Below, one piece after another: positions 1 through 64,000 of a stretch of 64,000 nt of DNA; positions within the stretch are counted from its first letter, which is position 1, and each line of letters begins with the position of its first letter. Position numbers and translations under genes: made by a program. The notes under the pieces were generated by a model. It did not search any database. It saw only the letters and a list, made by a program, of their open reading frames with translations, and was not told the DNA's origin. The stretch lies in NCBI GenBank assembly GCA_050123375.1, contig JASFHF010000004.1, positions 5,116 through 69,115 on the forward strand, read 5' to 3'. Origin of the DNA: Gammaproteobacteria bacterium. GTDB taxonomy: Bacteria > Pseudomonadota > Gammaproteobacteria > UBA12402.

Positions 1-8664: not shown

Positions 8665-10527
8665 ATGGAACTGGCAATTTTTTTGATTTTATTTCCCCTG
8701 ATCCCGGCTGTTTTATTATTGTTCACCAAAAATGATTTCCTCTTAAAGTGGGTCGTAATTCTCTCATCTGCCGTGATTGCTGCTGCCAGCATATGGTTTG
8801 CATTTAATAATATGCATGCTGGAGGTGAATATTCGAATTTTACTGCTGCCTGGGCTAATAATTTAATTATTTTAGGTGACATTGTAATAGCTTTGGTATT
8901 TCTATATGTGTGTCGCCGTTTACCATTCAAACGTTATTGGATACCATTAATGGTGGTGTTGCAATATGGTGCAGTTTTACTTTATGATTTTATGGGGAAA
9001 ATTCCAGAGACAGCCAAATATTTATATGTAGATAGCTTATCGGCAATTATGGCTTTGGTGATTGGTATTGTTGGTACGTTGATCGCTATTTATACAGTCG
9101 GCTATATGAAGCATTATCATAAAGAGCATCCGGAAGTGCCGGATCGTACCAGATTTTTTCTTGCCACGATTTTTATGTTTTTTTCTGCGATGTTCGGGAT
9201 AGTGTTTTCTAACAGTATTACCTGGATCTATCTATTTTGGGAAGTCACTACGCTTTGCTCATTTATTATGATCAGATATTCTTTAAAGCCGGAAGCAATT
9301 CATAATGCTTTTCGGGCTTTGTGGATGTTATTGCTTGGTGGATTAGCTTTTTCAATGGCGATTATTTATTTGGCTAATCAAGCCGGTACGATTGAATTAC
9401 AACAGCTTTTAACTATGCAGCAATCTTTGGTTTTATTACCGGTATTATTGATTTGCTTTGCTGGGATGAACAAAGCTGCGCTTTATCCATTTGGAAGTTG
9501 GTTATTGGGTGCGATGGTAGCGCCGACTCCATCATCAGCTTTGCTGCATTCAAGTACCATGGTTAAAGCTGGTGTTTACATCGTAATGAGATGCGCTCCG
9601 ATTCTTAAAGGTACAGTTGCTGGTGAGATTGTGGCTTTGATTGGCGGATTAAGTTTTGTTGCAGCTTCAGCGTTGGCAATTTCACAAAATGACGGTAAAA
9701 GAATTTTGGCTTATTCGACCATTGCTAATTTAGGTTTAATCGTTTTGTGTGCAGGTATTGGTACTAGTTTTGCTTTATGGGCTGGAGCATTATTAATTAT
9801 CTTCCACGCAGTGGCTAAAGCGCTTATGTTTCTATGTGTTGGTACAGTGGAGCATCAAATTGGCAGCCGTTTTGTCGAAGATATGCAAGGCTTAATTTCT
9901 AAGATGCCGTGGGTTACTTTGGCGATGTTGATTGGAATTAGCGGTATGTTTTTAGCGCCGTTTGGTATGTTGATTAGTAAATGGGCGGTGATTGAAGCAT
10001 TAGCTCATACGAACCCAATGTTTCCGCCGATTGTGATTTTTGGCGGTTCTCTGATGTTGTTTTTCTGGACGAAATGGATGGGTAAGTTAGTAACAGTAAC
10101 TTCTCCGCAGACTGGTTTTGAAAAAGGTATTGGTATTGAATGGGTTGCATTAGGCGGCTTGTCAATTTTAACTATAGCTGCTTGTGCCTGTTTTCCATTG
10201 ATTGGTAAATATTGGTTGATACCGCTTTATGGTTGGAATCCAATGATTCATCAGGGAATTGAAGTTACAGTTGGGATAATGTTGGCTTTAATGATTATTC
10301 CACCGGTAACTTTCTTAATTCGTTGGAAAAACTTAGTGCATGTGAAACCATATCTTGCTGGAATCAATGTTGATGATCCAGGTAAATTTATGGGTTCTTT
10401 AGGTGCGCCAAGAGAGTGGTCGTTTAGAAATTATTATATTAATAAATTTTTTAGTGAAGCAGTATTAATGAAGGGCACAATGTTTGCTTCAATTATCTTA
10501 TTTATCTTTATGTTTTTTGTGAGGTGA
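8665..10527 (+). CDS. Ech/Hyf-type hydrogenase membrane subunit (NuoL/MnhA antiporter-like; EchA/HyfB-like)
   Basis: 620-aa polytopic membrane protein with NuoL-like conserved segments; first gene of a six-gene group 4 hydrogenase operon; 4-nt overlap with the next gene. Confidence 0.75.
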   Translation: MELAIFLILFPLIPAVLLLFTKNDFLLKWVVILSSAVIAAASIWFAFNNMHAGGEYSNFTAAWANNLIILGDIVIALVFLYVCRRLPFKRYWIPLMVVLQYGAVLLYDFMGKIPETAKYLYVDSLSAIMALVIGIVGTLIAIYTVGYMKHYHKEHPEVPDRTRFFLATIFMFFSAMFGIVFSNSITWIYLFWEVTTLCSFIMIRYSLKPEAIHNAFRALWMLLLGGLAFSMAIIYLANQAGTIELQQLLTMQQSLVLLPVLLICFAGMNKAALYPFGSWLLGAMVAPTPSSALLHSSTMVKAGVYIVMRCAPILKGTVAGEIVALIGGLSFVAASALAISQNDGKRILAYSTIANLGLIVLCAGIGTSFALWAGALLIIFHAVAKALMFLCVGTVEHQIGSRFVEDMQGLISKMPWVTLAMLIGISGMFLAPFGMLISKWAVIEALAHTNPMFPPIVIFGGSLMLFFWTKWMGKLVTVTSPQTGFEKGIGIEWVALGGLSILTIAACACFPLIGKYWLIPLYGWNPMIHQGIEVTVGIMLALMIIPPVTFLIRWKNLVHVKPYLAGINVDDPGKFMGSLGAPREWSFRNYYINKFFSEAVLMKGTMFASIILFIFMFFVR

Positions 10528-11381
10528 TTATGAATTGGATAATTTGGTGTGTTTTATCAATTATTTTAACACCGGTAATCATCGGATTAATTAGCGGCGT
10601 AGATAGAATTTTGACTGCTAAAGTGCAAAGCAGAGTCGGTCCGCCAGTGTTGCAGCCTTTTTATGATGTGTTTAAATTGTTTGGCAAACAAAATCTTGTA
10701 GTTAATCGTTTCCATGGTGATTTTGTGCTGAGTTCTTTAGTGTTTACTGTAGCGAGTGTAGCATTATTTTTTGCAGGACAGAATTTGCTGATTATCATTT
10801 TTGCTTTAATTGTTGGTAATGTATTTTTAGTGCTTGCAGCGTATTGCTGTAATTCACCGTATAGTTTAATCGGTGCGGAAAGAGAATTGTTGCAAATGTT
10901 AGCGGCTGAACCGATGATTTTATTAGCAGCGGTTGGTCTTTATATGGTAACTAATAGTTTTGGTGTATCTGATATAGCTACTACTAGTGTATGTCCAATT
11001 GTTTATTTGCCGGGCGTTTTTATTGCGTTAACTTATGTATTTACCATAAAACTAAGAAAATCTCCGTTTGATCTTTCAACTTCACATCATGCGCATCAGG
11101 AATTAGTTAAAGGTTTGTCGACGGAGTTTGCTGGTCCGTCGTTAGCGTGGTTTGAAGTAATTCATTGGTATGAAACCATGTTGCTAATGGCAATTATGTA
11201 TTTGTTTTTTGCTAATATACCGTGGCTTGGTGTATTAGTGGTTTTGGCAGTTTATTTCATAGAAATATTGATTGATAACATTAATGCACGTATTAAGTGG
11301 GAGTTAATGTTGGCTTCTGCCTGGGTAGTTACTTTATTGCTTGGGGTTGGTAATTTAATGGTGTTGTACGCCATCCAATAA
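10524..11381 (+). CDS. Ech/Hyc membrane subunit (NuoH-like; EchB/HycD-like)
   Basis: 285-aa, 8-TM-like NuoH-family pattern; operon context. Confidence 0.75.
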   Translation: MIMNWIIWCVLSIILTPVIIGLISGVDRILTAKVQSRVGPPVLQPFYDVFKLFGKQNLVVNRFHGDFVLSSLVFTVASVALFFAGQNLLIIIFALIVGNVFLVLAAYCCNSPYSLIGAERELLQMLAAEPMILLAAVGLYMVTNSFGVSDIATTSVCPIVYLPGVFIALTYVFTIKLRKSPFDLSTSHHAHQELVKGLSTEFAGPSLAWFEVIHWYETMLLMAIMYLFFANIPWLGVLVVLAVYFIEILIDNINARIKWELMLASAWVVTLLLGVGNLMVLYAIQ

Positions 11382-11398
11382 TTTAAAGAGGAAGATAC

Positions 11399-11839
11399 AT
11401 GGCAGCAATTAAAAAATCTCCGTGGATTGTACATTACGATGGTTCAAGTTGTAATGGTTGCGATATTGAGGTGCTAGCTTGTTTGACGCCGCGTTTCGAT
11501 GTGGAGCGTTTTGGGATTATTAATGTTGGTAATCCTAAACATGCTGATATTTTGTTGATAACAGGTGCAGTTAATACCCAAAACCAGGAAGTTGTAAAAA
11601 ATTTATATGAACAAATGGGTGAGCCTAAAGTAGTAGTAGCCGTAGGCGCTTGTGCTTGCAGCGGACATTTTTTTGCTGAATGTTATAATACTTTAGGCGG
11701 AGTTGATAAAGTTATTCCAGTGGATGTATATGTTCCTGGTTGTGCAGCGCGTCCTGAAGCGATTATAGACGGAGTGGTGAAAGGTTTGGGTGTGTTGGAA
11801 GAGAAGCAAAAAAAACTTAAACAAAGCAAAAAGGCATAA
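11399..11839 (+). CDS. [NiFe] hydrogenase group 4 small subunit (NuoB-like; EchC)
   Basis: CNGCDIE...GACACSG...PGCAARP cysteine motifs ligating the proximal 4Fe-4S cluster; 146 aa. Confidence 0.85.
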   Translation: MAAIKKSPWIVHYDGSSCNGCDIEVLACLTPRFDVERFGIINVGNPKHADILLITGAVNTQNQEVVKNLYEQMGEPKVVVAVGACACSGHFFAECYNTLGGVDKVIPVDVYVPGCAARPEAIIDGVVKGLGVLEEKQKKLKQSKKA

Positions 11840-11862
11840 AGATTAGTAGGGGGCTTGAAAAT

Positions 11863-12234
11863 ATGGCTTATGAAGAACAGGAAATTGTAACTATTGGTAA
11901 AGATGATTTGCTGGGAAAAGTGCAAGCTTTGATGGATGATGGTTGTCGTCTAGTGCAGATTGGCTGCACTAAATTAGCAGATCATTTTCAGATTGATTAT
12001 AGTTTTGATAAATATTATGAGTTTCATAATTTGCGGGTTGAACTGCCGTTGACTAATCCGGAATTACCAAGTATTTCGGCAATTTGTTTACCGGCATTTT
12101 TATATGAAAATGAAATTCATGACCTTTTTGGAATTAATATCACAGGCATTAGTATTGATTTTAAGGGCAAGTTTTATCGTTTAGAAAAAGACGCTCCGTT
12201 TAGTTCCGTTGATGAGCAAGGAGATGTTAAATAA
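11863..12234 (+). CDS. NuoC-like subunit of Ech hydrogenase (EchD)
   Basis: 123 aa, located between the small and large subunits as in echABCDEF. Confidence 0.65.
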   Translation: MAYEEQEIVTIGKDDLLGKVQALMDDGCRLVQIGCTKLADHFQIDYSFDKYYEFHNLRVELPLTNPELPSISAICLPAFLYENEIHDLFGINITGISIDFKGKFYRLEKDAPFSSVDEQGDVK

Positions 12235-12278
12235 ATAAAATTTATGAGCTAGCTTATAAAAATGAGGAAAGTTAAGAT

Positions 12279-13358
12279 ATGGCAAAACAAACAGTTATTC
12301 CTTTTGGTCCACAACATCCAGTATTGCCGGAACCAATTCATCTTGATCTAGTGTTGGAAGATGAAACTGTAGTAGAGGCTATTCCAAATATTGGATTTAT
12401 TCATCGTGGTCTTGAGTTATTATGTAAAAAGAAGCCGTTTCAGGATATGGTTTTTGTGGCGGAACGTATTTGCGGTATTTGTAGTTTTATTCATGGTGTT
12501 GGTTTTTCTCAAGGTGTGGAAAAAATTATGAATCTTGAGGTTCCAAAACGAGCAGAATTGTTGCGTGTGTTTTGGGGGGAATTATCCAGAATACATAGTC
12601 ATTTATTATGGCTTGGTCTTGCTGCAGATGCTATTGGTTTTGAAAGTTTATTTATGCATGTGTGGCGGGTGCGTGAGAGAATTTTAAAGATTTTTGAAGA
12701 AACTACTGGCGGCAGAGTGATTTTTGGTGCGTGTCAAGTTGGAGGAACGCGTAAAGATATTAGTAATGATGTTTTGCAACGAATCAATAAAGAGTTGGAT
12801 GATATTGAAGCTGATTATAAAAATTTAGCTGATGTATTTGCGACGGATTATACCATTCGTCATCGTTGGTCAGATATTGGGCCGCTATCCCTAGAAGATG
12901 CGCATAAATTAGGAGCGGTTGGTCCTACTGTTCGTGGTAGCGGAGTTGCGCAAGATGTACGTATGCTGCGTTATGGCGGATATGCAGATGTTGATTTTGA
13001 ACCAGTAATTGAAACAGCTTGTGATTGTTATGCGCGTACTATGGTGCGTGTGCGTGAAGTTTTCCAATCTTTTGATTTAATGCGGCAGGCAATTAGCAAA
13101 ATGCCTGATGGTGAAGTTGCGGTTAAAGTTAAAGGTTTTCCGGAAGGTGAGTTTTTCTCTAGGGTTGAACAGCCGCGGGGAGAAGTAGTTTATTATATTA
13201 GAGGTGACGGAACTCAATTTTTGGATCGATTTAGAATTAGAACACCGACGTTTGCTAATATTCATCCATTATTAGCAATGTTAGGAGGGTGCGCGCTTGC
13301 TGATGCACCAGCTATTATTTTGTCAATTGATCCTTGTATTAGTTGTACGGAGAGATAA
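12279..13358 (+). CDS. [NiFe] hydrogenase group 4 large subunit (NuoD-like; EchE)
   Basis: N-terminal RICGICSFIHG and C-terminal DPCISCTER, the two CxxC NiFe-ligating motifs; 359 aa. Confidence 0.85.
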   Translation: MAKQTVIPFGPQHPVLPEPIHLDLVLEDETVVEAIPNIGFIHRGLELLCKKKPFQDMVFVAERICGICSFIHGVGFSQGVEKIMNLEVPKRAELLRVFWGELSRIHSHLLWLGLAADAIGFESLFMHVWRVRERILKIFEETTGGRVIFGACQVGGTRKDISNDVLQRINKELDDIEADYKNLADVFATDYTIRHRWSDIGPLSLEDAHKLGAVGPTVRGSGVAQDVRMLRYGGYADVDFEPVIETACDCYARTMVRVREVFQSFDLMRQAISKMPDGEVAVKVKGFPEGEFFSRVEQPRGEVVYYIRGDGTQFLDRFRIRTPTFANIHPLLAMLGGCALADAPAIILSIDPCISCTER

Positions 13359-13735
13359 TTGTTATGTCAGATATACTTACAATGTTTTGGACAATAATAA
13401 AAAATTTATTCAAAAAGTCAGCGTGTGATATGTACCCAGTAAAAAAACCTGAGCTTTATGAACAATCCAAAGGATGTATAGGAATTAATGCTCCTGATTG
13501 CATATTATGTTCGTTGTGTGCTAAAAAATGTCCTACGCATGCACTTACAGTGGATCGGGAAGCGCGTACTTGGGCGATTGACCGTGGTAAATGCATCTTA
13601 TGTAATCGTTGTGTCGAAGTTTGCCCAAAAAAATGTTTGATGATGGGGCAACAATATGCTGGGCCAGTGGTAGAACAAAAACCTGAGGTTGTAAATATTC
13701 CTGAACAGGTGAAAGCCACAGAAAAATCTGAATAA
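13343..13735 (+). CDS. 2x[4Fe-4S] ferredoxin subunit (NuoI-like; EchF)
   Basis: CILCSLCAKKCP and CILCNRCVEVCP motifs; 130 aa. Confidence 0.8.
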   Translation: MYGEIIVMSDILTMFWTIIKNLFKKSACDMYPVKKPELYEQSKGCIGINAPDCILCSLCAKKCPTHALTVDREARTWAIDRGKCILCNRCVEVCPKKCLMMGQQYAGPVVEQKPEVVNIPEQVKATEKSE

Positions 13736-13757
13736 ATCCGGTGGGTGAGCGCCTCAT

Positions 13758-14108
13758 ATGCATGAATTTAGTATAATGCAGGGTGTCTTCAAGCTACTTG
13801 AAGACATTGCTGTAAAAAATAATTTGATAAAAATAAACAAGGTTATACTAAGGATTGGTAAATTGCGGCAAGTTTTTCCCGATTTTTTGCGGTTTGCTTT
13901 TGAGAATATATCAAAAGACACAATTGCGGATGGCGCGGAATTAATTATTGAAGAAATACCGATAACCATGCGTTGTAAGTCTTGTAATCAAGAATTTACC
14001 GTAGAGCATCACACTTATGTTTGTCCTGTGTGTGGTGCAGTAAAATTAGAATTATTAACTGGTAAGGAAGTATTAATCGCCAGTGTTGAGGGAGAAGATG
14101 GTGGGTAA
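13758..14108 (+). CDS. hypA: hydrogenase nickel incorporation protein HypA
   Basis: N-terminal MHEFSI, C-terminal Zn site CKSCNQEF...CPVCG; 116 aa. Confidence 0.85.
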   Translation: MHEFSIMQGVFKLLEDIAVKNNLIKINKVILRIGKLRQVFPDFLRFAFENISKDTIADGAELIIEEIPITMRCKSCNQEFTVEHHTYVCPVCGAVKLELLTGKEVLIASVEGEDGG

Positions 14109-14180
14109 GGGGGTCGCATCTTCACTCATTACATATGCGTTGTATGTTGCATCATGTAATGAGTGAAGATGCGACCCCCT
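14109..14180. repeat. Intergenic hairpin (REP/MITE-like) element, family member
   Basis: GGGGGTCGCATCTTCACTCATTACAT...ATGTAATGAGTGAAGATGCGACCCCCT imperfect palindrome; its stem is identical to the copy at 56217-56274. Confidence 0.7.
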
Positions 14181-14197
14181 GAAGACGGAAATTTATT

Positions 14198-14854
14198 ATG
14201 TCAATAAAAATAATGCAAAACGTTCTAGAAGCTAACGACAGCAAAGCTGCAGAGTTGCGTGATTTGTTACGCGCAAAAAAGATTGTCATGTTAAATCTAA
14301 TTAGTTCACCAGGTTCAGGTAAAACTACCTTGTTGGAGAAGACCGTTCCTTTACTTAAGGATAAATATAAAGTTGCGATTATCGAAGGGGATGTGGAAAC
14401 CGATCGTGATATGCAAAGACTTGCACAATTTGAAGTGCCAATTGCTTTGATTAATACCAGCGGGGCTTGTCATTTAGAATCAGTTAGCATTGAAAAAGCG
14501 TTTACCTCACTTGATTTAGACAATTTAGACTTGATTATAGTTGAAAATGTGGGGAATTTGGTGTGTCCGGCTGAGTTTGATATCGGTGAGGATGCTAAGG
14601 TGGCTTTGGTTAGCGTGCCAGAAGGCGATGATAAAGTAATCAAGTACCCTCTACTATTTAGAGAAGCAGAGCTTGCTATTTTAAATAAAATTGACTTATT
14701 GGATTATTCAGGTTTTAATGTGGAGTCTTTTTATACTGATTTACGACAAGTGAATGCTAATCTTGAAGTGATTGAAATGTCTTGTAAGCAGGATGTTGGT
14801 GTGGGTAAATGGATTGGTTGGTTGGAACAACGAATTTTGGCTAAAAAACGGTAA
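14198..14854 (+). CDS. hypB: hydrogenase maturation GTPase HypB
   Basis: P-loop GSGKTTLL, C-terminal CPAEFD/NKIDL GTPase motifs; 218 aa. Confidence 0.85.
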   Translation: MSIKIMQNVLEANDSKAAELRDLLRAKKIVMLNLISSPGSGKTTLLEKTVPLLKDKYKVAIIEGDVETDRDMQRLAQFEVPIALINTSGACHLESVSIEKAFTSLDLDNLDLIIVENVGNLVCPAEFDIGEDAKVALVSVPEGDDKVIKYPLLFREAELAILNKIDLLDYSGFNVESFYTDLRQVNANLEVIEMSCKQDVGVGKWIGWLEQRILAKKR

Positions 14855-14870
14855 TGAAAGGAAATAAAAA

Positions 14871-15893
14871 ATGAGTAAATTATTGAAAATGTCAAAGGCT
14901 GATATGCTGAAGTCTATTGATAAAGCAGTATTGCATTATAAAGTAGCTGCTTTAACTAAAAAAAGCGGTCAGCCTAGGTATGATTATGTATCTAATGGTG
15001 GAGAAGTGATGTTAAATTATATGCCGACAGTACTTTCTCCAAAGAAGTTTTTCTTTCCGCAGGATGAGGTTATTTTAGAATATACTGCTGATGGCAAAGT
15101 AGATCCAAAAATATCAGCAGAACCATTATTATTATTTGGAATAAGGCCATGTGATTTAAATGCAATTAAAATTTTGGATGAGGCATTTGCGGAAAGTAAT
15201 GGTGATCCTAATTATTTAGCTAAACGTGAAAAGTCGGTCATTGTTGGTATTGATTGTAAAAAAATATGTGATGAAAATGCCTTTTGTTACAAAGTTAAGG
15301 CGAATTATGCAGCTGGCGGATTTGATATAATGCTGTATGAATATGGCAGTGATTATTTAGTTGAATCAATGACTGATAAAGGCGAAAGGTTTTGTAAAAA
15401 ATATCTGGCTGCTGCAAAAACTGACGGACAAGATAAAACAAAATACGATGAGGAAAAAACACAAGGTTTTGCTGGAACGGAAACATTTAAAAATTTGGAT
15501 AGATTACCAGAAATTTTTGATGATAATAAAGATCATGCGGTTTGGAAGGAAGAAGGAAAAAAATGTCTAAGCTGTGGTTCTTGTATTATGGTATGTCCAA
15601 CTTGTTATTGTTTTGATGTTGCTGATGAGTTGGCATTAAGTCTAAAACAAGGCGAAAGAATTCGTCGTTGGGATGCATGTATGTTAAGTTCATTTGCAGT
15701 TGTAGCTGGAGGAGAAAGTTTTCGCTCTGAGGCAGAGCAACGTTTGCATCATCGGCTTGACCGCAAATTTAATTTCTTAATGAAAAAACATAATCAGTCG
15801 GTTTGTGTTGGTTGTGGACGATGTGTGCGTGCATGTCTTGCAGATATTAGTCCGAAAAAAGTTGTAGAAAAAATTGTTGGTGAAGGAGAATAG
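14871..15893 (+). CDS. cytoplasmic (group 3b-like) hydrogenase beta subunit, 4Fe-4S protein (HydB-like)
   Basis: CLSCGSCIMVCPTCYC and CVGCGRCVRAC cluster motifs; first of four genes in hydBGDA order. Confidence 0.6.
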   Translation: MSKLLKMSKADMLKSIDKAVLHYKVAALTKKSGQPRYDYVSNGGEVMLNYMPTVLSPKKFFFPQDEVILEYTADGKVDPKISAEPLLLFGIRPCDLNAIKILDEAFAESNGDPNYLAKREKSVIVGIDCKKICDENAFCYKVKANYAAGGFDIMLYEYGSDYLVESMTDKGERFCKKYLAAAKTDGQDKTKYDEEKTQGFAGTETFKNLDRLPEIFDDNKDHAVWKEEGKKCLSCGSCIMVCPTCYCFDVADELALSLKQGERIRRWDACMLSSFAVVAGGESFRSEAEQRLHHRLDRKFNFLMKKHNQSVCVGCGRCVRACLADISPKKVVEKIVGEGE

Positions 15894-16757
15894 TTGATGA
15901 ACATGAAATTAAATTTACAAAAACCAAATGAAAAATTATACGTTCCTGAGCCTGCGAAAATAGTTGAGCTTAAGGATTTTACTGCCCACGATAAATATTT
16001 TAAATTGGAATTATTGAGTGGCAAACCTTTAGGTAATGTTTCCGGACAGTTTGTACAAGTATCAGTGCTTGGGGTTGGTGAGGCACCGATTTCTATTTCT
16101 TCGCCTCCGCGTGATGATAATATTTTTGAATTATGTCTTAGAGCTGTTGGTGATGTGACCAACAAATTACATAGTTTAAAAGTTGGTGATATCGTTCATA
16201 TTAGAGGTCCTTTTGGTCATGGTTTTGATGATGCAATTCAGCAAAGAATGCAAGGCAAGCATCTGATGATTATAGCTGGAGGAATTGGTTATGCTCCGCT
16301 GCGTTCTTTAATTAACAAAGTAATTTCAGAAAAAGAAAAATATAAAAAGATTTCTGTTTTGTTTGGTTGTAAATCGCCAAGCGAAAGATTGTATGTTGAT
16401 GAATTAGAGGAAATTTCCAGGATTGGTGGCAATGTAGAGTTATTGGAAACGGTTGATGTGGCTTCCGAAAATTGGAAAGGAAACGTTGGTGTTATTACTA
16501 CACTTATTCCAAAAGTAGAATGTGATCCGGCTAATACGATTGCTGCGATGGTTGGTCCGCCGATTATGTTTAAGTTTGTGATAAAAGCATTGAAGGATAT
16601 AAGTGTTCCTGATGAAAATATTTATATGTCACTTGAGCGTAGAATGAAATGTGGTGTTGGCAAGTGCGGTCATTGCCAAATTGGAGGCGTATATGCTTGT
16701 CAAGAAGGACCGGTATTTAATTATGCTGATGTCCTAAATAATGAGGAGGTGTTTTAA
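15894..16757 (+). CDS. hydrogenase gamma subunit, FAD/NAD(P)-binding oxidoreductase with C-terminal 2Fe-2S (HydG/PyrK-like)
   Basis: FNR-like fold motifs (GxGxAP: AGGIGYAPL) and C-terminal CGVGKCGHCQ...C; 287 aa. Confidence 0.65.
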   Translation: MMNMKLNLQKPNEKLYVPEPAKIVELKDFTAHDKYFKLELLSGKPLGNVSGQFVQVSVLGVGEAPISISSPPRDDNIFELCLRAVGDVTNKLHSLKVGDIVHIRGPFGHGFDDAIQQRMQGKHLMIIAGGIGYAPLRSLINKVISEKEKYKKISVLFGCKSPSERLYVDELEEISRIGGNVELLETVDVASENWKGNVGVITTLIPKVECDPANTIAAMVGPPIMFKFVIKALKDISVPDENIYMSLERRMKCGVGKCGHCQIGGVYACQEGPVFNYADVLNNEEVF

Positions 16758-17518
16758 TGGCTAAACCAAGAGTTGCATTTTTTGATTTTGCATGTTGTGA
16801 AGGTTGTCAGTTGTGTGCGCTTGATTTAACACCAGAGCAATTGTTGGATTTATTAAACGTGGTTGATATTGTTGAATTTCGTGAAGCAATCAGTGAAAAA
16901 GCGGGTGATGCTGGTTATGATATTGCAATTGTTGAAGGTTCGATTACGCGTGACAGTGATATTCCAAGATTGAAGAAAATTCGTGAAACCGCCAAAATTC
17001 TTATCACTTTAGGTTCTTGTTCAACGATTGCTGGTATTAATGCGTTGAAAAACTTTCAGACTAAAGAAGAATATCAAAAAGAAGTGTATCCGGATGATCC
17101 AGCTAAATACGAAACTACTACCGCAAAAGCTGTGCATGAAATTGTACAGGTGGATGCATTTATTCCAGGTTGTCCAATTGATACCGGCGAATTTGTACGT
17201 GTAGTAAAAAATTTAGTTTTAGGTAAAGATCCTGCAATTCCTACTTACCCAGTTTGTGTTGAATGTAAGAAAAATGAAAATGTTTGTGTGTATGAAAAAG
17301 GCATTCAGTGTTTAGGCCCAATAATTCGTGCTGGATGCGGTGCGCGTTGTCCAAGTAATGGCGGATATTGTTTTGGCTGCCGCGGTATTATTCCTGAGCC
17401 AAACTTAAATTCACAGCAGGATATTATGCAAAAATATAATCTTACTTTTGAACAGATGAAAGATAAATTTAAATTATTCCTCGAAAGAAATAAGGAGGTA
17501 TTTCCTAATGACAAATAA
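16757..17518 (+). CDS. [NiFe] hydrogenase group 3 small (delta) subunit
   Basis: N-terminal FFDFACCEGCQL cysteine motif and additional Cys clusters (GCPIDTGE, CVECKK..., CFGCRG); 253 aa. Confidence 0.7.
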   Translation: MAKPRVAFFDFACCEGCQLCALDLTPEQLLDLLNVVDIVEFREAISEKAGDAGYDIAIVEGSITRDSDIPRLKKIRETAKILITLGSCSTIAGINALKNFQTKEEYQKEVYPDDPAKYETTTAKAVHEIVQVDAFIPGCPIDTGEFVRVVKNLVLGKDPAIPTYPVCVECKKNENVCVYEKGIQCLGPIIRAGCGARCPSNGGYCFGCRGIIPEPNLNSQQDIMQKYNLTFEQMKDKFKLFLERNKEVFPNDK

Positions 17519-18809
17519 AAATGTAAATGTCAATGTGCATCATATTACGCGGGTTGAAGGTCATGGTAATATTAAGGTTGATGTGCAAAATGGCGAACTA
17601 AAAGAATGTAAACTTGAGATTGTGGAAGCTCCGCGTTTTTTTGAGGCGATGTTAAAAGACCGTCATTACAGTGAAGCAGCATTGATTACCAGTAGAATTT
17701 GCGGAATTTGTTCTGCTGGACATCAATTAGCATCACTTACAGCATCAGAAGATGCTTTTGGTATTTCAATTTCCGAGCAGGAAAAGTGTTTACGCCGCTT
17801 GCTGAATGTTGGAGAATTCTTTGAGAGTCATGTGCTGCATATTTATTTTCTTGCAGTTCCGGATTTTGTTGGCGCAAAATCAGTATTGCCATTAGTTAAT
17901 ACACATAAAGATGTTGTGGTGCGAGCATTGCAGCTTAAAAAACTTGGTCATCATGTTGGTAATTTAATCGCAGGTCGGTTAATTCATTCCATGGCGACTA
18001 ATGTTAAGGCAATGACTAAGATTCCAACTGATGCGATTTTGGAAGAAATTATTGATAGTTTAAAAGAAGCTAAAAAACAGCTTAAAGAAGACATCAAAAC
18101 TTTACAAACCTTAAAGGTTCCTGCGTTTGAAAGAGAAACGGAATATATTTCGTTGTACAAACCAGGTGATTATGCTTTCTTATGGGGTAATATTTATTCT
18201 AGCGATACTGGTGAAACTTCATATAAAAATTATTTAGAAATGACTAATGAGTATTTAGTTGATCATTCAACCGCAAAACGTACCAAACATCAGCGTGATT
18301 CATTTATGGTTGGAGCGTTGGCACGGTTTAATAATAGTCATGAGTGGTTATCAAATGACGCTAAACAAGCGGCTGCTGATTTAGGTTTAAAAGCTCCTTG
18401 TTATAATTCATATATGATTACGGTAGCGCAATTTGTAGAATTATTCCATATTGCTGATGATGGCATCAAAGCAGCCGAAGAATTACTTAATATGCAGCGT
18501 AAACTTGAAGATCGATCATTCCCGGTTAAAGCTTGTACCGGAGTTGGCGCTGTCGAAGTGCCGCGTGGTATTTTGTATCACGAATACACTTATGATGATA
18601 AAGGTTATATGCAAAAAGCCAACTGTATTATTCCAACCGGACAAAACTTAAATAACATTGAAGATGATTTTCGCGCATTGATTCCAACGATTTTGGATAA
18701 ATCGCAGGAAGAAATCACTTTGTTGTTGGAAATGATGGTGCGTGCGTATGACCCATGTATTTCATGTTCTGCGCATATTCTTGATGTGGAATTTGTGAAC
18801 GGTGAGTAG
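17508..18809 (+). CDS. [NiFe] hydrogenase group 3 large (alpha) subunit
   Basis: RICGICSAGHQ near the N-terminus and DPCISCSAHILD near the C-terminus; 433 aa, with the His-containing C-terminal extension cleaved by the protease. Confidence 0.8.
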   Translation: MTNKNVNVNVHHITRVEGHGNIKVDVQNGELKECKLEIVEAPRFFEAMLKDRHYSEAALITSRICGICSAGHQLASLTASEDAFGISISEQEKCLRRLLNVGEFFESHVLHIYFLAVPDFVGAKSVLPLVNTHKDVVVRALQLKKLGHHVGNLIAGRLIHSMATNVKAMTKIPTDAILEEIIDSLKEAKKQLKEDIKTLQTLKVPAFERETEYISLYKPGDYAFLWGNIYSSDTGETSYKNYLEMTNEYLVDHSTAKRTKHQRDSFMVGALARFNNSHEWLSNDAKQAAADLGLKAPCYNSYMITVAQFVELFHIADDGIKAAEELLNMQRKLEDRSFPVKACTGVGAVEVPRGILYHEYTYDDKGYMQKANCIIPTGQNLNNIEDDFRALIPTILDKSQEEITLLLEMMVRAYDPCISCSAHILDVEFVNGE

Positions 18810-18877
18810 CAATGCTGTCATCCCGCGACCTAGTTAGTTGATCGCGGGATCCAGTAATATGCAAGTTATCGAGATCT

Positions 18878-26479: not shown

Positions 26480-27619
26480 TTAAGCTCTTTGCATCCAGTT
26501 AGTAGGGTTGATTGGTGTTGCGTTGTGGCGAATTTCGAAATATAAAGCACTGTTTTGGAAGCCGCCGCTATTACCAACTGTGGCGATTACTTGTCCGGCA
26601 TTAATGGTATCTCCTCTTTTGACATATAAGCTTTGGCTGCGTCCGTATAGAGTTATATAGTGCTTTCCATGTTGTATAATAACTAATAGTCCAAAACCAT
26701 GCAGCCAGTCGGCAAAAATAACTTTACCAGGGAAAATAGCGTGTATTTTTGTGCCAACTGTTGCCTGAAGTAACATACCTGTTGCATGCATTTTACCGTT
26801 AACTAGACTTTGTCCATAAGATTGGATGATTTTGGCGTTCTTAATTGGCCAATGTAATTTGCCGTGCATTTGTGCAAAACTTTTTCCGGGAATGTAGCCA
26901 TAAGAGTATTCGGTTTTTAATTCTTGAATGATATTGGTTAAATGCCGTTTGTCTTTAAGTAGTTTATTAAGTTGTTTGTTTTTGTGATGTAGTTCTTTAG
27001 CAGTTCTAGTTAATAGTTGTTGGCGGCGTTTTTTTTCGTGAACGAACGCAATTTGATGTTGACGATAAGTATGCTGCATCGTTTGTAAATTATGTGCTTG
27101 TGTTTTAATATTTTTTGTGGTTGATTTTATATTTTGTGTAAGTTTTTCAATTCTATGAATAATATTCAGGCGGGCTTGATTAAATTGCGCATAATAATAT
27201 AAATAGCGGCTAAGTTTAGTTGGATCTTCTTGATTCAAGATGATTTTAATATATGGCTGCCGTCCCAAAATATAAGAAGCATAAATTTGTTTGGCTAATA
27301 ATTTTTTTTGAATCTTTAGTTGTTGTTGATATTTAAGTTGTTGTTGTTTGATTTTTTGAAGCTGTTGGTGTTTTTTGTTTATTTGCGTTTGGTTATGATT
27401 AATTTTTTTTGCCAAATTGCCAATTTTAAGTTCAGTGCTTTTTAAGTTATTTTGAATGTAATTGCGCTTGCGTGTGATAGAAAATAAATTATTTTTTAAC
27501 TTGTCGATTTTATTAATGACGGTTTGCAGTTTGCTGGAGCTTGTGGTTAAGTTTGCGGAACCACATACAGGGCTAAAAATAGAACAGCAAATAATTATTG
27601 ATAAGCAAATATATTTCAT
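26480..27619 (-). CDS. envC: M23 peptidase-family murein hydrolase activator (EnvC-like) with N-terminal coiled coil
   Basis: Signal peptide, long Q/K-rich coiled coil, C-terminal LytM/M23 domain (HxxxD...GNSG); gpmI-envC-ctpA synteny as in E. coli gpmM-envC-yibQ. Confidence 0.75.
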   Translation of the reverse strand: MKYICLSIIICCSIFSPVCGSANLTTSSSKLQTVINKIDKLKNNLFSITRKRNYIQNNLKSTELKIGNLAKKINHNQTQINKKHQQLQKIKQQQLKYQQQLKIQKKLLAKQIYASYILGRQPYIKIILNQEDPTKLSRYLYYYAQFNQARLNIIHRIEKLTQNIKSTTKNIKTQAHNLQTMQHTYRQHQIAFVHEKKRRQQLLTRTAKELHHKNKQLNKLLKDKRHLTNIIQELKTEYSYGYIPGKSFAQMHGKLHWPIKNAKIIQSYGQSLVNGKMHATGMLLQATVGTKIHAIFPGKVIFADWLHGFGLLVIIQHGKHYITLYGRSQSLYVKRGDTINAGQVIATVGNSGGFQNSALYFEIRHNATPINPTNWMQRA

Positions 27620-27676
27620 AAAAGCTCTTATAAATTTCTGTGATAGCTACCGCGCATGCAAGATTGGCTATCAGGA

Positions 27677-27845
27677 ATTGGGGACAGGTCTTCACCCATT
27701 ACAAAGCAACAAACAAGGCACTTGTAATGCGTGAAGACGCTGTCCCACAATGCTATTATAATTGGGGACAGGTCTTCACCCATTACAAAGCAACAAACAA
27801 GGCACTTGTAATGCGTGAAGACGCTGTCCCACAATGCTATTATAA
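27677..27845. repeat. Perfect 84-bp x2 tandem duplication, each unit containing a ~66-bp hairpin element of the REP/MITE-like family
   Basis: Unit ATTGGGGACAGGTCTTCACCCATTACAAAGCAACAAACAAGGCACTTGTAATGCGTGAAGACGCTGTCCCACAATGCTATTATA repeated head-to-tail in the envC-gpmI intergenic region. Confidence 0.8.
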
Positions 27846-27965
27846 TGATGCGCGGTTACTCGTGATTTTACATAACAAACAGGATGTAAAATCATGAGTT
27901 CCAATTTAAACTGGCATTAGCATTTTTCATAAATCATGCATATTCATTTTATTATATGTTTCATT

Positions 27966-29516
27966 TTACGTAAATTCTACTAAGGACTCTCCTGACATTT
28001 CTTTAGGTTGTGGCAGTCCTAATAAATATAACATGGTCGGGGCGATATCACATAATGCTCCTGCGGTGTTAGTAATTTTTGCGGGGCGTCCAATATAAAT
28101 AAATGGAACTGGGTTGCAAGTATGTGCGGTATGCGGTTGACCAGTTTCAGGGTCAAACATTACTTCAGCATTGCCATGATCTGCGGTAATAATGGTTTCA
28201 CCGCCAACTTTATTTAATGTTGTAACAATTTTTGTTAAACATTTATCTATACATTCAACCGCTTTAATTGCTGCTTTTAATTTGCCGGTATGTCCAACCA
28301 TATCGCAATTAGCAAAATTACAAATAATTGCATCGTATTTTTTACTTTCAATTGCTGCGTTTAGCTTTTCAGTAATTTCTGGCGCGCTCATTTCTGGTTG
28401 TAAGTCATAAGTAGCAACTTTTGGCGATGGGATTAAAATTCGATCTTCTCCTTCGTAAGGTTTTTCGACGCCACCGCTTAAAAAGAAAGTTACGTGTGCA
28501 TATTTTTCGGTTTCAGCAATGCGTAATTGGTGTAAATGATTATTGGCCAGATATTCGCCTAGTGCATTAACTATTTTTTCTGGTGGAAATGCAATTGGCA
28601 GATCAAAAGTTTGATCGTATTCAGTCAGTGTTGCATAACAGCCTAATTTTACGATTTTTTTGCGCTTGAATTCAGTAAAATCAGTTTCGGTAAATGCGCA
28701 CGTAATTTCTCGTGCGCGATCAGCACGATAATTCATAAAAATAATAGTGTCGCCATCTTCGATTACAACTGGTTTTTCATTTTTTACATGAATGCTGGTG
28801 GGTTTGATAAATTCATCGGTTTCGTTGGCTTTATAAGCCATTTTTAAACCATCAATAGCAGTTTCTGCATGATGTGCTGCTTCACCTAAAGTAAATAAAT
28901 CATAAGCTTGTTGTACGCGATCCCAACGTTTATCACGATCCATAGCATAATAGCGGCCAACCAGAGAAATAATTTTACCAACTTTAATTTTAGCGAATAT
29001 ATTTTCTAAATTTGTAATAAATTGTTCAGCGCTTTTTGGCGGAGTGTCTCTGCCATCTAAAAAAGCGTGCATGAATAGTTTTTTTGCACCGCGTTTAGCC
29101 GCCAGTTTCATCATTGCGTGGATATGAGTTTCATGACTGTGAACTCCTCCATTTGAAAGTAAGCCAAATACATGCACGGCTTTATCTTGAGTTACAGCTT
29201 GATCGACTGCTTTGATTAGTACCGGGTTTTCGTAGAAAGAGCCATCATCAATAGCATTAGTGATACGGCTTAAGTCTTGATAAACAATTCTGCCGGCGCC
29301 TAAATTTAGGTGGCCAACTTCAGAGTTTCCCATTTGACCTTTGGGCAGGCCTACATTGCAGCTTGATGCAGCAATTAAAGTATGTGGGTATTTTTGCCAT
29401 AACTTGTTAAATGTGGGTATGTTTGCCTGGGCTATAGCATTAGAATCCGGTTGGGGGTTATAGCCCCAGCCATCTAAAATTATTAATAGAATGGGTCGGT
29501 GTGGTGTGTTGGTCAT
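27966..29516 (-). CDS. gpmI: 2,3-bisphosphoglycerate-independent phosphoglycerate mutase
   Basis: N-terminal ILDGWG, metal-binding Ser/His/Asp motifs. AAGGAG RBS favours a start at MTNTP (29516) rather than the tracked 29567. Confidence 0.9.
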
Positions 29517-29655
29517 ATTTTTTATCTCCTTTCTTTTAAAATTATACATGTAAAACTTTCCTTGCAAAATAAGTTTTTTCTGGCAGAATGGTGCGCCCTT
29601 TTAGTGCTGATTCTTTAAGATATGCTATTCTTAGATTTAATTTACGAGGTTTGTA

Positions 29656-31023
29656 ATGGCGGTTAAGGCATCTTCACAATCATTTGGTAATGATGTAAGA
29701 CAATCAGTGCGTTTGTCGTTGCCGCTTATTGTTGCAAATTTGGTGCAGGCGTCCAGCGGATTTTTGGGTACGCTGATGATCGCCCATCTTGGACGCGACA
29801 ATTTAGCTGCTATGGCTTTGGGTGTTTCGGTGTATTTTAGTTTGGTGGTATTTTTATTTGGATTGTTATCATCAATTGGTGTCATGGTGGCACAGAATTA
29901 TGGCGCTAAGAATCAAGCTGGAATGGAATCTTCTTTTTCGCAGGGTTTTATTTTAGCTTTAGTCAGTTGTGTGCCGATGATATTGATTTTGTGGTTTGCG
30001 CCAATTATTTTTAGCTGGAGCGGTGAACCATATCATATTTCGCAAATTGCAACTAGCTATTTGCATGCTATGGTTTTGTGCGTAGTGCCGGTAGCCATGT
30101 TAGTTTCTATGGAACAGTTTTTGCTTGGGATGTCACGGACTGGTGTGGTTTTATGGGTTAGTTTGGCCGAAGTTCCGTTTGAAATTTTATTCAGTTATGC
30201 GTTTATTTTCGGGCGTTTTGGTTTGCCAAAATGTGGTATAGCGGGGCTTGGTTATGGCTTTGCATTAGTGTTTTTGCTGACGGCTTTAGGTCTTGCTATT
30301 TTTTTATGTCGCTCTAAATTATATCGGCGATATAAATTATTTTCAGGGGTAATTTACTTTAAAGCAGAATATTTTTTTGAATTGTTACGTGTTGGTTGGC
30401 CGGTTGGTTGTATGCAGGTAATTGAAGTGGTGCTGTTGTCGATATTGGCTTTTATGATGGGTAGGGTAAATAGCGATGCGCTTGCTGCAAATAGAATTGC
30501 GCGGCAGTTTTTATTAATGGGTATGATGTTTGTATTTGCGGTTTCGCAGGTTGCTACGGTACAGGTTGGTCAGGCTGTTGGCCGAAAAGATAAGTTAGGA
30601 ATCAATCGCGCGATTTTAGCTAATTTGGTTTTTGGTTGTAGTGTAACGTTTGCAATTTCGGTTTGTTATATTTTGTTTGCGCGGGATTTTATTGGTTTGG
30701 ATGTTAGTATAAATAATCCGCGTTTTGCAGCGTTGACGCATTATGCTACAGTTTTTTTGGCGTTTGCTGCTGTGTCACAAGTTTTTGATACATTGCGTTT
30801 TATTGCGATTGGCGCGTTGCGTGGTTTGAAAGATACTCGTATTCCAATGTATATTAGCATTATTACTTTTTGGTTTGTTGCGTTGCCGCTTTCGTGGGTT
30901 TTATGTTTCCCTTTAGGTTTTGATGGCAATGGTTTGTGGATTGGTTTGTTGGTTGGTGTTTTAATTGGTGCGGTTATTTTGTTGGTTCGCAATTATAAAT
31001 TAGCGCGGCAGGTTAAATTTTAA
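29656..31023 (+). CDS. MATE-family multidrug efflux transporter
   Basis: 455 aa, 12 TM, NorM/DinF-like conserved segments. Confidence 0.75.
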   Translation: MAVKASSQSFGNDVRQSVRLSLPLIVANLVQASSGFLGTLMIAHLGRDNLAAMALGVSVYFSLVVFLFGLLSSIGVMVAQNYGAKNQAGMESSFSQGFILALVSCVPMILILWFAPIIFSWSGEPYHISQIATSYLHAMVLCVVPVAMLVSMEQFLLGMSRTGVVLWVSLAEVPFEILFSYAFIFGRFGLPKCGIAGLGYGFALVFLLTALGLAIFLCRSKLYRRYKLFSGVIYFKAEYFFELLRVGWPVGCMQVIEVVLLSILAFMMGRVNSDALAANRIARQFLLMGMMFVFAVSQVATVQVGQAVGRKDKLGINRAILANLVFGCSVTFAISVCYILFARDFIGLDVSINNPRFAALTHYATVFLAFAAVSQVFDTLRFIAIGALRGLKDTRIPMYISIITFWFVALPLSWVLCFPLGFDGNGLWIGLLVGVLIGAVILLVRNYKLARQVKF

Positions 31024-32171
31024 TACAAACTTTTCCGGAACCGTTCACGAAAAACATCTTTTTTTCTGGCTTCATAATCAATGCGCAATAGAATAGCGAT
31101 TACTATAAAAGTAACTAACAAACTGCTGCCGCCGTAGCTCATTAATGGCAGGGTTAAGCCTTTGGTTGGTAATAGACCGGAATTGACTCCCATATTTACA
31201 ATTGCTTGTGTTCCTATCCAGATGGCAAATCCATAAGCCATATATCCTTCTGCATGCATGCCGGCTAGTTGGGCGCGTCGCCCGATCATGAGAATGCGTA
31301 TAACCATTAGCGTATATAATGCGATTACAATTAGAATGCCAATCAAACCTAATTCTTCGGCCAATACAGCAAATAAAAAATCTGTATGTGCTTCGGGTAA
31401 GTAAAATAATTTTTGAATGCTGCTGCCTAGGCCTGCACCAAAAATTCCGCCGCGTCCAAAAGCGATTAGCGATTGGGTTAATTGGTAACCGCTATTGAAT
31501 TGGTGTGCCCATGGGTTTAGGAATGCAGTTAAGCGTGCCATTCTATATGGAGATGAAATTGCTAGTATGCTGACAGCAATCGCAGCAAGTAATAATAATC
31601 CTACAAATTGCCACCAGCGTACTCCGCTTAAATATAACATGCTCATCGTGGTTATGGTAATTACTACAGCAGTACCAAAATTTGGTTCTTTTAATAGTAG
31701 AATAGAAATAATTCCAAGAATTATCATTGGTTTTAAAAATTCGGCCGGTTTGGTGCAGATTTCGTGATTGCGTCTGGTTAGATAGCTCGCTAAATAAATT
31801 ACAAATGCTAATTTAATAAATTCGGATACTTGTAATCTTATTGGACCTGCGCCAACCCATCGCATACTGCCGTTTACTTGATGGCCGATGCCTGGAATTA
31901 GTACGGCGATTAATAATATTAATCCGGTTAGCAGCATAAGTTTGCTAATTTTGTGCCAGAATTTTATGTTGATGCGCATAATAATTAACAAAAATAGAAT
32001 ACCTAAAAAAATATGTGCGCTTTGGTTATAAAAGAAGTGAAAAGGTTGATGGTAGAGGCGTTCTGAGATGGACGTAGAAGCAGAAGTAATCATTACCAGG
32101 CCGATAATCAATAATGCAGCTACAGTGAAGACAAAATATTTGTCGTACATGTTTGTTGTTAGTTTGTTCAT
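31020..32171 (-). CDS. ftsW: peptidoglycan glycosyltransferase FtsW (SEDS family)
   Basis: FtsW/RodA/SpoVE motifs, 383 aa, immediately downstream of murD in the dcw cluster. Confidence 0.8.
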   Translation of the reverse strand: MNKLTTNMYDKYFVFTVAALLIIGLVMITSASTSISERLYHQPFHFFYNQSAHIFLGILFLLIIMRINIKFWHKISKLMLLTGLILLIAVLIPGIGHQVNGSMRWVGAGPIRLQVSEFIKLAFVIYLASYLTRRNHEICTKPAEFLKPMIILGIISILLLKEPNFGTAVVITITTMSMLYLSGVRWWQFVGLLLLAAIAVSILAISSPYRMARLTAFLNPWAHQFNSGYQLTQSLIAFGRGGIFGAGLGSSIQKLFYLPEAHTDFLFAVLAEELGLIGILIVIALYTLMVIRILMIGRRAQLAGMHAEGYMAYGFAIWIGTQAIVNMGVNSGLLPTKGLTLPLMSYGGSSLLVTFIVIAILLRIDYEARKKDVFRERFRKSLY

Positions 32172-32180
32172 ATCATCTCA

Positions 32181-32249
32181 GGGGGTCGGGTCTTTACTCA
32201 TTACAAAGCAACAAACAAGGCACTTGTAATGAGTAAAGACACCGACCCG
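32181..32249. repeat. Intergenic hairpin (REP/MITE-like) element between murD and ftsW
   Basis: GGGGGTCGGGTCTTTACTCATTACAAAG-CAACAAACAAGGCAC-TTGTAATGAGTAAAGACACCGACCC. Confidence 0.75.
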
Positions 32250-32257
32250 ATTTGTTT

Positions 32258-33580
32258 TCACAATTCCTTCACGATTTTAATAAATTCATTTCCTCTGTGT
32301 TGGTAATCGTTGAACATGTCAAAACTAGCGCAAGCTGGTGATAGTAATATGATATCGTTTGGCATAGCTGCATCATATGCAAGTTGTACTGCTTGTTGCA
32401 AATCATCGGCTATTTTAGTAGTGCAGCTGTTTTGCAAGGTTTTTTTAAGAACGTCTGCTGCTTTACCAATTAAAATAGCTTGACGTATGTATTTTTTAGC
32501 TGCAGATTGTAGTGGAGTAAAATCAGCATTTTTGCCTAAGCCTCCGGCGATTAAAATTATTTTGCCGGAAATATTTTGACCCAAGCCTGAAAGTGCAGCC
32601 AAAGTTGCGCCGACATTAGTTCCTTTTGAATCGTTATACCATGCTGCATTATTAATAGTTCGTACTAGTTGACAACGATGTGGCAGGCCAGGAAATTCTT
32701 GTAGTGCTTTTAACATTAATTTTTGATCAAAGCCTGCTGCGTCACCAATTGCTAGCGCAGCTAAAGCATTTTCTAAGTTATGTTGGCCGATTAGTTTTAA
32801 TTTTTTTGTGTTTAACAAAAGTTGTTTGCCTTTAGCTAAATATTTTTCGTTATCGTGTTTAATAATTCCATATTGATTTTTTTCAGGCGCATCTAAACCA
32901 AAACTTATTATGGAATTTAGTTTTAAATTTTTCGTAGATTTTTCTGCGCGGTTTATCACTGCAATTTCACAGTTTTGGTAAATTTTTATTTTTGCAGCGG
33001 TGTATTCTTGCAGGTTGTGGTAACGATCCATGTGGTCTTCACAGACGTTTAATACAGCAGCAACTTTGGCGCGTAATGAAAATGCGGTTTCCAGTTGAAA
33101 GCTTGATAATTCTAAAACGTATAAATCAGCCGCAGGTAAATCTAAAGCTGGTGTGCCGATATTTCCGCCAACCTGGACGTTAATTTTAGCATAACGCGCC
33201 ATTTCGCCTACAAGAGTTGTTACCGTGCTTTTGGCATTTGAGCCGGTAATTGCGATAATTGGGGTTTGTGTTGATTGTGCAAATAATTCAATATCGCCTA
33301 CATAAGGAATACCATTTTTAATCGCATTTGCAATTACAGGTTCTTTTAAGGAAACACCAGGACTTACTATTAATAAATCAGCATTGTTAATAAATTTTGC
33401 GGAAATTTCGCCGAATGCGGTTGGAATGTTTTGCTTTATTTGATCTGCGCCGGGCGGGTTGATGCGTGAATCTGTTATGCTTATTGGCCATCCTTGCCGT
33501 TTGCAGAAGTTAACGCAAGATAATCCGGTTTTGCCCAGTCCAACAATAACAACATTATGGAATTTTTTTTTAATCATCAG
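32258..33580 (-). CDS. murD: UDP-N-acetylmuramoylalanine--D-glutamate ligase
   Basis: [10 protein letters not shown]-terminal Rossmann and GSNAKST Mur ligase P-loop; probable start MIKKKFHN gives an ATGA overlap with the mraY stop. Confidence 0.85.
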
Positions 33581-34659
33581 CGTAATTTCAGAGTTGCCAG
33601 ACCACATAATACCAGAATAAAGGTGATAATCCAAAAGCGAACGATAACGCGAGGTTCGGGCCATCCTTTTAATTCAAAATGGTGGTGAAGAGGTGCCATT
33701 TTGAATAACCGTTTGCCGGTTAATTGAAATGAGATAACTTGAATAATTACCGAAATGGTTTCAACCACAAAGACTCCGCCCATAAGAAATAGGACTAATT
33801 CTTGGCGCACGATTATGGCTATAGTTCCTAAAGCTGCTCCCAGACCTAAAGCGCCGACATCTCCCATAAATACTTGAGCTGGATAGGTGTTAAACCACAG
33901 AAATCCTAAACCTGCACCAGCGATAGCAGCACAAACAATTACTACTTCTCCAGCTCCGGGAATGTGAGGTATCATTAAATATCTTGCAAAGTAAATATTG
34001 TCAGCAACATAAGCAAAAATACCTAGCGCCCCGCCAACCATGACGGTAGGTAGAATTGCCAAACCATCTAATCCGTCGGTAAGGTTTACAGCATTGCTGG
34101 CGCCAACTATAACTAGATAAGCAAATGGAATGTAGAACCAATGCAGGTGAATGGAACCATTTTTGAAAAAAGGTATAACTAATTGGGTTTCGGTAGGTGA
34201 TGCTGCAGTTATGTATAGGTAAATAGCTATAGCTAATGCAAGTATGGATTGCCAAAAAAATTTCCAGCGGGCTTTCATCCCGGCGCTGTTTTTAAAAACC
34301 AATTTGCGGTAATCATCTATAAAGCCGATAGCGCCAAAGCCTAAAGTAGCAAATAAAATTAGCCAAATATAACGGTTAGATAAATCTCCCCATAATAATG
34401 TTGCAATAGCAATGCTGATTAGAATCATAGTGCCGCCCATAGTGGGGGTTTCGGCTTTAGTGAAATGTGATCGCGGTCCAACTTTACGGATTATTTGTTT
34501 GATACTTTTAAATCTTAAGCGGCGGATGAAAAATGGTCCCAGAATAAATGAAACTATTAAAGCGGTTATGGTGGTTAAAATTGCACGAAAGGTTAAGTAA
34601 GAAAATACATTAAATGCGTGATAATATTGTTTTAAGAATTCAGCAAGCCAGAGCAACAT
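33577..34659 (-). CDS. mraY: phospho-N-acetylmuramoyl-pentapeptide transferase
   Basis: 360 aa, 10 TM, conserved DD and HHH motifs ([16 protein letters not shown]). Confidence 0.9.
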
Positions 34660-34677
34660 GTTTTAAAGCCTTTTGTT

Positions 34678-34745
34678 GGGGACGGAGCTTTACTCATTAC
34701 AAAGCAACAAGCAGGGCACTTGTAATGAGTAAAGCTCGCGTCCCC
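34678..34745. repeat. Intergenic hairpin (REP/MITE-like) element between murE and mraY, where murF is normally found
   Basis: GGGGACGGAGCTTTACTCATTACAAAG-CAACAAGCAGGGCAC-TTGTAATGAGTAAAGCTCGCGTCCCC. Confidence 0.75.
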
Positions 34746-34765
34746 TATAAATACATCATACAACA

Positions 34766-36253
34766 TTATTTTCCTTCCGCGAACAAGTTTTTAACTATTT
34801 CAATATCGCTAAAGGGTAATTTCTTGTTGCCAATAATTTGATATGGTTCGTGTCCTTTACCAGCTAATAAGACTATATCTTTGGGGGTTGCTTGCTTAAT
34901 AGTGTAAGCGATTGCTTTTATCCGGTCTAATTCGATTATAACTTTATCTGGATGATTAATGCCCTCTAAAATATCGTTGACAATTTGCTGAGGATCTTCA
35001 AATCGTACATTGTCATTAGTGATGATTACATGATCGGCTAGTTTTTCAGCAATTTTTGCCATTTTTGGGCGCTTTTTGTGGTCACGATCTCCTCCGCAGC
35101 CAAACATACAAAATAATTTACCATGGCAATGTTCGCGTAAAGTCTGTAAAGCTTGTTTTAAAGCGTCTGGAGTGTGAGAAAAATCTACTACAACCAAAGG
35201 TTTATTTTTACCAACAATGGTTTGCATGCGGCCTGGAACAGGTTGTAGTTCAGGGATGATGGATAAGATGTCGCTTAATTTATATCCCATTATGCATAAA
35301 TTGGTGATGATTGCTAGTAAATTGGAGAGATTAAAGCGGCCTACCAACCGGCTGATTAATTTGCCATGTCCCCATGGAGATAGAATTTCGGCGTTGATAC
35401 CGTTGGATTGAGCTTGTATGTTATTAGCTGCAATTATGTTTGCGTTATCGAATTTATTTGAATTTAATGTATAACCATATACTGCAAAATTACTTTTGAA
35501 TTGTTCAAACCATTTTAAGCCAATAGGATCATCAAGATTAAATATTCCATTTTGTATTGAGTTTCTAGTGAATAATCGTCGTTTTGCGGCTGCGTATTTA
35601 TTTACAGTTTTGTGATAATCTAAATGATCGTGAGTTAAATTGGTAAAGGTGCCAAATTTAATATCCATACCGGCAAATCGATTTTGATCTAGCGCATGTG
35701 ATGATGTTTCCATGACTACAGTATGAATATTTTGTTGCCTAAAATCAGCTAAAATGCGTTGCAGCATGATCGGGTTAGGTGAAGTATAGTTTGATGGGGT
35801 TAGTGATTCTGGATTGCCGTAACCCAGAGTGCCAATTAAGCCGGCATGAGTGCCAAGTTTTTGTAAAGCAGAAGTTAATAAATAGCTGATTGAGGTTTTA
35901 CCGTTAGTTCCAGTAACACCAATAGATAACATATTTTTTGATGGATTATCATAAAAAGTTGCAGCAATTTGTCCGATTTTTTCGGTTAAATTCGGCAGAG
36001 CAATAATTGGAATATTATTTTTATACGTTAGAATTGATGGTAATTTATTAGTATCGCATAAAATCACAGCAGCGCCATTTGTAATTGCTTGGTCAATAAA
36101 TTGTTTGCTATCAATAGAACTGCCTTGATATGCAAAAAACAAATAATCTGGTTTTACTTCACGGCTATCTAAGGTTAGCCCGCTGATATTAATATCAGGA
36201 GTTGTGTCTAGATTGATAATGTTTTGTAGTAGTTGCTGTAAGTTTTTTGTCAT
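34766..36253 (-). CDS. murE: UDP-N-acetylmuramoyl-L-alanyl-D-glutamate--2,6-diaminopimelate ligase
   Basis: GVTGTNGKTS P-loop, DNxR-like motif (DNVRFEDP); 495 aa. Confidence 0.85.
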   Translation of the reverse strand: MTKNLQQLLQNIINLDTTPDINISGLTLDSREVKPDYLFFAYQGSSIDSKQFIDQAITNGAAVILCDTNKLPSILTYKNNIPIIALPNLTEKIGQIAATFYDNPSKNMLSIGVTGTNGKTSISYLLTSALQKLGTHAGLIGTLGYGNPESLTPSNYTSPNPIMLQRILADFRQQNIHTVVMETSSHALDQNRFAGMDIKFGTFTNLTHDHLDYHKTVNKYAAAKRRLFTRNSIQNGIFNLDDPIGLKWFEQFKSNFAVYGYTLNSNKFDNANIIAANNIQAQSNGINAEILSPWGHGKLISRLVGRFNLSNLLAIITNLCIMGYKLSDILSIIPELQPVPGRMQTIVGKNKPLVVVDFSHTPDALKQALQTLREHCHGKLFCMFGCGGDRDHKKRPKMAKIAEKLADHVIITNDNVRFEDPQQIVNDILEGINHPDKVIIELDRIKAIAYTIKQATPKDIVLLAGKGHEPYQIIGNKKLPFSDIEIVKNLFAEGK

Positions 36254-36352
36254 AAGCAGAGGTTCACGTTTTTATTAGTTACAAGGCAATTATTTAATTT
36301 TATCATATTTTACAAAAAATGTGCGGCAATCCTTATCGCATCTTCCGTAATA

Positions 36353-36823
36353 CTACGCCAAATCTTCTGTTTTTATCAAAATAGAACCATCTGATTCTCT
36401 CTGTCCTGCCAGATATTTGCGGCGAGCCAAATGTTCAATATATTCACGGTTTTTAGTAAAGATGCTTATTAGGCTTTTGTTGTCGTTTTCAAAATGATCT
36501 TCTAGTGCTTCTCGACTGATAGCACAGGAAATAGTTGTATAACGATCTTTTCCTTTAAAAATAACAACCATGCGTCTTGAATCATATTGTTCTTCTGGTG
36601 CAGCAAAAACAAGCGTGCGTTTATCTACCATGCCTAATGTCTCAAGAATACTTAATACCGTAGATAACATAATATCAGTTTCCCCGCTTTCGAAACGGGA
36701 GATCGTAGGCGTACTAACGCCCGCTAATTTGGCAAGTTGTGTCTGAGTCAGCTTTTGTGCTTTGCGCCGCTGTTTCGCTTCTTCAACAAGACTTGGCCAA
36801 TTGATGCAAAACTGCCGTTCCAT
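36353..36823 (-). CDS. HTH-XRE DNA-binding protein with ~90-aa C-terminal domain of unknown function; candidate partner of the HipA-like kinase
   Basis: LTQTQLAKLAGVSTPTISRFESGE helix-turn-helix; lies downstream of hipA, and the ORF from its first ATG overlaps the hipA 3' end by 76 nt. Confidence 0.5.
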   Translation of the reverse strand: MERQFCINWPSLVEEAKQRRKAQKLTQTQLAKLAGVSTPTISRFESGETDIMLSTVLSILETLGMVDKRTLVFAAPEEQYDSRRMVVIFKGKDRYTTISCAISREALEDHFENDNKSLISIFTKNREYIEHLARRKYLAGQRESDGSILIKTEDLA

Positions 36824-37986
36824 CTTTTCTCCATTGTTTCTATTAATTGATCTTTTAATTTATTGCTTCCAATGCTGGATTTTTCCACCCTTGCCAATGC
36901 ATTTGGTAGCCGATTTTTTAGTGTTTCTGCAATAGTCAACAACATATCTTCTTTAATACCAAACCCTATACTAAGTTTTAATAAGTGTTTAGCTTCTAGT
37001 TTGCCTAGCGCCAAATTCCGTATGCCGCCAACATCAAGCGCAATTGCTTGGTATTGTTGATAGATGCTGGAACATACTAAGTCATAAGCAGGTGTGAGGC
37101 GTAACCCATCTTTTGTGTGAAACATGGCAAAATTCTTGAAATGCGCATCTGTATTACCGGTCAGAAAGCAAACTAAGATACGTTTTAATAATCTATATGC
37201 TTCCGCTGGAACACAGCCGGGAGTGTTTGCGATAAATTGCCCCATCTCTTCATAGCCGCCTTCATATTTATCATCCCCGGATGTACGACCAAGGAGTTGA
37301 TTGAATTCTTCAAAATGGTATGAGCGTTTACCAGTCGATGATCGGTCAAAGCGCGGAATAATCAAGGCATCTTCCTGGATGGAAGGAAGATGTACCAATT
37401 TCATTTCAACGACATCATCATTTAGCAATAATGTACGGCAGGCTTTTGTAGTCAGGTATTCTAGCTCCAATAGCTCTGCATGATTACCAGAAGCCAATTT
37501 AGCAATATGGGTGCTAAGTTCATTTGGACCTACAGGACGGAATATCTTCCCATCTTTAACAACCAGTAGTTTGCGTTGAATACCTGACAAGGAGGCACGA
37601 CTCGAGAGCGCAACTAGTGTTGTTTCATCGATGTGGTTAAGTTGATAATGTTCCTGTGGATCTGGATCAATAACTGATACTGTTCCAGCTAAATCAAATC
37701 CAAATCCCAATAGTAAGGCAAACCGGTTGTTGGTGTTTATGCCTAGCGCCCGTGCTTGAGCATCTTGGAGCCAACCTTCAGCAACTAAATTGTCAAAGAA
37801 AGGGTGAAGTCCATTTTCGGAAATGTAAGGTTTGGTACGAAGCGGCAATGTATATGCTATAGCAGGCTGTTTGGCTTCAAGATATGATGCATCATAAGTA
37901 AAAACATAGCGATTACCTGGTTTTTCTTCCAATCTTCCAGCATAGGTATCTTTGTAATAAATATTGCCCCAAAGAGTTTTTGCCAT
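36748..37986 (-). CDS. hipA: HipA-family serine/threonine kinase toxin
   Basis: 412 aa; P-loop-like LSGIQRKLLV, catalytic-loop NTDAHFKNFAM (D-x-H-x-KN), both HipA N- and C-domains. Confidence 0.75.
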   Translation of the reverse strand: MAKTLWGNIYYKDTYAGRLEEKPGNRYVFTYDASYLEAKQPAIAYTLPLRTKPYISENGLHPFFDNLVAEGWLQDAQARALGINTNNRFALLLGFGFDLAGTVSVIDPDPQEHYQLNHIDETTLVALSSRASLSGIQRKLLVVKDGKIFRPVGPNELSTHIAKLASGNHAELLELEYLTTKACRTLLLNDDVVEMKLVHLPSIQEDALIIPRFDRSSTGKRSYHFEEFNQLLGRTSGDDKYEGGYEEMGQFIANTPGCVPAEAYRLLKRILVCFLTGNTDAHFKNFAMFHTKDGLRLTPAYDLVCSSIYQQYQAIALDVGGIRNLALGKLEAKHLLKLSIGFGIKEDMLLTIAETLKNRLPNALARVEKSSIGSNKLKDQLIETMEKRWNGSFASIGQVLLKKRNSGAKHKS

Positions 37987-38091
37987 ATAAACTACACTTT
38001 ATATTTTTGTTGTTTTTCATAAAAAAATAAACTATATTTTATGTTATATTCCATTGCAAGTCAAGAATATAAACTAGACTTTACGCGCATT

Positions 38092-39759
38092 CTAAATGGC
38101 ATCCGGTGCAATATTTAAAACCCTCAAAGCTCCGCCCATGATTTTTGCAAATGTTGGTGCGGCAATTGTTCCGCCATAATAGCCATTATGCGGATCCTTA
38201 ATTACTACTGCTACTATAAGTTGTGGATTTGATGCTGGAGCTATTCCCACAAAAGAAGCAATATAGCGATGTTTATAATATCCGTGCAGTTTAGCGATAT
38301 GGGCTGTTCCAGTTTTTCCGGCTACATGATAGCCAGTAATTCTGGCACGAAATCCAGTGCCATTTGGTTGTACTACTAGTCCTAGCATTTGCAGCATACT
38401 TTGCGCAGTTTTTGCGTCCATAGCTCGTGTGCATGTTGCTTGTGCGTCGCGTTTTAAAAATGTTATTGGGCATTGTAAGCCATTGTTGGCAATTATGCCA
38501 TAGGCTTGTGCGAGTTGTAATGGAGTTACTGAAATTCCATAGCCGAAAGCCAAAGTTGCTAAAACAAATGGCTGCCAGGTTTCATGATAGGATAATGCTC
38601 CTGGGCTTTCACCTGGAAAATTGCTGTTGGTGCGTTCACCAAATCCTACCCGATGCAGTAAATCAAGAAAATGTTCAGCTGGTAATGACAAGGTCATTTT
38701 GGTTACGCCAATATTGCTGGATTTTTGTAGAATTTCTGCAACTGTTATTTTGCCGTGATTTTTCCAATCAGTATCGTGGACGATATTGTTGCCGATTTTT
38801 AGACGGCCGGGATTAGTATTAACGATAGTGTTGTCAGTATATTTACCGCTATCAAGTGCGCTGGCAATACTGAAGGCTTTCATGGTTGAGCCAGGTTCAA
38901 ACATGTCGGTAATGGCGCGGTTTCTAAATTGTTCATAATCATGAGATGGACGTTGATTTGGGTTAAATGAAGGTTGATTTACCATTGCAAGTATTTCACC
39001 GGTTGAGGGATTTAATACCACTACTGATCCAGATTCTGCGCGATATTTTATGACAGCGGATTTTAAATAGCGGTATGCTAAATATTGAATGCGATTATCA
39101 ATACTTAAAATTAAATCATGTCCGGATTTTGCGGTTTGAATATCATTTAAAATCGCAACAATATGTCCATATAAATCTTTTAATACTTGTTCTTTGCCTG
39201 GTATGCCGCGTAACCATGAATTATAAGCTAATTCTAAACCTTCTTGTCCCTTATCATCTATGTTGGTAAATCCCACAACTTGTGATGTAACTTCTCCTTC
39301 TGGATAGTAACGTTTATATCCTTTTTCCAAATAAACCCCGCTAAGAGCCAATTTAGCAATCTCTTGTGCTGTTTCAGGATTTACTCCGCGTTTTAGGTAA
39401 GTAAATTCGCGGTTTTTATTTTTGTGAACAATTTGGTAAATTCGTTTGTCGGAAATATTTAATAGGTGGCCAAGTTGTTGTGTATTTTTAGTATTGCAAA
39501 TAAAATCTTTCGGGTTAATCCAGACAGAATTTACTGGAGTGCTAATGGCTAATGGTACACCATTGCGATCAGAAATCATACCGCGATAGGCAGGTATATT
39601 GATAATGCGTAAAGTGCGCATGTTTCCCTGATGCAATAAAAAATTTCGATCGAAAGTAGTTAAATAAATCATACGGGCAATTAGAATGAAAATTAAAATA
39701 AGCAGCCCGCTTAAAAACAGCCAGAATCGAATTGAAAGAAAAGGGATTTTATTTTTCAT
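38092..39759 (-). CDS. ftsI: peptidoglycan D,D-transpeptidase FtsI (PBP3)
   Basis: N-terminal TM, transpeptidase motifs STMK, SSN, KTGT; 555 aa; between ftsL and murE position. Confidence 0.85.
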   Translation of the reverse strand: MKNKIPFLSIRFWLFLSGLLILIFILIARMIYLTTFDRNFLLHQGNMRTLRIINIPAYRGMISDRNGVPLAISTPVNSVWINPKDFICNTKNTQQLGHLLNISDKRIYQIVHKNKNREFTYLKRGVNPETAQEIAKLALSGVYLEKGYKRYYPEGEVTSQVVGFTNIDDKGQEGLELAYNSWLRGIPGKEQVLKDLYGHIVAILNDIQTAKSGHDLILSIDNRIQYLAYRYLKSAVIKYRAESGSVVVLNPSTGEILAMVNQPSFNPNQRPSHDYEQFRNRAITDMFEPGSTMKAFSIASALDSGKYTDNTIVNTNPGRLKIGNNIVHDTDWKNHGKITVAEILQKSSNIGVTKMTLSLPAEHFLDLLHRVGFGERTNSNFPGESPGALSYHETWQPFVLATLAFGYGISVTPLQLAQAYGIIANNGLQCPITFLKRDAQATCTRAMDAKTAQSMLQMLGLVVQPNGTGFRARITGYHVAGKTGTAHIAKLHGYYKHRYIASFVGIAPASNPQLIVAVVIKDPHNGYYGGTIAAPTFAKIMGGALRVLNIAPDAI

Positions 39760-40114
39760 TATTAATTATCAAAATTTGTTGGGTTTTGGGCATAGTCATA
39801 TTTAATTTATGCCGTGCTATTTGCTCTATTCTAGTTGCAGTATCCCAAGTGCTTTTTTCTAGTAATAGTTGGCTCCATTGATTACGTAAATTTATATTTT
39901 CTGTTTGTAGAATTTGTAATTTATTTGTTAACTGACGGTTGATGTTTTGTACGCAAATAACGCCAAAGGAACTGATTAGCAGAGCAACTGTCAGGACTAT
40001 GGTGATAGTATAATTTTTAACAGCTAAAAGATTTTCGCACAAGTGCGAAAGTCTTTTAATAAAGCTTCGAGGTAGAATGGTAATGCGGTTTGATGTTTTA
40101 ACAGCAAAATTCAT
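39749..40114 (-). CDS. ftsL: cell division protein FtsL
   Basis: 121 aa, single TM plus coiled coil, between rsmH and ftsI. Confidence 0.6.
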   Translation of the reverse strand: MNFAVKTSNRITILPRSFIKRLSHLCENLLAVKNYTITIVLTVALLISSFGVICVQNINRQLTNKLQILQTENINLRNQWSQLLLEKSTWDTATRIEQIARHKLNMTMPKTQQILIINNEK

Positions 40115-41049
40115 AATAATTTCTCCGCTATTCTTAATTTAGCGCTTCGAGCTCTCCGATTTGCTTTTAATTCTTCGTTGGTTGGCTTAATTGCACGTCC
40201 AAATTTTTTTAATCTTGGTTTTAAATTTTCATGTTTTATTGGCACATCAATTGGAAAGTAATCACCCGTTGCATGTTTCTGGATAAATCGTTTTACAATA
40301 CGATCTTCTAATGAATGAAAACTTATTACCACTAATCTGCCGCCAATCGCTAATATATCTAAAGCTTTATCTAAACAACTTTGTAATTCTTCGAGTTCTT
40401 GGTTAATAAAAATTCTTATTGCTTGGAAACTTCGGGTTGCTGGATGCTTATGTTTTTCTCTTGCGGGATTAGCTTTGGCTACGATATCAGCTAATTGTTT
40501 AGTTGTTTCGATGGGCGTCGAATTCCTGGCTTTAATAATTGCATTAGCAATACGGCGCGCAAACTTTTCTTCACCATAATCTTTTAGCACTTGCATTAAT
40601 ACCGTTTCGTTAACCCGATTAATCCAGGTTGCAGCATCAATACCATGTGTTAAATCCATTCTCATATCTAGCGGTCCATCGCGTAAAAAACTAAATCCTC
40701 GAGTTTCATCTTCCAACTGTGGGGATGAAACTCCCAAATCAAGCAAAATTCCGCAAACTTTACCTACAATATTTAATTGTTTAGCTAATTTGTCAATTTC
40801 ATTAAATGATCCATGATAAATATGACAGCGTCGGTCTTTTGCTAACATTTTTTCCGCTATCATTATTGCTTCCGGATCTTTATCAATTACAATTAATTGT
40901 CCGTCGGCGGACAATTTTTCTAAAATTAATTTAGCGTGCCCGCCACGGCCAAAAGTTCCATCAATGTAAATGCCCGAAGGTTTTATATTTAAACCTTCAA
41001 TTGCTTCTTGTAATAAAACCGGAGCGTGTTGTTTATTGTCACTATTCAT
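40111..41049 (-). CDS. rsmH: 16S rRNA (cytosine1402-N4)-methyltransferase RsmH (MraW)
   Basis: HAPVLLQEAIEGL N-terminus, GTFGRGGH SAM-binding motif; 312 aa. Confidence 0.9.
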   Translation of the reverse strand: MNSDNKQHAPVLLQEAIEGLNIKPSGIYIDGTFGRGGHAKLILEKLSADGQLIVIDKDPEAIMIAEKMLAKDRRCHIYHGSFNEIDKLAKQLNIVGKVCGILLDLGVSSPQLEDETRGFSFLRDGPLDMRMDLTHGIDAATWINRVNETVLMQVLKDYGEEKFARRIANAIIKARNSTPIETTKQLADIVAKANPAREKHKHPATRSFQAIRIFINQELEELQSCLDKALDILAIGGRLVVISFHSLEDRIVKRFIQKHATGDYFPIDVPIKHENLKPRLKKFGRAIKPTNEELKANRRARSAKLRIAEKLL

Positions 41050-41174
41050 TTTTAAAGGGTGGCTAAGGAGGAGAGATATTCCTTTATCAACTTATCCGTT
41101 TTCCTTGGATGTAATCTCCTTAGCCAAAACTTTTGTGCAGAGATTGCAAAAAATGCTCGTCTGCGTAGCATTAA

Positions 41175-41633
41175 TTACAAAGCTATATCTTTTAATTCTT
41201 CTGGTATTTCTCCTTCTTTTACCAGTTCTGAGTTAAGCCAATGATCGCGTTGTTGTTGCCACTGTTCATTATTCCAGAGTTCAAACTTGTTACCTTGTCC
41301 TACCAGCGTTAGCTTTTTTTGTATGTTAGCATATTTGCGCAACAGGGGAGGTAGCAAAATGCGCCCGTGGCTATCCAAGGCAAGTTCAGTTGCATGGCCG
41401 ATCAACAAACGTTGAATGCGTCGGGTAGCCGGGCTAAAACTTGGTAATTTAGCGATTTTTTGTTCAATTTTTTCCCAAATTGTAAATGGGAATAATAATA
41501 AGCAGCGTTGTTCGGTATCGATGGTGATAATAATTTGTCCTTGGGCTTTCTCTAATAAGGTTTGTCGATAGCGCACTGGGATTGCAATCCGCCCTTTTTG
41601 ATCGACATTAATAGAGTTGATGCCACGAAACAT
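41175..41633 (-). CDS. mraZ: transcriptional regulator MraZ
   Basis: MFRGINSINVDQKGRIAIP N-terminus, duplicated MraZ domain; 152 aa. Confidence 0.85.
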   Translation of the reverse strand: MFRGINSINVDQKGRIAIPVRYRQTLLEKAQGQIIITIDTEQRCLLLFPFTIWEKIEQKIAKLPSFSPATRRIQRLLIGHATELALDSHGRILLPPLLRKYANIQKKLTLVGQGNKFELWNNEQWQQQRDHWLNSELVKEGEIPEELKDIAL

Positions 41634-41811
41634 CGAAGCTGTGCCTCCTAAGAAGGTTAATTTCTGTCAGGAATAGCCACTTTGTACCACTAAATACCAC
41701 TTAATTACACTATAAGGAATATTTTGATGCTTGGCAATAGAGAAGTAGAATTTTTATGGGGTCAAGTCTTGAATTTTGCATTTTGATCTAATTTAAATCA
41801 AAATGCAAAAT

Positions 41812-42369
41812 TCAAGACTTGACCCCCTTAAATGATCGGCGATGAATCGGTGTAGGGCCGAGTTGTTTTAAGGCATCCATATGCTGTTTGGTTGGATAGC
41901 CTTTATGCTTGGCAAAGCCATAGCCGGGGTAGATATCTTCGAATTTGATCATCTCATTGTCTCTTAGTACTTTGGCTATAATTGATGCAGCGCTGATAGC
42001 TTCGATTTTGGAGTCGCCTTTGATGATAGCTTCAACTGAACAAGAAAGACGGGGGCAATGAATCCCATCTACCAAGGCATGATTTGGTTGAATTGGCAGA
42101 TTATTAACCGCGCGCTGCATGGCTAGTAAGCTTGCTTGAAGTATGTTGATTTTGTCGATTTCAGCAGGTTCGGCGCGCCCATAAGCGTAACATTTAGCGT
42201 GGAGCTTGATTATTTCAGCGAGTTCTTCGCGGCGTTTTGCGGTTAATTTTTTGGAGTCTTTTAAACCGCAGATACGATTGTTTGGGTCTAAAATTACTGC
42301 AGCAGCTACCACAGGGCCGGCTAGTGGTCCTCGTCCTACTTCATCAATGCCAGCGATAAGTTGTTGCAT
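41812..42369 (-). CDS. rnhB: ribonuclease HII
   Basis: [17 protein letters not shown] catalytic N-terminus; 185 aa. Confidence 0.85.
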
Positions 42370-42396
42370 AGTATTTCCTGTTTATCACGTGCATGT

Positions 42397-42460
42397 GGGA
42401 GACGGGTCTTTACTAATTACAAAGCTACGCACTTGTAATTAGTAAAGACCCGTCCCCTCC
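42397..42460. repeat. Intergenic hairpin (REP/MITE-like) element
   Basis: GGGAGACGGGTCTTTACTAATTACAAAG-CTACGCAC-TTGTAATTAGTAAAGACCCGTCCCCTCC. Confidence 0.7.
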
Positions 42461-42575
42461 AGCTAATGTAAAGCTTGCGTCCCGTCTACATATATCTTTT
42501 ATGATAATAAAATGCTTAACCAAATTAGTGGTTGATTATATAATGATTAATCTTTGCAGTACATAGAGAAAGCTT

Positions 42576-43661
42576 ATGATTTATTTAGCACAACCGGATA
42601 TTAGTTCTAAAGAGAAACAAGCGGTTTTGGATGTATTGGATAGCGGCATTTTAGCTAGTGGGCCTAAGGTGCGTGAATTTGAACAAAAGTTTGCTGATTA
42701 TTGTAATGTGGAGCATGCAATTGCGGTATCTTCCGGTACAACAGCATTACATACAGCTTTGCTTGGTTTGGGGATTGGTGAAGGTGACAGGATTTTAACA
42801 ACGCCGTTTTCTTTTATTGCTACCAGTAATTCAATTTTGTTTTGTAATGCAGAACCGGTTTTTGTGGATATTGATTCCAAAACTTTTAATTTAGATCCAA
42901 ATTTAGTTGAAGATAAATTAAAACAAGAAAAAATAAAAGCGATCATATTGGTGCATTTGTACGGTTTGCCGTGTGATATGGATGCGTTTAATTTTTTGGC
43001 TAAAAAATATAATGTAGAATTGATTGAGGATAGTGCGCAGGCGGTTGGTGCTGGTTATAAAAATAAAATAACCGGGGGTATGAGTAAGGTTGGATGTTTT
43101 AGTTTGTATGCAACTAAAAATTTAATGACTGGCGAAGGAGGAATGATTACGACTAATGATGATAGATTGGCCGAGAAGATGCGCAGTTTAATTAACCATG
43201 GCCGCCAAGGGCATTTTGAGCATACAATGTTAGGTTTTAATTTTAGGATGACTGATATTGCTGCGGCTTTAGGAATTGTGCAGTTAGAGCGTTTGCCGGA
43301 ATTTATGCAAAAAAGAAAAGCTAACGCTGATTTTTATAATCAGCATTTCGATAAAATTGATTGGATTACGGTGCCGCACGTTTCGGCTGATTGTCAGCAT
43401 GTTTATCATCAATATGTGATTCGTGTGCCAAGTAATATGAGAAATAAGTTAATCGAATATTTAGATAAAAATCAAATTAAAGCCGCGCCGACTTATCCAA
43501 CAATTATTCCAGAGCAGTTATTTTATCAGTCAAAAAGCTATGGTGATTTTCCGGCAGCAAAAAGAGCAAGCCAGGAAGTGGTGTGTTTGCCAGTGCATCC
43601 GAAATTATCACGACAAAATTTAATTAAAGTTATTGATGTAATTTCAAGGTTTAATCTATGA
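42576..43661 (+). CDS. DegT/DnrJ/EryC1/StrS-family PLP aminotransferase (GnnB-like UDP-3-oxo-GlcNAc transaminase candidate)
   Basis: Lys-containing SLYATKNL motif typical of sugar aminotransferases; 361 aa; directly upstream of a Gfo/Idh/MocA oxidoreductase and lpxB. Confidence 0.7.
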   Translation: MIYLAQPDISSKEKQAVLDVLDSGILASGPKVREFEQKFADYCNVEHAIAVSSGTTALHTALLGLGIGEGDRILTTPFSFIATSNSILFCNAEPVFVDIDSKTFNLDPNLVEDKLKQEKIKAIILVHLYGLPCDMDAFNFLAKKYNVELIEDSAQAVGAGYKNKITGGMSKVGCFSLYATKNLMTGEGGMITTNDDRLAEKMRSLINHGRQGHFEHTMLGFNFRMTDIAAALGIVQLERLPEFMQKRKANADFYNQHFDKIDWITVPHVSADCQHVYHQYVIRVPSNMRNKLIEYLDKNQIKAAPTYPTIIPEQLFYQSKSYGDFPAAKRASQEVVCLPVHPKLSRQNLIKVIDVISRFNL

Positions 43662-44590
43662 ATAAAGTTAAAGTAGGCGTTATTGGTATTGGCAGTTTAG
43701 GGCAGCATCATGCTCGAATTTATGCATCTATGCCTGAAGTTGAATTGATTGGTATTGTAGATATTGATAAACAACGTGCTAAAAATATAGCTAACAAATT
43801 AAATACTATTGTTTTTGATTCAGCGGATGCGTTATTAGACAAAGTTGATGCGGTAAATATCGTAACTCCTACACCGTTACATTTTTCAATCGCAAAACTT
43901 GCAATTGAAAAAAAAGTTCATTGTTTGGTGGAGAAACCAATTACAGTAGCTGTAGATGAAGCTGATGAATTGATTCGTTTGGCAGAGGTTCATGATGTTT
44001 TATTGCAAGTTGGTCACATTGAAAGATTTAATCCGGCAATTATTGAGGCATATAAGCATATTACATATCCAAAATTTATTGAAGTTGATCGTTTGGGTCC
44101 TTATAGTCCGCGCATGTCGCATATTGGAGTAGTGCTTGATTTAATGGTGCATGATTTAGATATGTTGTTATATTTAACTCAATCAGAAGTGGTTTCAATT
44201 GATGCGGTTGGCACAAAAGTTTTTTCTGATTTTGAAGATATTGCTAATGTGCGGATTAAATTTGCTAATGGTTGTGTAGCGAATGTTTCTGCGAGTCGTG
44301 TATCATTAAAAAAATTGAGAAAGATTAGAGTTTTTCAAGACGATGCTTATATTTCTTTGAATTTTGAAAAGCAAAACTTAAAAATTTATAAAAAGAAAAA
44401 AGAACAATTAGAAAACCTTAAGGATATAAAAATTATGCGGCCGCGTATTAAAAAAAACGAGCCGTTATTATTAGAATTAAAAGATTTTATTCATTGTGTT
44501 GTAGAAAAATCTTCACCATTAGTGTGTGGAGTACAAGGCAGGAATGCTTTGGAATTGGCGCTGGAGGTAAGCAGGCAGATTTCTATATAA
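43658..44590 (+). CDS. Gfo/Idh/MocA-family NAD-dependent oxidoreductase (GnnA-like UDP-GlcNAc 3-dehydrogenase candidate)
   Basis: N-terminal Rossmann VGVIGIGSLGQHHAR, EKP motif (VEKPIT); 310 aa; 4-nt overlap with the upstream aminotransferase. Confidence 0.7.
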   Translation: MNKVKVGVIGIGSLGQHHARIYASMPEVELIGIVDIDKQRAKNIANKLNTIVFDSADALLDKVDAVNIVTPTPLHFSIAKLAIEKKVHCLVEKPITVAVDEADELIRLAEVHDVLLQVGHIERFNPAIIEAYKHITYPKFIEVDRLGPYSPRMSHIGVVLDLMVHDLDMLLYLTQSEVVSIDAVGTKVFSDFEDIANVRIKFANGCVANVSASRVSLKKLRKIRVFQDDAYISLNFEKQNLKIYKKKKEQLENLKDIKIMRPRIKKNEPLLLELKDFIHCVVEKSSPLVCGVQGRNALELALEVSRQISI

Positions 44591-44600
44591 AGGTGAGGTA

Positions 44601-45734
44601 ATGAGAGTTTTTATTTGTGCAGGAGATGTTTCGGGCGATTTGCATGCCGCTTATTTAGTAAATAAGTTATTAGCAAGAGATGCTGCACTTGAAATTTTTG
44701 CTGTCGGCGGACAACAATTAGAGCAAGCTAAAACTTCTTTTTTATATAATATTGTGGATGCTGATGGTTTCGGATTAAATAATTTATTGCATAAATATTT
44801 GTATTTTAGAAAGGTTTTTAATAAAATTATTTGTCCGGTACTGCAAGATAAAAAACCAGATTTAGTTATTTTGGTTGATTTTTACGGGTTTAATATTCAT
44901 GTTGCTAAAGAGGCAAAGAAGCATCATATTAAAGTAATTTATTACATTTGTCCGCAAATTTGGGCGTCACGTTTTTATCGAATTAAAAATATTAAAAAAT
45001 ATATTGATGAAGTTATTCCTATTTTTCCGTTTGAAATTGATATTTATAAAAAATATAAAATCCCGGTTTTTTATACTGGCAACCCTTTAATTGATGTTGT
45101 GCAGTCAAAAACTCCAGCAATCAATATTTATCAGCAATTTAATTTGTCATCAGATGAAAAATTAATTGGTGTTATGCCAGGCAGCAGAGAACAGGAGATT
45201 AAAAAAGTATTGCCGATGATTTTAGATTGTATTAAGCCGATACTGTCAGATAAACTAAAGTTCATTATTTTCGTTTCTTCAATAAAATATCGAAAATTAA
45301 TTTTGGATATTTTAGAAAATTATAATATGATTTTGTATTTTAAATTAGTTGATGGTTCTGCATATCATCTGCGTAAGCAATTGCGATTTTGTTTGACATG
45401 TTCTGGAACAGCAGTTACCGAGAATTTAGTTTTAAATATACCAACTATGGTTTTTTATCGCATGTCTCCTTTGATATTTTTGATTGCTAAGACAATTGTG
45501 ACGGTTAAGTATATAAGCATTCCGAATATTTTAGCTGATAAGAGTATTATTCCAGAATATATTCAAAATATTGATGTTTTAAAAGTCGCTGATGAAATTC
45601 GAGGCTGGATTAATTCTGATGCAAAAATCGCACAAATTAAACACGATTTGAACAATGTGGCAAAGATAATGGGTCAGCCAGGAGTGATTGATCGGGTAGC
45701 TGAGCATATTACTGAGCATATTATCTCTAGTTAA
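44601..45734 (+). CDS. lpxB: lipid-A-disaccharide synthase
   Basis: MRVFICAGDVSGDLHAAYLV N-terminus typical of LpxB (GT19); 377 aa. Confidence 0.8.
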   Translation: MRVFICAGDVSGDLHAAYLVNKLLARDAALEIFAVGGQQLEQAKTSFLYNIVDADGFGLNNLLHKYLYFRKVFNKIICPVLQDKKPDLVILVDFYGFNIHVAKEAKKHHIKVIYYICPQIWASRFYRIKNIKKYIDEVIPIFPFEIDIYKKYKIPVFYTGNPLIDVVQSKTPAINIYQQFNLSSDEKLIGVMPGSREQEIKKVLPMILDCIKPILSDKLKFIIFVSSIKYRKLILDILENYNMILYFKLVDGSAYHLRKQLRFCLTCSGTAVTENLVLNIPTMVFYRMSPLIFLIAKTIVTVKYISIPNILADKSIIPEYIQNIDVLKVADEIRGWINSDAKIAQIKHDLNNVAKIMGQPGVIDRVAEHITEHIISS

Positions 45735-45789
45735 TTTCAAGAATGCTTGATATACTATATAAGTACGAAAATATTAGGAGAAGCAAGTA

Positions 45790-47238
45790 ATGCACTCAAA
45801 TAATACACAGACCTTGAAACAACCAAAAGTATTTTATTTGTCATGTTTAACCACATTATTTGAGAGATTTGGTTTTTATGCCATTTCTTTTTTGTTGGTA
45901 ATTTACGCTAAAATCATTTTTCAATATTCTGATACTGAAGCTTTTGCTTTGTTTGCTGTGTTTAACGCTTTGGTTTATTTAACGCCGGCGATTGGTGGTT
46001 ATTTGGCAGATCATGTGATTGGAATTAGGCGCTGTATTATTTTGGGTTTAGTATTTGAGTGCGTTGGATTAGCGTTGCTTGCTTCAACAGTTGAAGTGAT
46101 TTTTTTATTGGGATTGTCTTTAGTAATGATTGGGTTGGGTTTATTTAAAACTGCCCCCACTGACTTAATGGCTCGAGCTTATAGCGAAAAAGATCCGCGA
46201 ATTGATAGCGGATATACTCTTTTTTATATGTCGATTAATATTGGAGTTTTGCTTGCTTCAGTTGTTTTTGGTTTTGTGTTGAAGTTTTTTGGATGGCATT
46301 GGACCTTTATTGCTGCATCTTCTACTTTAATCTTATCTTTATTGGTTTATTTTGTTTTACGCCGCAGTGCAGTAGATGATGAGTCAGAACCTGGAAAAAT
46401 GCCATTAAAATTTAAGGTAAAAGTATTGTTTTTGATTGGTATAGTATTGGCTGCTGTTATTTTTACTGCCATGCTGTATTATTTACATGTCGCTAATATG
46501 TTTTTTGTGGCTGCTAGCATTGCTGTTGCTTTGTATTTTTTATTTGAAATTATTAGAAGCCCGATGGATGAGAAACTAAAAATCATTGCTTGTTTATTTT
46601 TGATCGCCGTAGGTTTCGTTTTCTTTGTGATGTATTTTCAATATTATGAATCTATGGTGTTATTTATCAAGCGGTCGGTTGAACATACGATTTTTGGATA
46701 TGAAGTTCCAATGACAGTATTTTTGTCATTTAATGCTGTGTGGATTATTATTTTAAGCCCGATTTTGGCCTGGTTATATAAATTTCTTGGTGAGAGAAAC
46801 AAGGATTTGGTGGTAACTACTAAGTTTTCTTTGGGGGTTTTAGTTACCAGTATATGTTTTTTTGTTTTAGTAATTAGTCAGTATTTTTTACATCCTGATG
46901 TAAAAGTGTCTCCATTATGGATTTTTATTGCGATGTTTTTTTATTCCTTTGGAGAATTGCTGGTTAGCGCATTAGGGGTTGCAATGGTTGCACATATTGC
47001 TCCAGAACGTCTGTATGGTGTGATGATGGGGGCATGGTTTTTACTGGGAATGGCGATGGCATCTTCAGTGTCAGGCAAAGTGGCTGCTTGGTCAAGTGTG
47101 CCGGAATCAGTTACTGATCCATTGCAAATATTCCACATATACATGCATGCGTTTCTTAAGATTGGAATTATAGGCTTGATCTTTGCTGCTATAATATTTA
47201 TAGTTAGCCCTTATATTAAACGTATAGCTAACCTTTAA
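45790..47238 (+). CDS. POT/PTR2-family proton-dependent oligopeptide transporter
   Basis: ExxERFxYY-like motif [12 protein letters not shown], 12-14 TM; 482 aa. Confidence 0.7.
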
Positions 47239-47254
47239 TGTATATATATCCATA

Positions 47255-47575
47255 ATGCAGCTTGAAAAATTACAACAAATTATTATTGATGCTCTTGAAG
47301 ATCTTAAGGCTATTAATATTGTAGTGCTTGATGTCAGAAAACTTACCACTATTACTGATTTAATGGTTGTTTGCAGCGGCCGTTCATCACGCCATGTTAA
47401 ATCTATTGCTGAAAATGTCATAATGCAGGCAAAAAAACATGGTCAACAGCCATTTGGGGTTGAGGGCGAAGAGATTGGTGAGTGGGTGTTGGTCGATCTT
47501 GGTGATATTGTTGTACATGTCATGTTGCCACAAACACGTGATTTTTATGAATTAGAAAAATTGTGGGCACAATAG
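47255..47575 (+). CDS. rsfS: ribosomal silencing factor RsfS
   Basis: 106 aa, conserved [20 protein letters not shown] region, followed by rlmH as in many gamma-proteobacteria. Confidence 0.8.
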
Positions 47576-47579
47576 AATC

Positions 47580-48050
47580 ATGAAAGTTAATCTAATTGCT
47601 GTTGGTAAAAAAATGCCATCTTGGGTTGGTGCGGGTTTTAGAGAATATGCTAAACGTATGCCGGCAGAATTGTCTTTGAATTTAATCGAAATATCAGCAG
47701 TTAAACATACAAAAAATTTAAGTGCGCAGCAAATTCTTGAGCGTGAAGGCAAACAAATTTTGGCTGCTATTCCAGCGAATAATTATGCGGTTGCTTTGGA
47801 TGTACGCGGCAAAAATTTTTCAACCGAGCAATTGGCGAAACAGTTGCAAATGTGGCGGGAAAATGCGCGTGATGTTAGTTTGTTGGTTGGCGGACCGGAA
47901 GGTTTGTCGGATGAATGTTTAAATCGCGCAGATTTTAAATGGTCATTATCAAAACTTACTTTTCCTCATCCATTAGTTCGGGTTATAATTGCTGAACAGC
48001 TTTATCGCGCTTTTACTATCTTATCTCATCATCCTTATCATCGTGGTTGA
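47580..48050 (+). CDS. rlmH: 23S rRNA (pseudouridine1915-N3)-methyltransferase RlmH
   Basis: 156 aa SPOUT-fold protein, conserved LLVGGPEGL motif. Confidence 0.85.
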   Translation: MKVNLIAVGKKMPSWVGAGFREYAKRMPAELSLNLIEISAVKHTKNLSAQQILEREGKQILAAIPANNYAVALDVRGKNFSTEQLAKQLQMWRENARDVSLLVGGPEGLSDECLNRADFKWSLSKLTFPHPLVRVIIAEQLYRAFTILSHHPYHRG

Positions 48051-48061
48051 TTTTTCAAGGT

Positions 48062-48181
48062 TGTCACGAGTAGCTGGGGGTTGTCTTTTTCAGACACGCT
48101 CAAGTACATCCCTGTAGCGCTAAGGCTCGACCATCCCTGGTCTCGCATTGTCTGAAAAAGATAACCCCCAGCTACTCATAA
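48062..48181. repeat. Long imperfect inverted repeat (~29-bp arms) enclosing a GC-rich ~55-nt loop
   Basis: GAGTAGCTGGGGGTTGTCTTTTTCAGACA ... TGTCTGAAAAAGATAACCCCCAGCTACTC, between rlmH and comF. Confidence 0.6.
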
Positions 48182-48227
48182 TTAAATTTCATGCTAATTA
48201 AAACTTTTCAAAAACAAAAGGATATAA

Positions 48228-48836
48228 ATGTTGAAAAAATTATTTCCATATACATGTATTTTGTGTCACGCAGTAAGTGGTCAGCAAATGGATTTGTGTT
48301 TAAGTTGTCAGCGTGAGTTACCATTTTATCAGGGAAATTATTTGTATAATGATATTTTTGCAATGTGTGATTATGTTGCGCCGATAACTAAGTTGATTTT
48401 GGAATTGAAATTTCAGCAGCAGTTAGTTAATGCCAGAGTTTTAGGCGAATTGATGGCAAAGAAAATCAAGCAGCGTGAAAAACAATTACCGCAATGTATT
48501 ATTCCGGTGCCTTTGTCAAACAAACGTTTGCGTGAGCGTGGTTTTAATCAGGCAATTGAAATTGCAAAGCCAATAAGTAAAATTTTAAATGTTCCAATGG
48601 ATATTAGTAGTTGTAAGCGCGTTCGACATACTAAAGCGCAAGCTGAGATCTCCGCAAAGCAGCGGCAAAAGAATATCAAAAACGCATTTGCAGTCAGCAG
48701 AAAATTCAGTGCAAAACATGTGGTAGTTCTTGATGATGTGGTGACGACAGGGCAGACGGTAAAAGAGTTTAGTCGAGTCTTGCGCGAAGCTGGAGCGGAA
48801 ACGATTGAAATTTGGTGCGTAGCGAAGACCATATAG
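48228..48836 (+). CDS. comF: ComF/GntX-family phosphoribosyltransferase-domain protein
   Basis: N-terminal Cys4 finger CILCH...CLSCQ, C-terminal PRTase motif VVVLDDVVTTGQT; 202 aa. Confidence 0.7.
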   Translation: MLKKLFPYTCILCHAVSGQQMDLCLSCQRELPFYQGNYLYNDIFAMCDYVAPITKLILELKFQQQLVNARVLGELMAKKIKQREKQLPQCIIPVPLSNKRLRERGFNQAIEIAKPISKILNVPMDISSCKRVRHTKAQAEISAKQRQKNIKNAFAVSRKFSAKHVVVLDDVVTTGQTVKEFSRVLREAGAETIEIWCVAKTI

Positions 48837-49031
48837 GTTCTGTAAGGAGAGCTTATTAGAAATTACGTTAATTTATTAATATAATCAGTAAATTATTGTC
48901 ATTTTGCAATTTGACCCACGATATCTATTTCAGAAAACAAAAATTAGCATAGCTGCTTTTTGGCTCTAAACAGCAAAGTATTGGAAAAAAATTGGCGTTC
49001 TTAAGATTATCTTAAGAATTATGGTCTATAT

Positions 49032-50266
49032 ATGATAGTAGTTTATTTAAAATTTTTTGGGAAAGATAAGATGTTTACGTTAAATAATAATTATGAAAAA
49101 TGTATTTCGAGTGCTTCCTATCCATTTTCATTTAAGTATCGACAAGATAATGATGATTTTCGCTCCTTAGGGTATCAAGAAAATAAAATATATTTTTTAC
49201 AGCCATTTTTGTGGGAAATGACAATAAATGGTAGTAATTTATGTGCTCCGCAAATGATAATTAATTTTAGTAAATGTAAAAAACATATTGTTGCTGTGGC
49301 GTGTGTTTCTAATACAAATTTGTTATTAGTGTGTTGTAATGATTACATTGATAATACATTTAAAATTTATCATTTAGTAGATGAAAAGAAATTGCAAGAC
49401 GAGTATTTGGTATATAAAGAAATTGGTACAAAGCAATGTCATGACAATATTGTGATATCTAATGATGGCGGACATATTTCTTTTTTTGATGGCACAGTTT
49501 ATTATTCTTTGCTTTGGAATGACAAAATTAAAAAGTATGAGAAAGAAAAAATTAATTTGAAGAATGACGTAATAATCAGATTATGCATATCGCCGAACTC
49601 TAAATATACAGCAATTTTTTATCTGGTGCTAAAATGCAAAATTGGAAATTTACCAGTATACAATATTGAAAAACTATCAAAATGCATGGGTAAGGAAATT
49701 TACGGAATGCCAGATTCATCAGATGCGGCACTATATGTAACATTATGTGTCCCTAATGGTATTAAAAAAATAAGCTTCCTGATAAAATGCGTTTTAGCCA
49801 ACATACATTATTAACTAATGATGGAAATATTATTTTTTATGATTCTGACACACAAAGTTTACGTGGTTACAGTTTTTCTAAATGGGATAAGCTTTACACA
49901 GTAAAGAAGCTTAAGTATATTGTTAATCAAATGAAGTTGGCTGTTGATGGGCAATCTATCATTATAGCAACAGAAAATGAGTTTAGGTATATTTGTGTTG
50001 TATGTGATAGTTATGGGAATTTGAGAGTCAAATATGATTGTGAAATTACAGGGTTTACGGGAAAGTTATGTAATTTTATTTGTTATGGTAGCAATTTATT
50101 AAGTGTGACAAAAAAGAACAGCGAAGATTCGCCCAACAACTATACTCATGATGTTAATGTATACAAGTTTGCAAAAATCGCCAGTTTTTTTGAGAAGCCT
50201 TTACAAGAAGTATGTGATAATAAAGATCATAAATATACAGATGTAAAAATTAAGTGTGGTATTTAA
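49032..50266 (+). pseudogene. beta-propeller-like hypothetical protein split into two overlapping ORFs (49032-49814 and 49787-50266) by a frameshift
   Basis: Both ORFs show repeated blade-like segments (ISNDGGHISFFDGTVYYSL; LTNDGNIIFYDSDTQSLRGYSF; VDGQSIIIATENEFRYICVV); 28-nt overlap in different frames; very AT-rich. Confidence 0.4.
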
Positions 50267-50682
50267 TCTTCATGCGGGCGTAATTTTTTTGCTGCTTTAT
50301 CCAAAACTCCATTGACGTATTTATGTCCGCCGGTAACGCCGAATTTTTTAGTTAATTCTACAGCTTCGTTAATAACTACTTTGTAAGGCACGTCTAATCG
50401 TTCAGTTAGTTCAAACATAGCCATGCGTAAAATGCATAATTCAATCGGATCCAGTTCTTTAATGGGTCGGTCGAGATAAGGTAGTAAATGCTGGTCGAGC
50501 GCTTCGTGGTTTGCGGTCACGCCTTTTAATAATATGCCAAAATATTCAATGTCGGTTTTTTTAAAATTATAATCATTTAAAAAACGGATTTTGATTAATT
50601 CTGCTTGGTTGCCAGACATCAGCCATTCATATAATGCTTGGATAGCATAAGATCTGGCTTTGTGACGGGCAGCTGGTTTCAT
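50263..50682 (-). CDS. nusB: transcription antitermination factor NusB
   Basis: 139 aa, RHKARSYAIQALYEW N-terminal signature. Confidence 0.85.
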   Translation of the reverse strand: MKPAARHKARSYAIQALYEWLMSGNQAELIKIRFLNDYNFKKTDIEYFGILLKGVTANHEALDQHLLPYLDRPIKELDPIELCILRMAMFELTERLDVPYKVVINEAVELTKKFGVTGGHKYVNGVLDKAAKKLRPHED

Positions 50683-50733
50683 TAGCAGCGATTATGCCAC
50701 ATGTTAGATCTTAAGTCTTGAGTTTTTATGCGC

Positions 50734-51987
50734 TTAGCCATAAACTGGAAACTGCGCACACAACTCCAAGGCTTGCTGTTTGATGTTTTCAGCAATTTTG
50801 GTGTTGTTGATATCACTTAAAATCTCACAAATCCAGCGGCCAATTTGGCGTGATTCTTCTTCTTTAAAGCCTCGGGTGGTGATAGGCGGTGTGCCCAGCC
50901 GAATTCCACTGGTCACAAAAGGTGAGCGTGGCTCGTTTGGCACAGTATTTTTATTACAGGTAATATTGCCAAGTTTTAATGCGTTTTCCGCATCTTTTCC
51001 GGAAATATTCTTGTTGATTAAATCCACTAAAAATAAATTGCTGTCAGTTCCATTAGCAACTATTTTATAACCGTGTTGCATCATTTCATCACACATAGCG
51101 CGTGCGTTAAGGATAATTTGTTTTTGGCATTGTTTGAATTCTTCTGTAAATGCTTCTTGGAAAGTGATGGCCTTAGCTGCAATTTCATGCATCAGTGGAC
51201 CGCCTTGATTACCAGGAAACACTGTCATATTAATTTTCTTTTCTAATTCCGGATTGGCTTTTGCCAAGATTATTCCTCCGCGCGCACCGCGTAAAGTTTT
51301 ATGTGTTGTTGATGTGGTAACGTCGGCAATTTGTACGGGTGAAGGATAAATTCCGGCAGCAACCAGGCCTGAAATATGTGACATATCAGCCATTAAATAT
51401 GCGCCAAATTCATCTGCAATTTCACGAAAACGTTGCCAATCGACTACACGCGAATAAGCAGTAAAACCGGCGACGATTACCTTTGGTTTATGTTTATATG
51501 CCGCTTCCTGTATCTTTTTAAAATCAATTAATCCAGTTTCATTATCTAAGCAGTAATGCATAGCTTGATAGAATTTTCCGGAAAAATTAACTTTTGATCC
51601 ATGAGTTAAATGACCTCCATTAGTTAAATCTAATCCTAAAATCGTATCGCCTGGGTTTGCCATTGCAGCATAAGCGGCGGCATTGGCTTGTGATCCCGCA
51701 TGCGGCTGGACATTAGCAAAATCTGCGTTAAATAGTTTTTTAGCTCTTGCTATAGCTAAATTTTCTATGATATCTACAAATTCACATCCACCGTAATAGC
51801 GTTTACCAGGATAGCCTTCTGCGTATTTGTTAGTTAACACGGAGCCTTGAGCTTCTAATACACGGGGGCTTACATAATTTTCTGAAGCAATTAATTCGAT
51901 ATGAGTTTCTTGACGTTGCAGCTCGAGTTGAATCGCGTTCCACAATTCATCATCAAACCCTTTGATTCGTACATTTTTTGACCACAT
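50734..51987 (-). CDS. glyA: serine hydroxymethyltransferase
   Basis: PLP-binding [14 protein letters not shown] motif, IELIASENY; 417 aa. Confidence 0.9.
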
Positions 51988-52068
51988 AATGAATCCCTCC
52001 TTTTTATGTTTTTGCTGTGTTGTGTGTTGAGGTGCTATTTTATCACAATAACTGGAATTAGTGATAAA

Positions 52069-53763
52069 TTATTTTATGAATTTTATTTGGTAAAACAGAT
52101 ATTTTTCGGAAGCGATTGGTTTGACTTTTAATGTGACTAAAACGTTTTTAAATTGTGCGAAATCTGTTTTTTTGACAGCAATTATTGCAATATGTTTTTG
52201 TTTGATAAAAGATTTAAATTGTTTAAGTAGTTTAGGTTGAGTTTTTCCGGTAGCCAGCATGCACAAAAATGGTTTCATTCGAAGGGAAGTGTATGGAGAA
52301 TAATATTTATTAGGAATACCTCCGGTTGCGCCAGTAGCAAGTTTAAAATACATGTTGGTTTTAATTTGCCATAACATTGTGTTGCTTGCATCAGCTAAAG
52401 CGCTTATAGGTAAAACTATCATGATGTCATGCGGCCGCATAATTTTCTGATAAAATTTATTTTTGATAAACGGCGGGAAATTTATTTTTTGTATTAATTG
52501 AGTATTGTATGGTTTCGGATTTGGCAGTATGAAAATTATGCTGCAAATGACTAAACTGTATTTGATGCTTTTTCTGATTTTTGTATTTTGCAGCCAAAAC
52601 GCAATTAATATGGCTATGCCGAGCCAGGAAAATAATATGAATCTGATCGAAAGAATATGGGAAAAAATTGGTAATTTGGTTATTAATGCCCATGGGAGTG
52701 TGTAGATAAGGTATGGCCCGATTTTAAGTATTGCTCCTAATGAACAAAATGCAGTTATTAGTATTGAGATCGTTAACAATTTACCAATTTTTGTTTGCCA
52801 AAATTCTTTGATGTATAAAATTATAATTATGATTAATGGTAAACCAAGATAAGCTCCGCATTCCTGAATATCGGAGAATTTGTGAGTGAATTTCCAGAGG
52901 AAATTTCCTCCTAGCCAGGTGGCGTTGGTTGGAATAAAAAAATGTAGCAGATTAGTTGCGTAACGAATTTGATATTTTGCTGAAAATGCCATGGAATGGA
53001 ACAAAAAATAATATATCAACGGGGAGGTGACGATCATGGTAATGATATAGTTTATAATTAACAACCATGCCAGATTAATTATTTTATTTCTTTGGGACTT
53101 ATAAATAAAAAATGCAGCTAACAGCATTATCCACAAGAAAAAATTAAAAGTGATAAAAATTTCTTTGGAAATTAGAAATTGAATGATGTTAAATATTGAT
53201 ATCAAAATAACAAATGTTGAGGTTTTGATTTTTATTGTTATCCAGTTGATAATTAATAAAATAATTAGCGGCAGCATCAAAGTAAAACTTAGATTTATAT
53301 GTCCGCCGATCATTTGTGCAATTTGATAAGAAGAAAAACCAAAAAAATAACCGCCAAATAATGCCGGCCAAAATGATCGTGCCAGATTTTTACATAATAA
53401 GTAAGTTGTGTATGCAGATAATGCTGAGGCAAAAATAGTAATAAGATTGAATGCGGCTATGTAGCCGTAAAGTTTGGCGATTGGCAGCATTATAAGACTG
53501 ATGAATGGTATGCTGGTTATTTCTGCAATATTGTAACCATCCGGAGCCCATAAAAAGGTAGTAAATAATGGGTTAATGCTGTGTTTGATTGCGTAAGGCC
53601 ACCAGTGCATCAGCCAGATACATGCTTTGGGATCGGGATTTATACCAAAAAATTGGTGGGTAAAATCCGGCATCATACGTATGCCCCAAAAAATAAAAGC
53701 GATACTTGCATATAAGAACAGTGGGAGAATATTGATGAAGATGTTTTTGGAATTGTTCCGCAT
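52069..53763 (-). CDS. large polytopic integral membrane protein of unknown function (possible GT-C-like fold)
   Basis: 564 aa, >=12 predicted TM helices, C-terminal soluble ~130-aa domain; no recognisable catalytic motif. Confidence 0.5.
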   Translation of the reverse strand: MRNNSKNIFINILPLFLYASIAFIFWGIRMMPDFTHQFFGINPDPKACIWLMHWWPYAIKHSINPLFTTFLWAPDGYNIAEITSIPFISLIMLPIAKLYGYIAAFNLITIFASALSAYTTYLLCKNLARSFWPALFGGYFFGFSSYQIAQMIGGHINLSFTLMLPLIILLIINWITIKIKTSTFVILISIFNIIQFLISKEIFITFNFFLWIMLLAAFFIYKSQRNKIINLAWLLIINYIITMIVTSPLIYYFLFHSMAFSAKYQIRYATNLLHFFIPTNATWLGGNFLWKFTHKFSDIQECGAYLGLPLIIIIILYIKEFWQTKIGKLLTISILITAFCSLGAILKIGPYLIYTLPWALITKLPIFSHILSIRFILFSWLGIAILIAFWLQNTKIRKSIKYSLVICSIIFILPNPKPYNTQLIQKINFPPFIKNKFYQKIMRPHDIMIVLPISALADASNTMLWQIKTNMYFKLATGATGGIPNKYYSPYTSLRMKPFLCMLATGKTQPKLLKQFKSFIKQKHIAIIAVKKTDFAQFKNVLVTLKVKPIASEKYLFYQIKFIK

Positions 53764-53885
53764 AAGTATTATTGGTGTCGGGTCGTAAGTTTATGTGAAT
53801 TTTGGCAAAATTTTTCGATTATTGCAATGGTTATGGTATAATTTCGGTGCATTAATACTTATTACATGGTGCGGCAAAGGTTGAT

Positions 53886-55721
53886 ATGTTAAATAAGAGA
53901 AATTTACAAAATTTAGTTACGTTGTTATTGGTATTGTTGTTGACAGGTTGTGCTAGCCGATATAAAACTTTTCCTCCGAATCATGTTTCGATGTCTTCAA
54001 CAGCGGAACAATATGTGCATAAAGCATCACAAACCACGGGAGAGGATAAGCAGAATTATCAAATTTTAGCGGTTAATCAATTAATTTCCGAAAATAATTC
54101 ACGCGATAGTCAGCAATTATTAAATCAATTGAATAATAGTGTTTCCTTGAATAAAAAAATTGATGCACAAAAGAAAATTGTGCAAGCTAAATTTTATTTA
54201 TTGCGTGATCGTCCAAAAACCGCACTTAGAAAATTACATCAGATTACAAATCCTGTTGTTTTACCGCGCGAAGTTGCAAGAAGCTATTATACTACTGCAG
54301 CAGAAGCGCATTTGCGTAATAATAATTTAGCGTATAATACATTTGCATTAATTAGTTTGAATTCACTACTTGATGATCAAGCATCACGGGATAAAAATGC
54401 CGATTTAATTTGGCGTAATTTACAAACTTTGTCTTTAGATAAATTACAATTGTTGCTGAAGCGTTGTAATACAACATTATTGCGAGGATGGATCAGTCTG
54501 GCCATCATTGCGCATCAAGATGCAAATAATCCAGCAGTTTTATCTAAAGACATAGAAAATTGGCAGCAACGATATCAACAACATCCAGCTAATGATATTT
54601 TGCCGGATCAGGATAAGATTGCTAATTTGGCTCAAGTAAATCCTCCAAAGCAGGTGGCGTTATTGTTACCGTTGCATGGCGGATTTGCTAAAATGGGTCA
54701 AACAGTGCGTGATGGTTTTATGACGGCATATTATGCCAATTTAAAGATGTTATCATCTCCGCCACAAATCAAGGTATATGATACAAGCGGTGCTGATGTG
54801 GTTGATTTATATCAGCAGGCAATACAGGATGGTGCGCAATTTGTGATTGGTCCGTTGACTAAGCAAAATGTAGCCAAGCTTGCAAGCTGTAACAAATTTA
54901 CTGTGCCGGTAGTAGCGTTGAATTATTTAGCTGATAATAATTTTGTGGATAATTTAGTGCAATTTGGTTTGTCTCCTAAACAATCGGTGCAGCAAGTTGC
55001 AGATGCAATGTGGCAGCATAATATTAACAAAGTCTTAATAATTGTGCCGCAGGGTAATTGGGGAGATAAAGTTCAACAAACCTTTGTGCAAAAATGGCAA
55101 CAGCTTGGCGGTTATATAATTGCAGCAATTAATTTTTCTGAGAAAGACAATATAACTGATGCAATTATGTCAGCTTTTAATATTGATCAAAGTAAACAGC
55201 GTGCACAGCAGCTACGAAATATAATTGGCAAAAACATTAAATTTATGCCGCGACGCCGGCAAGATATTAACGGAATTTTTTTGGTGGCGACGCCGGAACA
55301 AGCGCGGCAAATTAAGCCTTTATTGCAATTTTATTATGCAGGCAATTTACCAATTTTTTCAATTGCGAATATTTATGCTGGTTATAATTCGTCGCGGGAC
55401 GATCGTGATTTAAATAAAATTTATTTTGATGATATGCCGTGGTTATTGTACAAAACACCATACATTAATAAATTAAAGCAGCAAATACAAGCTGCATGGC
55501 CGAATAATTTGCGTGCTAATAGTCGTTTGTATGGATTGGGTGTGGATGCTTTTACTCTTAGCTTGTTATTGCCGCGGTTAATGATATTGCCTAATTTTGC
55601 TTTGCATGGTGTTACAGGACAATTATATTTGAATTCAAATTTGCAAATTTATCGTCAATTATCTTGGGCACATTTTGTTGCTGGCACTCCGCGGGTTTCG
55701 CTTAATTTGTGTAATAGCTAG
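53886..55721 (+). CDS. lpoA: penicillin-binding protein activator LpoA-like lipoprotein
   Basis: Lipobox LLTGC, TPR-like N-terminal half and periplasmic-binding-like C-terminal half; conserved lpoA-yraN-diaA-dolP synteny. Confidence 0.6.
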   Translation: MLNKRNLQNLVTLLLVLLLTGCASRYKTFPPNHVSMSSTAEQYVHKASQTTGEDKQNYQILAVNQLISENNSRDSQQLLNQLNNSVSLNKKIDAQKKIVQAKFYLLRDRPKTALRKLHQITNPVVLPREVARSYYTTAAEAHLRNNNLAYNTFALISLNSLLDDQASRDKNADLIWRNLQTLSLDKLQLLLKRCNTTLLRGWISLAIIAHQDANNPAVLSKDIENWQQRYQQHPANDILPDQDKIANLAQVNPPKQVALLLPLHGGFAKMGQTVRDGFMTAYYANLKMLSSPPQIKVYDTSGADVVDLYQQAIQDGAQFVIGPLTKQNVAKLASCNKFTVPVVALNYLADNNFVDNLVQFGLSPKQSVQQVADAMWQHNINKVLIIVPQGNWGDKVQQTFVQKWQQLGGYIIAAINFSEKDNITDAIMSAFNIDQSKQRAQQLRNIIGKNIKFMPRRRQDINGIFLVATPEQARQIKPLLQFYYAGNLPIFSIANIYAGYNSSRDDRDLNKIYFDDMPWLLYKTPYINKLKQQIQAAWPNNLRANSRLYGLGVDAFTLSLLLPRLMILPNFALHGVTGQLYLNSNLQIYRQLSWAHFVAGTPRVSLNLCNS

Positions 55722-55730
55722 ATTTTTTAA

Positions 55731-55798
55731 GGGACGGAGCTTTACATAATTACAAAGCAACAAGCAAAGCTTTGTAATTATGTAATAGCTCGCGTCCC
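55731..55798. repeat. Intergenic hairpin (REP/MITE-like) element
   Basis: GGGACGGAGCTTTACATAATTACAAAG-CAACAAGCAAAGC-TTTGTAATTATGTAATAGCTCGCGTCCC. Confidence 0.7.
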
Positions 55799-55808
55799 GC
55801 TTAATTCT

Positions 55809-56186
55809 TTGGATATTATGAACACTGAATATCACCCGCATCGTTTTGGTAAGTATGCTGAAGAGCAAGTTTGTAAATATTTGCAGCGGCAGAAATTGCA
55901 ATTAGTTGAACGTAATTACGCTTGTCGTTGCGGTGAAATTGATCTTATTATGCGGGATCAAGATTGTATAGTATTTGTCGAAGTGCGGGCGCGTGTTGGA
56001 CAGGATTTTCGCGATAGTTTAGAGAGTGTAGATTATCATAAGCAGCATAAAATTATACGAGCGGCAACTTATTATTTACAAAAGACTGGGCAGCTGAATA
56101 AGGTTTTTTGCCGGTTTGATGTGATGGCAGTAAAACTGCAAAATGAACAATTGCAGTTTCATTGGGTTAAGAATGCTTTTTGCTGA
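55809..56186 (+). CDS. yraN: UPF0102/YraN-family endonuclease-like protein
   Basis: 125 aa, GEIDLIMRD...VFVEVRAR core as in YraN. Confidence 0.7.
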   Translation: MDIMNTEYHPHRFGKYAEEQVCKYLQRQKLQLVERNYACRCGEIDLIMRDQDCIVFVEVRARVGQDFRDSLESVDYHKQHKIIRAATYYLQKTGQLNKVFCRFDVMAVKLQNEQLQFHWVKNAFC

Positions 56187-56216
56187 CATAAGAGTTGCAT
56201 TTTGCTAAACTTATTG

Positions 56217-56274
56217 GGGTCGCATCTTCACTCATTACATGTGCGAAGCTATGTAATGAGTGAAGATGCGACCC
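56217..56274. repeat. Intergenic hairpin element whose right arm reaches the extended diaA N-terminal ORF
   Basis: GGGGTCGCATCTTCACTCATTACAT-GTGCGAAGCT-ATGTAATGAGTGAAGATGCGACCCC; same stem as the 14109-14180 copy. Confidence 0.7.
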
Positions 56275-56291
56275 CATATATGGAGAAAACT

Positions 56292-56888
56292 ATGGATATT
56301 CTTGATCAAATCAAAATGCATTTTAGTGAAAGTTTAGAAACTAAGGCGCGTTCAGCCGAGATTTTGCCTGAACAAATTGCTAAAGCTGCAAGAGTAATGG
56401 CGGCTTGTTTAATTCTTGAACGCAAAATATTGTGTTGTGGAAATGGTGGTTCTGCTTGTGATGCTGAGCATTTTGCTGGTGAATTGCTTAATCGGTTAGA
56501 GCAGGAAAGACCTGCATTACCAGCAATTGTGTTAAATGCAAATATGGCAGCGATTACTGCGATTGCTAATGATTATGATTATAGTGATGTGTTTGCTAAA
56601 CAAATACAGGCATTAGGCAAACCGCGGGATGTTTTGCTGGTAATTTCTACCAGTGGTGATTCAGCAAATATTTTGCGGGCAGTAGAGGTTGCACGTGAGA
56701 AACAAATGTCAATAATAGCATTAACTGGGAATAAAGGAGGGAAATTAGCTTCCTTATTAGTAGGTGATAATGATATTGAAATTCGGGTACCGGCTACGCG
56801 TACGATGCGTATTCAAGAAGTGCATGCTTTGGTAATTCATTGTTTGTGTGATTTGATTGATCAGCAGTTGTTTGGAGAAATGCTATGA
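56292..56888 (+). CDS. diaA: SIS-domain protein DiaA (DnaA initiator-associating factor / GmhA-like)
   Basis: [11 protein letters not shown]...[13 protein letters not shown]...IIALTG closely parallels E. coli DiaA. Start chosen at MDILDQIK; the ORF track extends to 56202 through the hairpin element. Confidence 0.8.
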
Positions 56889-57619
56889 TTAAAAAAATTC
56901 TATTGGTTTTGTCAATAATGTGTTTGCTGCAAGGTTGTGTGCCGGTAGTAGCTGGAGCAGCAGTTGGCGCTGCGGGAGGTGTGGTTTTATATGATCGTCG
57001 TCCAGTTAAGATAATGATGCAGGATAATTCTATATCTTATACGATTGAAAAAAAATTATTTGATGTCGAAAAAATTCGCACTCAGTGTCATATAGTGGTT
57101 ACTGCTTATAATGGGGTGGTGTTGTTAGTCGGTCAAGCAGCAACGAACGAGCTTAAAGATCAAGTTACTGCAATAGCAAAAACGGTACCAAAAGTTAAGC
57201 GTATTTATAATGAAGTTGTTATTGGAACACCAACTGCTTATTTAATTAGAACTAATGATTCATGGATTACTACAAAAGTAAAAGCTAAATTACTAACGGC
57301 AAAGCATTTGCGGTCAGGACAGTTTAAAATTTTAACTGAAAATGGTGTTGTGTATATGATGGGAACGGTGAGTCGTTCGCAAGCACAATCGGCGGTTAAT
57401 ATAGTTAGGCATGTTGATGGAGTTAAAAAAGTTGTGAAGGTGTTTGAGTATACGCGTGCAGTGGGGACAGCCGGTAATAATGTTAGTGATACTAATAATA
57501 ATGATAGGACTGCAAGTGTTAATAGTAAAAAAACCGTAAATTATACTACATCTTCAGTTGGTCAACCTCCCGCAATGGCTCAAACAGATGAAGCATTATA
57601 TAGGCAAAACGGAGCATAA
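56885..57619 (+). CDS. dolP: BON-domain outer-membrane lipoprotein DolP (YraP)
   Basis: Lipobox LLQGC, two BON-like repeats; follows diaA as in E. coli. Confidence 0.7.
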
Positions 57620-57621
57620 TT

Positions 57622-59169
57622 TTGAAAGTTGCTGGTAGCGATCGTGCAGCATATTATTTTTGGTTGATATTATGCTGCTTTTTTGTTATTGCCGTCTTGA
57701 TGCAAAGTAGTATATTTTGTAATACTGATGCACGGTGGTTGCTGCATGCAACTGCTAAATTTATTAACGGCGGCAAATATTATCATGATTTTTTTGAAAC
57801 TAATCCGCCGATGATTTTATATCTTAATATTCCTCCAGTATTATTGGTAAAATTTTTGCATTTACCGCTTGGTTTTATATTTCGTGCTTATGTGTTTTTA
57901 TTGGCGGTTTTTTCTTTGGCTATTTGTTCAGTATTGTTGAAAAAAATCTACCATGATCGTCCCAAATGGATGCTGCGTATATTTATATGTGCGCTTGCTT
58001 ATGTTTTTGTTATTGTGCCAGCACATACTTTTGGTGAGCGCGAGCATTTGGCGTTATTGTTAACGGCACCGTATTTTTTTCTTGCGGTTTTGCGTGGTGG
58101 TAATTACAAGGTATCAATTAAGTTAGCGGTTTTAGTTGGTATTTTAGCTGGATGTGGTTTTGCGATAAAGCCGTATTTTGTAATTCCGTTTGGGTTGATT
58201 GAGTTATATTTAATATTTAGCAATAAAAAGCTATTTGCCTGGTTGCGATTAGAAACATTAATAATTATTGGTATTTTAATTTTATATTTAGCTGTAATTT
58301 TTATTTTTACTCCAGAATATATTACTCAGGTAGTACCTTTAGCATGGCAGTTTTATTTTAGTTCAGTAGGTAAGCCATACATATATGTATTTGGCTCAAT
58401 TTGGATGATGTTTTTTTTGCTGTCATCCGGATGTTTTGTGCTGTTTTACGAATTGGTTGAACAAAGAAAATTTGTTATCATTTTATTTTTAGCGTCCGCG
58501 GGTTTTATTGGTGCTTATGTATTGCAGCATACTATGTGGTTTTATCATGCGCTGCCTTCTTATGCTTTTTCTTTGTTGCTGCTTGTACAATTATTACAAG
58601 AAATAATTTTCAAGCCAGCGGCTGTAATAATTAGCTACAAACGAATTAAAATCTTTTTTTTAGTTTTGATGATGGTTATATTTGGTTTATTTGTTCCATT
58701 TGAAGTTTTTTATACGATTTTTTCTAGTAATACTTCGCCTAAAGTTGAGCGGGTGATTGGGTTTATTCAGCATAATACACCGAATCATAAAGTGTATTTT
58801 TTTACAACTAGTCTTGATTTAACGTACAGAATTATTGATAAAGCTGGATTACAATCGGTTTCACGTTTTCCCAGTCAATTATTGTTGCCAGGGATGCTTA
58901 AGCGGCTGAGTTTAGCAAAAACAACAGAGCAGAAAAATACGATTAACCGTTATAAACAGCAAATTATCGATGCGGTAATTGAAGATTTGAGTTTATCTAA
59001 GCCGGATTTAATTATTATAGCTGATGCAAAATATAATTCGTTGCTTTCACCCTATAATTTTTCTTATATTAAATTTTTTTCACAAGATCCAAGATTTAGG
59101 AAAATATTTAAATTATATAGCAAAGTTTATAAGATGGGCAGTTTAACTTTCTATCGCAGAAGGAAATGA
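57622..59169 (+). CDS. polytopic membrane protein, paralog 1 of a tandem pair (GT-C glycosyltransferase-like topology)
   Basis: 515 aa; shares with paralog 2 the motifs YYHDFFETNPPMILY, FGEREHLALLLTAPYFFL and C-terminal FFSQDPRFRKIF; TTG start as drawn. Confidence 0.55.
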   Translation: MKVAGSDRAAYYFWLILCCFFVIAVLMQSSIFCNTDARWLLHATAKFINGGKYYHDFFETNPPMILYLNIPPVLLVKFLHLPLGFIFRAYVFLLAVFSLAICSVLLKKIYHDRPKWMLRIFICALAYVFVIVPAHTFGEREHLALLLTAPYFFLAVLRGGNYKVSIKLAVLVGILAGCGFAIKPYFVIPFGLIELYLIFSNKKLFAWLRLETLIIIGILILYLAVIFIFTPEYITQVVPLAWQFYFSSVGKPYIYVFGSIWMMFFLLSSGCFVLFYELVEQRKFVIILFLASAGFIGAYVLQHTMWFYHALPSYAFSLLLLVQLLQEIIFKPAAVIISYKRIKIFFLVLMMVIFGLFVPFEVFYTIFSSNTSPKVERVIGFIQHNTPNHKVYFFTTSLDLTYRIIDKAGLQSVSRFPSQLLLPGMLKRLSLAKTTEQKNTINRYKQQIIDAVIEDLSLSKPDLIIIADAKYNSLLSPYNFSYIKFFSQDPRFRKIFKLYSKVYKMGSLTFYRRRK

Positions 59170-59327
59170 GATATCGTTAGCATGAATGGATAGCACAAAT
59201 GAAACCAGTGATTTTACAGTGCCAGTAAGTTTGCTGTAAAATCACTGGTAAGCAAGCACATTTGTAGCTTAAAAAGAACACGAATCTTGCGTGCGCGGTA
59301 GTTGCCACTGAAATAAAATATAGATTT

Positions 59328-60935
59328 TTGTATGTTCGTTACTTGAAATGGGATAAGTATATGTTAAGTATATCAAACAATAACAAGTGTTATTATTGGC
59401 TGTTAACAATTTTGTGTGTGTTTGTTATCGGTATTATAGTGCAGGTAAACACGATGTTAAATTTTGATGTGAGCTGGCTGATGAAGGCTGCGAATCAATT
59501 ATTGAGCGGCAGACATTATTATGTTGATTTTATCGAAACTAATCCGCCGTTGATTTTATATGTATATATGCCGGCTATTATCATATCTAAGATGATGCAT
59601 TTAAGTTATGCAGTTGCTTTTAAAATTTATACTTTTGTAGTGCTTGCCGGCGTAATTTTTTTGTGTAATATTTTGATGCGAGGTATTTTTGATCGCAACA
59701 ATCAAAATATTCGTTATGGTTTATTGATTGCAATAACATTTGCTTTGACATTAATGCCTGGTTATTCATTTGGTGAACGTGAACATTTTGCAATAATGTT
59801 AACTTTGCCATATTTATTTTTATTGGATTTGCGTTTAGCAGATAAAATTTTAAATTATTATTTGGTTATTTTGATTGGAATTATTGCTGGAATTGGTTTT
59901 GCGATCAAGCCGTATTTTTTATTTGTTTTAATTGCGTGTGAGTTATATTTTATTTATAAAAAACGTAATTTGTTCGCTTGTTTTCGTTTGGAAACAATTG
60001 TTATTGCGTTGGTTATTTTGTTGTATGTGGTATCGCTTTTTTTATTGACTCCTAATTATCTTTTTAAAGTTTGGCCGCTAGTTTATCATTTATATTTTGT
60101 TGCAGCAAAAGAGCCGTTTGGCGCTATGTTGGCTCAGTTGGCGATTGTGTTTTGGTTGGTGGCATTAGGTTTTTATTGTTTTTTATATGAAAAAATTCGA
60201 TATAAAAATTTAGCTGAAATATTATTGTTTGCTTCGGTAGGATATTTAGCTGCTTATTTTGTCCAGCATACTACTTGGTATTATCATCTGCTGCCGGCAC
60301 AAGTCATTGTAACTATTTTAGTGGTGTTATTTTTGTGTGAAAGATTGTTTGATTTAATTGAAAATTATCAGGCAGGTGTTAGTTGGCGCAGCATTGTGTT
60401 GCTTATATTGCTGCAATTATCGTTGCTGATTTTTCCGGTTATGTCCACAGTCAGGCGTATTGCAATGGGAACGATATCAAATAAGCATATACAAACTAAT
60501 AAATTATTTGTGTATGCCAGGCAGCACATGTATAAACAAAAAATTTATATTTTTGCTTTACAAATCCCGATGATTTCATATTTGTTGGATGATGCGCAGG
60601 CTACTTCTGCATCACGTTTTCCTAGTCAATTATTCATGCCTGGTTTAGTTTTTTTATCTAATCAGACTGATTTGCATGTTGCACAAAAAGATCGATTACA
60701 GAAACAAAAGCAAGAAATAATTAATATTGTTGTAGCTGATTTACAAAAACATCAGCCAAAATATATTTTGGTTGATATGCGTAAACGGAATTTGTATCCT
60801 AATAAGCATCAGTTTGATTACATCAGGTTTTTTTCGCAAGATCCGCGTTTTCATAAATTTTTTAAGAATTATAAATATCTAACTACTTTAGAGCATTTTG
60901 ATATTTATAGTTCTAAAAGTAATTGTAAATTCTAA
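59328..60935 (+). CDS. polytopic membrane protein, paralog 2 of tandem pair
   Basis: 535 aa; YYVDFIETNPPLILY, FGEREHFAIMLTLPYLFL, FFSQDPRFHKFF; the start may be at a downstream Met (MLSISNNN). Confidence 0.55.
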   Translation: MYVRYLKWDKYMLSISNNNKCYYWLLTILCVFVIGIIVQVNTMLNFDVSWLMKAANQLLSGRHYYVDFIETNPPLILYVYMPAIIISKMMHLSYAVAFKIYTFVVLAGVIFLCNILMRGIFDRNNQNIRYGLLIAITFALTLMPGYSFGEREHFAIMLTLPYLFLLDLRLADKILNYYLVILIGIIAGIGFAIKPYFLFVLIACELYFIYKKRNLFACFRLETIVIALVILLYVVSLFLLTPNYLFKVWPLVYHLYFVAAKEPFGAMLAQLAIVFWLVALGFYCFLYEKIRYKNLAEILLFASVGYLAAYFVQHTTWYYHLLPAQVIVTILVVLFLCERLFDLIENYQAGVSWRSIVLLILLQLSLLIFPVMSTVRRIAMGTISNKHIQTNKLFVYARQHMYKQKIYIFALQIPMISYLLDDAQATSASRFPSQLFMPGLVFLSNQTDLHVAQKDRLQKQKQEIINIVVADLQKHQPKYILVDMRKRNLYPNKHQFDYIRFFSQDPRFHKFFKNYKYLTTLEHFDIYSSKSNCKF

Positions 60936-61122
60936 GTTTTTTGTAACTGTTGTATAGTAAATAAACAATAGTATATTGATTTAGTGTTGTAAAATACACA
61001 GATGCTTAATGAAAATTATTAAATGTAGACTTTTTTACAATTTTTATTGATTTTTTAAAAGTTTTGGAAGTAAAATCTACTGCAAGTAATGCAAAAGCTA
61101 AAATTAATATGAGGATATAATC

Positions 61123-61581
61123 GTGTTTAACTGGATAAAAACAAAAGTGAAGGAGATAAATAACAAAGTGAAAAAGCTAATTTATGGCAAAGATAAGCCT
61201 TGTTATGCAGAACGGGAAGATCTTACTTCTATAATAGCAATATGTGAATCGCTTTGTTTGATGGTAGGTGCATGTTTTAAGATCAGATCTTATGAGTCTC
61301 CGTATCAAAATAATTCTATGGTTAATTCTGTACTGCAACTGGGAGGTTGTATGTTTGCAGGGTTAGTTTTAGGGGTAATGTCATTTGAAATAAAGAGATA
61401 TTCAAAAGATTTAGATATTTCAAAAAAGGAATGTCGTGAAGAAAGGTATGAACCCTCCAGAAAAAAAACAAGAGAAATTTTTTTTAAAGTACATAAACAG
61501 GATGAACAGATTTTTAAAGTACATAAACAGGATGAACAGATTAAAGATAATCATAAAGAATTCATTATGTCTCCAAAATAA
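61123..61581 (+). CDS. hypothetical protein with internal 10-aa tandem duplication (FKVHKQDEQI x2)
   Basis: GTG start with GAGGA RBS, one hydrophobic segment, 30-bp perfect tandem duplication at 61486-61545. Confidence 0.35.
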   Translation: MFNWIKTKVKEINNKVKKLIYGKDKPCYAEREDLTSIIAICESLCLMVGACFKIRSYESPYQNNSMVNSVLQLGGCMFAGLVLGVMSFEIKRYSKDLDISKKECREERYEPSRKKTREIFFKVHKQDEQIFKVHKQDEQIKDNHKEFIMSPK

Positions 61582-61837
61582 ATATGTAGCATATAAATCA
61601 TTGGTAAAATCTAAATAATAATGCTATGCTTTCCCGTATGAATTATTATAGCAGGTACAACTCATTGAAAATATTGGATATTGTTTTTTTCGGGTTTGCT
61701 TGTGTTGTTCGTTTTTTTGCCTCTTGTTGTTGTATCATCCTGTTCTGATGGCTATACCTTTTGGTTTTGCGGCGTTGGAGCAGGTAAAAAATCCGCGAAA
61801 TCAATTAAAAATTTTTTATTAATTACAAATTTAGTCG

Positions 61838-61897
61838 GGACGTGTGCTTCACATAATTACAAGTGCGCAGCTTTGTAATTATGTGAAGCACCGTCCC
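61838..61897. repeat. Intergenic hairpin (REP/MITE-like) element
   Basis: GGGACGTGTGCTTCACATAATTACAAG-TGCGCAGC-TTTGTAATTATGTGAAGCACCGTCCC. Confidence 0.7.
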
Positions 61898-61933
61898 TCA
61901 AAAGAATTATATAAGAACATCGGAGCAAAACAC

Positions 61934-63172
61934 ATGAGTTCTGTGAAAGTTAACAGTTCGAAGGCAATATTTCTTTATATATTGGTGGTTTTGTTTTTGA
62001 TATTTGAGATGGGGGTGCAAGTTTCTCCTAGTGTGATGGCAAGTCAGTTAATGCGTGATTTGAATATTGGAACACTAGGTTTAGGAGTAATGTCCGGATT
62101 TTATTTTTATACTTATGCCATTATGCAGGTTCCTTCAGGATTGTTACATGATAGGTTTAGTCCAAGGATAATTATTGTTATCTCAATTATGGTTTGTGCG
62201 ATTGGTTCATTGATGTTTGGGTTATCACAAAATATTTTTATTGGAAGTTTAGCGCGATTATTGATGGGTGGTGGTTCGGCTTTTGCTTTTGTGTCAGTAT
62301 TAGTTATTATTTTTGATTTATTTCAATCAAAATATTTTGCTTTTCTTACAGGGATTACTCAAATGCTTGCGGCTTTTGGAGCTATTTTAGGACAAACTCC
62401 ATTAAGTAAATTGGTGGAATTCATTGGTTGGCGTAATACTATGTTTGTACTTGCTGCAATTGGTTTTATTCTTGCGTTTGTAACTTTTAGTTTTATTAAA
62501 TATAAAAGAAACGCAAGTTCAAGTACTCTTGCAGTCAATAGCTTTAATCTAACCAATAGTTTCAAAATTATTTTATCTAATCAGCAAACTTGGTATATAG
62601 CATTGTATGCGTTTTTGCTTTGGGTACCGATGTCTGGTTTTGCATCATTATGGGGCGTTCCTTACTTAGAGAAAGTTTATAAATTAAATCATGCTGCGGC
62701 GTCTGGTGTATGTTCTTTAATGTGGTTTGGTTTGGCATTATTTAGTCCGATTTTAGGCTGGTTATCAACTTTAATTGGTAGAAGAACAATACCATTGGTT
62801 TTTTCTGCATTTTTAGGAAGTGTTGCTTTTGTTGTTGTGATTCTTTTTTCTAATTTGCCTGGGTGGTTGTTAGGTATAGTGTTATTTTTAGCTGGTGCGG
62901 GATGTGCTGGTCAGGCGCTTAGTTTTAGTGTGGTGAAAGAAAACAATTTAAGATATATGCGGGCAACGGCTATTGGTGTTAATAATATGGCGATGGTTAT
63001 TTCGGGCGCTATAGTTCAGCCTTTAATGGGGAAATTATTACAATTTCATGTTTCATTTATGTCTTCATTTAAATTAAGCATGTTGATAATTTTATTTAGT
63101 TATATTGCTGCAGTGCTAGTGTCATGGCTAAAAATAAATGAGACATATTGTTTGGATGTTACAAAGAATTAA
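61934..63172 (+). CDS. MFS-family transporter
   Basis: 12 TM, MFS motif-A-like GLLHDRFSPRI; start chosen at MSSVKV with GGAG RBS (the tracked ORF begins inside the hairpin element). Confidence 0.7.
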   Translation: MSSVKVNSSKAIFLYILVVLFLIFEMGVQVSPSVMASQLMRDLNIGTLGLGVMSGFYFYTYAIMQVPSGLLHDRFSPRIIIVISIMVCAIGSLMFGLSQNIFIGSLARLLMGGGSAFAFVSVLVIIFDLFQSKYFAFLTGITQMLAAFGAILGQTPLSKLVEFIGWRNTMFVLAAIGFILAFVTFSFIKYKRNASSSTLAVNSFNLTNSFKIILSNQQTWYIALYAFLLWVPMSGFASLWGVPYLEKVYKLNHAAASGVCSLMWFGLALFSPILGWLSTLIGRRTIPLVFSAFLGSVAFVVVILFSNLPGWLLGIVLFLAGAGCAGQALSFSVVKENNLRYMRATAIGVNNMAMVISGAIVQPLMGKLLQFHVSFMSSFKLSMLIILFSYIAAVLVSWLKINETYCLDVTKN

Positions 63173-63594
63173 GTATTAGCTTCATCATCTTGCATTTCTA
63201 AAAATTCTGTGTCAAAGGAATCTGGCAGAAGTTCTGCAATGGTTCTAATTTTGCAGTCACCAGTACGATTGAACATATAAACTTTCATATCTGGATCAGC
63301 TAATTCTCCCATTACTTGTCGGCACCCACCGCAAGGTGCAATAATTTTGTCGCAATTTGCCACGATTACTATTGCTTTAATTTTTTTAGCGCCGCTAGCT
63401 ACCATGGTGCCGATGGCATTACGTTCAGCACAGATTGTCAATCCATAACATACATTTTCAACGTTGCAGCCGCTATAATAGTTGCCATCACTTCCTAGTA
63501 TACATGCTCCAACATAAAAATTTGAATAAACTGCGTAAGCATTTTTCATGGCTTTTAAAGCTTTATCGCGCATTTGGTGTGTGTTGATGTCCAT
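63169..63594 (-). CDS. cdd: cytidine deaminase
   Basis: CAERNA zinc-binding motif and PCGGCRQ; 141 aa. Confidence 0.85.
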   Translation of the reverse strand: MDINTHQMRDKALKAMKNAYAVYSNFYVGACILGSDGNYYSGCNVENVCYGLTICAERNAIGTMVASGAKKIKAIVIVANCDKIIAPCGGCRQVMGELADPDMKVYMFNRTGDCKIRTIAELLPDSFDTEFLEMQDDEANT

Positions 63595-63678
63595 GTTAGA
63601 TTCCTCTTTTTTGATTAATGCATTTATTGGAATAAATCCAGGATAATTTTTATTAAAAAATAGTTATAAATATGATGA

Positions 63679-64000
63679 TTATTTGTAAAGATGTTCATAT
63701 ATATGTTGTGCAATTTCATCAGGTTTGCATTTAGTATAATCTTTTGGGATATGTACAAATTCGGTTACATGTTTATCCAAATGTTTTTGCATGCGGCCAT
63801 AAAATTTTGGTGGAGCAATGATAATTAATTTTTCATAATTATTATGCATACGATTTAGGTTAAGTTCTTCACATAATTGAATTGCAAAATATTCTGCTTG
63901 AGTCTCTTTTGGATTGCTTTTTTCATAAGCGCTGCGAGCGCTATGATTGGTTTGATAATGTCCTGGTCGATCTGAAATTAAATCCAAGCCTTTTCCGCGG
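63679..64000 (-). CDS. host-attachment-protein-family protein (Caulobacter-type), N-terminus beyond window end
   Basis: DRPGHYQ...ETQAEYFAIQLCEELN...LIIIAPPKFYGRMQKHL pattern; reading frame remains open upstream of the tracked Met to the window edge. Confidence 0.4.
   Translation of the reverse strand, partial: RGKGLDLISDRPGHYQTNHSARSAYEKSNPKETQAEYFAIQLCEELNLNRMHNNYEKLIIIAPPKFYGRMQKHLDKHVTEFVHIPKDYTKCKPDEIAQHIYEHLYK

Follow-up and report, generated by a model that had tools for sequence, protein, structure and literature searches.

The canonical proteobacterial dcw cluster (genes for division and the cell wall) reads mraZ-rsmH-ftsL-ftsI-murE-murF-mraY-murD-ftsW-murG-murC-...-ftsZ, an order known to loosen in non-rod-shaped bacteria (PMC10214165). 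Among HipA-family toxin-antitoxin modules, toxin-first organizations were described by Gerdes, Baerentsen and Brodersen in 2021 as subclades of hipAB and as the hipEB (HipE) family (PMC8262856). These are rare, accounting for 8 and 12 of 1,239 modules, respectively, and have had no experimental test to date (PMC8262856). Here we analyzed a 64-kb stretch of DNA from a metagenome-assembled genome (MAG), hereafter the window, in which a toxin-first hipA-HTH pair separates ftsI from murE. The interpretation we favor, with a probability of about 80%, is that the pair forms a self-contained type II toxin-antitoxin cassette of ~1.73 kb, gained horizontally into the ftsI-murE spacer of an already fragmented dcw cluster. 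The insertion into dcw is real but mostly ordinary.

Organization of the dcw cluster

All ten minus-strand genes of the segment were identified above curated cut-offs in profile searches (Pfam and NCBIfam), and the gene order proposed in an initial annotation of this DNA proved correct, i.e., mraZ-rsmH-ftsL-ftsI-[hipA-HTH]-murE-hairpin-mraY-murD-hairpin-ftsW, followed by a MATE gene in convergent orientation:

41175..41633, minus strand: mraZ (TIGR00242, 150 bits, cut-off 98)
40111..41049, minus strand: rsmH, also mraW (TIGR00006, 398 bits)
39749..40114, minus strand: ftsL (TIGR02209, 67.7 bits, cut-off 42)
38092..39759, minus strand: ftsI, class B PBP (PBP_dimer and Transpeptidase)
36748..37986, minus strand: hipA (Couple_hipA, 85 bits; HipA_C, 130 bits)
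36353..36823, minus strand: hipB-like antitoxin gene, 156 aa (HTH_3, 52.7 bits; DUF1488, 57.3 bits)
34766..36253, minus strand: murE, 495 aa (TIGR01085, 532 bits)
34660..34765, unstranded: REP-like hairpin in the murE-mraY spacer, at the canonical place of murF (-44.9 kcal/mol, z -10.6)
33577..34659, minus strand: mraY (TIGR00445, 444 bits)
32258..33664, minus strand: murD, ORF maximum (TIGR01087, 420 bits, match from residue 37)
32172..32257, unstranded: REP-like hairpin in the murD-ftsW spacer (-41.2 kcal/mol, z -10.1)
31020..32171, minus strand: ftsW, final dcw gene of the segment (TIGR02614, 433 bits)
29656..31023, plus strand: convergent MATE efflux gene closing the cluster (TIGR00797, 214 bits)

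The blocks mraZ-rsmH-ftsL-ftsI, murE, mraY-murD and ftsW are thus kept in canonical order on one strand, whereas murF and murG are missing from their slots, the spacers are long and filled with repeats or foreign genes, and the cluster ends at the MATE gene. This long-spacer form is consistent with the loosening of dcw order cited above. As annotated, murE is of normal length and is a single gene, not a MurE/MurF fusion, covering only positions 13-496 of the 965 in the fusion model NF008896. The real start of murD is probably near 33577, which would give 439 aa, as in the gene call of the sister genome L060. The MATE gene and ftsW converge with a 4-nt overlap, and in L060, L061, L067, and the P0009 contig the MATE gene likewise stands at this position.

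Neither MurF nor MurG was found among 40 large ORFs scanned in the window (30 of them beyond the cluster; ORFs of 200 aa or more were covered nearly completely), in agreement with their reported absence from the canonical slots. The murF slot is also empty in 6/6 relatives, down to 51% MurE identity, and in the five closest no murG follows ftsW. Since these gaps are common to relatives, they are typical of the lineage and have nothing to do with the insertion to which they had been tied, and represent older, lineage-wide relocations. A lineage-typical arrangement, raised in the initial annotation as the alternative to a recent insertion, hence applies to the murF and murG gaps and not to the hipA-HTH pair, which occurs in none of the six relatives. 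When the missing genes were sought elsewhere, murF was not located, and murG (MGD9153396.1) was found alone, adjoining rpmB, on a separate 56.9-kb contig. This solitary murG very probably belongs to the same genome as the window, an assignment based on NCBI accession numbers that are adjacent and on a common sequencing run rather than on physical linkage; JGI sample 3300042731 holds the murG contig as well as a 63%-identity relative.

The hairpins reported in the two dcw spacers do exist, with cores that are 91% identical, but are not specific to dcw: at least seven copies occur in the window, and L060 carries one in the same murD-ftsW spacer. They are a dispersed, genome-wide REP-like repeat.

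A HipA-family module with a predicted promoter of its own

By sequence, the hipA-HTH pair is a genuine and intact HipA-family type II toxin-antitoxin module, with putative toxicity and neutralization. HipA is a HipA-family Ser/Thr kinase toxin of 412 aa, a single chain including the N-terminal subdomain, whose closest solved structure is Shewanella oneidensis HipA (4pu3/4pu5, E 3e-20). Alignment to the latter reveals a Gly-rich loop (S132-L-S134-G-I-Q-R-K139), a catalytic loop (D280-A-H282-F-K284-N285) and the Mg-binding Asp (D302), and 99/100 family-conserved columns are matched. The D-x-H-x-KN loop is therefore as intact as initially described, and the lack of catalytic residues that would have argued against a functional kinase is not observed, all of these residues being present.

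The antitoxin gene lies downstream of hipA and begins inside it, with an overlap of exactly 76 nt that is also found in most close homologues. An overlapping HTH gene follows hipA in 58/58 genome loci and in 74/80 metagenome loci, five of the remaining six ending at a contig edge, so that the toxin-first order is real and a conserved family trait. It corresponds to the reversed hipAB/hipEB organizations (PMC8262856), in line with the likeness to newly described HipA families suggested earlier. The antitoxin combines an N-terminal HTH_3 domain, for which the fold matches are HipB of Legionella and Shewanella, with a C-terminal DUF1488 domain whose AF2 model (pLDDT 91 for the antitoxin) superposes on 2gpi, a DUF1488 structure (TM-score 0.78 normalized to the target, rmsd 2.9 Å). 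This fusion is present in 40 genome and 55 metagenome loci; an antitoxin search returned 360 protein clusters at E <= 1e-5, and among the 120 of these that were listed, all but two are ~155-aa HTH_3+DUF1488 proteins. This two-domain antitoxin is unusual: neither an HTH-DUF1488 fusion nor a paper combining HipA with DUF1488 was found in the literature searched. Related modules include a short-HipB subfamily that works without DUF1488, and a neutralizing role for this domain is thus only one possibility.

The region surrounding the pair contains the following elements:

38069..38083, minus strand: candidate operator O1, TAAAGTCTAGTTTAT, 97 nt upstream of the hipA ATG and 8 nt past the ftsI stop codon
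38036..38064, minus strand: predicted sigma-70-like promoter, TTGACT-17 nt-TAAAAT, consensus match 10/12
38027..38041, minus strand: candidate operator O2, TAAAATATAGTTTAT, at about -55/-56, overlapping the -10 hexamer
37987..38001, minus strand: candidate operator O3, TAAAGTGTAGTTTAT, at -15, abutting the hipA start codon
36254..36352, minus strand: spacer from the stop of the antitoxin gene to the start of murE, fold z = +0.55

The candidate operators are 16-bp palindromes (ATAAA-N6-TTTAT), 40-42 bp apart, that bracket and overlap the promoter and the hipA start codon; beyond these three, TAAANNNTAGTTTAT has no exact match in the 64-kb window. In the window, as in most homologues, TAAA-N6-TTTA is found at -97, -56, and -15, amounting to 1.8 matches for each upstream region, compared with 0.008 for every 156 nt of background. 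The module thus appears to bring its own, putatively autoregulated promoter together with three palindromic operators.

Insertion at the ftsI-murE junction

Comparison with related genomes indicates that the hipA-HTH pair is a recent, strain-specific acquisition, as the initial annotation had proposed. The pair is absent from the dcw clusters of 6/6 relatives at 51-87% MurE identity (L060, L061, L067, L068, the P0009 contig, and L063/L064), including L060, which is colinear on both sides of the module at ~90% nucleotide identity. Blastn homology with L060 and L061 breaks at about 38099, at the end of ftsI, and resumes at about 36255, at the start of murE, and nucleotide similarity to other modules is confined to 38076 to 36359. 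The window, L060, and L061 have ftsI-murE spacers that cannot be aligned with one another and provide no clean empty site, and no target-site duplication or mobility gene was found that would mark the entry of the cassette. Cassette GC3 (0.32-0.33) is within the host range, hence composition gives no independent sign of foreign origin.

The description of dcw order as among the most conserved does not hold in this lineage. In relatives, the ftsL-ftsI, ftsI-murE, murE-mraY, and mraY-murD junctions carry varied other genes, including a PALP gene, a DnaJ-domain gene, AAA_14/DUF4143 genes, an MFS gene, a 1142-aa ORF, an NTP-transferase, and a Y1 transposase. Such single-gene insertions at the same junctions suggest that the cluster is generally permissive.

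Alternative explanations and proposed mechanism

In favor of an assembly or binning artefact, i.e., a foreign fragment joined into the dcw contig, are the origin of the window from a MAG and the fact that the HipA protein is a singleton cluster at 90% identity. We regard this as highly improbable: run SRR11697952 yielded, in a separate Logan assembly, a 2987-nt contig with 100% identity to window positions 35873-38859. It covers the ftsI-hipA as well as the HTH-murE junction, and the arrangement is hence not one assembler's joining error, even if this contig may share reads with the MAG and is not a fully independent confirmation. The cassette is also host-like in composition, and its flanks are colinear with sister genomes up to the ftsI stop and murE start. 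The coupling of toxin expression to growth put forward in the initial annotation would instead make the module a recruited part of the division operon, its HipB-repressed promoter driving or modulating murE-mraY-murD-ftsW, and read-through from the mraZ promoter tying toxin-antitoxin dosage to the division genes and growth arrest to cell-wall synthesis. The module is indeed co-oriented with the operon immediately past the ftsI stop codon (8 nt) and has a good predicted promoter (38064..38036), and no terminator-like site or stable structure is predicted between the antitoxin stop and murE, such that transcripts from this promoter should run into murE. However, the insertion is limited to a single strain-level lineage, 0/138 other copies of the module are located in a dcw cluster, and the unrelated genes, some on the opposite strand, tolerated at the same junction in relatives argue that it is not under tight operon constraint. 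In addition, toxin and antitoxin would be co-transcribed from whatever promoter is used, and read-through alone would leave their ratio unchanged. We thus consider recruitment unlikely.

Somewhat more plausible, while still doubtful, is that the pair acts mainly as an anti-phage abortive-infection or genome-stabilizing ("addiction") element, whose site in an essential operon makes deletion hard. Such modules have been widely proposed to function in phage defense and in stabilizing DNA segments (PMC8262856), the genome encodes other modules (phd/yoeB and hicAB near murG, and a Panacea-domain antitoxin at 22629-23435), and in relatives the same junctions repeatedly carry AAA_14/DUF4143 genes. 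PADLOC defense models, however, match only marginally (E 1e-4 over 40 residues), and no phage or defense-island genes flank the module within the window. This role would also be compatible with horizontal gain of a self-contained cassette, rather than exclusive of it.

Under the favored horizontal-gain explanation, the cassette (window about 38083 to 36353) would have inserted in operon orientation into the dcw cluster of an uncultured, Legionellales/Coxiellales-like (Legionella/Coxiella-like) lineage, bringing a regulatory region (the three candidate operators and sigma-70 promoter), hipA, and the downstream HTH-DUF1488 antitoxin gene. By analogy with characterized HipBA systems, an antitoxin dimer may bind the operators and repress the promoter, while the DUF1488 domain probably contacts and neutralizes HipA; upon loss of the antitoxin, free HipA would phosphorylate an aminoacyl-tRNA synthetase and cause growth arrest. 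Through the conserved gene overlap, translation of the antitoxin is probably coupled to that of the toxin. The site is best read as neutral or tolerated, presumably without effect on dcw expression, because insertions recur in this spacer among relatives and no terminator was introduced, and addiction may help the module persist there.

Comparison with known HipA systems

The HipAB system of S. oneidensis MR-1 (4pu3/4pu4/4pu5) and HipBA of E. coli K-12 share with this module a full-length HipA with the N-terminal subdomain and a Ser-containing Gly-rich loop, the DxHxKN loop and Mg-binding Asp, an HTH antitoxin of the HipB fold, and several palindromic operators in the promoter region, which are candidates here. 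Overall similarity is low, with S. oneidensis HipA matching over its full length (E 3e-20) and E. coli HipA reaching E 1e-9 in a match limited to residues 130-306. The candidate operator, ATAAA-N6-TTTAT, differs from TATCC-N8-GGATA, the operator of E. coli HipB. Unlike in these two systems, the gene order is reversed, with the conserved overlap, and the antitoxin is twice as long owing to its C-terminal DUF1488 domain. The toxin-first hipAB and hipEB modules are similar in that the kinase gene lies upstream of the HTH "HipB" gene and N-subdomain 1 is kept, whereas a DUF1488-fused HipB, as present here, is not mentioned in that report (PMC8262856).

Another system with a HipA-homologous kinase that occurs in Legionellales is HipBST (Legionella pneumophila and E. 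coli O127). HipT(Lp) and HipS(Lp) match parts of the HipA described here (E 2e-13 and 2e-8), and HipB(Lp) matches the HTH domain by fold; however, HipBST comprises three genes, the N-subdomain being a separate HipS that acts as antitoxin, as opposed to two genes and a single kinase chain in our module. Finally, an 85-residue C-terminal stretch of the antitoxin matches PF07369 (57 bits, cut-off 22), the family of the DUF1488 protein Shew_3726 (PDB 2gpi), a 91-residue protein of unknown function (PMC2954204). While 2gpi stands alone, the DUF1488 domain is here fused to an HTH domain and always next to a HipA kinase.

A hipA–antitoxin cassette between ftsI and murE

The initial annotation of the dcw cluster (division and cell wall) was exact in its gene list, with all members on the minus strand and identified by curated profiles.

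Genes of the dcw region in the window
41175-41633, minus: mraZ (curated profile)
40111-41049, minus: rsmH (curated profile)
39749-40114, minus: ftsL (curated profile)
38092-39759, minus: ftsI (curated profile)
36748-37986, minus: hipA, 412-aa HipA-family kinase (Couple_hipA and HipA_C)
36353-36823, minus: helix-turn-helix (HTH) antitoxin gene, 156 aa (profile match)
34766-36253, minus: murE, 495 aa (curated profile)
33577-34659, minus: mraY (curated profile)
32258-33664, minus: murD (curated profile)
31020-32171, minus: ftsW (curated profile)
29656-31023, plus: MATE transporter gene, convergent with ftsW (profile match)

The toxin-first order is real, with the co-oriented hipA and HTH genes overlapping by 76 nt, and so is the insert itself: a contig that spans both of its junctions, from a separate assembly of run SRR11697952, matches window 35873-38859 at 100% identity. 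The murF and murG genes are indeed missing from their canonical slots: the 106-nt murE-mraY spacer contains a hairpin repeat only, and the convergent MATE gene takes the place of the canonical murG-murC-murB-ddl-ftsQAZ continuation after ftsW. Neither MurF nor MurG was found among 30 further large window ORFs scanned outside the cluster. A murE-murF fusion, which the initial annotation had also discounted, was rejected, since the MurE-MurF fusion model is matched by the 495-aa MurE in its first half only.

Relatives and age of the insertion

We recovered the dcw regions of six relatives via their MurE proteins.

Gene order in the relatives' dcw regions, with MurE identity to the window (other genes in parentheses)
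L060 (87%; ~90% nucleotide identity, colinear): rnhB-mraZ-rsmH-ftsL-(PALP gene, opposite strand)-ftsI-murE-mraY-murD-ftsW-<MATE
L061 (84%): rsmH-ftsL-ftsI-murE-mraY-murD-ftsW-<MATE
L067 (84%): ftsI-(AAA_14/DUF4143 gene)-murE-mraY-murD-ftsW-<MATE
L068 (66%): mraZ-rsmH-ftsL-(DnaJ-domain gene)-ftsI-murE-mraY-murD-ftsW
P0009 contig (63%): ftsI-(AAA_14/DUF4143)-murE-(MFS gene, 1142-aa ORF)-mraY-murD-ftsW-<MATE
L063/L064 (51%): ftsL-(two unknown ORFs)-ftsI-murE-mraY-(NTP-transferase, Y1 transposase)-murD-ftsW-murG-murC-murB-ddl

The hipA-HTH pair is absent from the dcw clusters of all six relatives, and was therefore gained in the window's own lineage after its split from L060; judged from these gene orders, the insertion is real, recent, and confined to one strain-level lineage. 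The other gaps have a different history. The slot between murE and mraY lacks murF in every one of the six, murG does not follow ftsW in the five closest, and the canonical continuation after ftsW is retained only in the 51% relative, so that these gaps are lineage-typical. The initial annotation had reported the missing genes together with the inserted module; the relatives share the former, but none shares the latter, and by the annotation's own standard such sharing refutes the half of its claim that concerns murF and murG. Its premise that dcw order is among the most conserved in bacteria does not hold in this lineage either, since different foreign genes occupy the ftsL-ftsI, ftsI-murE, murE-mraY, and mraY-murD junctions from one relative to the next, which marks the cluster as permissive rather than rigid. 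Outside rod-shaped bacteria, dcw order is known to be looser (PMC10214165), and the pattern here agrees with that.

The hairpins that punctuate the cluster were likewise traced across the window.

Copies of the hairpin repeat in the window
32172-32257: hairpin element in the dcw cluster
34660-34765: hairpin element in the dcw cluster
14119-14182: further copy
27687-27738: further copy
27771-27822: further copy
42401-42457: further copy
55731-55800: further copy

The two dcw elements have cores 91% identical, form ~27 bp hairpins, and are predicted to fold at -41 and -45 kcal/mol (z ~ -10). At least seven copies lie in the 64-kb window, all intergenic, two of them in tandem between an envC-like gene and gpmI; the core reads CTTTACTCATTACAA ... 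TTGTAATGAGTAAAG, with GGGGACG/CGTCCCC on the flanks, and the copies in L060 occupy partly different spacers. Because copies are dispersed across the window, dcw-specific terminators were rejected as an explanation, and the hairpins belong to a dispersed REP/MITE-like repeat that is not peculiar to the dcw cluster. No gene for a REP-type Y1 transposase (RAYT) is present in the window; L063/L064, a distant relative, has a Y1_Tnp gene within its dcw cluster. Lineage history and mobile DNA account for the striking parts of the first reading, namely the broken cluster, the missing murF and murG, and the hairpins.

When the ftsI-murE spacers of the window, L060, and L061 were aligned, neither an empty site nor a target duplication could be made out convincingly; the 5-nt ATGCG repeated at the two edges of the insert is within chance, and the base composition of the cassette gives no sign of foreign origin. 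Scanned from end to end for Rfam families and tRNAs, the window gave no match, and the lack of a tRNA excludes integration beside one. Other insertions in these clusters were also observed. In L060, a 151-nt copy of the ftsI 5' end, 85% identical to window 39593-39743, precedes the opposite-strand PALP-family gene between ftsL and ftsI (6506-7629) and is a footprint of that gene's insertion. Genes for AAA_14/DUF4143 ATPases recur near cell-wall genes in this lineage: two relatives have one at the ftsI-murE junction, a third has one upstream of mraZ, and another adjoins a solitary murG. Two copies are only 25% identical, a divergence suggestive of a mobile gene family that has inserted repeatedly.

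AAA_14/DUF4143 ATPase genes
L067: 274-1455
P0009 contig (JGI 3300042731)
L069: 1497-2816
L063: 2378-3559

A solitary murG and the host lineage

A search for murG elsewhere in the genome, as the initial annotation had proposed, took the MurG of L063 as its query, and the match was recognised by its NCBI accession number. MGD9153396.1 lies ~1,040 accessions from the window's MurE (MGD9152355.1) and HipA (MGD9152357.1), and is also present in run SRR11697952, the source of the contig spanning the insert. Its gene stands alone on a 56.9-kb contig, very probably from the same genome, with a divergent rpmB on one side and, on the other, an AAA_14/DUF4143 gene followed by mnmA, dnaX, ybaB, and recR. 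By this context, murG has very probably been relocated as a single gene. Pairs of phd/yoeB and hicA/hicB genes lie less than 5 kb from it (JGI 3300042731, 5842-9341). A further probable toxin-antitoxin pair is predicted at window 22629-23799, where a 268-aa protein with HTH_3 and SocA/Panacea antitoxin domains (22629-23435) is overlapped downstream by a 141-aa ORF (23374-23799) that has no Pfam match and may be an uncharacterised toxin; overall, the genome appears rich in toxin-antitoxin modules.

The window lies on a 73.5-kb contig of a metagenome-assembled 'Gammaproteobacteria bacterium'. Identity among MurE relatives falls to ~50% at Coxiella-like and Coxiellaceae MAGs, and together with a 1066-aa protein (window 2511-5711) that combines von Willebrand A and eukaryote-like U-box (E3 ubiquitin ligase) domains, this is why we take the window to come from an uncultured Legionellales/Coxiellales-like bacterium. 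The 1066-aa protein is a candidate secreted effector, which would fit a Legionella-like host-associated lifestyle. Another possible eukaryote-like effector is the 480-aa protein at window 20287-21729, which has no NCBIfam match and weakly matches (E 1.6e-6) the C-terminal domain of actin maturation protease-like proteins. This Legionellales/Coxiellales-like genome also carries two sets of [NiFe]-hydrogenase genes (window 8665-19327), whose annotation suggests hydrogen metabolism.

Hydrogenase genes in the window
8665-13735: Mrp/Mbh-like membrane complex, first set
13758-14108: hypA
14198-14854: hypB
14871-18809: group-3b sulfhydrogenase-like four-subunit enzyme, second set
18878-19327: HycI protease, second set

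Kinase, antitoxin, and control region

The kinase scores above the gathering thresholds for PF13657 (85.5 bits) and PF07804 (130.3 bits). Aligned to Shewanella oneidensis HipA, it retains the Gly-rich loop S132-L-S134-G-I-Q-R-K139, the catalytic D280-A-H-F-K-N285, and the Mg-binding D302. Each of these motifs is shared by 95% or more of 53 aligned family members, and the kinase agrees with 99 of the 100 columns conserved at that level; the catalytic loop is thus intact, as first described. PADLOC defence models gave only marginal matches to the module.

The C-terminal part of the antitoxin matches PF07369 (DUF1488) at 57.3 bits, against a cut-off of 22, and the protein resembles the 'Y4mF family antitoxin' model TIGR03070 (couple_hipB) below threshold (53.1 bits; cut-off 71.65). 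An AlphaFold2 model predicts two domains (pLDDT 91). Foldseek ranks 2gpi first for this model (E 6.7e-5), a DUF1488 structure of unknown function (PMC2954204) to which the C-terminal half corresponds (TM-score 0.78, normalised to the target), and the modelled N-terminal half matches HipB of Legionella pneumophila, S. oneidensis, Pseudomonas fluorescens, and Escherichia coli. A protein search returned 360 clusters of long-antitoxin relatives; among the 120 listed, from which domain make-up was read, all but two are HTH_3+DUF1488 proteins of ~155 aa, whose only annotations are 'XRE-family regulator' or 'DUF1488 family protein'.

Putative control elements lie in the 105 nt that separate the ftsI stop from the hipA start.

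Control elements upstream of hipA
38069-38083: TAAANNNTAGTTTAT, putative operator
38027-38041: TAAANNNTAGTTTAT, putative operator
37987-38001: TAAANNNTAGTTTAT, putative operator
38064-38036: predicted promoter TTGACT-17-TAAAAT

The -10 hexamer overlaps the second TAAANNNTAGTTTAT site, the third abuts the hipA start codon, and there are no further exact copies in the 64 kb. Homologous loci carry the palindrome TAAA-N6-TTTA at the same three positions (-97, -56, and -15), with 1.8 exact matches per upstream region vs 0.008 per 156 nt in the rest of these loci. Nucleotide similarity between this and other modules spans only 38076 to 36359, which delimits the transferred unit as putative operators, hipA, and antitoxin, ~1.73 kb beginning 8 nt past the ftsI stop. 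No terminator or stable structure is predicted after the antitoxin gene.

Distribution of the module

A scan of a genome collection yielded 58 loci with HipA 44-76% identical to that of the window, and a metagenome scan 80 more. Most of the genome loci belong to Legionellales, Coxiellaceae, Berkiella, Francisellaceae, and unclassified gammaproteobacterial MAGs, and some to Holosporales, Paracaedibacter, Rickettsiales, Nitrospira, and deltaproteobacteria. Each of the 58 genome loci has an overlapping HTH gene after hipA, as do 74 of the 80 from metagenomes, and five of the six exceptions end inside hipA; most close homologues share the overlap of exactly 76 nt. Kinases with 55% or more identity to the window HipA are paired with 153-164-aa HTH_3+DUF1488 antitoxins, more distant ones with 66-78-aa HTH-only antitoxins and a 52-nt overlap. 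A separate DUF1488 gene in this short-HipB subfamily was rejected, none lying near those loci.

None of the 138 other loci places the module within a dcw cluster. In a Holosporales MAG (L045, 8122-11352), a short-HipB module lies ~1.5 kb upstream of, and divergent from, mraZ, and the dcw cluster of that genome is intact, murF included; this second, independent case of a module near dcw genes is probably coincidental. One gammaproteobacterial MAG contig (CAWDUG010000013.1) bears two hipA/HTH-DUF1488 modules ~40 kb apart with near-identical upstream regions (L019 and L022). In the plasmid collection, the only HipA relatives were 32% identical to the window kinase. One, on Ensifer adhaerens plasmid NZ_CP083351.1 (599161-601289), is a toxin-first pair adjoining an IS30 transposase, in which a 382-aa HipA-domain gene overlaps a gene for a 337-aa 'transcriptional regulator'.

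Possible function and effect of position

By analogy with HipBA (PMC8262856), the antitoxin would repress the cassette promoter via the operators and keep HipA inactive, and its loss would free HipA to phosphorylate an aminoacyl-tRNA synthetase, stopping growth. We further infer that the DUF1488 domain may contact the kinase, and that the gene overlap may couple translation of the antitoxin to that of the toxin.

Being co-oriented and adding no terminator, the cassette probably does not break transcription into murE, and its promoter may add to it. Relatives tolerate unrelated genes, some on the opposite strand, at the ftsI-murE spot, and with the insertion known from one strain-level lineage there is no indication that its position matters to the cell; a link between the kinase and growth control is speculation. 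The boldest reading combines two proposals: that HTH-DUF1488 proteins are an unrecognised HipB class in which DUF1488 binds and neutralises the kinase, and that, in this genome alone, the cassette promoter, repressed by the antitoxin, has put murE-mraY-murD-ftsW under new toxin-antitoxin control, so that the making of peptidoglycan precursors would be tied to the state of a persistence kinase. A literature search found no paper treating HipA together with DUF1488, and the reference Hip survey names other antitoxin fusions, none with DUF1488 (PMC8262856). We consider the combined proposal improbable; if true, its antitoxin part would give DUF1488 its first function.

Significance and relation to known Hip systems

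These results illustrate how far a supposedly rigid dcw cluster decays in Legionellales/Coxiellales-like, probably host-associated bacteria, with murF and murG gone, foreign genes at several junctions, and repeats in the spacers. They also delimit a widespread family for toxin-antitoxin biology (~140 loci, 360 antitoxin clusters), which offers a testable function for DUF1488, a domain with a crystal structure since 2006 but no role. Neither the erosion nor the family overturns current understanding.

The initial annotation likened the reversed gene order to described HipA families, and the likeness stands: toxin-first hipAB and hipEB modules, in which the kinase gene lies upstream of the HTH antitoxin gene, were reported by Gerdes (2021), whose survey counts 8 hipAB and 12 hipEB among 1,239 modules, none of them tested (PMC8262856). 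Likened to these by its gene order, the window module is, as far as sequence tells, a toxin-first hipAB with a DUF1488-fused HipB rather than a new system.
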